This document shows positions 1-64,000 of a DNA stretch of 64,000 nt, piece by piece. Under the pieces are notes generated by a model that was not told where the DNA came from, searched no databases, and worked only from the letters and a program-made list of their open reading frames with translations. The DNA comes from Bispira polyomma (taxonomy: Eukaryota). Both the position numbers and the translations under genes were made by a program. Position 1 is the first letter of the stretch. Each line of letters starts with the position of its first letter. The stretch is from NCBI GenBank assembly GCA_965649765.1, contig OZ287759.1, forward strand, positions 1,488,001 through 1,552,000, in the 5' to 3' direction.

Positions 1-544
1 ACATCAAGATGTGTGACACCAACTGAAAAACAAAGCCAAGGATGTACCAAGCTGGCTTAAAGAGCTAAACTTTAACTAGGGACCAAGAATCAAACCCAGG
101 ACTACTGAGGTTAAAAGTGGGTTACCACTACACTAAGCCCCCCTCCCCCCCCCTCCTAAAGAAAAAAAAAGAATACTTGGAAGTCTTTAAAAGACAAAAA
201 GAAGTATAACACCTTTGACTGTACCATCTTTACAATGCAAGTCCATACATATCATTTTGTACAGTCAAGACCCTTTCAACTGAAAATATGTTTAGTCATT
301 TTCTCTTTAATGTGGAAAGAAATCTACATGTTCCATCAAAAGCTATCTGTTTTAGATTCTACCCTACTTAAGTGGAAATTCTGTTCAAGCAGAGGTAGTA
401 TTTCTACTGGTCCCTTGAGGTTTGACTTAAAAGGGATTCAACCTGTATCTCTTACTTTCTATTCAATTATAAAACAGAAATGTTTTCTTGAAGTGATATT
501 ATAGTATTAAAGTTTTACTGAGCTACTTATTTGTATTATATTAT

Positions 545-775
545 ATATTTTAACATGCTTTCTTGATGCAAGGCATCTTCTAAAGTGCAACATCCGAATC
601 AATCAACCAATCATGTGTCCTACAATATAGCTTGGATTGTCATCTCAGTAGTCACTCAGATAGCAATGGCATGTTCTCCTCTTGGATGTTAATCCCACAA
701 ATAAACCTAGCGGCATCTGTAGAAGTTGAACCGGGGACCTTCCAATCACCAAAACAACTCCTTAACCACTAGGAA
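545..775 (-). mobile_element. tRNA-derived SINE with an L2-LINE-derived 3' tail
   Basis: Minus strand begins CCTAGTGGTTAAGG (A box) ... GGTTCAACTTC (B box); tail ATGATTGG...TGTTGCACTTTAGAAGATGCCTTGCATCA matches the LINE 3' end at 56768-56828. Confidence 0.8.
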
Positions 776-1347
776 TTGAGCTGAGGACCTGTCAATCACC
801 AGACCAACTCTCTAACCACTAGGAATTAAACCAGTGACCCTTTTGAACATCAGACCACCTCCCTAACTACTAGGAGTTAACTGGGGACCTGTCAATCACT
901 AGACCAACTCCCTAACCACTTGGAATTGAACTGGGGACCTGTCAATCACTAGACCAACTCCCTAACCACTAGGAGTTGAACTGGGGACCTGTCAATCACC
1001 AGACAATTTGAATTGGGATATTTAACGTCCACTCTAGTATCTGTTTAGGTTATATTGGGACGGGTAGTTGGAAACGCTGGAGGAAACACTGCATACAGTT
1101 GATCAAGGTTCTGCACTGAAACCAGCGGCGCACAGTAAGGAACTACCACCTTTCCTACATAGGCTCAATCACCAGACCACCTCCCTAACCACTAGGAATG
1201 GAACTTGGGACCTTCCAATCACCAAACCAACTCCCTAACCAATAGGAATTGAAATGGCGACTTTCCAATCACCAGACAAACTCCCTAACCACTAAGAATT
1301 GAACCAGTGACCCTTTTGAACATCAGCCCACCTTCCTAACTACTAAG
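723..1347 (-). repeat. Tandem array (~9 x ~50 bp) of a tRNA-derived SINE head
   Basis: Unit ~CCACTAGGAATTGAACTGGGGACCTGTCAATCACCAGACCAACTCCCTAA; each reverse complement has an A-box-like TAGTGGTTAG and B-box-like GTTCAATTCC. Confidence 0.9.
1005..1164 (-). mobile_element. 5'-truncated SINE (same family as 33954-34192) inserted in the head array
   Basis: Reverse complement of the 3' half of the SINE at 33954; perfect 13-bp TSD TCAATCACCAGAC at 992-1004 and 1165-1177. Confidence 0.9.
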
Positions 1348-1409
1348 CCACAGTATAATATATGTAATAAGAACACCAATAAATCACAGCCAAGAACTAT
1401 GCTTAATAC

Positions 1410-1584
1410 CTGCTTTAAAGATTATGCAGAATCTTCTTCAAATCAGCATGAAACTGGAGAAACAAGATGTCTACATATTTGTCTCTAGGAGGCGACTACA
1501 GATAGAGCAGGGCATCATAGCACAGCAAACACAGACTGGTGTAGTGTACCCACTTACAGGTGCTCAACTCTCCGCCTTTCTCTT
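1410..1584 (-). ncRNA. Putative exon 5 of a spliced minus-strand transcript (lncRNA or 5' UTR)
   Basis: Acceptor tttcatgtttacAG and donor CAG|GTATTA; more GC-rich than flanks; stops in all three frames. Confidence 0.5.
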
Positions 1585-1704
1585 CTGTAAACATGAAATA
1601 GACACATTCATATTTAACTCTTGGTTTGTACAAAGTCTTCTATAAATGTCAAAGAACAGAGAAAACTGATGAACCCTTTGTTTTTAATCAGTTTTGTGAA
1701 TTTT

Positions 1705-1950
1705 AAATGATTTGGGTTTTACCTTATTTCACAAACAGTTTTGGTCATATTGTGATGGCCAAGTTTAGTGGTGGCAGAAACCAGCACTGAAGACCTGCAA
1801 ACCACCGCCCTTCTGCAAGTACCTGACAAACTTTCCCACGTGAATGAACAAACAGGGATTTGAACCCACATTGGTGAGAGGCCAGCGATTGTGAAGCATG
1901 TATATCTAGCCACAGGACCACCACAGACCACCACAGACCACTACAGCCCC
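1705..1950 (-). mobile_element. tRNA-derived SINE, MetaSINE-like
   Basis: B box GGTTCAAATCC, then GGGAAAGTTTGTCAGGTACTTGC...GGTGGTTT...GGTTTCTGCCACC central domain; related copies at ~2610-2820, 5655-5875, 5970-6205, 11400-11560, 15000-15215, 28690-28830, 38110-38210. Confidence 0.75.
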
Positions 1951-2026
1951 TGGTTAGTATTTATCTCCATTTAGCACACAGACATAAAAGTTTAATGCAA
2001 TTGTACACTTAAAAACCAACAAAGTC

Positions 2027-2241
2027 AGAGTAAGGAATAGATAATTCGCCACTGTTTCTGAAATTCGCCACTCCTAAAATTGAAGCCAAGTCAATAAGAA
2101 CACGGGGATGAAAAATAACTGGAATTTAGGGCAAGTAAAGCAAAATAGTCACAAAAAATCTCAATTTCAACAAATATATTACCCACAATTCTATCAAAAC
2201 AACAACACTTTCCAGGTAGTGAATTTTAGATTCCTTACTCT
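2027..2241. mobile_element. MITE with 12-bp terminal inverted repeats
   Basis: AGAGTAAGGAAT ... ATTCCTTACTCT; a diverged inverted copy of the same family lies at ~3330-3540. Confidence 0.65.
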
Positions 2242-2609
2242 ATTAATAACGCAATACTGTGTACTCTACTCACTCAAAGTAGGGCAGAGTCAATAGCTCA
2301 ATGCACTAAAGGTCATCTCAGTGCATCAGAGACTCCTTGGCTAGTGTTGTATTCCTAGAGTCGGGTCTACTGGATTTTCTGTAAAATATAATGGAGAAAC
2401 TTATAAATCGACATTGTACACATGGGCAAATTCTCTTTGGGGTTTTGAAGCTTGCTTTAATTTTTGTAAAAATTTTTGGATTACATGTTGGGTAAATGAT
2501 TTAAACATGGTCAAATTTTCAGGCACAATGGTATTAATGTTCATATCCTTGTGACAGGAAATACAGCTTTGTGAAATTGATCCATCTTTAGACAACTTAA
2601 ATTTATAGA

Positions 2610-2820
2610 TTGGTTTTACATTGCTTCCAACAGCTTAGGTTATATCACGACAGCCAGATTCAATTGTGGAAAGAAACCGTGCCACAGCCACAGTAAACGA
2701 CCAGCCTACAGCCAAGTGCCTGACACACTTTCCCACAGAAAAAAAACAAAACAAGGATTTGAACCCGCATTGGTGAAAGGCCAGTTAATATCGAGTAGGA
2801 GTCTGTTACCACTAGGCCAT
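2610..2820 (-). mobile_element. MetaSINE-like SINE
   Basis: Minus strand TGGCCTAGTGG A box, GGTTCAAATCC B box, GGGAAAGTGTGTCAGGCACTTGGC central domain. Confidence 0.7.
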
Positions 2821-2870
2821 AATACCTCTCATTACCTTATAGACTGTCTATTTAAACAACATTTACTTAC

Positions 2871-2960
2871 CAGTTTCTAAGCAGTAGCCCATTTTTGGGG
2901 GATCATCCATCTTACTTGTTAAAAACTTCTTGCATAACCACCTCCAGTAAGTGTGAGCAC
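2871..2960 (-). ncRNA. Putative exon 4 of the spliced minus-strand transcript
   Basis: Pyrimidine-rich acceptor ttctttcttgtaatctttcaatacAG and consensus donor CTG|GTAAGT; 90 bp. Confidence 0.6.
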
Positions 2961-4589
2961 CTGTATTGAAAGATTACAAGAAAGAAGAAACAAACTATTA
3001 GTCTTGTGTGACATTTAAAACAAAACTAGTAGAAACAAGGATTTAAACATTTGAAATGTAAACATCTTGGCCAATTAAGTATATATTGATGAAAATAACC
3101 ACAATCATGTCATTCAGCAAAAATAAATAATGGCTACAATAGGCTTTCTCTGGTGAGAAAAATTAGCATAAATACAGAATAAATAAGGAACAAATTTTTT
3201 TAAGTGTTTTTACAAGTAGCCATATATTGTAAAAATCTACCCAGTCAAGTAGAGGTGTATTTCTACTGGTTCCTCGAGGGTTTGACTTAAAAAGGGGCTG
3301 TCAACTTTATATACAGCTTAGTAACTTATTAAATTCGCCGCTGTATCTGCAGTTTGCCACCTAGTGAATGTTGGGTTTTCGCTTAAGAATTGTGAGGGTA
3401 ATATTTGGTGAAATTCAGATTTGACTATATTTTGCCTTACTTACCTAAATCCCATTGAGTTTTCCACCCAGTTTTTTTTATTGATTTGGCTTAAAGTTTA
3501 CAATTCCAGATACAGTGGCAAATTTAATATTTTCTTACTCCATTCACCTGAAATTTCAATCTTGATGAATGGTTCCCCATCAAGGCTGTAGTTACACTGT
3601 CACCCCCTCTGAGTCAACTCTGGAGAAGGTGTGTCCTATGGTTTCCCATCAAGGCTGCAGTTCACTAGCATATCTCTTGCCGTATGTTAGTTTGTCGTTT
3701 CTGTTTTCTGTCTTCATCCAGTAGCATTTGTTTTTCCTGTTGCTGATTTATAGTGGCTTGTTGCCAAGGGCAACACACTTTTGTACTGTTGTGTGTCAAA
3801 ATCCTGCATTAAAGCACCATTTATATACTTATATACAGCATAATCCTCTCCACAGTGAGTGTTCACTTCCATAGTTTTTGATTATATCAATGTTCTCGTC
3901 AGTATTATAGTGTACTAGAAGTTTGTTCTCATTAACTGTTGAGTCTATTTATCTGTTAGTTGTGTCCACAGATATACTAGTCTCTGTTAATCCTTTGCCC
4001 ACACTAATATATTATACAAAATGCTCCTTTATTTATTCCCTCTGAAAACAAGAACACAATTGTCCTTCACCACCAGCCCAGGGGCTGCCGGTATTACAGT
4101 ATTAACATTTTTTTTTAAATTTATTTAATTTTTTTTTTTATTTTATTTTTTTATTAATTTTTTTTTATTAAATTTTTTTTTTAATTTTGTTTTTGTTTTT
4201 TATATTTATTGGATTGTCAACAAAAATATTTTTACAAATAACAGTCACATGTGGCAAAAACTGGCCTTTTTTTGCGGGCCTAGTAATGCATGTTTTTCAA
4301 CTTTTTTTTTTACTTTTTTAAATTTTTTTTTTATTAAATTAACCATAAATTTGTATTTTTTTTTTTTTGTATTTAATTTAATTATCATTTACAACATGTG
4401 AAATAAGTTATTTTTACAGATAGGTAAATATCATATGTACAAATAAACAGCACTATGGTATAATTTCTCTGTATATAGAGCAGCCAATTCTATAAATCCC
4501 ATGATATAAGACTAAGGGGGTAACCATACAACATTGGCCACCATTTAACTGTGTGCATTCACACATTTTGTATAAGGAATATTATTCCT

Positions 4590-4810
4590 TATGGACCCCA
4601 CCGCGGCAGTGCTATAGGAGTTGAGCCTGGGACCCTCTGATCACCAGACCAATTCCTTTACCACTAGGCCATAAGGAACGGTTTTGATTCTTTTTTTATT
4701 ATTTGTCTACCATATACATAACTATATACCCTACTGTGGCAGTACTGGGAATTGAACTGAAGACCTTCTGATCAGCAGACTAATTCCTTTACCACTAGGG
4801 CAGGCCATGG
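4590..4810 (-). mobile_element. Two tRNA-derived SINE heads (same family as the 723-1347 array)
   Basis: GGAGTTGAGCCTGGGACCCTCTGATCACCAGACCAATTCCTTTACCACTAGG and a second copy ~130 bp downstream. Confidence 0.65.
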
Positions 4811-7399
4811 GAGAATTTAGGTTTTCCCCCTATTCCAATAGTATTCACAATGTAAGCATGCACACACATAAAAATGCACTTTAGTTGGTGTACCATATTT
4901 GTAATTATCAACCATAGACTGTCAAATGTCTTCAAAAGACACTCTTTTAATAACTATAGTAACAGCCATAATTCTTAATTAACCAGAACACTAAAATAAA
5001 ATTAACACACGACCAATAATATACATATATGTGAATTAAGTACAAATAATAACAATATTATGCCTATACTTAGATTTTAAGATTTCATAAATAAATTCAA
5101 CTAACTAATGAAAATGTGATTCACAAACATTTCTTGATTGGAAGATTAGCTTATTAGTCATTGAATTCAATGAATTTTAAGTCAGTTGAATAACTAAGCA
5201 GAGGTTGTCAATGAGACCCGAGTTACCCTCAGTTAATGTTGAAGTTTTTCACAAGGCGGTAAAAATTATGTGAATTTTGGTCTATCTTGAAATCTAAGTA
5301 CTTGGTAATATACAACACAAATAAAGTTAATATTTCTGAAAACCCCATCTTGAAGAAAACTGACTCCAGTGAAACACCTTTCCTAACTTGAATCTAGAGG
5401 TATATACTTAAGTAAGTTTTCTTCATGAATCTGGCCCCAGTGTTCATAAAACATAATACAAGGATCACAATATATTACAATTACTGGCTAAGGTAGATAC
5501 CATTCTAGTGCAAGTACATGTAGTAACAAGTTACTGCACACGTCGCTGCTATAAACGGTAGAAACTCCTATTATACGAACACAACAGGAGAGAAAACTAT
5601 TTCTTTCCAGATCAATTAGTTTGAGTTGATCAATGAGGCTTTCAGCACATTTGTGTTATATCATGACTGGCAGTTCACACAGGTGGGGAAAAAAAATCAG
5701 AAAAAGGCAGTTGGTCAAGATTTTTTCTGCAAATCCACCAGCCTTCAGCAAGTCTATTTGCTAATTTCCCTATATAAACAAACCAGGGCCGAGATTCAAA
5801 ATGAATGACAGCAGGGGTGGGAATGGGAGGCGAGTGAGTTACCACTAGTGTAACATCACCATGGCCTGTATTCAAATTTATTTTTGGTTCATAAGGTATA
5901 AGAGGTATTCAGTTTAAAGTAATAAAAGAAAACAATCTAAATACATTTAAATTGTATTGAGAAGATTGATTTTGATTTGGTTTGGTGGTTTGGGTTTAAC
6001 ATCGCTTTGAACACATCGTTTACAAGATCATATCACAATCGACTGTTTTAGTAGTGGAAAAAACAAGTGTTTTCTAGTTGGTCAAGATTTTAACGCCAGA
6101 TTCTAAACCAGCAACCATCGGCAAGTATTGTAAACTTTCAAATTTAAAGCCTGGCTGAGATTCCAACCAAGATTCAACACCATAGGGTGGGAGGCAATGG
6201 TGTTATAGAATTGAATATTTCCTTAAAGGAGTTCCTACACTAGTTGTTGTACTGTGTTAACTACAACAGAACTTATGTACATTTACAATGTATAGAATGT
6301 CAAATTATACAATCAAGTAAAAAACAAACATCTAACTTTGGTTTTAGACATTGCCCTGTGAAACTAAATTTATTAGAAACAACTTGTCACTACATTTAGG
6401 AAAGGTCAAGTATGTTTCTTGCAATGAAAACTCACTTTCTTTTAACACAAGTAATAAATATTAGAAATCAAGGACGACGCAAGGCGAGATTATATAACTG
6501 TACACGCATATCACACTTTTACATTGTATTTGGCAGAATATCTGTCTTTATTGAAGAATTTGTTTCACATTATCCCAGATAAATAGTTGAAATATAAGAT
6601 AACGGTTGGTGACTCCTTGTAATACATTCTAAAAGATTATGTCATGGCTAAATTTAAACTTGCACCAAAGTCTTTGTGTATTTAAAAATGTGTAATCAGT
6701 GGATATTTCACTCAAGAGTTAATTCACTTAGTTTTTATTGTTTCCACTTCTAAGTTTTAACTAATGAAGTTGAATACTAACAAAATCTGCACTACATGAG
6801 TGCTTTATTGTGTCAGTTTGACTGACAAACCCCATTAGTCTCTATAGAATTGTCCAATGTCCACAGGATGTGGTTCTAGTTATAGCTTGCTTCTACCTAA
6901 TATTTAACAGTGTTGTTTAAGTTCTGGGACCAGAGATATGCTACTTATCCTGGTTGTTCTAGTTTTAAAGCATCTAGTGTTTGTATATACACACAGAGAA
7001 GTAGTGAGGTGGGTTTACAACAACAGTAGTGTGTCCTCTCTTAATTTGTACACAGCATAAAGGAGAAAGACTGATGTTAGGCCATAACGTATAATGGGAA
7101 AATAGAATGCGAGCACAAATATAATGGAAACCAAAAACTGTTTGTCTTCAGTACTCAACACATCATTGTACACACATGCATGTTGTGTGTGCATCATATC
7201 TTGGGTGCATAAAGTACATCATTGTTCTCTGTACATAAAAAAGCTTTACAAAAATAGAATTACACTTGTTAAAGTTGTTACCCTAGAGGTATATATGGTT
7301 GTTATGGTATTATTAGTTTGCATATCAACCATCAAAACATCTCAGGAACCATTTATACAGGCAAAGTTATTATTTTACACAATTATTTATGAGACAAAT

Positions 7400-7605
7400 G
7401 AGACCAATAATAAGTGAGCATGTGTCCTTGTGGTTTGACCTTTGGCCTTTGTATTTAATGTACAAATACAACCAATAAGAAGTGAGCATGTGTCCTTGTG
7501 TTTTGACTTTTGGTCTTTATATTTATTGTGTAAATAAGACCAATAATCAGTCATCATGTGTCCTTTGTGGTTTGACCTTCGCCATTGGTCTGGGTCATTC
7601 TATGT
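7400..7605 (+). repeat. ~68-bp tandem repeat (3 copies, partial fourth at ~7840-7890)
   Basis: Recurrent ACCAATAATAAGTGAGCATGTGTCCTTGTGGTTTGACCTT; possibly part of a decayed LTR. Confidence 0.7.
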
Positions 7606-10600
7606 TTTAAACGATATGTCTCTCGAGATTTCCTCAGTTTTATACAGTTCTTCAGTTTATTATCCACAGTTCTCTTGCCCTGCTTGTGGTATCATACGAA
7701 TATAAATGACCTGAGATCATTTATCAGGATTTGAGCTCTTTTGTACTTTGGGAGTGATGACCTTTGTACCTTAAAGGCCTATATTGTTGTTAACCAAGAG
7801 TACTCTGTTGTAAGAGAAAGTTCATATTTGAAGTACAAATAACCAGTCAGCATGTGACTTTGTCATTTGACCTTTGTCTGGGTCATTCTATAGTTGACCC
7901 CATGGCTGTGACCTTCCTATAGTCTGTGATGCCTAGGTTTGTACAGTTCTTCAGTTTACTCAGTACCAAACCTCTATTATCTACAGTTCTGTTGTGCTGA
8001 TTACAGTTATTGTTACCCGGTTATACTATCACCATATATTCCTTCTAAATTGTCTATATTGCTCTTCATGCGTGCTACAAAGCATTGTGGGAATATAGGA
8101 ACAGCCCGTGGTTGGCCTTAATCTTGAGTGACAAACTTGGACAGTAATGTTGGTGTTTATACCATTCAGTGGTTCATATTTGTTGTGCATATTCCATAAT
8201 TACAGGTATGTTACCAATGAACTGTCAGCAGTTTCTTATGTATCAAGTTATTGGCACAAGTTTCTAGTTTTTTTCCAGGCCACGCTATAATTTTCCTGTT
8301 TTTAAGGATCTTAATGTTTTAGCCACAGATTCTCCTTTTCACACAAAAAAACTTATAACCAAAGTGGTTCGTTTTCCGTAATGCACAGTAGACAGGTTTG
8401 CCACTAGGAGAGAAACACTATCGTAAATTATTGAAAACTGGTTTTGTTTTAGTTTCAATCAGATTTTTCATGCTTTGTTGTTAATTAGATTTGTGTTACA
8501 AGAAGCTGTACTTCTGCTGAAATATGGTTACACTTACACAAATACAATAGATTTTTAACGCGCGCCACCTAATTTGTGATGGACATCCTCTAAAGTGTAA
8601 ACTCATTAACAAAGTGGGGAAAATCATAGTCCTTTTGTAACGCAAGTTGATGATCATGGAGGCAAAATAGAGATACAGTTACAAAGAAGGAAACAAGACA
8701 AGATATAAGTGTTTAGTTTGGTTTTAATGTCATTTTTTTAACCTGTTTGTGTGATATCACGACAGGAAGTTCATTGGTGGAGGAAATCAATTACGTACAG
8801 CAATAACAAATAAGATAAAGGAGAGATAATGCTTTATAAAATTATTTTGCCTAAATAAAGCATTTCCTTTATACTATTCCAAGATATTGATCTGATTTTT
8901 TGGGGGGACAACAGACTAGTTTTTGAAAAGTATATAATGGAGCTTTATTGATTATTAGCCAGAATTCCCTGCCCTATCAGTGAGAATGATAGGTGCGATA
9001 GGTTTACCTGACTGTTGATAAGTTTACTTACTCGCTTACTTATAGGTTTAGGTCACATGTTTATTTCAAAGTTGTGGTGTTGCCTTAATACAGAACTAGT
9101 AGAAGAGTATTATCTATGTAGAAACTAAGAATCCAATAAATCTAATTGGGTTAAACTTTAACCATTTTTGCTCTCTCTTAATACCACTATGCCGATCATA
9201 CTCCCGACCTTAACAATTATAAGTTCGGGGGCCATTACTGTGAATAATTTACCCCACTAACGACTTATCTTTGATGAAAAGACTTCTCTTCTGGATTCAG
9301 GACACTTTTAAGAACTTTTAAAACATAACCTCTGAGTGGGTGTGTATTGGCCAGTATCCTTGTAACAACTTATCTTTTGCCAAAAAGACTTATCTTTTCC
9401 TTCCAAAGACTAATCTCTTCCAAAAAACTGACAAAAATTTAAAATTTCACCTCAAACAACTGAGGCCTGGCAGACTTACATTTATGAGATCGTAGGGGAC
9501 TTATCTTTTCAATCTTTAAATGCAAATTTTCCCGGCTTTTTTTCAAAAATCGTGGGGAAATGCCAAGGATTGGCCAGGATCATATAATTGGATCCTTTCC
9601 CGATAATAGACTTGATAGTGGAACAGCCCCATTAGTTAAGGGTATTATTGCATCAGGCTGTTAATTAACAACATTCAGACAACCAAGCTGGTTTCTGTTT
9701 GAAGTACAGTGCTTATCTAAATAAACATTCTTTTAGAAAACATTTTTACATTCAGCCACTATAATCCAGACTCCCCAGTTATGTTCATCGCTACCTGAAC
9801 CGAGCAATAAGGTCAACTTTTATGACAAATACTCCAGGGATACTACAAAGATTGCTTACTGTTTACTAGAAAGTCTTTCTCCATGAGAATTAGGTATTCA
9901 AAAGTGCAGATTGTTGTTTATGTATGAGGTACACTGACAACAGGTAGTTGGGTTTTTACTGCAGGGTTTCACATTTAGCCACTAATAATCCAAACTCCAT
10001 GGTTTTTATGGTTATCTCTACCTGAACCTTGCACTAAAGTAAACTTTAATGCCCAATATGTACAATGGGTTCCCAATACCTGGTTTCAGTATAAGCACTG
10101 ACCACCAGACAACACCTGACCTTTTGTAATGGCCACATCTTTAGAAAATTAATTGGTACAATTGGTCAGCACCAACCTGTCATAATATTTGCCTAAACTG
10201 ATATATGGGATCAAAACCTGCAATAAATAAACCTTCACTATCAACACACACTAGTTAAAAGTAGAAAAAATTTATTTCTGGTGACAATTTCCATATGAAC
10301 AGTATTTCATGATAAGATTGTCGATGAGATTTAGATTAGCTTTTTAACACCTTTGACCCCTAGGTTGTCGGCTTGCAGTCGACAGCATTTTTTACTCCTA
10401 GAATCTACGTCTGTCAGCAGAGTCAGCAAGCAGGCGACACCTCCCAAAATAGTATTTATTTTCATTCAATTACTCACAATAGAAAATTGTTAGTACTGCA
10501 AACGTCTCCCTTTTAAAAATTATACGCGAGGCCATTATTGACTGCTAGAATTAGGCGATGATGTGTGTTTTAGTCACTCCAGCTACCTGTAACGTATATT

Positions 10601-11699
10601 ACCCAAAAAATTTCCTTGTTCATATTTTTCTCTTGGGGTTAAACGATGTATTGATCGAGTTGATCAATGACAGTTATTTCAAGATTGATCAGTCATTAAG
10701 CGATTTTACTCATACATACAGCATGACCTCACATACTCTGCGTGATATTACAATTTAATTGGATTCACCATCACATAGACAGGTGCATTAAAGGATTAGG
10801 TTTGCGTTTTTGTAGTATCAGTTTTTGTAGTCTTTTTTTTCAATTGAAAAAGTTATTTATAGTCTTTTTATACTTATTAGTGCAGGAATATTTGCAGTTG
10901 CTTGCTCCTTTACAAGTCTACTCAAGACGGCCTACATAATCAATGTATGCCATATACAGTGGAATCCTGTTAAGTCGAATCTTCAATATTAAGGGACAAT
11001 ACAAATTTGTCCTACTTAACACATATTTTACCTAAAAGGGTAACTTTTTATTATTAGAAATATAGCAATGCCACGTTATAGTAACTTCTGCATGATGGGT
11101 AATTCCACTTGTTAGAGTTCTACTTAAAATTTATTTTTTTAATTGATTTAATTTTTTTTAAATATACTATAAACTAGGTAAATTTTGAGGGAATTATGTT
11201 TTCTGAGAACATTGCAATTTTTGTCTTCCTATTTTTTTTATACAAAACAGGGTAATGTATTACTCCTAATTCACCTTGATTATTAGACATGACTATATTT
11301 TTCTGAAAGATATAAGGACAAGGAAACATATAATGCAATTCATTAATGCCTTTATATATATATATATATTTAAGTTTCCTCTCAACGCTATTTGAAGTTA
11401 TAGTTTAGTTTTTAATTAGTTGGTCAATGTTTTCTACTCGGCAACCCACCACTCTTAAGTTGATCCAATGCCACTTTCCCCACATATACACACACAAGAG
11501 CCAAGATTTGAAACCACGACTAAAGAGGTGGGAGGTCAGTGTGTTACTACACCACCGAGATCCCTATTAAACACAGTCAAAGACTTCCAAGCCTTAACTA
11601 ATGGCTTACTCAACAGTTAGTACTATGTTACTGCATATACAACTGGAAATGTGTCCTTCAGCACACCGCAGATGCCCGCAGTGCACAGATTTAAATCTG

Positions 11700-12022
11700 T
11701 AAATGTGTCAAGGATTACAATCTGATATCACCTCTATTGAGGTATCATCTGACTTTACACTTTTCACCCCCAGCCTAAATTATTTCACTTCCGTGAACCA
11801 ATTGTTCACTCTCAGCTTCCTAAGAGAGTATAACTAGCCGATGCTGCCACATATGCGGCGCACAAAGACTTAATAACGCCCATTAGGTATCTATTTATAC
11901 ACCTGGGTGGAGATGGACAACTTTGTGTAAAATACCTTATCCTAGTGCACAATCTCCGTGCCAGAAGCGAGGATAAAATCTGGACCCTCAGACAAGTCAG
12001 ACACTCTAACCACTAGGCCAAA
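11700..12022 (-). mobile_element. tRNA-derived SINE with CORE/Deu-like central domain
   Basis: Minus strand TGGCCTAGTGGTTAGAGTGTCTGAC head, then CTCCACCCAGGTGTATAAATAGATACC motif. Confidence 0.65.
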
Positions 12023-12929
12023 GAGATCACACTAAAATGAAGTGATGCTTATAGGATACATATGTGTTGATAGCTCCTAAAACAGTTTCCGATATCCCGT
12101 ATACATTGACAGGTTATAAGACCTGAAAACAATTTTATCAATTTTCCTATCAATTGTGTCAACATCATATCTATTAGTGTGTCAATATGGACAACCTACG
12201 CCAACAGTAAAGACTAAAGGTGTGAAGTTTTGTGTTACATTTACAAGTTCAAATTTTTACAAAGTCCAACACCTTTGAAAGTCATCCTTAAAGTGAAATT
12301 GTGTTCACAACTTTGAACTTCCACAGCAACAGCCAATGAAAGTGTGGAGTTTGTGTTACATTACCAATATTCGAAAAACATTTTTGAACCAATCAAATGT
12401 CAATGTCAAATCTATTGATATATCAATGGTTCCTACGAATTATAGCATGACTACTGGTTTTAGTAGTGCATTTTGAAAAATATTGATTAAATATCGAGAT
12501 CGTTTGTCAAAATATGGCCGTTTTTGTAGTTTACTGTGAAACTATTCCTGCGGTCAGTGAAAAGGGTTAAGTGTGTACTTGATGTGTCATATGTTAGCAT
12601 GAGACATTACTTTTCAATTAATTTTAACGGCATAAAGTCAAAAGATAACACTACTCCCGCAAATCTGAACTTTTTCCCCATATGAAGTTAGAACAGCATA
12701 AATCTCTTGATTATTGCTGTGAAGATTGTTTTGATTGAGGCAAAACACATGACATGGGGAGATTTACCTACAATTGGAGGAGTATGGGTTATTACGATTA
12801 TGTCATGATATGGTAAAGTGGGGAGTGGGGAGTGGGGCCCATAACCTTGTACAAGACTTCACCAACAGTATAAAAATACCTGTATATATTCAATGCTTAG
12901 AACTGTGTTACTTACCATAAAAATCCAGA

Positions 12930-14340
12930 ATAGACAAAGCACCCGCAGTAGCAAGCACTCTAGCTAGCACCCAAACTAGAAGCCTAGGATTTCCTATAGG
13001 GCATTTTATGCTAAAGCCTTAAATGGCACAAGTGGGTTTGACATTGCAAACATTTGGGACCAATAATAATTCTGTGATAGGCACATTAAAGTTTGACGTA
13101 CCCATATGACCTTGCACGAGGGATCCAAGGTAAAATGTGACCAAAAAATTGATTTCCCATGATTTCCTGTAGGTTAGTTTCACATCCCAAACCTCTACGA
13201 CCATGATTTTCTTACGTTGGTTTGACATTCTAAATCTCTAGGACCAATAATAAGCAAGTTATAAGCACTTTTAAATTTGACTACCCTCATCTGACCTTGA
13301 AGGAGGGGCCCAAGGTCAAATCTGACTACATCAGAAGATTCACAAGCCATGATTACCTATAAGTTTTGGTTTCACATTGCAAACCTGTAGGACCAATAAT
13401 AGGCGAGTTATAAGCACTTTTAAGTTGAACTACCCTCGTCTGACCTTGAAGAAGGGGTCAAAGGTCAAACCTGACCACATCAGAAGATTCTCAGCCCATG
13501 ATTTCCTATAGTTTGGCTTCACATGCCAAACCTCTAGGACCAATAATAAGAGAGATATAGACACTTTTAAAGGCCGCTACAAGGGGTACTTTAGCACTCC
13601 GTGGATGACCATGTCTGCATGCTTGTAGAGGACATATATATCTGTTATACATATCACCTATGAAGAGATTCTACCTTCTAGTTACGAGAACCAGCCAGTA
13701 GAAAAAGGTAGATAAGAAATACCCATGGCGGCCATCTTGTTTTCAGAATGAGGCTAATTTCAGTCGCAGAGATGCTTACCTCCCGATGAAGATATCCTGC
13801 AAATTTAGTAAAGCTAGCTGGTCTAGTTCTTTAAACACCCAATTTTTTGGCTTTTGAAAGCAATTTTCAAAATGCGCTGTACTTTTCAAATCTGTGAATC
13901 AAAAAAAAAATTAACTGAATCAAACTATTTCCAACAATGCACGTCACGATTAATCTATGACATAACGAAAGACACCAAGAATGCACGAAGCCATTGCCAG
14001 ACAACGCCATTTACGGACGACGCCATTTACAGACAATGCCATTTACGGACAACGCTATTAAGGGACGACTCCATTTACAGACGCCGCCATTTACGGAGGA
14101 CGCAATTTACGGACGACGCTATTGTCGGACGCCGCCATTTACGGACAATGCCATTTACTGACGACGCCATTAACGAACGCCGCCATTTACAGACGCCGCC
14201 ATTTACGAACGCTGCAATTTACGAACGACGAAATTGACGGATGACACCATTGACGGACGAAGCTATTGACGGATAAAGCATCCGCCAATAACGGACGAAA
14301 CAAAAAATGCCCACCAGTAATGGTGGACATTATTCAAAAA
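12930..14340 (+). mobile_element. Non-autonomous Helentron-like (HINE-type) element with internal tandem repeats
   Basis: 3-4 copies of a ~149-bp unit with TGACCTTGA...AAGGTCAA; GGCGGCCATCTTG motif; GACG-rich repeat tract; terminal hairpin TGCCCACCA-GTAA-TGGTGGACA then A-rich end. Confidence 0.65.
13990..14300 (+). repeat. 16-bp minisatellite, ~18 copies
   Basis: Unit GCCATTTACGGACGAC with variants. Confidence 0.95.
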
Positions 14341-14374
14341 TTTCAAAAAAGAATAAGTACTTGTTATGACTTAC

Positions 14375-14435
14375 CTAATGAATATTTGGTATCATCAGGT
14401 GCTGCAATGACTGTTTTTCCACTCGTCCAGGGTAG
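14375..14435 (-). ncRNA. Putative exon 3 of the spliced minus-strand transcript
   Basis: Acceptor atgtatatttcAG and donor TAG|GTAAGT; 61 bp. Confidence 0.6.
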
Positions 14436-14480
14436 CTGAAATATACATATATTAATATTTTTATGTATGAGTTAAGCTAG

Positions 14481-14650
14481 TGTAGTGGAAACCCTCCAGA
14501 ACATGAACATATTTGGAGAGTTGGCTTCTTTTTCAGACAATAGCAGGTTAGAGAAGTTATCAATAGGGAAACAAACCTTTAAAGAGCAAAAAATGTGAGT
14601 TTAGAAAATCAAATATAGAGAATAGTTTGGATGACAGAGGTTCTACTGTA
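14481..14650. mobile_element. Tc1/mariner-type MITE (decayed)
   Basis: Left TGTAGTGGAAACCCTC, right GAGGTTCTACTGTA; similar ends at ~260-447 and ~10955-11125. Confidence 0.5.
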
Positions 14651-14834
14651 TTTATACAGAGAAACTATAAGAACAAAATAAAAGGCAATTATATATTACT
14701 ATTATTTATGACACCCAAATTAGAATAACAATTTTTTAGATCTCCCTCGTTTGATAATATACAAAGTCCAGCATCCAATTACATAACAATTAAAAAATCA
14801 CATCAAACTTGCAACTTAATCAGGTAAATTTTAA

Positions 14835-15431
14835 CCCTTTGAGGATTGTAACCGGTTAAAGCTAGCTGGAGTAACTATAACACACTTCACAGTCGATCTC
14901 CTGATATTTTAGAACAGGCTTGTTAAACATGTTGTGAATACATGGAACTGAAGGACAGTCAAATGAATACTTCTACGGTGTTGACATAGTTCCTATGAAT
15001 TTAGTTTGGGTTTTGACGACAGCTTGAGTCATATCACGACGGCAAGGTGTAATGGTGGCAGTAAACTAGTGGTAATGCACTATAAACCAACGACCCTACA
15101 GCAAGTACCTGACAAACTTTGTCACATGAAGGAATAAACAGCATTTAAACTCACATTGGTGAGAGGCCAGAGATTGTTAAGCAGCCATCTTTAATTATGA
15201 AGCCATCACAGCCCCCCCTCCCCCCCATGGGGAACATACATTTAAGGTATACCTGAATGACCTCTACCTAAGGAGGATTCTACTTAAACAAGGTATAGAT
15301 ATCACAAGATTGGGGCTTGGCTGTTGGATTACACTATATTGGGTTTTCCTCCACATGCACCTGCAGCAAGCGAGTTCCCATGAAGAACAAATACTGTTGA
15401 GTACCAGGCAACAATATAGGCATCCAAAGGG
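14835..15431. mobile_element. piggyBac-type non-autonomous element with nested SINE (~15000-15215)
   Basis: TTAA|CCCTTTG ... CAAAGGG|TTAA: TTAA target duplication and CCC/GGG termini. Confidence 0.7.
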
Positions 15432-15753
15432 TTAATGCCACAATTATTGGTAGGCTTTGATAATGGCCATAACATACAAGTCGTCAACCACTGATTGGTC
15501 ACACAGAAAACTTGGGACTATAGTAATATATTAATTGTAAATTTTATTCTATTAAATACCATTATCAAACAATTATTTATAACTTATTATGACAGCCTTA
15601 TCCATTTTCTATATATATACTACTTCTGTTACAAAAAAATTTAAAAATTTAATGTCGAAGTTTTTGGTAAAAAAAATAACCATTTTGATGTATTTTTTAC
15701 TAGTAAAATACATCTATGTCTACAACTAAAGTATTTAAAACATGTGACAATAC

Positions 15754-15823
15754 CTTATAGGCATCATCACTAAAGGACTTTCAAATCCAAAAGAAACATC
15801 ACTCCACCCAGGTCATCATCATT
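15754..15823 (-). ncRNA. Putative exon 2 of the spliced minus-strand transcript
   Basis: Acceptor gtatttgtatttcAG and donor AAG|GTATTG; 70 bp; stops in all frames. Confidence 0.55.
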
Positions 15824-18800
15824 CTGAAATACAAATACATGTATACTGTTATAATTATATTCTAGTTATTACAAACAATCACATTTCACTCAACGTCATC
15901 AAAAACTTTAATTTTTTTTGAAATGGACAAGATATTTTTTTATTTTACCCTCTTGCAGTTAAATGTTTTTGCAACTTTTAAGATTTTTTACTATAAATTT
16001 GATATTGTAAATTCCGAGAACTATATAAAGCCATAAAAGTGTGAATACCAGCAATCACTATTGGTCAAAATATGTTGGTAAATAGCAGAAATCAATGTGA
16101 TTTGAATCTTAATAGATTGTTGAAGTTTCAAAACACAGGTGCCAAATTGATGTTTAATCTCAGAATGCCTCTCATTAATTCAAATAGATACTACTTTAAA
16201 ATATATGTTGTCAAAATCTACCTACTGTTATCCTGCACATTTTTGTAGTTTTTACAATAAAAGTTTGGCATAATATCCTTAAACATTAACTGCAAATAAA
16301 ATAGTTATATCATTACAAACAATAATTTGGTACCCAGTCATGAACTGGTCTCCTACCACTTGTGGTTCAGTACACTACTAGTGGGGAACTAGACCTATCC
16401 ACACTCACCTGCAACTGTGTACGTATCCGTATATATTTTCATGGGCGATGGTTATACAGTTAACCAATTTAAGTAATTTCCATCCAAATCCGTAAAAAAC
16501 GCTTCTAACCCCTTTTTTTACCCATTAAAGTATATATGGATAAACATGCATGGGTGAGCACAGATATGTCTAGATCTCCACCTACAGTGCACATCAAACA
16601 GTTTGCAAGTTTGACCCCAAAATATGGGTTAGTATTCAGTGGCATAATATTGTAATCATTTGTACTAAACAATCATGGTCATAGCAAGAATTATGGGCAC
16701 CCCTGCAGTACTTTTTGCAAACTCATAATTCCATGATATAGTATTGCTGGTTATGAATGGTACAGTAGATCAAATGAAATACCCAATGTAACACATACAA
16801 TTTCATCTTTAACAAGAATGAAGTGACCACTAGCGGTCACAAATCAAGAATTGTTCAAGAGAACAAACCAACAGGCAAATATTAAAATATAACCTTCTAG
16901 CTTCAAATTACAAATTAAAACCTTATGAAACAATTCAATTTGTAGGCGATAATATAATATTTTGATGAATTTTCAGAATTGCCGAACATGCAAATTTGAC
17001 CGAATCAGCTTCGAACCCAATTTTTAAAAGCTGTTTTTACCAAACTTTCGATCTTTAGCAACACTAATAATAGTAAGTTAAACAATTTTATTATCGTCCA
17101 AGTCTTATATTTTTGCTTTACCATACCAACACTACTCTTAAGAGATGAAACTCACAGTTTTGCATCAAATTAAACACATTATTGTGGTGAACGGCGGTCG
17201 CGAAAACGCGATACTAGCATGTGGTTGGCCAGTGAAGCTATGCGCGAGGTCCCGGATGTAACCAAGGACAGATTGACCGCCATATTTAAAGACTCAACAC
17301 ATATCTCAGATAAGTGAAGTTTTAAAGTGGTAAATCGTGGGTCAGTACACACCATATTACAGCTTATTACAAGTACAGTGGTGTCTTGTTGCGTGGTTGG
17401 CGTTTTGGCCATCAACCAAGCTCAATAAGGTAAGTGTTCACTTTATTGGTACCAGAAATATATTGGTGTGGACATTGCACTTTTTTAGATCTGGTTACCT
17501 GGTAGTGAATAATTTGTAAAATAATTTACACATTATATAAAGTGGCAAGTTGTGTTTATATGTAAAAATTATATTGTAATATTTTTCAATTTTAAAAATT
17601 GAAGGGACATACAGTGAGTTTGTACCTAATTTGGTCATATGAAAATTTACTGTGAATTGTGTGTGGAATTAATATTACATTGTACTAAGTTTTGGTGCGA
17701 TTTAGTGTACTGAACTCAGTGAAAATTTGTATAGTGTGAATCGTTACATTTGGCGATTTGCTTTAGTACACATAATTTGCTACTGATTGTGTGTGAATTA
17801 TTTTTTGAAATAAATATATTGATATAATATATATAGATTCTGTATAGTATATGCTGAAGAAAAATAAAATATTGAAAGGAATAAGTAAAAGCAATATTTA
17901 TTTATAGTAAATCTGTATTTCTTTCATATTTTAAAATAGCAGATTTAAATTGTTGTGTACTGTCGACAATAATTTATTGACAGTATATTGTGGCGGTAAT
18001 TGTGTAATTTTATATAGTTGAATTAAATTTCAGTATTGTGTGAATATTTGATTATTTGACAGTGTTGATATATATATTGATAAATATTGAATAGTTGCAT
18101 GTCGATATATTGGAAAGTTGACACTAATACTAGTTAACACGATACCAGTATATAAGCAATTATTAAAGGCAAAATTGAATTATTAAATTTGTTTTGCAAT
18201 TGTATTGTGTTATATATGTAGATAGTTGACTTATAATTAAGTTAACGGAATTAAAGCAACTGTTAATTAACCGTTGTCGTGATTTTATTGCGACTATCTA
18301 GTTAGCGGTAAATATATAATAAAATTTTTTAATTAAAAAAAAAAAAAAAAAACTTTTGGAAAAAATTATATGTAGTGGAATATAGGGAGTGGATTTATGT
18401 TTCGAATCTGTCTAGTGTCAGTTGCCTGGTTATTGGACGGTATTGTGAAAGCAAATAAATTACTCCTGAGTAGTAAATTCAACTTTTGGTCGAAATTAAA
18501 TTATAGAAATAAAATTTTGGTATAAATTGTTGCTGTTGTTCTGCGAATGTGAAATTTGCATGATATAGTACATTAACATTTATTGATTAGAAATCAATCA
18601 ATTAGTCAAGTTACCAATTACTCTAGTTAAGTTGCATGTTCTGTGATTTTTTAGAGTAAATTAGGTCGGATTGGCCAAACTAAAATTTATTAAAAATTTC
18701 AATCAATTAACTAGTTTAGTAACAAATTCCTCTACTTTAGTTGCATGTTCTGTGATTTTTTAGAGTGAAATAGGCTAGTCTGATTGAAATACAATATACT

Positions 18801-18981
18801 TTGGACTAAGTTGCGTTTTATTACAATTGTAGTTGGATAGTGAAGATCGTCGTGGAAAAGTGTAATCGAAATAGAAATTCGAGTGTGGTTAAATTGTGTG
18901 TGGCAATTTTGGTGAGTTTGAAATTTTGATTAATTGCTACAAATTTCTTTCAAGCTGGGTTTTCGTGATTTAGGAAAAAAA

Positions 18982-21900
18982 ATGGCTGAGCAAATCAGTT
19001 TGAGGCAATTCGATATTGAGAATGTCACTATGGGTGAGTTAATATCGTTACCCGGTGTTGGTGAGAAGCGATCTCAGGACATTCTCGACGCGAGGGAGCG
19101 TTATAGTGGGAGGATGACCTTGGAGATGTTCAACGAATTAAAGTGGCCTTTGAGTTTGAAAAGCAAATTGATAGAAGAAAATGTGTTTATGTTTTCGAGA
19201 ATTGAGAAACCATTATCAGGGGGTGACAGAGGAAACGTAGTTGGAATGCAAACGGGAGTATCTGATCACGATGTATTTTTTAGTGAGTCGAAGCAGTCGC
19301 AGTTAACAGAATCTGATGATGATACGACTTTCGAGAAACCGGGATCGTTGGAATTGCAAACGGATAGTGAAGATGCGGCTTTTGTAAAATCGGAACCGTG
19401 GCAATCAGAGCTGACCGATGTCGATATGGCAACTGAGAAATTGAAATCATTGCAATTAGGATCGGTTGAGGAAAGTTTAACTTACAGTGAACCCGAGTTG
19501 AAAGATTTAAAGAAAATGTCTCCAGGGCAGTTTAATGTTATCTTTAACCTTTTGCAAAAGGTCATGGGTAAAATGGAATCTTTAAGTCACGGTACAGATG
19601 ACTTTAAAAAGGTTAGTGAAAAGGTAGAAGATGTATTGCCCAAACATATCGAAGTCCTCGAAAAAAAGTGCGATCGGGTGGGGTCGCAAGTAACCAGTCT
19701 TGACACTAGTGTGGTGGCACTAGGTGTAAAGGTAGGAGAAAATAAGGAAAAATATGATATGGTGGAAAGTAAGGTGCATGATCTTGATTCCAGTGTTGAG
19801 AAACTAGGTTTGAAAGTGGGACAAAATATTCAGAGTGCCCAACAGAATATTCTGAGTGTTCGACAGGAAGTTGTCAAAGTGTCTGATCAAGTTCAATTAG
19901 TGAACAGCAACATTAAGAAGGTCAATGTTGATATTGGAACTGAAGTGACCAAGGTTAAAGAAGATGTACAGGTCAACACCCAGGTAGTTGCGGAGATAAA
20001 ACAGGAAGTGAGTGGCATGTGTGAGCGCATTCAGTCTACAGATAGGAAAATACATTTGCTCGATGACAAGGTCAGGAGCGATGAGCAAATCCATGATCAG
20101 GAGTTGACAAAATTGCAGAATGAACTGGGTAGCGTGTTCTTGCATATCCAGTCAACTGATAAGCAGGTGTCAGATCTCAATCAGCAGGTGGCAAGTCAAC
20201 ATCAACCTGTAACAAAAGAATTGGTCGTTTTGAGGCAGGACGTTGGTGCTTTAAGGGATGATGTGGACAAACTAAAACTGCAACCGCAGTTAGCTACTAC
20301 TGGTGTCGGGATGACATCAGAGGTGCAGCGCATCGATGAGGATCTTAACAGATTATTGCAGGAATTATCGGCTCTGAGAGCGGAGAGGGATTCAGTTGTT
20401 GAGCACTATATGATGGAAAAGGAGGCACAAATTAAACGGATACAGCAAATGCAAGGGCGAAGGAGTGATTTGGTTGCAAAAGCTAAAAAGCTAGTCAATC
20501 AAAATCAAGAGTTTGCAGAGGAGTTGATCTGTGAGGAAGGCAAGGAAATCTGTAAAAAAATCACTGGAGGCGTTACCGACATGAAACAGAAATTTGGTGT
20601 CGAATTCACTTTGCCTTCAAGTTGGCAAACAGATTTGGAATGGACTGGATATGACTTGTTTTCCAAAGCTGAGGCTGTACCAACCACTTCACTTGATGAA
20701 TTGGATTTCGGGGAGGCACTTGACCCTCAATCTGATCGTGCCCGTAGAAGATATGCCCCTGTTCCCAAAGACCGGGGATCCAGTGGATTGTCTTCTACTC
20801 CTGTGGTGGAGCCGGCCCTTGAGCGAGTATTTGCCGAAAAGACAGTGGATGCGCGATATGTGAGTAAGAAGTCATCTCGCACTCAAGCTCAGAAAGGAAA
20901 ATCGAAGAAGCACTCTCGCCCAGAGACAGTCGTAGTGGAGAAAATGACTTTTACAGAAGAAAGTGATGACTTAGTTCTGCAGGGAGCGAGGTAGAAGAAG
21001 CGGGTGGAGCATCATCATCTAAAGTGAGTGCTACCATTCGTACTACCAGCATACGTAACCGTGGGACTTTGGATGTACCAAAACTAACATTTAATGGTGA
21101 ATACTGGAGGGGTTTCATTGGACAATTTGAAACATATGCCAAGAGTATGCCGTGGACAGAGGCAACCAAGATTGACGCGTTTTCCATGTGTTTGAGGAAA
21201 GAAGCTTCTGAATTCTACAGCATTTTACCAGCTTTAGTGACTTGTAGTTTTGAGGAGATAAAAAAGAAGTTTGAAAGTCATTTTGAGAAAACTGATGTTT
21301 CAAGCACGATCCGTTGGGAACTTTTAGCTGTCGAGCAACTGGAAGATGAATCTTTGGAAAGATTTTTAACTCGATTACAGAAAATGATCATTAGTGCGTA
21401 TCCTGATACTGCTCAACAGGAACTCAATTGTGCGAGGCCTTCTTAAAAGGTTGTCGGGATAAATCTTCGGCTTTAGCGGCTGGTACCAAGTCACTGACTA
21501 CACTGGAGGAGGCGTATAAATATGTCAAGCAAGAACAGCACATGAGAAGATCTATATATGGAAAAAAAGCATCCACTAAGATGGTGCAGCAGTTACAGTT
21601 CATCACAAACACAAATAGTTCTGGTGATGAGGTAGCCAATAGTGCCACAGCCAAACAAGTGGTTGTTCCTAGGAAATTCGATGTAAAACCCAGGGTACAG
21701 TTTGCTGAGCATTCCAACTTGGAGTCAAAAGTGGATAGCCTGGAGAGGACATTGAATGAATTAGTGAAAGGATTAAATAAAGTTCAAACGCCAAGTCCAT
21801 ACTCTCCGAACAGGAGTCAAATGACATGCTTTGAGTGTAATGACCCACGTCATTTGTACCAGGATTGTCCAAGGAGGAGGTATTCACAAGGAAGTCCTAG

Positions 21901-22216
21901 GTTAAGTGGTTCTGGATATCGCTATTCAGATTATCAAAACCGTGGTGATTACAGCAGGGACCAACCAAGATATAACTACAGTCCTAGCCGGAATAACAGT
22001 CCAAACTGTGGTAGTTATAGTCCTCAAAGAGGTAAATATAATCCCAGTAGAAGCGTTAATCCAAACTGGAGAACATCAGCCAAAGATGAGCCACCGTGAG
22101 GCTATCAAGCGAATCCACCCTATAACTCACCAAGGCGGGATTTTAAAGATGTGAAAGGTACTCCACCTCACGGGGGTTATGTGGACGGAAGAGCTAAGAT
22201 AGTTTCTTTAAACTAG
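18982..22216 (+). pseudogene. gag: Extended Gag (~1,075 aa reconstructed): HhH domain, acidic repeats, coiled coil, capsid, CCHC zinc knuckle, S/P/R/Y-rich tail
   Basis: ORFs 18934-20994, 21024-21446 and 21428-22099 join via two frameshifts (~20971, ~21428) and a TGA at 22097; capsid PKLTFNGEYWRGFIGQFE..W....K....CLRKEA; knuckle CFECNDPRHLYQDC; natural stop TAG 22214-22216. Confidence 0.9.
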
Positions 22217-22256
22217 AAAAGGGGGGTGGCATAAACGACAGCGACCCATCCCTCTT
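22207..22256 (+). promoter_or_regulatory. -1 programmed ribosomal frameshift signal (gag to pol)
   Basis: T TTA AAC directly before the gag TAG; -1 frame is open into the protease ORF (22255); GGGGGGTGG can pair with CCATCCCTC. Confidence 0.85.
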
Positions 22257-23977
22257 GAAAATCAGCGCTGTTTCTCATATTCATCAGGACGGAAATTCTC
22301 CCTATCACTGTCATGAATTGTGCGCGGCAAACCAGCAAAATCTCAGTGCCATTATCCCTTGTACAGTGAATGGTCTTTCCACGAAGGCATTATTGGATAC
22401 TGGGGCTGAGGTTAGCTTAATGAGTTTTGAGATGTATGGGAAATTGCAAGATAGACCTCGTTTAACAGAAAAATTTTAAGTAACTGGAGTAGGTAAAAAC
22501 ATGAAAATTAATGCCTGGTTATTACGAGATGTGGACATTTCTTTCCAGCATCAGTAAGGTCAAAAGTGGAATTTGTTAGTGGCTGCGATTAAAGATCCAT
22601 TAATCATCGGCATAGATTTCTTGTGTCATTTTGGGGCAGTATTGGACTTTGAAAACTTAAAATTCTGTTTGAATAAAGTTGCCAGAGATCACTCAACTTA
22701 AAAGTGAGGAAGGAACTCCTTTTGAAAATTGCAAAGTGATGCTTGACAGAAAGATCTGTGTACCACCAATAACAGTTCTAAGAACGACAGCTGTGACATC
22801 AGTGCCAATTACCCGAGAAATGGTCATTGTGTCTACAGAGAAGAATAAAGGACTACTTTTACCAAATATTTTAGTGAGTCCGGGAATTAAAGTGCCAATT
22901 CAACTCGTAAATGATACCAGTAGTTATATAGCGTTGTGGCGAGGTCATGTGTTAGGTAATGCAGTGTTGTGTGACATGGTTGTTGATGAAGGGCAGAAAG
23001 GTGTTTCTTGTAGAAATGTGACCATGTCGAATCCGCAAATGCTACCAGAACATCTTGAGGAATTGTACCAGAGGTCTATAAAAATATTGAACAGGGAGGA
23101 AGCTAGTAAGGTAAAGTCATTATAGTGGCAATTCCGGGAAACTTTCTCCACAGGGGGTCACGATTTAGGATGTTTCACTGAGGTTAAACACACAATTAAT
23201 ACTGGAAGTGAACGTCCTGTAAAACAAGCTATGCGTAGGACTCCGTTAGGTTTCGAAAAGGAAGAGGAAGACAACTTAAAGTTAATGTTGGAGATTGGCG
23301 TTATTTCTGAATCATCATCTGATTGGGCTTCAGCACCAGTCCTAGTCAGGAAAAAGGATGGAACTGTAAGATATTGTGTGGATTTTCAGAATTTAAACCA
23401 AAAAACTGTTAAAGATTTATTTCCATTACCATCAATTTCACAATGCATCGACCAGCTTTCAGGAAATAAGTACTTCTCCACTTTAGACATGGCCAGTGGT
23501 TATTGGCAAATAGAAATAGATGAAAGAGACAGACACAAAACTGCCTTTATCACCAAGTATGGGTTATTTGAACATAAGCGAATGGCATTTGGACTTTGCA
23601 ATGCACCAGCTACATTCCAGCGAGTGATACAGTTTGTGTTGCGGGGTTTAACCTAGAATAAAGTACTGGCATATATTGACGTGGTTATTTTTGGAAAAAA
23701 CTTTGAGGACCACCTAAAAAACTTGCATCTGACATTTGAGAGGTTTCAGAAATAGAACCTCAAACTGAAACCTAAAAAATGCAGTTTGTTCCATACCGAA
23801 ACACTATTCCTTGGGAGGGTAGTGAGTGAAGAAGGCATGGCAATAAATCCAGAGAATGTGGAAAAAGTAATGTCATGGCCAGTTCCAAAGTCAGTGAAAG
23901 ATGTGGAAAAATTCTTGGGATTCCTGAATTATCACCGAGAGCACATCCAGGAGTATACCAAACTTACCTCAGTGTAG
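22207..23977 (+). pseudogene. pol: pol fragment: aspartic protease, spacer domain, reverse transcriptase
   Basis: ALLDTGAEVSLM protease; WASAPVLVRKKDGTVRYCVDF, LDMASGYWQI, FGLCNAPATFQR RT motifs; YIDD reduced to YID; several stops and frameshifts. Confidence 0.95.
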
Positions 23978-24860
23978 GGTAGAATATTATTGATTTCGAA
24001 TTGTTGAGGGGCAAGGTCTGTCAGTATGAAACAATTTCATTGATTACTGTATTAGTGATTCCGATTTGCTGACCACACACTGACATTTTAAAGCATATTA
24101 ACAATAAATATTGCATAGATAGGAAAGCACATGGATGGAATTGTTTTGAAAGGTAAATTTTTATTAAATGTTATTGCGTCTGGCAAAATGCTATATTATT
24201 ATTAGTAAAGCAAAATTTATATCAATGACGAAGTGTTAATTAAAGTACATACCGGGGGTACGTGCACAGTGAAGGATAATTGTTATAACTGTTTAAATAT
24301 TATTATATCAATGGCAGTAGTATGCCGACCTCCATTGTCATTTATCACTACGTTTAAAGACTCAATACCTTCTACCAGGCTGTTATTCAACACATTTAAA
24401 CCTACATATTTCAGAGAATATTAAACAATCTCCGAAAATACACCAAAGATAGAACACAATTCACTTGGCGTGTCAAAGTGCAGTCTATATATAGCATACA
24501 AATACACTAGACTAGTTCCTGCAGTACACAAGTCTTGAAGTGCACACACTATTATACAAACATGTGCCAAATATGTGCTGTTCCACTTCACACCACACAG
24601 AAACTTCAGCAATATTAAACCATGCAATTTTAATAATAATGTACAAGTTACCATTAATATTCAAAGTGACCGTAATTGGTCTACTGTGGTTCATAATTGC
24701 TGGGAGTAATCAATGCAAACATTTATCAAACCCAAGAAAACAAATTGCTGGCCTGCCCACACTGTGCAACGTACAGTACCTATCTGCTTTAATGAAGGTC
24801 TACCAAATACCAGAAACCACCATTTACATAACACTATAACTGCTAAATGTAGAAAGTTAC

Positions 24861-24970
24861 CTGAAGAAGATTGAATCCTTTCTTTTCATATAAATCCACA
24901 ATGTCAGGCTAACATTCTGCAACTTCTAACTTTTACTGGCAACTTTCAAAATGGCCGGATTCAAACGTGG
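24861..24970 (-). ncRNA. Putative first exon of the spliced minus-strand transcript
   Basis: Donor CAG|GTAACT at 24860/24861, next to a promoter motif cluster; start position approximate. Confidence 0.5.
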
Positions 24971-25090
24971 AATGGCCCCACGTGACAACGTTGCAACAAT
25001 ATAGCTTACCAATATACTGCATAATACCTAAAGGGGGTAACCAATGTTATCAAACATTGACATGTTATATATATGGCTGACGTCACTTTA
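24945..25090 (-). promoter_or_regulatory. Candidate Pol II promoter
   Basis: YY1-like CAAAATGGCC (24947-24956), E-box CACGTGAC (24979-24986), GTTGCAAC palindrome, full CRE TGACGTCA (25078-25085) within 140 bp of locally CpG-richer DNA. Confidence 0.55.
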
Positions 25091-25849
25091 AATCAAGCGA
25101 AGTAACCTTAATTAACCATGGATTTTAACTTAAGCAAGTCCTAAGAATTCTAGTTTTATATTGGTAAATTTCACAAACGTTTTTTAATAATGTTATTCTG
25201 ATACTATATAAAAAATAACTGAAACTTAAAATAGCAATTTAGCGTTATATTGGGACTACCTTTTAAAGACCTATATACTATTTAAATTCCTACTTAAACT
25301 AGTATACAATATGGAAACAAATATCAAACTTGTCCAATACTGACACGCGGGGTGAGTTAACTCTACAATAAATACGTCACACACAAAATGTGTCAACGGT
25401 ATGGTTCATTGCTCCACTTTTATATTGTTCAATCTTCAATATCTGCATGTCAAGAGGGCGTTGTGACTATAACAATATAGGACAAAGAATTCTACGTAAT
25501 TATTACCATTTGTGTGTTGATACACTGTATAAAATGCCCAAAGAATTATTAAAACTGGAGTATAAATAAGGACGTTATGCTTTAAGAAAGTATTTGTTAT
25601 TTAACGAACGATCTTAACCTGATTGGTGGGTAGTTTTTAACGTGTAAAAGATGACGTGTAGGCGAGTATAGAAACCCTGCTATTTCAATACAGTTCTCTG
25701 TATGTTACGAGTGCGACCATATAGAAGCAAAATGAAAAAAAAAATAAGTACATGTTTAAACCTTCAAAAAATAACATAAGTACATATTAAATAGAACAGT
25801 AAAACTACAACGATTGGTGTGTATGATTCAATTCTATAACAAAAGATGA

Positions 25850-26130
25850 CAAAGCCTTTAAGACGAGCCCATATTTGTCTTTTAGATCCTGTGGAATGGA
25901 ACCAAATCCCACAGACTGTCAGATCACAGGATACAATTCATTGGTTTCGGAAGCCATCGCAAAACATATGTTTTGTCAGACTGCCACCCATAATTAGTCA
26001 TCGTTTCCTGATGAATTCTTTTTGGTAACAACCTTTTGTTGGGCCCTGGACCTTCCGTTTCTGGAAATCAGTGGCTTAGAGGATGTTCTCATCAATTGGA
26101 CGCTTTATAAATGTTTCAATTATTATAATC
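25850..26130 (+). mobile_element. L2/CR1-group LINE 3' fragment
   Basis: P.EWNQIPQTVRSQDTIHWFRK resembles the L2 ORF2 C-terminus (WNxLP...LR...FK); tail CGCTTTATAAATG then ATT repeats. Confidence 0.55.
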
Positions 26131-26425
26131 TGCTGAAGGAAAGAATTGCAATTAGTGGGGCACATACTTGCCATTGCTCCTTTAGGTATTAATCAATACT
26201 TGTAAATATCATTCCTCTGACGTGTTTCTCCTGCACCCATTTCTCCTGTTTCCCTTTGATTTAATTAAAAGGATTTAGGCATAGTGTATATCATAAAGAT
26301 CTGTCATGCCTCCACTTAAATTACGTCACATCATGGAAAATTACGTCACAACAATCACATGGCATGCATACCTTCACATGTATAATATTAATATCCACCT
26401 GTCAACCATCCTTATAACAGTTTTA

Positions 26426-26610
26426 GGAGGCCGCGGTGGCCTGGTGGTTAGCAAGCATTGCGCTTCACAATCACTGGTCTCTCACCTCTGGGCGGCGTGA
26501 GTTTGAATCCTGTCAATGCCTATGTGGGAAAGGTGGTAGTTCCTTACTGTGGGACGCTGGTTTCAACTACCCGTCCCAATATAACCCAAACAGGTACTAG
26601 AGTGGATGTT
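26426..26610 (+). mobile_element. tRNA-derived SINE with internal deletion (family of 33954-34192)
   Basis: GGCCGCGGTGGCCTGGTGGTTAG A box, GTTTGAATCC B box; body matches the 33954 copy. Confidence 0.85.
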
Positions 26611-27461
26611 TGTGGACAGCTTTGTAATTGTGCAAAAAAAAAAAAAGTTACAGAGATTGATAATAAAGGAAATATAAATATAGATATGACAAACTAAAAG
26701 AGAACAAATTTAGAGATTACAGAAATATTGAAATGGAGATAGCAGAAGTTATTGAAAACTTATTAAGACTAATCCCCCAACTGTTTACTTCCAGCTTATT
26801 TAATATTGATAACATATACACATAACAGGACTAAATAAAACTTTTTAAATGTAAATGTCTTTGTGTACTGTGTCCTTAATAAAGATCCCAAATCAACTAC
26901 ATATCAATAAATAAAGACTAAATATATAACCTTAGAGAAAGACATGCTCATGAAAATTACTTCAAATTCCCATCTGCAATCCGAAAAAAAAGATCTTTCA
27001 CTGATATTCAAAATTTGGCTGCCGAATCTCAGGTTATGTCGTCCAGGTGGGTGCTATTTCTGTATTTAATTTTTTTTTTTGGACGATGGAAACAGATGTC
27101 CGATGATGTCAGAAGAAAAATCGGCCAGGTATATTTTAGAATATACCTGTTTTTTTAAAGGGGCAAATATACTAGTCCGATTTTGCTTCTGAATCTGTCA
27201 TCCGACGTCCGTTTCCGTCATCAGAAATGCTTTTTGTATATTTTAAAAATAGGTTCCCGAATCTGAGGTGACGTCGGCCAGGTGTATTCTACTTTTATAT
27301 TTCTTGATATTTTGATTTTTTTGTCGGATGACTGAAAAAGGACGCCGTGTGACGGATTTGGACGAAAAATCAGCCAGGTCTATTTGCCCCTTTAGTCTGT
27401 ATAAGCTATGGCTGAAGCATAACATAGAGTGTGTGTGTGGGAACACAATCAGAAGAAGAAG

Positions 27462-27494
<33 letters not shown>

Positions 27495-27496
<2 letters not shown>

Positions 27497-30400
27497 ATTG
27501 AATTCCCTGCTAAATCATTTTAGTGATGAATTGTTTGAAGGCTATTTAAACGTCTGGCTTTACAAATTTTGCCCTGTAGTAGGCTCAAATTTGTAAAAAA
27601 ATCTAGTTACTTTGTTATTTTAGTGTGAATTGTACGATCGTACATCGCCTTACATGTGTAGATGCACACATAAGACCTGGCATTATCACCACCATCTCAA
27701 ACAGTGCTGTGTTTTTAGCACAAATAAGTTGTCACGTGTTTAGAGTGGATTTGCTCCTAATTGCCACATGTTCACATTTTACTTCTACTTATGGCTATCT
27801 TGTGTTATAGCAATGTGAGCTGAAAATCAACAAGGTGAGAGGCTATGAAACTCCTGGGAAGATGAAATTTATCAACATTTCAACTATTTTACTCATTTAG
27901 TCCATATAACTAACCAAGAAAACATATTATCGGTTCTACAATAACTCTAACCAATTTTGTGTTCAGAAAATATAAGTATGTAAGAATCAAAATTAGTTAT
28001 TATTTAAAAAGGATGCTTAAGTGAACACGAGGCCTGTGTATCAGTTATATTAAGGTGACCTTATATTTAAGGTAGGTGAGATGATAATTAAAAAGGATAT
28101 ACTAACATGGAGCAAGCAGCCTTTACCGCCCTCCACCCATAATTGGATATCACATCCCCAATTGCTCATTACTCACTGGCCATTCTGGCCATAATTGAAA
28201 CAAAAGCCATAGATAGGATTTTCTGGCTGCTAAGCGTCGGCCATAAAGCTTTTCTTCTCCCCTTATAAACAATACGCAAGGTGGTAATTTTATGGGCCCG
28301 TTAGGTGGGATCTAAGATATTATCTATAATGGGGCATATTTGAGGGGGTGGAGAATTACTAGTGTGTGTGATTTGCTTTTGATATCAGAAATCACATCCT
28401 AAGGGCTGTAACTTCAAAGCCCCCAAATTTTCTCTTTTTATGTGCCAATTTGGCACTGCAATTTCCATGAGGCTCAAGATCTTTTTACACTTGTTCCTAT
28501 TACACTCTCCGAAGCTTTTTTTTCTTCTATTCAATTTAACGACATCATTTTTTTACTCAAAGGTAAAATCTTTCAGTTATGTTCCTAATTTAAATTTGAG
28601 AGTTTGATGTAGAACAACAATTCCAATTACCAAGTCAACAATACTGTCCCAAGAGCCATAACTTTCTGCTGCGAACAATTTAAGGACCTGATAACCGCCC
28701 CCTACCTCTCACATCATGGGTTTAAATCTCGACCCCAGAGGTTTTCAGTTGGCTTGCTGAAAACTGGTTGTTTTTGTCTTGACACAAGACTTGTTGAAAG
28801 TGCCAATAAAGTCTGGGACTCTTAGTGCTGTGAGATACATAGATAGATTTTATTTCAGGCCCAGAGCTCATATTAAAATATATCTTGCATAAGATAAAAC
28901 AGTACCACACAAAAACATAATAAGTATGTACACAAGTACAAAGGTTCTGTATGAAAAGGCTTCAAAATATATGACATACAAGATAAAAACATCAGATAAA
29001 AATATATCAGCTTGATGTATACTAAGCTTTTTGCGAGGATTTACCTATTGTGCCACTTTTCAAATAAAAATTATCTTACAAAGCCTTCACAATATTGTTA
29101 CTGGATGTTTCTATGCACACTTTGAGATTGTATGTGATTTTTCTCTGAATAACACTAATTAAAGCAATCTATATTATTGTTCACAAACATATGGCAGGCA
29201 CTGTCTGAACAACATTGTTGTACGCCACTCATATTTTGTTAAAAGTTGCTATGTTGTAGCTTGTCCATAGAGGACAGCAATAAAAAACTAGTACAATAAG
29301 CCTGGATCACTGTTTTCACGAGCATAAATCCCCCTAGTTTGTCTCATTATTTCCTCATCATCTTGAAAACTGTAAGTTAGAATAACTCCTACATATTTTA
29401 CAGATGATACATTTAACAGGGGTGTATCAGCAAGAGACACTGTAGGGCAATTTAATTTCTACCTTTTAGGTTTAAACATTACACAATGAGATATTTTGGC
29501 ATTTAAACCATAGTCATAAGACTGGTTCATAATTAGCTGCAAGGCCATGGCTGTAGGTGCTAAAACACACACATAATCTGCATAGAATGATTGACAAAGG
29601 TAGTAACATTGCAACCGATGCTTGATTTAGTTAATGCTATAGACAGATCATCTAGCTAAATAGCAGACAACTTTGGGGATAAAATCCCACCTTGCCTTAC
29701 ACCATTGGATGTATACAACTGTTAGACACACGAGTACCCCATCTGACACATAACAGTTGATTTCTATACCAGTAAGCAATGACTCGTACAAGTAAGAGTT
29801 GTATCTTACATTTAAATAGTTTACTAAACAATGTCCAATGATTGACACGATTAAAGGCCTTAGAGGCGTCTAAAAACAAGTGAAACAGGGCTATCTAATC
29901 TTCTGTAATAGTCAATAGTATTTTTAATTGCGTAAATACACAAGTCAGAGGCATGGATGCTCTTAAAGCCAAATTGGTTGTCAGTTGTCTACAGATACAT
30001 TTCTATACTGTCTAACAGGAACAACTCAAACAGCTTGGAACAATCAGTAACCAGTGTAATGGGGCGATAATTTTTTTCATCATGCATGTCGCCATATTTG
30101 TTTATTACAATTGGTACTGACACAGTTTTCCTAAAATCATCAGGGATAAAACCATGGGTACTGATCGATGAAAATAGCACGGACAAATAGATACAGATGC
30201 ATGTTTAAAAAGTTCAGCACCATGTTTTAGACTCTTTTAGAGTTTTAATCATAGCAGGGGATACAGAGATGTTTTCCTCATTTATCTGATTAAGTTGGTT
30301 CACGACATGAGATTTACATGGACTAGTAGTAACACAGTTTAGCAGAGCTTTATACTGTTTATTCCACATTATCAAGATATTATTAGATCCACAGGCACCA

Positions 30401-31088
30401 TTTACTTTTTCCAGAAGTGGACTATTTAACTTTAAGTTATGTGATAATTTGAGCTCTGAGCATTTCCAGAAACACTTCATGTAAGGACACCAATCGCACC
30501 TCTAGGGTTATAGACTGAATCGTAGCATTCAAATGGAAAATTTGGCAGTAGACTTGCTGCTGGGTGTTGATTTACAGTACAGAGATACTGGACTGACTTG
30601 TTCTAGCATATTTAACCAGTAGAGGGGGCCTCGGTAGTGTAGTCTTCATTTTTTGGTCTTTCATATGATACCATTTGAGTCTAAGTATAGTTAATATGTG
30701 CATAATACTACTGTTGCTGAACTTTAAAAATACTGACCCTTGCTGAGTACACAGTAAACATCTCAAATGGTTTATATATTTCTATAAAATGAACTAATGA
30801 AATAATGTTCCAAATAAAAGCTTTTTTAATGCTGTAAACTGTATGCATCATTTATTCATTGAGTTTACTTATGTTGAACGATAATCAACAGGCACATAAA
30901 ACATCTGAAATAGGGTCATTAGTATGGTAATGCATGTACCTAATCATCACTTTCAGAGTTATCACAGTAAACAGCCATGTTTTGCAAGATTTACAAGCCT
31001 CTGTCCATATTTAACTATTTGATTTATACTGGCAAATGTCACTTCTTCGGCAACCAAACTTTTTACATTTGCATGCAGTAAGCTCCAA
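27495..31088 (+). repeat. Segmental duplication, copy 1 (paralog 32165-36810)
   Basis: Co-linear similarity from ATTGAATTCCCTGCTAAATC to GCATGCAGTAAGCTCCA. Confidence 0.9.
28890..30480 (-). mobile_element. Decayed non-LTR retrotransposon RT region (RTE-X-like)
   Basis: NYRPITLVTDCSKLFELFLL, NQFGFK, FLDASKAFNRVNHWTLFSKL, YAD motifs in broken ORFs 30214-30480, 29989-30186, 29697-29879; clade call tentative. Confidence 0.85.
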
Positions 31089-33953
31089 GATGGCAGTTGG
31101 AGCAGGTTCGTTGGACATTAAGAGGGGTGAATGAGTTCCATCCGAGAGATAGCAGACAGGTCCATTTGGTGATAGAAGATTTGGCATCGCAACCAGACAT
31201 TGTGTTTATGCATAAAATGTGTTCACTTGTACTGTCTTTAATTGCATCTAGCTTGTGATGTGAATAATTCTTGTACATTCATTTCAAGTCAACTAATCAG
31301 CCCAAACTAGATATCCTAAGCTAAAGATACTAATATTAAGTTTAAAATAATTGGCTTCTAGTGAAGTAGTTAATGTAAATTGAAGAAAATAATACACAAA
31401 ATGAAAATAAAATCACTTCATTGTATTGGTTCCTAAACACCAAACATGTCTGTAAAATAAATAGCCAAGGTTGGGAGAGAGCTTGTTTATTTACACTACT
31501 ATTTTAACACTAAATTGAAAAAAGTTAACATCACAGATCGAACTATCCATTTTCATTTCTGGTACATGGTATTTCCATTATCAGTTTTGTTTATTTATGG
31601 CCTCTGAGTTGCTTAACTGGGAAATACAACATCAATCACAATCAAGCAAGTTCTAATGAAATAAAAAAGAATTGAATAAATGACACTCAAAATACGCTTT
31701 CAGACATTGATGCAGAATGGATTTGCACAAATTTTACAAACTCTCGAAACCCCAGGTCATAACATACCACACCTACAACCAAAAAGAGGTCGGTACCTTC
31801 AGTTATATATTTGGGGACTGGACAACAGCTATGTCATAACACTCCTTATATTTGTGGAAGATTCATTTTTGTTGGAAAGTCAACTAACTACATTTCTCAG
31901 CTGTATTGTCACCTGAACTGTAAGCACTTACTTCTGGCTGCACCAGGAACTTCAATATTTCTGCCTAGAAATTGACACTTTCTGTGAACTGTTTGGAACA
32001 AAAGTAAGAACTTTGTAGCCAATACAGTTGCAGAAAATATCTTATACAAATATACAGTATAAGGAAAAATACCACTGGTGATTAATTTACTAAATAGAAA
32101 TTTGCGGTTAAATAAATCTATATGAATCAAGGAAATGACAATTATTTAATGTAACATATATATAAATATTGAATTCTCTGCTAAATCGTTTTAGTGGTGA
32201 TTTGCTCAAACCCTATATAATCATCTACTTTTACCAATTCAATCTGGTAGTAATTTCAGCTGAGAATTAACAAGGTGAGAGGCTATGGAACTCCTGGGGA
32301 GATGCTATTGATCAACATTTCAGTTTTAACCCTTTTACTCATTTATTTTTATAGAACAATCAAAAGTGACATATTATTAATTATACAATAACTTAAACCA
32401 ATTTTGTGTTCAGAAAGTATAAGTATGTAATAATAATTATTGGTTATTATTTAAAAAGGATGCTCAAGTGAACACGAGGCCTGTGTATCAGTTTTATTAA
32501 GGTGACCTTATACCTAAGATAAATAAGGTGATAATAAAAAGAGGGTGTAATAATTTGGAGCAAGCAGCCTTTACCGGCCTCCACCCATAATTGGACATCA
32601 CATCCCCGATTGCTCATTAGTCAGTGGCCATGCTGGCCAAAATTGAAAGCAAAGCCACAGATAGAATTTTCTGGCTGCTTAGCGTTGACCATAAAGCTTT
32701 TCCTCTCCCCCTTATAAACAATGGTGCTAGGTGGTAATTTATGGGCCTGTTAGGTGGGATCTAAGACATTATCTATAACGGGGCATACTTGAGGGGATGG
32801 AGAAGGTACTAATGTGTGTGATTTGCTTTTGATATCAGAAATCACATTCTAAAGGCTGTAGCTTCAAAGCCCCCATTTCTTTTCCTCTGATGTGCCAATT
32901 TGGTACTGCAATTTCCATGAGGCTGAAGATATTTTTACACTTGGTTCCAATTACACTATCTGTAGCTTTCTGTTCTTCTATTTAATTTAACATCATCATT
33001 TTTGTAATCAAAGATAAAATCTTTCCGTTATGTTCCTCATTTAGTTTTGAGAGTTTAATGTAGTACAACAATTCCAATTACCAAGTTAACAATACTGTTG
33101 CAAGAGCCATAACTTTCTGCTGCGAACAATTTAAAACAGATAAAACAGTATGACACAAAACATAATAAGTGTGTACACAATTACAAAGGTTCTGTATGAA
33201 ATGGCTTCAAAATATATGACATACAAGATAAAAACATTTCAGATAAATATATATCAGATTGATGTATACTAAGCTTTTTGCCAGGATTTACTTATTGTGC
33301 CACTTTTCAAAGAAAATTATCGCACAAAACCTTCACAATATTGTTGCTGGATGTTCCTTTGCACACTTGGTGACTGTATATGCTTTTTCTCCGAATAACA
33401 CTTAATCAATCTACATCATTGTTCAAAAACATATGACAGACACTGTCTCTGTATCCATATCCCAGTAACCTCCGAACAACATTGTTGTACGCCACTCATA
33501 TTTTGTTAAAAGTTATTATGTTGTAGATTGTCCACAGAGGACAGCAATAACACCTAGTACAATAAGCCTGCGGTAATTTAACTTTGCCATGGGTGAAGCA
33601 CTGTTTCCACGAGCATGAATCCCCCTAGTTTGTCCCATTATTTCCTTATAATAGATATTTTACAGATAATATATTAAATCCGGGTGTATCAGCAAAAGAC
33701 AGTGTAGGGCAATTTAATTTGTACCTTGGTGTATATCTGTAGGTGCTAAAAGACAGAGATTATCTTTATAGAAGAGATGATAAACACAAGTAGTGACATG
33801 GCAACTAAGTTAGTTAATGCAGATCATCTGGTTCAATAGCAAATAACTTAAGGGATAGAATCTCACCTTGCCTTACACCATTGGATGTACTAAAACTATT
33901 AGACACATAAGTACCCCAGCTGATACAAAACAGTAGGTTTCTTTTCCAGTAAA

Positions 33954-34192
33954 GGGCCGCGGTGGCCTAGTGGTTAGCAAGCATTGCACTTCCCAATCAC
34001 TGGTCTCTGACCTCTAGGATTTACGATGCCCATGTGGGAAAGGTTGTAGTTCCTTACTGTGGGCCGCTGGTTTCAGTGCAAAACCTTGATCAACTGTATG
34101 CAGTGTTACCTCTAGCGATTCCAACTACCCGTCTCAATATAACCTAAACAGGTACTAGAGTGGAAGTTAAATATCCCAATTCAAAATTCAAA
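33954..34192 (+). mobile_element. Near full-length tRNA-derived SINE with TSD
   Basis: GGGCCGCGGTGGCCTAGTGGTTAG head, TTCAAA tail repeats; 14-bp TSD TTCTTT(T/A)CCAGTAA; empty site in the paralog at ~29762-29776. Confidence 0.9.
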
Positions 34193-35339
34193 TTCTTTAC
34201 CAGTAAGCAATGACTCGTACAAGTGAGAGTGGTATCTTACATCTGATTAAAAAAATGAAACTATTTAATTTTCTGTAATAGTCAATGGTGTTTTTAATTG
34301 TTTAAATACACATGTCAGTGGCATGGTTGCTCTTGAAGCCAAATTTGTTGTCAGTTGTCTGCAGATACGTGTCTATATTGTCTAACAGGAACAACCCAAA
34401 CAGTTTAGAACAAGCAGTAACAAATGCAATGGGGCCATAATCATTTTCAGCATGCATGTCACCAGATTTTTTTTTTTTTTACAATTGGTACTCAGCTTTC
34501 ATAAAATTATCAGGAATAAAACCATGGTTAATGATACATGAAAATAACGTGAACAAATTGATACAAATGCATATTTCAGCACTTATTCCATCATGAGGAC
34601 TAGATTTATCAACTTTTAAATTGTATATATATATACAATGATTTTTTTTTGTTTAATATATATATATAAATGATAATGATTTTGTATTGTCTGTTAAACA
34701 AAAAAAAAAAATCAATTAAAAAGAAAGAGAAAAGTTATCGACTTCCAATGGTGTTTTTATCACATCAGGGGATACATAGATATTTTCCTAATCTATCTGA
34801 TTAAGTTGGTTCACAACATAAGATTTACATGCATTAGTAGTAACACAGTTTAGCAGAGCTTTATAATGTTTCTTCCACATTATCACAATATTACTAGATC
34901 CACAGGCACCATTTACTTTTACCAACAGTGGAGTATTTAACTTTAGGTTCTGTTATACTCTGAGCTCTGTGACATGCATCCCCAGAAAGACTTCAAGTAA
35001 GAACAACACTCGCACCTCTAGGGTCATTGTGGCATTCAAATGGAAAAGTTGGCAGTATATTTCCTGCTGGGTGTTGGTTTACAGTACAGAGATACTGGAC
35101 TGACTTGTTCTAGCATATTTAACCAGTAGAGAGGGCCTCGGTAGTGTAGTCATACCTATCTGCATCCCATCTTCCAACCCTGCTCTGAGTCCCTAAACTC
35201 TGTACCATGCTGTCACACAGGTGACATTATAAACACACCAATCCAATTTAAGTTATACCGGTGTGGTGCAGCGATAACACTTTAACACCTTCAGTTTTAG
35301 TTTCAGTTTCGAATCTCGGATTGCATGTTGGAAACCTTG

Positions 35340-35640
35340 CAGTAGAATCAAATTGTTCTGGAAATTACAGAGGTATAATACTTAGCAGCATAGTTGGAAA
35401 ATTGTTTGATACAATATTACTGATGCAAACATAACACATTTTTACAACTAGTGATCTTCAAACCAAAATATTTGACACATGAATTCACCTTTGTGATGAA
35501 TGTAGTTGTACAGTATTATGTAAATAATGGATCCAATTAGTACATAATACTCACTGACTGTAGTAAGGCATTTGACAGAGTGAATTATATTAAGATTTTT
35601 TCTTTGTTGACCAAATACTTCTAGTTAACTTATATACTAC
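35340..35640 (+). mobile_element. Non-LTR retrotransposon RT fragment
   Basis: SGNYRGIILSSIVGKLFDTILL and LTDCSKAFDRVNY motifs. Confidence 0.8.
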
Positions 35641-38600
35641 GCATGTAAAAGTGTGTAATGGGGTATTTTTGTAAGAGCTCAACCTTACGCTAACCACCTA
35701 GGAAGTTTAACTGGTCCAAAATTAAATGATTATGGCGTTTCTTATATTACTGATAAATTTCGTTTTGCATGCAATGCACTATGAACGCCTTCTTCAATGT
35801 GCCATGTTCTGTAAAGTACAAACTGTTCACAACATATTGCATGCCATTGTATTAATTATTAGACCGAGATTTGTTCAGTTATCATTGAATAGCTATGACT
35901 GTACAACATTTGAAAACGTTGCATAAGGTATCACAAAGTGAGTATTCCTGGTGTGTATGTCTCCTGACGTTATATGTCACCACAAAATAGTCTACATTTT
36001 GTCCTCTGCCTTGATTATTTAAAACTGTTTCAACTAATTGTTTCACCAAAGTGGCAGTGAGTAGCATGAAGCAGCAGTACGTAGCTCTACTTAGTAGTAG
36101 GTATTGATAAAGTAGCTGTTTTTTTTTATATATTAATCTGGTGCCAGATTTGTTACAAAAAAATCTGACACGCACAATAAACTTAAGTATTCTTACTACT
36201 AAGTGGCAGTACATTTTAAATTCTGTGTTAAACATAACTAACGCTACAGGAATTTTCTGGACATTACTGAACGAGCCTTTAAATAAACAGCACAGTGCAG
36301 AAATCCTGGACAACTGACCAGTACTAGCTTCTTTGACAAAAAACTACATGTTTTGATATAATGCAATAATGCTTCTGTTAATACTTTTTGTCTTATTCTC
36401 AGTATTTTTAAAAATATGTTGACATTCATACACCAAATTAATCTTTATTTTTTTTCTCTCTTGCCTGATACCATTTGAGTCCAAGTCTAGTTAATGTCTG
36501 CATAATACAACTATTGTTAAACATGTTCCAAACAAAGCTTTTGTTTATGCTGTACACTGTATGCATCATTCATTCATGTTTACCTATTGTGAAAGCTAAT
36601 CATCAGACACATAAAACATGTGAAATAGGGTTATTTGTTTGGTAATGCATGTACTTAATCATCAATTTCAGAGTTATCACAGTAAACTTAAATGTTTTCG
36701 CAGGATTTACTGGCAATGGAAAAAAGCCTTGTTGCATATTTAACTGTTTAATTTACAAATATCACTTCTTCTGCAACCAAATTCTTAACATTTTGCATGC
36801 AGTAAGCTCCAGTAAGCTAAAAAGGTATAATTTGTAAAGACCTTGTGTCCCAACTGTTGTTCTCTGTTTTACGTCTGCATGAGTTCTGGGGATGTTTGGC
36901 GTAATGATCCAGAACGAGTAATGGGTTCATAAAAATATGCCTAATTTGTGCTTCCTTAGGAATCTCAACAAGCTTGGTCGTTCACAGGATGTTTACTAGG
37001 GACTGGACTGAGATATTCGATATCTGTGATTATTTTAACTTAATGCTTTTTATTTGGACAAAGCGATGCATGAAGTAACTTTGGGGTTAAAATCTGTGGT
37101 GGGCAATAACTGAGGTTACAGATACATTTCACAACACAGATACTACAACATTAACTATCTTTACAAAAAAATTGTAGCTAAGTTCTAAGTTTCATAATTT
37201 TTCATCAATCTTGTATACTTTCCATAATATTCTTCAAGCAGTTAAAGAATTGAATAGAATCTGAGATTTTTGTCCTACGTCTGAACAATCTAAATAACAC
37301 TGTAACTAAAGTAATAAGTTTTTGGAAAATTCCTTGACTTATTGTAATTCAATGTATTAATGTTAAAGATATATTAGAGTAATGAACTATTTCAATAAAC
37401 TTGATGTTTTTTTGCCATGTATTTTTTTTCTCTGTGTTTTGTGTTTTGTATTTTGTCAGTATTGTTACATATGAAATATCCTGTAGACGTTTTGTTTTGG
37501 TAACAGCTGCTTTACGATTTAACAGGAAGTAGAGCTAGATTGTAAACAGATGACAACATGCTGTGACAACAAAGACAAGTTGTAATTGACTTCTGTGGTT
37601 GCATCTTTCTTTAAAATTTAATGATAATATTACTATTACATTATCTATTCTTGGGGCTATGCTGGGAGAAACATGGCCAAAGAATCACTCCTTTTTGTAA
37701 GATCATTAACTACTATAAGTCAGTGTAGGTATTCTTACATAAATAATAGCATTATAAATTATAATTAATCCAAGGTATACATTTTACTATCATGTAAAAG
37801 GCAAAATTAAAACGCAAATCTTTGTAGCCCAAAAGGAGTGAATAAATTCTTGGTTCTCGTATTCACTCTAAGCTTGAATAAATTTCAATGGCATGTAATC
37901 AGTTCAGTAGTTTTAGTATAATCCGAGGAATGACAACTGGAATGGGATAATAACGTAACTTCCTTGGTGGAGGTAAACAATTCGCTAGCATTCACAGAAG
38001 GCAGTGTATTTAATCTATCCCATATCCTCTAGTAATCTGATGCATACTATTCACCCAGGGTTTGCGATTAACCTTGCTTTCAACATGTCTTATGTCAAAT
38101 TACAACCAGACTTTGAGCAGGTATATTGCCAACTTTCCCTCATGTCCGAGATTTGAACCTGTGGCAGCAGGGGTGGGTGGTGAATATGCTTCACACACAC
38201 CATCGCCCCTCACTTTCATGTAGTAAATCCAGTATCTTTGTGTAATACTGGTGATTAACCTAAAATGGGTCTGCTGTTTATGTCCAGTCCCCAAGTGTCA
38301 AATGACAAGTTCAAAGGTCAATTGTCCAAAGGTCAAGTTGCAGTTGTCAGATTGATAGTTTCAGTAAGATATAAAGAAGGCAGTAAAAGATTCTGTTTGA
38401 GGCATTATTATTTACATATTAGTGTCTTATACATATACAGTTAGGTCGGTATAGAATGCTTTAAAAAATTTAAATATGTAAATTTTACAGCCCCAAAAAG
38501 GATAATCCAACAATATTAATGACAGCTTATGTCAAACAATAATACACAATGTATCACAAGTAACATATATAGCCATTATTCTTGGCCATTAGAGACACAT

Positions 38601-39308
38601 ATGTATCGTATTACATATCATAATATTAGGACTAGCCATTCAAACAATTTAAAAGTAACTTCACGTAAGTAACTGTTTAACAACATAGAATAAAATTAAG
38701 AAACTATTAGCCAAGTACATTAGTTGCAAAATACAAGTTTGACATTTGTCATCGTACATCGGTTCACACTTTATGACTACTTTGAAATTCGTGCTCATGT
38801 ACACTGTCTCCTAATTGAGGCATAAACCCCAGACTTTAATGCCCTTGTTTCCTTACTAGGTGGCCATAAGCAACCATAAACTGCCACTTTCTTAAGTGAT
38901 CTTGAAATATGTGTTATACGTTCCCAAATTTTGTTATATTAAAGCATTTCTTGCCTGTACCAATCTTAAATAATTCAAGCTGTAATTCTGGGCAACTAGT
39001 AAAAACATGCTGTAATACTTAAATTTTGTAATCACTTAGGCAAAGGGGCGGAAGTAGGAAATAAAATATATGTGCTTCAAAAAAGAAATGCAATATGGAA
39101 GCCTAAAATAGTGGGAACTTAGGAAGATAGCTTGAAATCTGAGTCGCTGTTATGTGGATTAACCGAAAGTGAAAATTAGAGTAATTTAGCCAAATTAAAA
39201 TTTAAGGTGAGACAGAAATAATGTGTTGTGGACTGATGTAGCAGTTATGTAGGTATAGAATGCCTAAAATTTTTAAAAATATGTAAAATTTTACAGCCCC
39301 AAGCCAAA

Positions 39309-40261
39309 CTAAAGTGAGGAGGAAATAGCAGAAACAAAAGTTAGAGGTACTACAGAAGCAGCCTGTGATGTTTTTTGGAGATAAGACCAAATCGAGTAAG
39401 ACCTCCAAAGGCCATGTGCCATGATGTTCTGCAGTGACACATTATGGTTGAATGCAAAAGTTGCACCCGACCTCCTGAATGTATGAAATCCATGAAAACT
39501 GTATTGCAATCCAATTTTAGTAAGCACTTTTTCAAGTACAGCCCTAACATGTAAATATATATTTGTATAGTAGGGGAACCATCTACTTCAAATAGTGGTA
39601 CTGTTGGTGGTAAGGGTCTAAATAAAAGCAGTCTTCTGATTGCTGTGACTGGGCAAATAACCTTATTTTCAGGACTTGGTATTTGGAATATGTGTGTATC
39701 AGTCCTCTTCTGCAAATCTTTGACCCATTTCGGTATTATGTGAGCACTAGGGTGACCAAAAACCACATCCTGTCTTTAAAAATGTCTAGAAGGGTCAAAG
39801 GAAGCTCTAGAGTGAGGTTCTATATTTGATAGTTTAAAAAATCTGAAGAAAAATACCAGAAAGATAGTCCCATAGAGGATAGGGTCCTCTAGAATGTTAC
39901 ATGTGGAAGAAATTTGATAAATTGTGAAAAGACCCTTGGGTTTGGGTCTGAAATTTGAGTTGTGAGATAAGCTCCATAATAACAATGGAACTGCATTGTG
40001 AAAAGTGACAGATCCCATTCATCTGCTAGCATTAAGCCTAATAGCTGCCATGTAATTTTTTATCGCCTTTGGTGAGAGTTAGTTCTGCACCAAGTATTCC
40101 AAAAATGCAATGACTGCATGTACACTAATACTTAAGATTCCAGAGAAGCTCAAAAAAGCTAAAAAAGTTTTAAATTGTCTTAGGGTTAATCTTAGGTCTT
40201 AAAGCTGGGTTAATCCGGGTCCAGGCAGAATCCATGAATTGCAAGGATTTTCCAGAAGCAC
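39309..40261 (-). pseudogene. Tyrosine recombinase of the Ngaro-like element
   Basis: HxxR motif FHTFRRSGAT, HGLWRS, CPVTAI, IPKWVKDLQ; N-terminal VIAFLEYL...LSPKAIKNYMAAIR; frameshifted. Confidence 0.9.
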
Positions 40262-40374
40262 CTACAATCAGATAGACAAATTAAGATTAAAAAATTCCAA
40301 TAGAACTAATTTCCAGATAATTTTTTTTTTATTAGTTCTAGAGTACTACTACAAGGGCCTTTCTCTGAATAGAT

Positions 40375-41800
40375 ACTAGATAAGGCATCTGCAATGTTGT
40401 TATTTTTAACCGGGAATATGCTTAATACTTAATGTTATGTCATAAGTATCTGTGATGAGCCAAATATTTCTCAAACATAATGCCAAAAAAAAGTTTTCTG
40501 GGATTCGACTGCCAGAACCACAGTCATGTTGTCACAATTGATCCTCAGTTTTTTATGTCTCCATTTTTCCGCCCAAAATTTCAACACAATAATATTATTT
40601 AGCATTTCCAAATGGACTGTGGTTAATTCCCCATTGAAAATGTCATGTATATACTTTGTTATTCCATACCCCCACCAAAGCCTATAAGGCACACGTCTAG
40701 GTGTAACTCATCACTGAATAGAATCACGTCATGTAAGATGTATGTAATGCTGTCAAATTAGTGCAGAAAACGTATAAACCACTGCAGATCGTTCTTAATT
40801 TTGACAGTTACCTTGAATCGATTGGCTGCATGATTCGCCCGTAATTCAGCCAGTAGCCTGTTTATAAAAATTTGAGCCAGAACTACACATTTTTGAATGT
40901 ATAGTAATTTGCCCAGTAGCAACTGGAATTGATTTTTTGATATATATTGTTTATCTTGTGTTTCTATACATGAATTGTGAACTTCTGTCATTTTCTCTGG
41001 TTGTATTGACCTTTTTCTATGTTAAAAAAGGAAATTCCTAGGCATGTAAGTTTGGTTGTGGGAGGCCTCAATTTGTCCGCGTACATAGGCTGATCTAGGT
41101 CTATCATTAAAAACTTCGAAACCCCTATGCTCTTCATCCGTTAGTGTGACGCATATATAGTCATCTATGTAATCAAATGTTTGGAAGCCTTGTTTAGTCA
41201 TGTGTGACGTTATTGCATCCGTGTAATGCTGAAACGCAGCACTGCTATGCACCCACCCGAATACAATAGCTGGATTAATGTAGTAGGTGTCTGCCCAAAA
41301 TATGCCTTTCTCCGTGTCTCTCACTGCTTGTGTAATGTTATCAATTGTTGGGTATTTCAAAGGGAAAGCTATGTTATCTAACTTTTCTTTAGTGACGTTG
41401 TCATTGAGGGACAACCCATAAGGGTTGAGACATGTTTAGAATGACATACCGTTTTGTAATATCCTTAGGCCTGGTTAACAGTGGAGAACAGTTATAATGA
41501 AAGTTTTTGCTTTCTTTTACAAGTTTTTCCTTACTTGGGCCTGACATCGCTCCAGGCGACATTTCTTTTTGTAAATATTCAACCACTGCCTGAGGGTGCT
41601 GCAATGCTAAAAAATAATTTTTCACCTTGGCATTTTTTACTATGTCTGGTTGTTTTAGTGACTAGGGGAAACAGTTTTAAATATACTGAATTAACACTTC
41701 ATCGGAATAATTCCTTAATAATTTTTGCCAAGCTTCAATTATCAGACCATAACTTATTGGTATCCTGGCCTGTCAATAGTTAGGAACACCTGTGTTCCTA
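40375..41800 (-). pseudogene. Reverse transcriptase / RNase H of the Ngaro-like element
   Basis: ORFs 41401-41625 (SPLLTRPK), 41022-41414 (YIDD), 40758-40991 (FQLLLGKLLYI), 40471-40692. Confidence 0.9.
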
Positions 41801-43224
41801 ATAATATCTGCGATTTTTAATTTTAAAAATAGAATCAATTTTAGTGGATTGCCTATCTGACCCCTGAAATTGAAAGTTAGTGGATGAAAATGCTATGAAT
41901 CCAATTTCCTTACTGTGGTCAATAAAAAAAAATTAAATATATGTCTTTCAAAAACCAAATGCAATATGGAATTGCGGGAACTAAAAAGTTAGCTTGAAAT
42001 CTGATTGGCTGTTATGTGGATTGACAGAAAGTAAAAATAAGAGAAAAATAATGTGTTGTGGACTGATGTAGCAGTTCCCTAAAGGTGTACCATAAAACAT
42101 AAAAGGCTTTAGCCTCCATAGAAGACTATTAACTTCATCTCCATCCACCCAAAAAGCATCTTTCAGATCTAATAGAGAGCTCCAAGATGCTTACAGTGCT
42201 AGTTATTTTTCCCATTTATGGGAGGCTTAAAAGGCTTTTTAGCTATCTATTGGTCTCGTCATAGTATGATTATGACTTCAAATCTGTCCAAAGAATGCTT
42301 GCTATGGAAACATTTGAATCCACCGGACTAGAACTCACTGTAAAGACATTTTTTTCTCAATGGAACACTACTATAAGTTGAGCTCCGCTTTGTTAAGATT
42401 TAACAACTATGCCAAAAATGTATAAGAGATTAAAAACCACTTAGTTTCACATTGTATTGTTTATATTTAGTTGATTACTGAAATAATACACTATTGATAA
42501 AAAAAATATGTTCAAAATTTGTTTTTGCTTCAACATAATTTGTTTTGTTAAATAGTTTGGTCCTACAGGCACATTGTCAATGTTGAAATTCCAATGATGT
42601 AGAAGAAAATAATTTCAGCTCATAAAGAGAAAAGAAGAACATTTGTTGTATTTTTCCTGCAGCAAAAATCATATAAGAGTAGTTTCTATTTACAACGCAT
42701 CACTTGACTCAGTCAGGAGCCCATCAAACATCCATTGGGGTCAAAAGAAGACTAAATCAAAGCAAAACAAAATGGAAGTTAATCAATGCTATTATCCAGT
42801 CAGTCTGATGTCTTTATTGTTATACTATTGCTGGTTTTACTTATTTTGAAGTAAAGTTAAACCGATACACTGTTTGTATGCTTTTTGTATTCTCATATCA
42901 AGCTAGACCATGTACTTTTTTTAACCTTGCTATTGACATGAACAGTTCTACTGATACACTGCTGTATGTTTTTTGTATTCCCATATTGTAACATGTATAT
43001 ATTCTTGTAACATTGCTATTAATGTAAAGGACCTAGAGAACTAAATAAATATCATGAACAAAAAAAAAAAAAAATAACACAAATAAATTATCCATTAATA
43101 TCAGTAATTGAAAGAGTTTTCAACTCACAAAGAAAAACCAAAACTATCCAAGATGTATATCTTCATTTGTATGTGTACTGATTTTACATATATTTTCAAT
43201 AATTCCTGAAATATGAATAGCTTT

Positions 43225-44320
43225 CCTTACAATGTGTCAGGGGTGTATATAGACTTGAACGTTGGTTTTCATTGCACTGTGTCAGGGGTGTATATAGACT
43301 TGAATGTTAGCTTTTAGTACACTATGTCAGGGGTGTATATAGACTTGAATGTAGTTTTCATTACACTGTGTCAGGGGTGTATATAGACTTGAACGTTGGT
43401 TTTCATTACACTGTGTCAGGGGTGTATATAGACTTCAATGTAGTTTTCATTACACTCTGTCAGGGGTGTATACATACTTGAATGTTAACTTTCATTACAC
43501 TGTGTCAGGGATGTATATAGACTTGAATGCTAGCTTTTATTGCACTATGTCAGGGGTGTATACAGACTTGAATGCTAGCTTTTATTACACTATGTCAGGA
43601 GTGTATACAGCCTCGAATGTTAGCTTTCATTACAATGTGTCAAGGGTGTATATAGACTTGAATGCTAGCTTTCATTACACTGTATCAGGGCTGTATACAT
43701 ACTTGAATGCTAGCTTTCATTACACTGTGTCAGGTGTGTATACAGACTGGAATGCTAGCTTTCATTACACTGTGTGAGGGATGTATATAGACTTGAATGT
43801 TAGCTTTCATCACAATGTGTCAGGGGTCTATACAGACTTGAATGTTAGCTTTCATCACAATGTATCAGGGGTGAATACAGACTTGAATGTTAGCTTTCAT
43901 TACACTATGTCAGGGGTGTATATAGACTTAAATGTTAGCTTTCATTACACTCTGTCAGGGGTGTATATAGACTTGAATGTTAACTTTCATTACATTGTGT
44001 CAGGGGTGTATATAGACTTAAATGTTAGCTTTCATTACACTCTGTCAGGGGTGTATACATACTTGAATGTTAACTTTCATTACATTGTGTCAGGGGTGTA
44101 TATAGACTTGAATGTAGTTTTCATTACACTGTGTCAGGGATGTATATAGACTTGAATGTTAGCTTTCATTACACTCTGTCAGGGGTGTATACAGACTTGA
44201 ATGTTAGCTTTCATTACACTGTGTTAGGGGTGTGTACAGACTTGAATGTTAGCTTTCATTACACTGTGTCAGGGGTGTGTACAGATTTGAACGTTGGTTT
44301 CATTACACAGTGTGAGGGAT
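43225..44320 (+). repeat. 45-bp minisatellite, ~24 copies
   Basis: Unit GTGTCAGGGGTGTATATAGACTTGAATGTTAGCTTTCATTACACT; a few 44-bp units. Confidence 0.97.
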
Positions 44321-47300
44321 ACCAATTTCTGATTTATTGTATTTTGTGGACGATATATACACACTACTGTAAGTTGGGCATTCATCCTAAAATGAGAAAA
44401 ATATAATATGATCATGTTTGGTTCATAATTGCCATGCCGAAAACATCTTTAAATGGACTTTGAATGAACTAATCAAATCAAATCAATTATATATACACAC
44501 CCAGCATATATCAGGGATTGACAGATCTGGAGCAGGATCTACAGTTGTGTGCACCGACAGAGAACTAGAAACAATATTAAATATATCTATTTATATTACT
44601 ACATTCATGAGTTGTTCAGAGTTTGTAAGTAAGCTGCTAGAATAAAAGTCAGATTTTTAATATTGTAAGATACAAAAAAAGTTTGGTTAAAACACATATT
44701 CTATGCCATTTGATAGTCTTAAGCCCTAGTCACAATCAAAAAACTAGAATCAGTTTGGCCGAAAGCAAGTTTTTTTCTGCAGTAACCTATTGGCAATTAA
44801 ACTGGCCTTGATAAATCTGTGCTTGTCTGTGGGTGTGTGAATGCCATGCAACATGATTCAGTAATTGCAAGTAATCGGTATCCTTTGGTGATCATGTAAA
44901 ATTAACAAAAATTTTATTACAAATTCAAGCATCTAGTCACACAAAACAAAGAAACTGTCTAAAACATTGTTTAAAAATGTCGGTTAAAAAATCCCATATC
45001 TTATTCCAAAGGCCTCCAATAACTTACAAATAGCAAGCACGGACACTGGTCACCATAAAATCTAGTTTTAGATGTCACTGCCATTATTTTTTATTGCAGT
45101 CCAATCCATTCAATTCACAACCAAATCCACTATGCTCCTTACGATTTTGGACCAAGCCTATCCTCTGTGTCAGGAAAATGGGATATTAATCTGTAAAATT
45201 GATAGTCCATGGTGTGGAAAAAATCATCTTCATAGGTTCTAATGGTATGAAATAAATTTATATATATATATATATATATATGCATCAAGTTCAAAATGTG
45301 ATGGACACTTTCTGTGCCCGAGCAATCAGTATCAGTTGGTGATCTTGTATAATATACACAATTTCTTTAAAAATTCAAGTAACTAAATTCAAAAACAAAA
45401 GAAAAAAAAAAAAAATGTCAAAAACGTTGTTTTCAAAGTTAGGCTTTAAATCTGCCTTTAGATGTCACTGCCATTATTTTATGCTCGAAGTGATCCATTC
45501 AATTCATAACTGTAAAATTATAGAGAAACTTTCCTCTGCTGGCATTTGATCTTAGGTTAGTGTGAATCTTAAAATTAATAGTCCAGTACACTAACAGTTG
45601 AGCTAATAGGGAAAGCTGTAGCCTGAGTGTTTAATTATCTGATATACATGGTTATTACATGCCTCTTCTTCATGAAGACCTGACCTCAGTAACTACTAAC
45701 TTGCTTCGCTAATGAGAGGGGGATCTTCATCAATCTGAACAACAACTTGGTTCTGCTGTAAACTTATAAATAGGCTTGCCACTGCTGGGATTGGATCCTG
45801 GGTTGTTGCAGAGCTTGAGACTAATGGTCCAGTACACTAACAGTTGAGCTAAAGGGAAACCCCTGTAGCTTGAGTGTTTAATGCTCTGGTATACACGGAT
45901 ATTACACAATCAAATCCATCTTGTGCCTTTAGACTTCCCTCTGTGCAGCTGTGCAGAGAAACAATGGTATGAATCTCTACAACTGATAGTCCATGGCCTG
46001 GAAATAAATTTTCATTTAAAGGGTTTAGACCAAGTCTACGTGACATGACTTGACTAAAGATTAGTTATATTTGTTTTCATACTGCACAAAGATTCAGTAA
46101 GGTAACTGAGTTCTTTGTAAGAACAGATATGTCTTTTGTCTTTTCTTTTGTCCAATAATTTTTGTCATTAATAGATTGATTGTTATCTTGTTTATTTCCA
46201 AAGTGAGTGGTATAAAACTTGATGTAAAATATAAACAGAAAACAAGATTCTAATAGCAAAATTTATTTAATTCATTTGGTGTGTGAGTTTTAACGTGTTA
46301 AATATAAATATAAAAGTATGTATGTAACATTAATTTCCTTAATATACTATATAATAAATTTCACTAATTTACAGTTTATTTAAAAAATTCATTTTCACTT
46401 TTGTGACCTGGTTATGTGTTTTAAACTTCTCGATTGAATAACTGATTCTGCTGTATCGCTTTTAAAGATGTGTCACATCAATAATGGATGTTGAAAAGGC
46501 AAAATACAATACTGACCACTGGTTAGATATAATATTAATACAACTTGATATTTTCATTGACAATTAATTTAAAACTCATTAGGTAAAATTGCTGATAATC
46601 TTTTCTGGTGGAGATGTTCCCTTCTACAGTACTGTACCACTTTAGTTCTGCCCAATATCTAAAGAAAAATAATTCTGTAAAAAAGGACCATCATTTGTCA
46701 ATTTTGTTAATGGTGCCTATTTGTTCTTTAATAACAACATAAAAAGTAACCAGATCAAGCTACAACACACTATATCAGTCATCATATGGATTTTGTAAAA
46801 ATTAATTTAAGAAAAACTAAGCAGTCTTCAAAAAATCTGACAAATCGACAAGGTCTTTAGTTTTAATTGAATCTGACAAAGGCTGTGATTTATTAAATAG
46901 TTTTATCGATGCATGGAAATGTTTAAAGAACCATAAACTACACCATTTCTTATCTTTAGTGGTGCATGAATGTGAAACTATTGTAAATGTCCCTTTTACA
47001 TCAAATTAGTATTTAAGTGTATTTTTTCTAAATATATAGCATTTGCAGAGTCCAGTTAAGTAAAGGTGAATGTGCAAAATGGTGCTGAAAATAGAAATGT
47101 AGTTAAGTTAATTTATTCATTTAAAGATATTTTACTTAATTTCAAGTCGGATCTCTTTAAGTTGGGTCATACTGACTCAATATTAGTGGCCGTCAAGAGT
47201 GTAGAATAGCTCGGTGGCCATATACAGATTAAACTATTTTGTACAAGTTCCCATAATTGGTCCAAAGACTTTTCCTTACATGTTGGCTCCAAATGGTTTC

Positions 47301-48839
47301 TCTATTCAAAACACATGAGTGTTTTGATCTATGAGGTCTTATGGGGACATAAGGGGCAAAACATTCTTACAAATTGGATGTCAGATTACTTGTAATCTAA
47401 CTTTAAGTCAGTGCAAAAAGACTTGCTATAACAAAACAAGACAGATTTATTGTAAATTGTGTGTTTTGAATAGGGAAACAACTGAAGTATGCACTAATGT
47501 TCAGTTGCATAAGAGAAGGGACAAGTTTTTCACACATAGAGCTTTTCTGTTTTCAAACATGTAGATAATATAAATGTATAAATATTTGGTTGCAGAAAAT
47601 AGTAAAAAGTCCACGTATATACAAACCAGGGCCAGTTTCTGCAAAGAAGCTAAATCTCAACCCAAATGCAGAACGATATGTAGAAATTTCATTTATATGA
47701 GAAAAATGGCCTATCCTGGTGACTGTTCATTTTAGTAGAGATTTCGGTGCTAAATTCAAAAATACAATCAAATTCTTTTTCCCCCCAAAATATTAAAGAT
47801 AATACTGACCACTTACATTAGGGCTTCAGTCTGAGTTGAGTTTGAGATTTATTGAAGAATATGACTGTGGCCTAGTGGGTAACACGCTGATATAGAAGGC
47901 AACTCCATAGTGTTGGTGGTTTCAGTTCGGGGTACCAGTCTTTTGTCACGCTTGATTGCGTTTCCCTATATAAATCAATAAAATTTCAAATCTCTTTCTT
48001 TACACCAACCGTCAGCAGAGGAACAACATTGAATTAACCCACCCTCCTCGTCCCTGTTACTTACTCTTGTTTGTAGTTGTAGATATGGAATGTTACTGCT
48101 CAGCAGCAGGGATCCCTGGTTAAGTCCTGTGTGTGCTTTTGTCAGCCGCAGGCTCGTTCTGACCTTGTGTCGGGGCTCGTCTCCTCAGCTTTCCGGGTCG
48201 GGTGCAAGATACGATGCTCTGTTATACCATCTAGGCTCTGTGTATGAGGGCTTTGACGAACGTTAGGCTGCTTGTGACCAGGATGTGAAAGCTGGGGTTG
48301 TGCTCCCCTGAATTTGTGATCTGTGCTGCTCTGCCTGTTTATATATTGGTGAATGTGTTTAACTTAAATTGGTATTCCTCCAACTGTACTATGTAATTAA
48401 GGGGTTGTATTGTTCAACCATGTAGGACTGTTGCTGTGAGCTAGAGATGGGAATGTTTCCGTAGAATGCTTAAAATTTTCAATATGGCCGTCATGCCTCC
48501 TCCTAGGGTTGGTTACCCTTTAAAAGACTGGTGGTGCAGTATTTGTTCACAGAATACTCGGAATACCACCAAACCACTGGAAGATGCTATATGCTGGCTC
48601 ATAATGTGTCAGAATGATGCTGCTGTTGGTGTAGTTTGTAACCTTTTTATCTATATTTAGGATTTTACATTTTAAATGTCATGTAAAAGGAAATACTTTA
48701 CAATTCCTTTATTATATACATATAATGTTACTGTGATTTGGTGTTTGGTTTAGATTTTTCCTCTCACCTAAAACTTTATAAATCTACATGTTTAAAACAT
48801 GAAAAATAAATGTCAATATAATTAAATTATCACACTATA

Positions 48840-49290
48840 TTGGGGCATAAGGTCACCCTCCTGTGGGGAGCACATAATGTACTCCTCCATCTAACTTTCT
48901 AAATCTTTGAATTTTAATTTCACTTAGAATTGCCTAAATTGTCTAAAATTTCAAATTTCATTAAACTTTAATTTATTCACTTAAACTTAAAATTATAGTA
49001 TTCTTGAACTTAAATTCCATTTATGGTCACCTTTTTCTGTTCCTAACTTATGGTCACCCTAACTTAAATTTGAAATCTCACTTAGGGTAACCTCATCTTG
49101 ATAATTCCTTGTTCTATGGTGACCTTAAAATTTGTTGCTTTCTTAAGGTTACCTTATGCCCCTCTTCTTAATGAGAAACTGTACATAGTAGTTTTAACCC
49201 TGTAGTGTACTAATAAAATTGTGAACCGCAATCTTTCTCTGTGTTGATAAATATATGAATAACTAGTTCATACCTGGTTCCTGGGAACTG
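48840..49290 (+). mobile_element. Solo-LTR-like fragment related to 57393-58107
   Basis: Shares TGTACATAGTAG...TGTAGT...AATAAA...ACCGCA...GGGAACTG and GGTCACC/GGTGACC motifs; absent from the paralog at ~56230-56285. Confidence 0.5.
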
Positions 49291-50010
49291 TTTTAGATGA
49301 CTACTTAAAGGTTTGTTTTAATAACCTGAGGGCATTGATAAATGGTCTCATCCTTGGGATAATGGCAGTTAGGGGAATGTGAGATACTGTTTAGACTGAT
49401 AATTAGTCAATCAAGAAATGTTAATTAGCACTTTAAATAGCAGATAAAGCTAATATACATTTGAATAGAGCAACAATACCACCACAGACAACAATACCAC
49501 CACAGACAAGGAACAAGAAAGAAACCCACAAATACTAGGAAAACTGAAAAGTCCTTTCCTTAAGTAATGGTACACATTTTTACATTAAACCATCACTTTT
49601 GCAGATTTGATATATATTTTATATCAACTCTTAAACCTCCTGCATCACATATAGAGACAATAGGATGGCAGGCCTATTTAAGACTGTTAGTACCCCTTTT
49701 TGTACATACCTCTCTCTCTCTAACAAGATCAGTTCTGGCCCTCCACTTCTAAAAAATGCCTCTTTGTCAGGTCTAATTGAGCACTTATGGGATGTGCTTT
49801 TTCCAATAATGGAATTACTTTACCCGATTCAAAAAGGCTAGCAAGCTTTTTGGGTGTGTGGTGGTCTTATAATCCAATATATTACACTTGTAGTAGTGCA
49901 TCTTTACTCTTGTTCAAGAAACATTTTGGGCCTAGTAGTTGGGAAGTTCATCCCTGGTTCGGCGGCTCGAGGTTGGGCAGAGTTGGTGTGGTGATTGAAT
50001 GGTCCTCGGC

Positions 50011-50207
50011 CAGGGGAGTAGCCAGGATTTACCATCTAGCCCTAACCCTAAACAAATTTATTATGTTCTTTTTTGCCCTATCAAAAATTCAATTTGGGGG
50101 GAGGGGGGGGGGGTGCATCAAGATAATATTTTGGTTTCATTGGGGGATACCAATTCATTAAATTGGTACACCTGGGCGTACTGGCGTTAATGGTAGCTAC
50201 CCCCCTG
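50011..50207. mobile_element. MITE inserted inside a SINE head
   Basis: TIR CAGGGGAGTAGC ... GCTACCCCCCTG; flanks TCGGC/TCGGT; removal restores GGTCCTCGGTTCAATACC (B box). Confidence 0.75.
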
Positions 50208-53200
50208 TCGGTTCAATACCCGCTAATGCTACTTGTTTCATTGTTCAGAAACCAATCTGGCTGCATTAACTTGATGAAGAGTGACACAAATTTTATCTTG
50301 TCTGAAAAAGGAAAATTGTTTTTAAAACTTTAGCCTCTTAAAATTAAACATCACCACTTTAGACTTTGCAGTTCCACTCAATCACCAGACTATTTCTCGC
50401 TTTTTAGCAATCTTAGCAACAATAATATTATGGCCAACATTCTAAAATAGAGTCGCAGACTACACTAAAACCATCTCATTAGCAGTCTCAGCAGACTATG
50501 CTCCTCTTTGGTTCCCATTCTCTTCTATAGCTTTCTGTAACACATTCACACAGAATGATGCTACTATTTGGTCTTATTTGTGGGTCTCTTCTTCTCCAAA
50601 AGACTCTTCTAGAAATAATTGGATACTCTAGGAATAGCTTTTAAAGAAAATATTATTGCCTGTTTTACTATTTGTGTTGCCAGCCAGACACTATGTCTTC
50701 CAATAAATAGGTGAGGTGACTGACCTGATATATTTTTAATTTTATTAAATTGCAAATATCAGTAGAGTTAACATAGTAACTTTAATGGTTAAATACTGTC
50801 ATTATTTTGGTCTATATAATTGTATAAATATATATGGGTATATTTCTGGCTATATTACTTCAACCTATTGGTTAAATTATGTGTAATAATATAGTATAGT
50901 TTAACCACAGTTTATCTGTGGTTTATAAAAGTAACATATTCTAAACATATAAAAAAAATCTTCAACAATATACTGAATCAGGGAAAGAATCACTGGCGAC
51001 TAATTTCCGAAAACAAAATTTCCTAATAAATACAAATCTCTATGAATCAAGGAAATGACTAATATTTGAGAAAAAAGTAACCTCCATTAAATGAAAATAT
51101 AGTGCAATGTCTCCTCAAAGTTAATTTCCACTGATAGAGCATGACTATTATAGTTTAAGGAATGTGTCCTGAAATACATCTAATGATTGTTTACCAGTTC
51201 TTAACCTAATCAATGCTAGGTATTTTGAAAGTTTTGAAAATAAAACTGACAGAAACATCCAAATTTTAGACATCCTATTTACAACCCCTAACTCTCCTAG
51301 GTTTATGTGCTGATAATCTATAATTTGTAAGGACCTTGTGTCTCCCCTGCTGTTGTCTGTTTACGTCTGTGTGAGTTCCGTAGATGTTTGGTGTAATGAT
51401 CCGGAACAAGTAATGGCTTCATAAAATTACGCCCAGTTTGTGCCTGCTTGGAAATCTTAGCAACCTTTGTCTATTACTGGATGGTTACTAGGCAATAGTC
51501 TTTTTTGTTTCAAGATTTAACTCAATGCCCTTTCACTTGGACAAAGCTATGCCTAATGTGGCATAACTTTAGGGGTTATGGTGGCGATACTTAAGGTGAG
51601 ATGCATTTCACAAGAAATATATCGTAACATAAAATAATTATTCAGTCATACTATTTTTTGCTCATTTATGGAAGGCTAAGAAAGCTTTTCTATTAATCTC
51701 ATCATTTTGTGGTTTGACTTTCAATCTGTTTAATGGATGATTCTAATCCGACTGACTAGATTTCATTGTAAATCTATTTATTTCCTTATACATAATGAGA
51801 CTCACTTAGATTAGCTATAATAAGATAAGCTTTAACTGAGCTCTAGAAGTGATTTAAGCCACGATGTTTCATAACACCAACCTTGGCAATATTGGTTTAA
51901 CTGACTTATGTCTAGAACATATTGTTTAAATTTATTTCATAAGAAAAATACCAGTATGTTTAAATCTGTTTAAAATTATTCTTTTAGATTCTACAGAAAG
52001 TCTTTTAATTAATAGTTCAATCTCACAGGCACGTTGGTAATATTGATATCGATGTAGACATAACTGTTAAAATTACACTAGTGAATTATCCATCAATATG
52101 AATAACTGAAAGAGTTTTCAGCTTACAAAACAAAACAAAAAAAAACAAAAAAAAACTAACCAAGTCTGCATCATACATTTGTCTTGCAGCACAAATCGCA
52201 AAAGTATGAGTGGTTTCTATTTGCAACACGTTACTAAAAACACATCAAACATCCATTAACCAAACTAAATCAAAGTATTTTATGTGGACTTCCTCTGGCT
52301 TAGTGTGAACAGCACGTACTATTCCAATTTGTTGTAATTACATAACAACATTAAGTGTCACCCATACCTGACACAGACAGAGAAAAATAAGCATGTTGAA
52401 ATGTTTTTGTAAGCTAAGGTTAGTGTATCAAGTATGGCGGTATTAAGGGTAAAATTTACAAAAAATAAATGGTATCTTAGTAATAAGTAGTTTGCTGTAA
52501 GTTACTCGCACAATCAAGTGATGATACCAGTTGGTGTGTAATGTCTCATTCAAGCTATTTGACGGCTGATTCACAATACTCTGAACAGAAAAATAATTAT
52601 TAAGAATAAAAAATAAGAATGAGAACTAAAATTTTGTCCAACATCTGAATAATGTGTATATCTTTATTTGTATGAGAATGGATTTTTACTTTAATACTTA
52701 TATTTTCAATAAATCCTGAAATGAGAAAAATATGTTTTTTTTGGCTGACAAATGAGTGAGGCTAAGGTTTTAACACACAAGCGAGAACTCACACTTGCAT
52801 TACACTGTGTATGGGGATGTGTATGGTCCTAAATGTTGTTGTTGCCTGTCACAATGTTCAGAGCAACCTACCTAAGAGGCAAGTAAAAATAAGAAAATGT
52901 TCTAATTCAAACAAGTCACATTGCCTTCCTGGTACTCACCTTGCTTCATTTATGAAGGGTTGTACACAGATAATGAGTTTCTGAAACATTTACTTGCCTC
53001 ACTTTAGCCTCAAAAGACCTTTAGTCTTAAATAAAATAATTGACCAAAACACATCAAGACTTGTGTATTACTCCTACAGCTACAATTAGGAAATATTTTT
53101 GTTTATCGTTCATTGTGCTATTAAAACAAAGACTGATACAGGGCGATCTACAGGCAGCATAATGCCAAAAAGTGAGAAAAATATAGTCTATCCAGCCGTT

Positions 53201-55399
53201 CATATGAATGTGCTGCTGAACACATGAGCACTCCTAAAAATGAGGACATTTACTTTGAATTTTGTACAGAACTCAATTGGTTGCCAGAGCAATTTTTAAA
53301 GCCAATGAGTTGTGTGTGAGCAGACCAGCATGCCATACATTTTATGCCTAGATTGTTTTGAATTTTAAGCAGCTTGTTTAATCGCCCAATATAGGGTTCT
53401 ACTAGCACCCAGTTTAGTACTGACGTCAACTTATGCAAAATAGAATCATCTGAAAACTTTACAGATATATTATGTAGGGGTGGTAAGTTTCAAGTTCATT
53501 GTCCAAGTTAACCTATTTCACTACAATCTAAATCAATTCATTTTAGGGACCATAGATCCGGTTGGGCAAACTGATAAAACTATAATTTAATCTTATTTGG
53601 TTTGCATTAGCCAGGATCACAACTGCTCTATAAGAACGTTACTAAACACCACATATTATAGCGACTTGCAGGCTAGGACGACCTATAAATAGCAAGCACG
53701 AATAATTGTCAGGGTAAAATCTGGCTTTAGATGTCACTGCCATTATTTTATATTGTCATCCAATCCATTTAGTTCACAACCAAATCCATCCTGTTCCTGA
53801 AGATTTTGGACAAAGCCTTTCCTCTGTGTAGATAAAAATGGGATATATTTCTGTACAATTTATAGTTCATGGCCTGGAAAGAAATTTATCTTTGGGGGTT
53901 CTAGACCAAGTCAGCAGGACATGACATGAATAAAGATCAGTCTTACTTCTTATTTCTTACATACTGCATCGAGAGTGGAGTTGTTAGCTAACAGAGTTCT
54001 TTGTAAGAAAATATATTCATTTTCTTTTGTCAAAGAATTTTAGTCATTGAGAGATTGTTTGTTAAATTGTTTCTTTTCAAATGGAGAGCTATACACTATT
54101 TGTAAAATGAAAACATCGTTCTAATAGCAGCACTTATTTAAGCTATATTGTGTGTGAGTATTTTTGTCTTAAAGACTAAAAGTACATGTGTCCAACCTGA
54201 ATATCCTTAATAAACTACAAAAGTAGATATTTAAAGCTGGACTAGTTTTCAATTGTTGAGACGTTCATTGGAATTAATTTTCACTTTTGGTTATTTTTGA
54301 GATAGTACAGTAATACAACGTGAAATGAGAATAAATTAGAAAATCATTAAATAGGTCACATTATTTCACTAATAAAATGATTAGATTAAAAAATATTCAC
54401 TTATAAACAATATTCTACAACTTTATTTCTGCCGAAGATCTACAAGAAAAAAAATCTTTAAAAAGATCCACCATTTGTAAATATTGTTAATAGGTGCTTA
54501 TCATTCTTTAATAATAACTGAAAAGTGAACCAGATCAAGCTACAGCAATATCTCAGTCATGCGATGGGGTTTCTAGATACAAATTAAAAAATCAAACATG
54601 ACAAATCGAAAAGCCCTTTTAGTTTAAATTGAATCAGACAAAGGGTGATTTATCGATAATTTTTTGCCAGTGTGTAGTACAAAGAAATCCTTTTTACATT
54701 ATTACTATACTGTCATTTTTCAAAATATATATCATTTGCAGTGTAAGTCGATGTTTTTGTACAAATTACACCACAAGTGTACTTATGTTAGAAAGGAATC
54801 ATTTAAAACCATTTTTGATACAATTTACATATAAAAAATACATTTCGACTTATTTCAACTTTAAAAATTTCAACTTTAAGTTTGAAAATTTCAAGTTTGA
54901 AAATTTTAAGTTTTGTTATACTGAGACCCCTATTAGTAGAAGTTACAATTATAAAAACACTAGGTAGCAATATACATTTCAAATTAAAGTATGTTACAAA
55001 TTAATTTTTATCTGTGTGTGGTGAAGACATTTTTACATCATTCCTTATTGGTTGTGGTGCAGGAATGTGAAACTATTGTAAAAATGGCCCTTTTACATTA
55101 AACTATTAATTGTCATTTTTATAAATATATAGCTTTTGCTTATATATATACACAAGTTACAATAATGAGACCATATCTTTTGCCTTGATGGTTTCTCTAT
55201 TCAAAACCTATCAGCGTTTGCATATATAGGGTCTTATGGGAGACATCAAAGGCAAAAGTATTCCCCGTTTTTGTAAGAATAACTTTAATTCCACTTTAAG
55301 TTAGTATAGCGAAATATTTGCTACAATAATACCACACACAGTTCATTTTTATTGTCTAAAAAGATAGGCGAAACAAGAAAAGTGTGAACTAATGAATAG

Positions 55400-55775
55400 T
55401 TAATAATAATTATAATATACCAGATTTATATAAAACCCCATCCATTCATAGAAATACTCTGAAGCGCTTTAGAATATATCATTGAGTAAAACAAATATAT
55501 ATAATACAGTACAATAAAAATATATAATGTTTGATAAAACAGTACTTAATTAAAATTTTAGGACCCTGCTTACAGCTTGGGGTTTGACCAAGAAAACTAA
55601 GCTGAAATTTGGTTCTCCAAAGTCATTTTGATATTTTAATATATTTCATAAGCTGTTTTAAAAGATGTCTTTTAAGTTGACACCTAAAGGACCCTACGGC
55701 CTTAGCATGTTTAACATTATCTGGCAAATCATTCCATAATGCAACTGCAGATTTGTTAAAACATCTATTGCAATA
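55400..55775 (-). mobile_element. L2-group LINE 3' fragment
   Basis: Minus translation NRCFNKSAVALWNDLPDNVKHAKAVGSFRCQLKRHL; TTA-repeat tail; absent from the paralog at ~47498. Confidence 0.75.
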
Positions 55776-56469
55776 GGTTGCAGTGTGTGTTTTTGGTACA
55801 ACCTGCTGATTTTTTTTGTTTGGGATCGTAGGGATCTTGATGGTTGCATAAGAGAACAGAGGAAAAGGTTATCACACAGAGGGCTTTCCTTTTTTCAAAA
55901 ATAGAGCTAATGTAAATATACATGTATATATTTTTAGATATGTAAAATATCGATATATACACAAACCATGGGTAGTTTATCCAAAGGTTAAACTCAACCT
56001 GGATGCGAAAAGCTATGTGGTAGTTTCTGTATATAACAAAAATAACCTACAGTAACGGTAACCATTTATTATAGTAGAGCTGTCAATGATGAAATCAAAT
56101 ACACAGCTAGAAACTATAAATCCCTCCTTTGGCCGGAGATACAGACCACTTACATCACAGCTTAGTTGAGTCTAAAGTTTTGGGAGACTGTTATCACTGT
56201 GGCCTAGCTGGTGACACACTAACTTAAGAAGGCAAAGGACAGCAGTCTGGGGCGACTAGGTAAGATAAATATATAGCAGTTTGGATGACCACTTCAAATG
56301 ATGGTTGTTCCTGTTAAAAATCCTTGGGGCATTGATAAATATTGTCATTGTCATGTCATCAGTTAGTAGAATGTCAGGTACTGGTGCTTTTTAGCTGACA
56401 ATTAAGCAGTCAAATAATGTTAAATAACCCTTTTCATTATCAGATATCACATTACTATTTTTAAGGCTG

Positions 56470-56845
56470 TAGTCACCCAACAGCCCCCCTACCTTGCCTC
56501 CCTTCTCTCCTTCAGTAACTGCAAGACAGGCAACAGACTCTCTGTCTCTTCGGTCAGACCAATCAGGAAGGCTGGATTCAGAGCGTTCTCCACTGCAGCT
56601 CCATGGTTATGGAACAGTCTCCCAGTCGACCTCAGATACATTGACACACTTACTGCTTTTAGGAAAAAGCTTAAAACCTATCTTTTTAACCTTGCCTACT
56701 CACCTTAGCTTCCCATGTGCACGCTCCCACTTCGTTCCTTACGACTTTGCAATGTCCATGGATTTAATGATTGGACTAATGATTCTGCTGTTGCACTTTA
56801 GAAGATGCCTAGCATCAGCGTGTTAAAAATCTATAATAAAAAAGA
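56470..56845 (+). mobile_element. L2-group LINE 3' end
   Basis: Translation AGFRAFSTAAPWLWNSLPVDLRYIDTLTAFRKKLKTYLFNLAY, the typical L2/CR1 ORF2 C-terminus, then 3' UTR and A-rich tail. Confidence 0.88.
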
Positions 56846-56920
56846 AAAAAGAAACCAAAATAAAAAAGAAACCAACAAATACAATGAAGACTAAAAAGTC
56901 ATTTCCTTAATTAATGGTAC

Positions 56921-58511
56921 AATAGTATAACTGCCCGAGTGGTGTGTATTAAAAAACTATATGATGATAATCAGATAATCAGTACAATACGAGTCCAGTA
57001 AGGCGAGTTTGGTGTGTTTTATCTTCTTAAATCCTATATTTGTTTATTACACGCCACAAGGGTTGTTTTACATTTATTATCCACTTATAAAATATAATTA
57101 TATTAATTTATATAGTTTAAAATAAAAAAAAAAACAGTCTGAAAAGGGTCTAAAATATTGAAAATAAAGGGAAAAAAAACAAAACAAAAAGTACTGACTT
57201 GTTACCTTAAAGAATTAGCTTTAAATTCAAACTTTTACCATTTTAAAAATCCGATTTTGTACACAGTAACATTGCATAATACCTATATTTTATATATATT
57301 GAAAGTTTTAAAACAATGTACTCCCTCCAACCTCCTAGCTCCTACTGTGTTGGGGTTTGGCTGCTTCAACTTTAAAATTTACTCCTCTCTTATGTAATAA
57401 TTAATGGTTATGTAAAACATTTACGTAATTTTAGTTATCATTCATTTCACATATTACCTTGGTCGTAAAAAGTCAAGTTAATCCTTAAGCTTAACAGTAT
57501 TATGTAATTATACCTTCTTAAACGGACTTCGGTCTGCTTTCTATTAAGTATCTCTATGTCAGGTCTAAATGATTATACTGTAAATGGCTCTCATCACATT
57601 ATTTAGCTACAGTACAGTAGCTTCATACTTAACCTAACTTTAAATACTTTTCTAGTTCAACTTAAACACTTGGGTACGCCCAGTTTTGCTACAGTACAGT
57701 AGCTACATCTTTAAAATACTTTTGTAGTTGTAAATTAAACACTTGGGTACGCCCAGTTTTGCTACAGTACAGTAGCTACATTAAATGTTAAATTTTATCC
57801 AAACATTTTCTTATTCATGTAAGGTCACCTTATTTTCCAAATCTTTCGGGTTCGGGTATTACAACTTAAAGTACTCTAAGGTGACCTTTAGCTAATTTAT
57901 TTATTATTCCTAATGATATTAATTTGATACTTACGTGACCTTAAGTCATCCTAAGTATCTTGTATAACTTTACCAGGTGACTTTGAATCACCATGTACAT
58001 AGTAGATTCTAACATGTAGTCTAATAAATAAATTACCGCATTCTGTGTTTACTTACCTTGTCTTCGTGACCTCGGATCCTTTAGCCTGCTACCGGGGAAC
58101 TGAAACAATGTATGGATTAATTTGCTCACTATAACAGCCCAAACTCTATATAGTTTTTGTTTACGTTTCAAAACCTTCCATTGTGACGTCACAATGCAAA
58201 TCTGAAAGCCAAGAAGTGCAGATTTGTTACTATAAAGAATTAACTTTAAAAACGTATTGATAAAGCACTTAAAATCAAATTTAAGATACCATTATGTTCT
58301 TAAATGTTCATATTTGATGTTAGCCCAACCGTTTATCAACTTTCTACCTGAAATATTGCATAAAACTAAGACTAAAACCTTGGAAAATCTAGGAAACACT
58401 ATGTGCAGTGTTCATGTGCACATTCACCGGCGCCGGATGATACGGTTCGTTGTATCACCCGGTCCGTATCAGCCACGAAAACGTCATACTGACGTTCCAG
58501 TGGATAATAAA
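56921..58511. mobile_element. Non-autonomous element with internal complement of its end junction (Crypton/YR-like, tentative)
   Basis: Absent from the paralog (49568-49585); 57043-57085 is the reverse complement of right end plus left end. Confidence 0.6.
57393..58107 (+). mobile_element. Solo-LTR-like insert with 65-bp internal tandem repeat
   Basis: TG...CA ends, AATAAA at 58023, repeats at ~57605-57790; no clean TSD. Confidence 0.5.
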
Positions 58512-58969
58512 AGTGTTTACATTAAATCATTTCATTTGCAGTTTCAGTAGATTTGATATATCTTTTATCCCACATCTTAAACATCCTGTATCATCTACAC
58601 AAAATAAGATGGTGGGCCTATTAAAGACTGTTAGTGCCCTCTTTTTGTTAATTGCTCTCTCTCTCTCCAGGTCATTTCTGGGCCTCCAATTCTCTTAAAA
58701 ATGCTCCTTTTTCAGGTCTAATTGAGCACTTATAGGGGTCCTTTTTGCAATTTTGCAATAATGCGTATCTCCTTGGCTAACAAGCGTTTGTGTGTGACTA
58801 TTACTCCCATAATTGAACACATTACAGTCGCGCTTCTTCATTTTTTTTCACAAAGCTATTTATTGGGCATATGATCAGAAAGGTTATACAAGACTCTATC
58901 AGTGAATTTTGTAGCTTATACAAGTCTTAACTACTTAAGTTGGAATGATTTTAATTGGAAAATGTATTC

Positions 58970-59190
58970 CCAGAGTGGGTATTGTGATGAAGTGGTTCGA
59001 CTCCGGGTTGGTTTGGTGATTGTAAAGTCTGTGGTTCGACTCCAGCTAATAGTTAATTGGTTGGACAATGTCTTAGGCAAGATGTAAACACACCATTGTC
59101 TACTGACAACGAACCAGGCTATGTTGCAGGACTATTCATCTCTGGGTGCCTTGGAGGGTGATATATAAATAAAGTGCTATATAATGCTTC
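58970..59190 (+). mobile_element. tRNA-derived SINE with CORE-like segment and L2-like tail
   Basis: GGTTCGACTCC B boxes, GTCTTAGGCAAG, tail GCCTTGGAG...AAAGTGCTATATAATGC. Confidence 0.6.
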
Positions 59191-59879
59191 AGTCAAAATA
59201 ATAAAAATTTAGATATAAATATGTTCGAAATGTAACTTATAACAAATTATAGACTCAGCTGTTTAAAAGTTATTTTATGCAGTAAATTACCCCATTTTTA
59301 AGTAATAAGCATAGAATTGAACTTAAATGGGGTGCTAACTGATAAGATAAATGGATCCTACTAATAAAATTATTTTACTTCCATGGCAATTTTATTATTT
59401 TAACTATTTGCTACGCTTATTCATTTAATGTACTTTTTCCGAATATACAAACTTAAGTATATTCTTCACTAAGTAAATATGACACATGACTCTGTACTAA
59501 CATTTTAGCTTCAACTCAACTAGGCTAAGATTCTAAAATAAAGTCACTGACTACACTAAAACCATCTCATTAGCAGTCTCAGCAGCCTATGAACCTCTTT
59601 GGTGCCCACTCCTCCTCTATAGCCTTTTGTAATAAAATCACACAGACTGATGCTACTATATTTAGTCTCATTTGTTGATTTCTTTCTATGCCAAAAGCCT
59701 CTTCTAGATGTAACTGAAAATTCTAGGGGTAGCTCTTAACATTGGTCCGATTTAGAAAGGATAACACACTTTTGTAGGTGCATATTTGTATTGTAGCTCA
59801 ACATAATGTCATCCAATAAAAATGTGAGGTGTCTGAACTGAAATATTTTAAATGTTCTTTAAATTTTCTAAAAGTAGTT

Positions 59880-59964
59880 TGTGTAATAGCTAAACAAGAT
59901 GCTAACCGCTAATAACTATTTATTTTCGTAAGAGTAGTACCAATTCGGATCTAACGATCCCACA
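59880..59964 (-). repeat. Short 3' LTR of the Mag-like element
   Basis: Minus strand: PPT AAAAAGGGGAGAGA (59965-59978) directly followed by TGTGGGATC...AATAAA...TTACACA. Confidence 0.7.
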
Positions 59965-60240
59965 TCTCTCCCCTTTTTACATACAGAGTCACAGAAACAA
60001 AAATACATGCTAGATTCTCAGTTCACCTCTCCCCTTTTACAACTGAATTATCAAGACTTAATTGCAAAATTAAATATTATGCAAAATTACAACTCTTGAG
60101 CAAATACTGGTGTCCATTACTACATAATAATTCTTCAAAATAAACATATGCTTTTAAAACAATTAACACACAAAGGACATACAAATGTAATGAATTTTCA
60201 ACCAGTGAAAAACAAAGTGTGCATCATGCACCTGGACTGA

Positions 60241-63221
60241 TCATAAGTCACCACTGTCACTATTTTTTATGCATTTCTTGGGAAAACTGACCTCAAAATC
60301 ACTAAATTTAGCAGGTAACTTTATATTCCTGGGTGGATGTTCCTTTATGGGAGAATCACACCGAAAACTTAAGGGAGATGTACTGACCATACTATCGTTT
60401 AGTTTTTCACCAACATCTGGAGGAATGGGGGATTTTACAGGTAACGGAAGAAAGGGTTCATCTATCTGATCTTCTGTTAATGGAGAAACTGTCGACTTTA
60501 TATACTTGAAATGACCAGAGTTCCTAGCCTTAGTTTCATCATCTCTCTGAGCAATCTCTATGGAACCCTTTTTTCCAATGACTTCAAATGGAATTTCGGG
60601 CAGCTTTGTCTTCATGCAATATTTATTCAGAGATTCAAATGGAGACATGCCAGTTGTACTGTGTGGAGTTGCTCTATAATTTCTTAAGAACTAGTACAAC
60701 TCTTGTTTCTAACTTTTGGTACCTTCATGTTAAACTGCTTTCATGAATTTTCCTAGAGTCTTCATAACATTTTCTGCTAACCTGTTAGCCTCCGGCAAAT
60801 AAGGGGTAATTTTCCTGTGTCTAAAACCCACATCTTTGGCATACAATTCAAATTTTGCAGACTTTGTAAATTTCTACTTCAGGAAAACGACTGTAATCGT
60901 CTATAATGCCAATCAAATAGTTGCCAGATGGCAACGGTCCAAAATAGTCGATTGAGATTTCTTGCCACGGTCCTGCCGGCAAAGGTGACATCTTCAGAGG
61001 AGACCTCTCTTTAGGGTCATGACTTGACCTGCAGGGAATATAGCTTTCAATCATATCCTTGACATCAATACCGGAGAACCATACCTTTGCTCTCAACAAG
61101 GATTTTCTGGCTTTGTGCAGAACAATGCCTTCAGGGGTAACTGTCAGCTCATTTTTTACCCTGTTAAAACTTCGAAGTACATGAAACACCTATGGTTTCC
61201 AGAGCTCCGATTTTTTGGACAAATACCAGTTTCCATTGGTTACGAGTTTCCTCACAGCCTGTAGCTATTCATCACTAATAGAGTCTATAATTTCTGTCAA
61301 AGTCATAGCTTTGGGAACAACTGAAGACGAGACAAAACTTACATACTCATCTACAACATTGTCTGAACAGTTTGTTTTGAGCCGATGATGAGATAGATAA
61401 TCTGCCGGGTTGTCTTTGCCTGAGATGTGTTGTAGGTGATACCTGTACGGCTGTAGTTTCAACTGTAAGCGCTCTAACCTGCTGGATATGCCCACTCTGG
61501 ATTTACCAAAAATGCCCAATAATGGCTTATGATCAGTCCAGATTACTACGGGCGTATCATAGGTATAGATATGAAAATAGCCTATGCTACTGCTAGAGCC
61601 TCCCTCTCTGTTTGGGCATACCTTATTTCAGTGGGTGTTAAAGCTATTGAACCATTTTGAACATTTTGATCATGTATACCTCGCTGAACAAGGATCGCTT
61701 CCAAACCAAAGGGAGATGCATTTACAATTAAAATTAAAAAGTGTTTTTGTTTATGTCATAGTAAGACAAGGTTGGACTTTCTTTAAGGCCATTTACTAAC
61801 ACCTCAAAAGCACCTTGCTGTTTGCTACCCCACACAATCTTAGCATTTTTCTGCAGCATGTCTCTGAGAGGTTTGGTAATAGTGGAATAATTTGGAATAA
61901 ACCTGGACAAGTAATTAAACATACCCAACAGACTCTGAACTTCAGACACATTCTGTGGCACACCCATTTTAGTCAGTGCCTCAACTTTTGCCATGTCTGG
62001 CTGCATACCATGCTTAGAAAATACAGCACCAAAAAATTGCACTTTGTCACACTTAAATAACACTTGGGTAAATTTACAGTAACACCACTTTCTAACAACT
62101 TTGTTAAGACCTTGCAAACTCTCTCTTCATGGGCATCCTCATTACCACTAATGATATTGTTATCAGATATGTTAATACACTGATTAACATCCCTAATGAT
62201 TTCTTCTATAATTCTGAAATATTTCAGAGGCTGATGTTATACCAAAACTGAGACGTTTTGACCAAAACAGACCAATGTGGGCAATAAAGGTTGTGATTTT
62301 GCGAGAATATTTATCAAGCTCTAATTGATAGTAACCTTGTCGTAAATCTATCTTGCTAAACACAGTTGAACCCAGAAGTTTATCTTGAAAATCCTCAATG
62401 GTGGGCATGGGATGATGTTCTCTAGTAATCACCTCATTTGGAATTTTTGATGTCAACACATAATCTAATGTTCTCAGGTCCTTCGGTTTTGGAACGACTT
62501 CTATAGGGGATACCCATAGAGTTGGGCCCTCTACTTTCTCAATAAGATCTTGTTCTAATAACGCTATCTCCCTCTCCACTTTGGGATGATGTTCTCTAGT
62601 AATCACCTCATTTGGAATTTTTGATGTCAACACATAATCTAATGTTCTCAGGACCTTCGGTTTTGGAACGACTTCTATAGGGGATACCCACAGAGTTGGG
62701 CCCTCTACTTTCTCAATAAGATCTTGTTCTAATAACGCGATCTCCCTCTCCACTTTGGGCCTAGTGTGAAAGGGAATGGGCCTACATTTTGTGCCTGGCA
62801 ATTTTTTATCATAGTGAATCACATACTGTTTACCTTTAATCTTACCCACACCTTTTTGCCATTCAGGGTGAGCATCCAAAAATCTTTGGATCGGGTTGTT
62901 TTGAACAGAATGTACACACTGATCCCTGGCTACCTGAACCAAATTAAGCGTTTTGCAAGCGTCAAAACTCAATAAACACCCAGAGTTACCTGGAGGAACA
63001 TACACAACGTCATCATATTTTGTAACACCATTGTAACTAACATTGTATTGAAACTTTCCAACATGATTTACCACACTGCCTGCATAAGCATTCAACTTGA
63101 CATTTGTGTCAGATAATGCAGCCTTGTCTTTCAACAATTTATCAAAAGTACATATATCAATAACAGTACATGTGATTGCAGTATCTGCAACCATGAGCAA
63201 TGCAACATTGTTCATTTTCAC
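60241..63221 (-). pseudogene. pol: pol (protease-RT-RNase H-integrase), fragmented
   Basis: ORFs 62193-63221, 61734-62117, 61265-61519, 60848-61189, 60241-60648. Confidence 0.93.
62408..62759. repeat. 174-bp in-frame tandem duplication within RT
   Basis: 58-aa block PKVEREIALL...VITREHH appears twice; TGGG at all three junctions (62408, 62582, 62756). Confidence 0.95.
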
Positions 63222-64000
63222 ACAAAAATGTGGGTGGTTTACTTCTAAAGTTGTCCTAACTAAACAAATACTGGTCAGGAGTCTCTGTATAACCCATGAC
63301 AGAGCCCTTGCACTTCATTCACAGCCATTCCACAACCTCGGCCACGACCTCTTAACGAGTACTGTTCACAACCTCTGTGATAACCTTGTTGGTTTTGCGG
63401 TTGGTCCGGTCTGCTTTCGGGTGGCTGACCTCTTCTGTGTTATGTCGAAGTGGTTTATCATTTCACATTGTAAGCAGGGCATGCCTGAAATCCTCCTGGG
63501 TGAGGTCCAACTGGGTGATGTCCACCACAGTTTCTGCATTTAACCTTCTTCTGTTGGGACTTTGAAAGTTGGTTGAAAAAAGTGGGTTGACCACTTGGAT
63601 TCACTGCTGTCATACAGTTTTCTGCACGCAGAACCAATTTTGTCCATAGAGCACCGGCCTTTGATTTTTCTGTTCTTGAATCAAATTACAACTCACCACC
63701 TTTGGGTTGTACTGTAGACGGCACTGTACTATATATTACTCTCCTGCAATATCTCAGTTTTCTGGTGTTTGATGTATTCCAGTATACATACACTGTTAAC
63801 TTAATAGGACTGGTTGTCTAGCCAGGATATGTCCACAAACCACGATGCTATGGTCTTCTGTGCAATCTGGTTATTGTTACTTGACCAGTGCTGCACTGTG
63901 AAAATTCGTTTTTGTGCCGATTTCAACGATTCTGGCTCTGTACATCTAGTATCTGGTGCACTAATGAATTTACAATGTCTTTCCACCCAAATGACTATTT

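What the first reader, a model, noticed from the sequence alone, without database searches (positions are those of the whole stretch)
18982..19200. Gypsy Gag begins with a ComEA-like helix-hairpin-helix DNA-binding domain
Seen: the gag reading frame starts MAEQISLRQFDIENVTMGELISLPGVGEKRSQDILDARERYSGRMTLEMFNELK. Known: this fits the HHH_3/ComEA pattern (hydrophobic-D/N-I-N-x-A-x-x-x-E-L-x-x-L-P-G-I-G-x-K-x-A-x-x-I-x-x-x-R), a non-specific dsDNA-binding module of bacterial DNA-uptake receptors and EEPD1-like proteins. Canonical Ty3/Gypsy Gag carries only capsid and nucleocapsid domains. Inference: this lineage fused a DNA-binding module to its particle protein, which could tether particles or pre-integration complexes to chromatin, or hold the cDNA. 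I do not know a functional description of this architecture; it is the best candidate for a novel system here.
Basis: partly seen in the sequence, partly recalled or inferred. Interest (0 to 1): 0.82.

Follow-up and report, generated by a model that had tools for sequence, protein, structure and literature searches.

The report
Gypsy Gag with HhH N-terminus
A dead, truncated Ty3/Gypsy retrotransposon whose capsid protein (Gag) starts with a ComEA/EEPD1-type helix-hairpin-helix module on a long coiled-coil stalk; a second related element family has the same layout, and I found no description of it in the papers searched.

Summary
The sequence is there as described. The ORF at 18982-20994 starts with a helix-hairpin-helix (HhH) motif. 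Pfam scores are below threshold: HHH 17.7 bits and HHH_3 16.3 bits for the window, HHH_3 25.6 bits (cut-off 27) for a 36%-identical relative. Other evidence supports the call. In a search of 1.84 billion proteins, the only hits outside the element family are true HHH_3 repeat proteins (E 2e-9 to 8e-4). A three-sequence family profile puts ComEA and EEPD1 at the top of the PDB (E 3e-4 to 7e-4). Only the first hairpin is canonical and the second is degenerate. Fold matches are local or not significant.

In the window this ORF is not fused to the capsid domain, because the frame changes at about 20970. Three relatives read through in one frame. Two independent insertions of a second family (L001, L010) have the same order: LTR, primer-binding site (PBS), about 1.5 kb of leader, HhH, coiled coil, capsid (CA), nucleocapsid (NC), protease (PR), reverse transcriptase (RT); a third, 5'-truncated insertion (L007) matches from the HhH domain on. 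So this is the N-terminal part of Gag, not an unrelated ORF.

Function is untested. The domain is acidic (pI about 5). Gag topology would put it outside the particle, which argues against holding cDNA. The window copy is broken and cut off inside RT. I rate it a new variant of a known kind, of moderate interest.

The parts
17215..17446 (+). Likely remnant of the 5' LTR. The start is approximate. The end is placed by alignment.
   Evidence: The block of positive GC skew starts at about 17200-17500. Window 17429-17472 matches the LTR end of L010. In alignment A7 the 3' LTR of L001 stops matching just before the conserved TGG.
17447..17459 (+). Primer-binding-site-like sequence (starts TGGTACCAGAA) directly after the LTR end.
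   Evidence: It is conserved between the window, L010 and the 5' side of L001, and is absent after the 3' LTR of L001. No matching tRNA gene lies in the window.
17460..18981 (+). Long AT-rich 5' leader (20-32% GC, G more frequent than C) with no ORF of note. It contains a 74-nt sequence present twice, 109 nt apart (18592-18774).
   Evidence: The related family also has about 1.4-1.9 kb between the LTR and the start codon.
18982..20994 (+). Intact 670-codon ORF that forms the N-terminal accessory region of Gag: HhH domain, acidic linker, coiled coil, conserved C-terminal segment.
   Evidence: It is collinear with the L010 pieces. Its C-terminal half is fused in frame to the capsid domain in P0002, P0008 and P0011.
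19003..19194 (+). HHH_3-like domain (residues 8-71).
   Evidence: AlphaFold2 pLDDT is about 78-88 over residues 10-70. Sequence support comes from Pfam, PDB, hhalign and the library search. It is 36-43% identical to the N-termini of L010 and L001.
19039..19086 (+). Canonical first HhH unit. The hairpin is P-G-V-G in the window and H-G-I-G in the relatives.
   Evidence: Pfam HHH aligns to residues 16-36. The model superposes on ComEA 8dss at 1.1 A over 30 columns, and on 2duy, Rad51 and LigA at 0.9-1.1 A. G25 and G27 are invariant across the family.
19138..19170 (+). Degenerate second hairpin position. W-P-L (I-P-D or N-P-D in relatives) stands where ComEA has G-I-G.
   Evidence: Alignments. 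hhalign stops at residue 54-55.
19195..19533 (+). Acidic, probably disordered linker (residues 72-184). It cannot be aligned with the relatives.
   Evidence: Net charge is -11 over residues 101-150. tblastn and blastp find no match here. pLDDT is below 50 after residue 74.
19534..20658 (+). Coiled-coil region (residues 185-559) ending in a conserved segment (20605-20658).
   Evidence: It is 36% identical to L010 over 411 columns, E 3e-66. The only Pfam hits are weak matches to coiled-coil families. Family fragments P0001-P0008 match here.
20965..20994 (+). Frame change that separates the N-terminal ORF from the capsid domain in this copy, followed by the stop at 20992-20994.
   Evidence: tblastn with L010 gag moves from frame 1 (ending at 20970) to frame 3 (starting at 20973). 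Relatives are continuous across this point.
20973..21434 (+). Gag capsid domain (PF03732).
   Evidence: Pfam E 4.5e-8, 33.6 bits, above the cut-off. It is 77% identical to L010 and 72% to P0002.
21434..22096 (+). Rest of Gag in a third frame. The CCHC zinc knuckle is at 21827-21868. An in-frame stop lies at 22097.
22318..22689 (+). Aspartic protease (D-T-G motif within 22390-22416) with in-frame stops at 22477 and 22555.
22685..23974 (+). Reverse transcriptase after another frame change. It has stops at 23123, 23654 and 23753, the YxDD motif is altered (23672-23686), and homology ends abruptly at 23974. No RNase H, integrase or 3' LTR follows.
   Evidence: RVT_1 E 8e-16. Also. A tblastx search with the downstream parts of the relatives found nothing further near this element.

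Best explanation
Shown: window 17.2-24.0 kb is the 5' two-thirds of a decayed Ty3/Gypsy-type LTR retrotransposon. Its Gag carries an N-terminal extension of about 660 residues before the usual capsid and nucleocapsid domains. The extension consists of a 65-residue HHH_3-like domain (one canonical HhH hairpin plus one degenerate one), an acidic linker, a coiled coil of about 375 residues, and a short conserved segment. In this copy a frame change at about 20970 cuts the extension off from the capsid domain. The rest of gag-pol carries two more frame changes and six stops, and ends inside RT.

Inferred: in active relatives the extension is made as part of Gag. Because Gag N-termini face outward in assembled retroviral and Ty3 particles, the coiled coil would form a stalk that pairs or bundles Gag N-termini and displays many HhH tips on the particle surface. 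The most likely role of the tip is low-affinity, sequence-independent binding of duplex nucleic acid or chromatin. Pairing of two canonical hairpins by the coiled coil, and the many copies per particle, would strengthen that binding. This would amount to a tether or targeting device built into Gag, comparable in effect to MLV p12 or the foamy virus Gag chromatin-binding site. It would not act as an internal cDNA holder.
For: Anatomy:
- ORFs, frames and lesions.
- Pfam hits for gag, PR and RT.
- LTR end and PBS conserved with the relatives, and an LTR pair in L001.
- Continuous GC-skew block from 17.3 to 24.3 kb.

The extension is part of Gag:
- P0002, P0008 and P0011 read from the extension into the capsid and nucleocapsid domains in one frame.
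- L010 has only one frame change and one stop between the start codon and the capsid domain.
- The window and L010 are collinear from residue 1 to residue 559.

The N-terminus is an HhH module:
- Library-wide hits are only to HHH_3 repeat proteins.
- L010 scores 25.6 bits, E 1.3e-5, on HHH_3 by itself.
- The family profile ranks ComEA and EEPD1 first in the PDB, E 3e-4 to 7e-4.
- hhalign gives 98% probability over 45-46 columns.
- The first HhH unit superposes at about 1 A on ComEA, Rad51 and LigA.
- The model superposes at 2.0 A over 57 columns, TM 0.57, on a giant-virus ComEA-type protein.

Constraint: the domain is 36-43% identical between the two families, while the linker next to it cannot be aligned at all.

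Precedents: Cer1 GAG has a long N-terminal coiled coil (PMC10309623). The HhH protein BAF binds and bridges DNA in retroviral pre-integration complexes (PMC3381236).
Against: - No Pfam HhH model reaches its gathering score, for the window or for L010. L001 alone gives no Pfam hit.
- No Foldseek match has E <= 0.001. The second model used an alignment that included HHH_3 repeats, so its likeness to ComEA is partly built in.
- The hhalign template was built from proteins that had been picked up by the query, which biases that comparison.
- The second hairpin is degenerate.
- The domain is acidic (net -2 to -3, pI about 5), and the basic residues after the hairpin are not conserved in L001. This weakens the case for plain DNA binding.
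- dN/dS for the domain within the second family is mixed: 0.86 over 62 codons and 0.26 over 44 codons.
- The N-termini of three other lineages (P0002, P0008, P0011) could not be reached because their contigs are short.
- Nothing here tests binding, oligomerisation or particle topology.
Confidence: 0.55

Rival explanations
1. The N-terminal domain is a true HhH-derived fold, but it no longer binds DNA. It serves as a protein-protein contact, an oligomerisation cap for the coiled coil, or an RNA-binding module (for example, for genomic RNA or a host factor).
For: The domain is acidic, and the basic residues after the hairpin are not conserved. The second hairpin is degenerate. HhH folds with non-DNA partners are known, such as the NusA acidic repeats and ribosomal protein S13 on rRNA (my own knowledge). 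S13 appears among the weak PDB hits.
Against: The closest sequence relatives are the DNA-binding ComEA/EEPD1 class. The G-h-G hairpin that contacts phosphates through backbone amides is invariant in the family. Several true HHH_3 repeats are just as acidic.
Confidence: 0.28
2. In this genome, the HhH/coiled-coil ORF in the window is kept open by selection as a host gene derived from Gag (exaptation), while the rest of the element decays.
For: There are no disabling lesions in 2013 nt of ORF1, against 3 frame changes and 6 stops in the next 3.0 kb. Codon proneness to stops is equal, 5.2% versus 5.3%. Poisson P is 0.002 to 0.018. The start context is good.
Against: The comparison was made after seeing the pattern, and on a single locus. 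There are no expression data, no ortholog and no second copy from this genome. In L001 and L007 the same region is broken into many small ORFs. A recombinant copy with a younger 5' part would look the same.
Confidence: 0.1
3. The HhH resemblance is convergent or due to chance. The N-terminus is a lineage-specific helical domain unrelated to HHH_3.
For: All Pfam scores are below the curated cut-offs. No fold hit is significant. Library E-values for proteins with near-identical tandem repeats are inflated, because one weak match is counted several times.
Against: Two sequences only 36% identical to each other each pick HHH_3 as their best Pfam family. Adding relatives strengthens the ComEA and EEPD1 hits rather than diluting them. 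Two-repeat proteins also reach E < 1e-3. The match runs about 46 residues past the hairpin, through the spacing typical of HHH_3.
Confidence: 0.06
4. ORF 18982-20994 is an unrelated upstream gene, or part of another element that happens to lie next to a Gypsy fragment.
For: In the window it is in a different frame from the capsid domain and ends with its own stop.
Against: Relatives fuse it in frame to the capsid domain. The order is the same in the second family (L001/L005/L006, L007, L010) and in the fragments L002-L004. The conserved LTR end and PBS lie upstream of it. The GC-skew block is continuous across it.
Confidence: 0.01

Closest known systems
HHH_3 domain (PF12836) of ComEA and of metazoan EEPD1
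   Same: It is the best-matching family by Pfam, by PDB profile search and by the library-wide search. The match covers the pre-helix segment, the first helix, the G-h-G hairpin, the second helix and the following G-x-hydrophobic spacer over about 46 residues. The first HhH unit superposes at about 1 A.
   Different: It is below the curated threshold. The second hairpin has lost its glycines. The domain is acidic. It sits at the N-terminus of a retrotransposon Gag rather than in a DNA-uptake receptor or a nuclease. DNA binding is untested.
Cer1 (C. elegans Ty3/Gypsy) GAG
   Same: [quoted passage not shown]
   Different: No HhH DNA-binding-type module is reported at the Cer1 GAG N-terminus. The helix-hairpin-helix mentioned in that paper is the H domain of a different protein, CERV, and describes a leucine-zipper hairpin. 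I did not test sequence relatedness to Cer1 because I had no Cer1 sequence.
Chromatin tethers inside retroviral Gag (MLV p12, foamy virus Gag chromatin-binding sequence)
   Same: The proposed logic is the same: a Gag-borne element outside the capsid and nucleocapsid core attaches the particle or pre-integration complex to chromatin (my own knowledge).
   Different: Those tethers are short peptide motifs that bind nucleosomes or histones, not folded HhH domains. Nothing here shows tethering.
BAF (BANF1), a host HhH protein in retroviral pre-integration complexes
   Same: It is a small HhH DNA binder that works as a dimer and bridges DNA without sequence specificity (PMC3381236). The coiled coil here could likewise pair HhH units.
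   Different: BAF is a host factor, not part of Gag. No sequence relationship was detected.
Canonical Ty3/Gypsy Gag (capsid PF03732 plus CCHC nucleocapsid; PEG10- and Arc-like)
   Same: The capsid domain, zinc knuckle and PR-RT order are all present.
   Different: It carries an extra N-terminal region of about 660 residues with an HhH domain and a coiled coil, and a 5' leader of about 1.5 kb.
Other domain captures by LTR retrotransposons (chromodomain in chromovirus integrase, ALKBH domain in orchid Gypsy elements, extra ORFs in bdelloid elements)
   Same: A rare accessory domain has become fixed in an element lineage (PMC9289625 and PMC5408684, listed; chromoviruses from my own knowledge).
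   Different: The domain is different, and so is its position: the Gag N-terminus rather than the pol C-terminus or a separate ORF.

Membership tests
HHH_3 / ComEA-type (HhH)2 domain (PF12836) | Score at or above the Pfam gathering cut-off (27 bits) | tested here: not met
   Window 16.3 bits. L010 relative 25.6 bits, E 1.3e-5. L001 gives no hit.
HHH_3 / ComEA-type (HhH)2 domain (PF12836) | Significant sequence relationship to proven family members | tested here: met
   phmmer against 1.84 billion proteins: seven repeat proteins at E 1.9e-9 to 8.3e-4, the four scanned being true HHH_3 proteins. Family profile against the PDB: ComEA 3e-4 and 4e-4, EEPD1 7e-4. hhalign probability 98%, with the caveat that the template was selected by the query.
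HHH_3 / ComEA-type (HhH)2 domain (PF12836) | First HhH unit with a hydrophobic-G-hydrophobic-G hairpin between two helices | tested here: met
   P-G-V-G in the window and H-G-I-G in relatives; both glycines are invariant. Helices at 17-21 and 27-40. Superposition at 0.9-1.1 A over 27-31 columns on ComEA, Rad51 and LigA.
HHH_3 / ComEA-type (HhH)2 domain (PF12836) | Second HhH unit with its own glycine hairpin | tested here: not met
   W-P-L, I-P-D or N-P-D stands at that position. Profile alignments end at residue 54-55. Two helices are still predicted there, at 47-51 and 57-65. Some archaeal HHH_3 repeats are similarly degenerate.
HHH_3 / ComEA-type (HhH)2 domain (PF12836) | Whole-domain fold match to a solved or predicted (HhH)2 structure | tested here: inconclusive
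   There is no Foldseek hit with E <= 0.001. The best whole-domain match is the Indivirus ComEA-type protein: TM 0.57, 2.0 A over 57 columns, E 2.1.
HHH_3 / ComEA-type (HhH)2 domain (PF12836) | Sequence-independent binding of double-stranded DNA | not testable with these tools
   The only proxy is charge: net -2 to -3, pI about 5.
Ty3/Gypsy (Metaviridae) LTR retrotransposon | Gag with a capsid domain (PF03732) and a CCHC zinc knuckle | tested here: met
   PF03732 at 33.6 bits, above the 24.1 cut-off. Zinc knuckle at 21827-21868.
Ty3/Gypsy (Metaviridae) LTR retrotransposon | pol order PR-RT-RNase H-integrase | tested here: inconclusive
   PR is followed directly by RT in the window. An RT_RNaseH domain follows RT in L001. 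No integrase was found in the window, which is truncated at 23974, or in the decayed 3' part of L001.
Ty3/Gypsy (Metaviridae) LTR retrotransposon | Flanking LTRs and a primer-binding site | tested here: inconclusive
   The window keeps only a probable 5' LTR end and a PBS that is conserved with the relatives. A pair of about 225-275 nt (86-94% identical) flanks the L001 copy. There is no 3' LTR in the window.
   Not met in the window, where the frame changes at about 20970. Met for the C-terminal half of the extension in P0002, P0008 and P0011. In L010 the HhH start and the capsid domain are separated by only one frame change and one stop. No fully uninterrupted HhH-to-NC frame was seen.

The most novel reading that the evidence does not exclude
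A lineage of invertebrate Ty3/Gypsy elements has built a nucleic-acid or chromatin-binding HhH tip on a coiled-coil stalk into Gag itself. Particles, rather than integrase, would then carry the tether that brings them to DNA. In this genome the HhH/coiled-coil ORF may also have outlived its element as an expressed gene.
Probability: 0.2. Interest if true: 0.75.

Novelty: new variant of a known kind. Interest (0 to 1): 0.5.

Why it matters
Gag proteins of LTR retrotransposons are usually described as capsid plus nucleocapsid. How particles or pre-integration complexes of non-chromovirus Ty3/Gypsy elements reach chromatin is poorly understood.

A folded HhH module of the ComEA/EEPD1 type, held on a long coiled coil at the outward-facing end of Gag, would be a new kind of accessory device. 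It gives a directly testable hypothesis: binding of DNA or chromatin strengthened by many weak contacts. It also adds a case to the short list of domain captures by LTR elements.

If the open ORF in this dead copy is expressed, it would be a candidate for a Gag-derived host gene that is not based on the capsid domain.

Tried and rejected
- Word search with the whole ORF: nothing.
- Word search with the N-terminal profile: only the L001 peptide itself.
- Word search with P0011: one new protein, P0019, which led to the well-preserved copy L010.
- Scans of JGI metagenomes and IMG/VR with a capsid-domain alignment: no relatives. A first attempt failed because the alignment had too many gaps.
- Short contigs L002, L003, L004, L008 and L009 give no upstream sequence, so the N-termini of those lineages remain unknown.
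- Single-sequence AlphaFold2 model with Foldseek: confident helices but no significant match. The ClpS hits came from a small predicted sheet, and I rejected them as noise.
- The model built with an alignment gave only local or non-significant HhH matches.
- dN/dS within the second family: too few codons and decayed copies, so inconclusive.
- Search for an LTR pair in the window and for downstream RNase H or integrase: none. The copy is truncated.
- tRNA search for the PBS partner and Rfam scan: nothing.
- Literature searches for HhH, HHH_3 or ComEA together with retrotransposon Gag: no description found. The ComEA hits were author names.
- The reading as an unrelated upstream ORF was rejected on the relatives' in-frame fusions and collinearity.

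Handling of operator limits:
- Broken genes were searched piece by piece.
The consensus lines printed by the alignment tools were not taken further.
- No contig looked human.
Full report
**Observation**

The ATG at 18982 has a favourable context. It opens an uninterrupted 670-codon frame that ends at 20994. The window has no N runs.

**Anatomy of the locus**

Downstream of the ORF lie, in changing frames:
- a Gag capsid domain (PF03732, 33.6 bits, above cut-off);
- a CCHC zinc knuckle at 21827-21868;
- an aspartic protease (D-T-G within 22390-22416);
- a reverse transcriptase (RVT_1, E 8e-16).

I mapped the lesions by tblastn with the better-preserved relative L010:
- frame changes at about 20970, 21434 and 22687;
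- in-frame stops at 22097, 22477, 22555, 23123, 23654 and 23753;
- the expected -1 shift between gag and pol;
- an abrupt end of homology at 23974.

The YxDD motif of the RT is altered (23672-23686). No RNase H, integrase or 3' LTR follows.

A block of positive GC skew runs from about 17.3 to 24.3 kb. At 17429-17472 the window matches the LTR end of the relatives. The next bases (17447-17459, starting TGGTACCAGAA) are conserved with L010 and with the 5' side of L001, but not with the sequence after the 3' LTR of L001. That is the behaviour expected of a primer-binding site.

So the locus is the 5' two-thirds of a dead LTR retrotransposon. A leader of about 1.5 kb lies between the PBS and the start codon.

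**Is the ORF part of Gag?**

In the window it is not in frame with the capsid domain. A phmmer search against 1.84 billion representative proteins found ten fragments of the same family that match residues 334-662. Three of them (P0002, P0008, P0011) continue in one frame into the capsid domain, and P0011 runs on through the zinc knuckle. The window's two frames abut exactly at the corresponding alignment column. The separation in the window is therefore a lesion, not the native layout.

Longer contigs from one ENA assembly (ERZ22147071) carry a second family, about 70% identical to the window at the nucleotide level in gag-pol:
- L001, L005 and L006 are one locus. L006 lies on a second contig with the same flanking genes, probably allelic.
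- L007 is an independent, 5'-truncated insertion.
- L010 is an independent and much better preserved insertion.

L001 has a flanking direct-repeat pair of about 225-275 nt.

In L001 and L010 a start codon followed by A-E opens a domain that aligns with window residues 1-71 at 36-43% identity. L007, whose first roughly 19 codons are deleted, aligns from residue 20. A coiled-coil region follows, 36% identical to window residues 185-559 (E 3e-66). Then come the capsid domain, nucleocapsid, PR and RT in the same order. In L010 only one frame change and one stop interrupt the path from the start codon to the capsid domain.

This rules out the reading as an unrelated upstream ORF. The N-termini of the P0002, P0008 and P0011 lineages could not be reached because their contigs are short.

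**Is the N-terminus an HhH domain?**

Pfam places HHH (17.7 bits), HHH_3 (16.3) and HHH_5 among the top hits for the window peptide, all below their cut-offs. Stronger evidence comes from four other results:

1. In the library-wide search, the only hits outside the family are seven prokaryotic proteins with tandem repeats that match residues 4-54 (E 1.9e-9 to 8.3e-4). The four I scanned are true PF12836 proteins. E-values for proteins with near-identical repeats are inflated, but two-repeat proteins also pass 1e-3.
2. The L010 N-terminus, only 36% identical to the window, scores 25.6 bits (E 1.3e-5) on HHH_3 by itself.
3. Adding relatives sharpens the signal. PDB hits go from E 0.05-1.6 for the single sequence, to 7e-4 to 5e-3 for the top six hits with two sequences, to ComEA 3e-4 and 4e-4 and EEPD1 7e-4 as the top three with three sequences.
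4. hhalign against 11 HHH_3 repeats gives 98% probability over 45-46 columns. The template proteins had been selected by the query, so this is not independent.

Structure prediction gives a compact domain, with pLDDT about 78-88 over residues 10-70 and four helices. Foldseek finds no match with E <= 0.001.
- In the single-sequence model the weak hits mix HhH proteins with ClpS.
- In the model built with an alignment, the first HhH unit superposes at 0.9-1.1 A on ComEA, Rad51 and LigA.
- In that same model, the whole domain superposes at 2.0 A over 57 columns (TM 0.57) on a giant-virus ComEA-type protein.
- The alignment behind that second model included HHH_3 repeats, so the agreement is partly built in.

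The second hairpin lacks glycines in all family members.

My reading is that this is an HHH_3-derived domain with one canonical and one degenerate HhH unit. Membership by the curated threshold is not met. Homology is probable.

**Function**

Nothing here tests binding. For a DNA-binding role:
- the nearest relatives are the dsDNA-binding ComEA/EEPD1 class;
- the G-h-G hairpin is invariant;
- the domain is conserved while the adjacent linker cannot be aligned.

Against it:
- the domain is acidic (pI about 5), and the basic residues after the hairpin are not conserved;
- dN/dS within the second family is mixed.

From established capsid structures of retroviruses and Ty3 (my own knowledge), the Gag N-terminus points outward and the nucleocapsid inward. 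The HhH tip would therefore sit on the outside, at the end of a coiled coil of about 375 residues. This favours an external tether, with the coiled coil pairing HhH units and the many copies per particle adding strength.

Two precedents exist. Cer1 GAG has a long N-terminal coiled coil (PMC10309623). The host HhH protein BAF bridges DNA in pre-integration complexes (PMC3381236).

**Novelty**

Full-text searches for HhH, HHH_3 or ComEA together with retrotransposon Gag found no description of this architecture. This covers only the held library. Repbase and GyDB consensus annotations could not be consulted.

I rate it a new variant of a known kind: an ordinary Ty3/Gypsy backbone with an unusual Gag N-terminal extension, seen in at least two related families.

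**An unexplained point**

The 2013-nt N-terminal ORF has no lesion, while the next 3.0 kb has nine. Codon proneness to stops is equal in the two regions. Poisson P is 0.002 to 0.018, computed after seeing the pattern. Chance, a recombinant copy with a younger 5' part, and selection on the ORF cannot be told apart here.

- Broken genes were searched in pieces.
- No contig looked human.
- A functional test that would need a working element was referred.

Noticed in passing
window 18982-23974: The Gag N-terminal ORF (2013 nt) has no disabling lesion. The following 3.0 kb has 3 frame changes and 6 stops and is truncated. Codon proneness to stops is equal in both parts. Poisson P is 0.002-0.018, computed after seeing the pattern. 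Possible exaptation, a recombinant copy, or chance.
   Followed up: partly
window 13028-13571 (149-nt tandem repeat) and L010:3780-4190: This satellite in the window is 83-84% identical to a tandem repeat on contig ctg26430l of ENA ERZ22147071. The window's genome and that assembly's source are therefore closely related taxa. The organism was not identified.
   Followed up: partly
L010:8344-13734: Well-preserved copy of the sister family. It has one frame change and one stop in the Gag extension, one frame change in the zinc knuckle, and an uninterrupted 566-residue PR-RT ORF that runs to near the contig end. This suggests recent activity of that family.
   Followed up: partly
window 17460-18981: Unusually long (about 1.5 kb), very AT-rich leader between the PBS and the gag start. 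It contains a 74-nt sequence present twice, 109 nt apart (18592-18665 and 18701-18774). The sister family has a leader of similar length.
   Followed up: partly
window 13985-14273: Array of about 18 copies of a 16-nt unit. It overlaps a spurious 127-codon ORF.
   Followed up: no
window 27784-31000 and 32224-36700: Tandem duplication of a segment of about 3-4.4 kb, 80-94% identical, with spacing of about 4.2-4.5 kb. Content not examined.
   Followed up: no
window 62196-63221 (-), 61588-61916 (-), 41025-41414 (-): Other reverse-transcriptase fragments (RVT_1, E 1e-5 and 4e-6, below cut-off) from different retroelements.
   Followed up: no
window 23672-23686: The catalytic YxDD box of the RT reads Y-I-D-V-V in this copy. 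L010 keeps the double aspartate.
   Followed up: no
L010:1-2578: Long tandem arrays with periods of about 133 nt and about 170 nt upstream of the element on the same contig.
   Followed up: no
P0009 and P0012: Signal-peptide-bearing proteins, apparently archaeal, with 5-6 tandem HHH_3 repeats. Their second hairpin is also degenerate (no G-I-G), like the retrotransposon domain.
   Followed up: no
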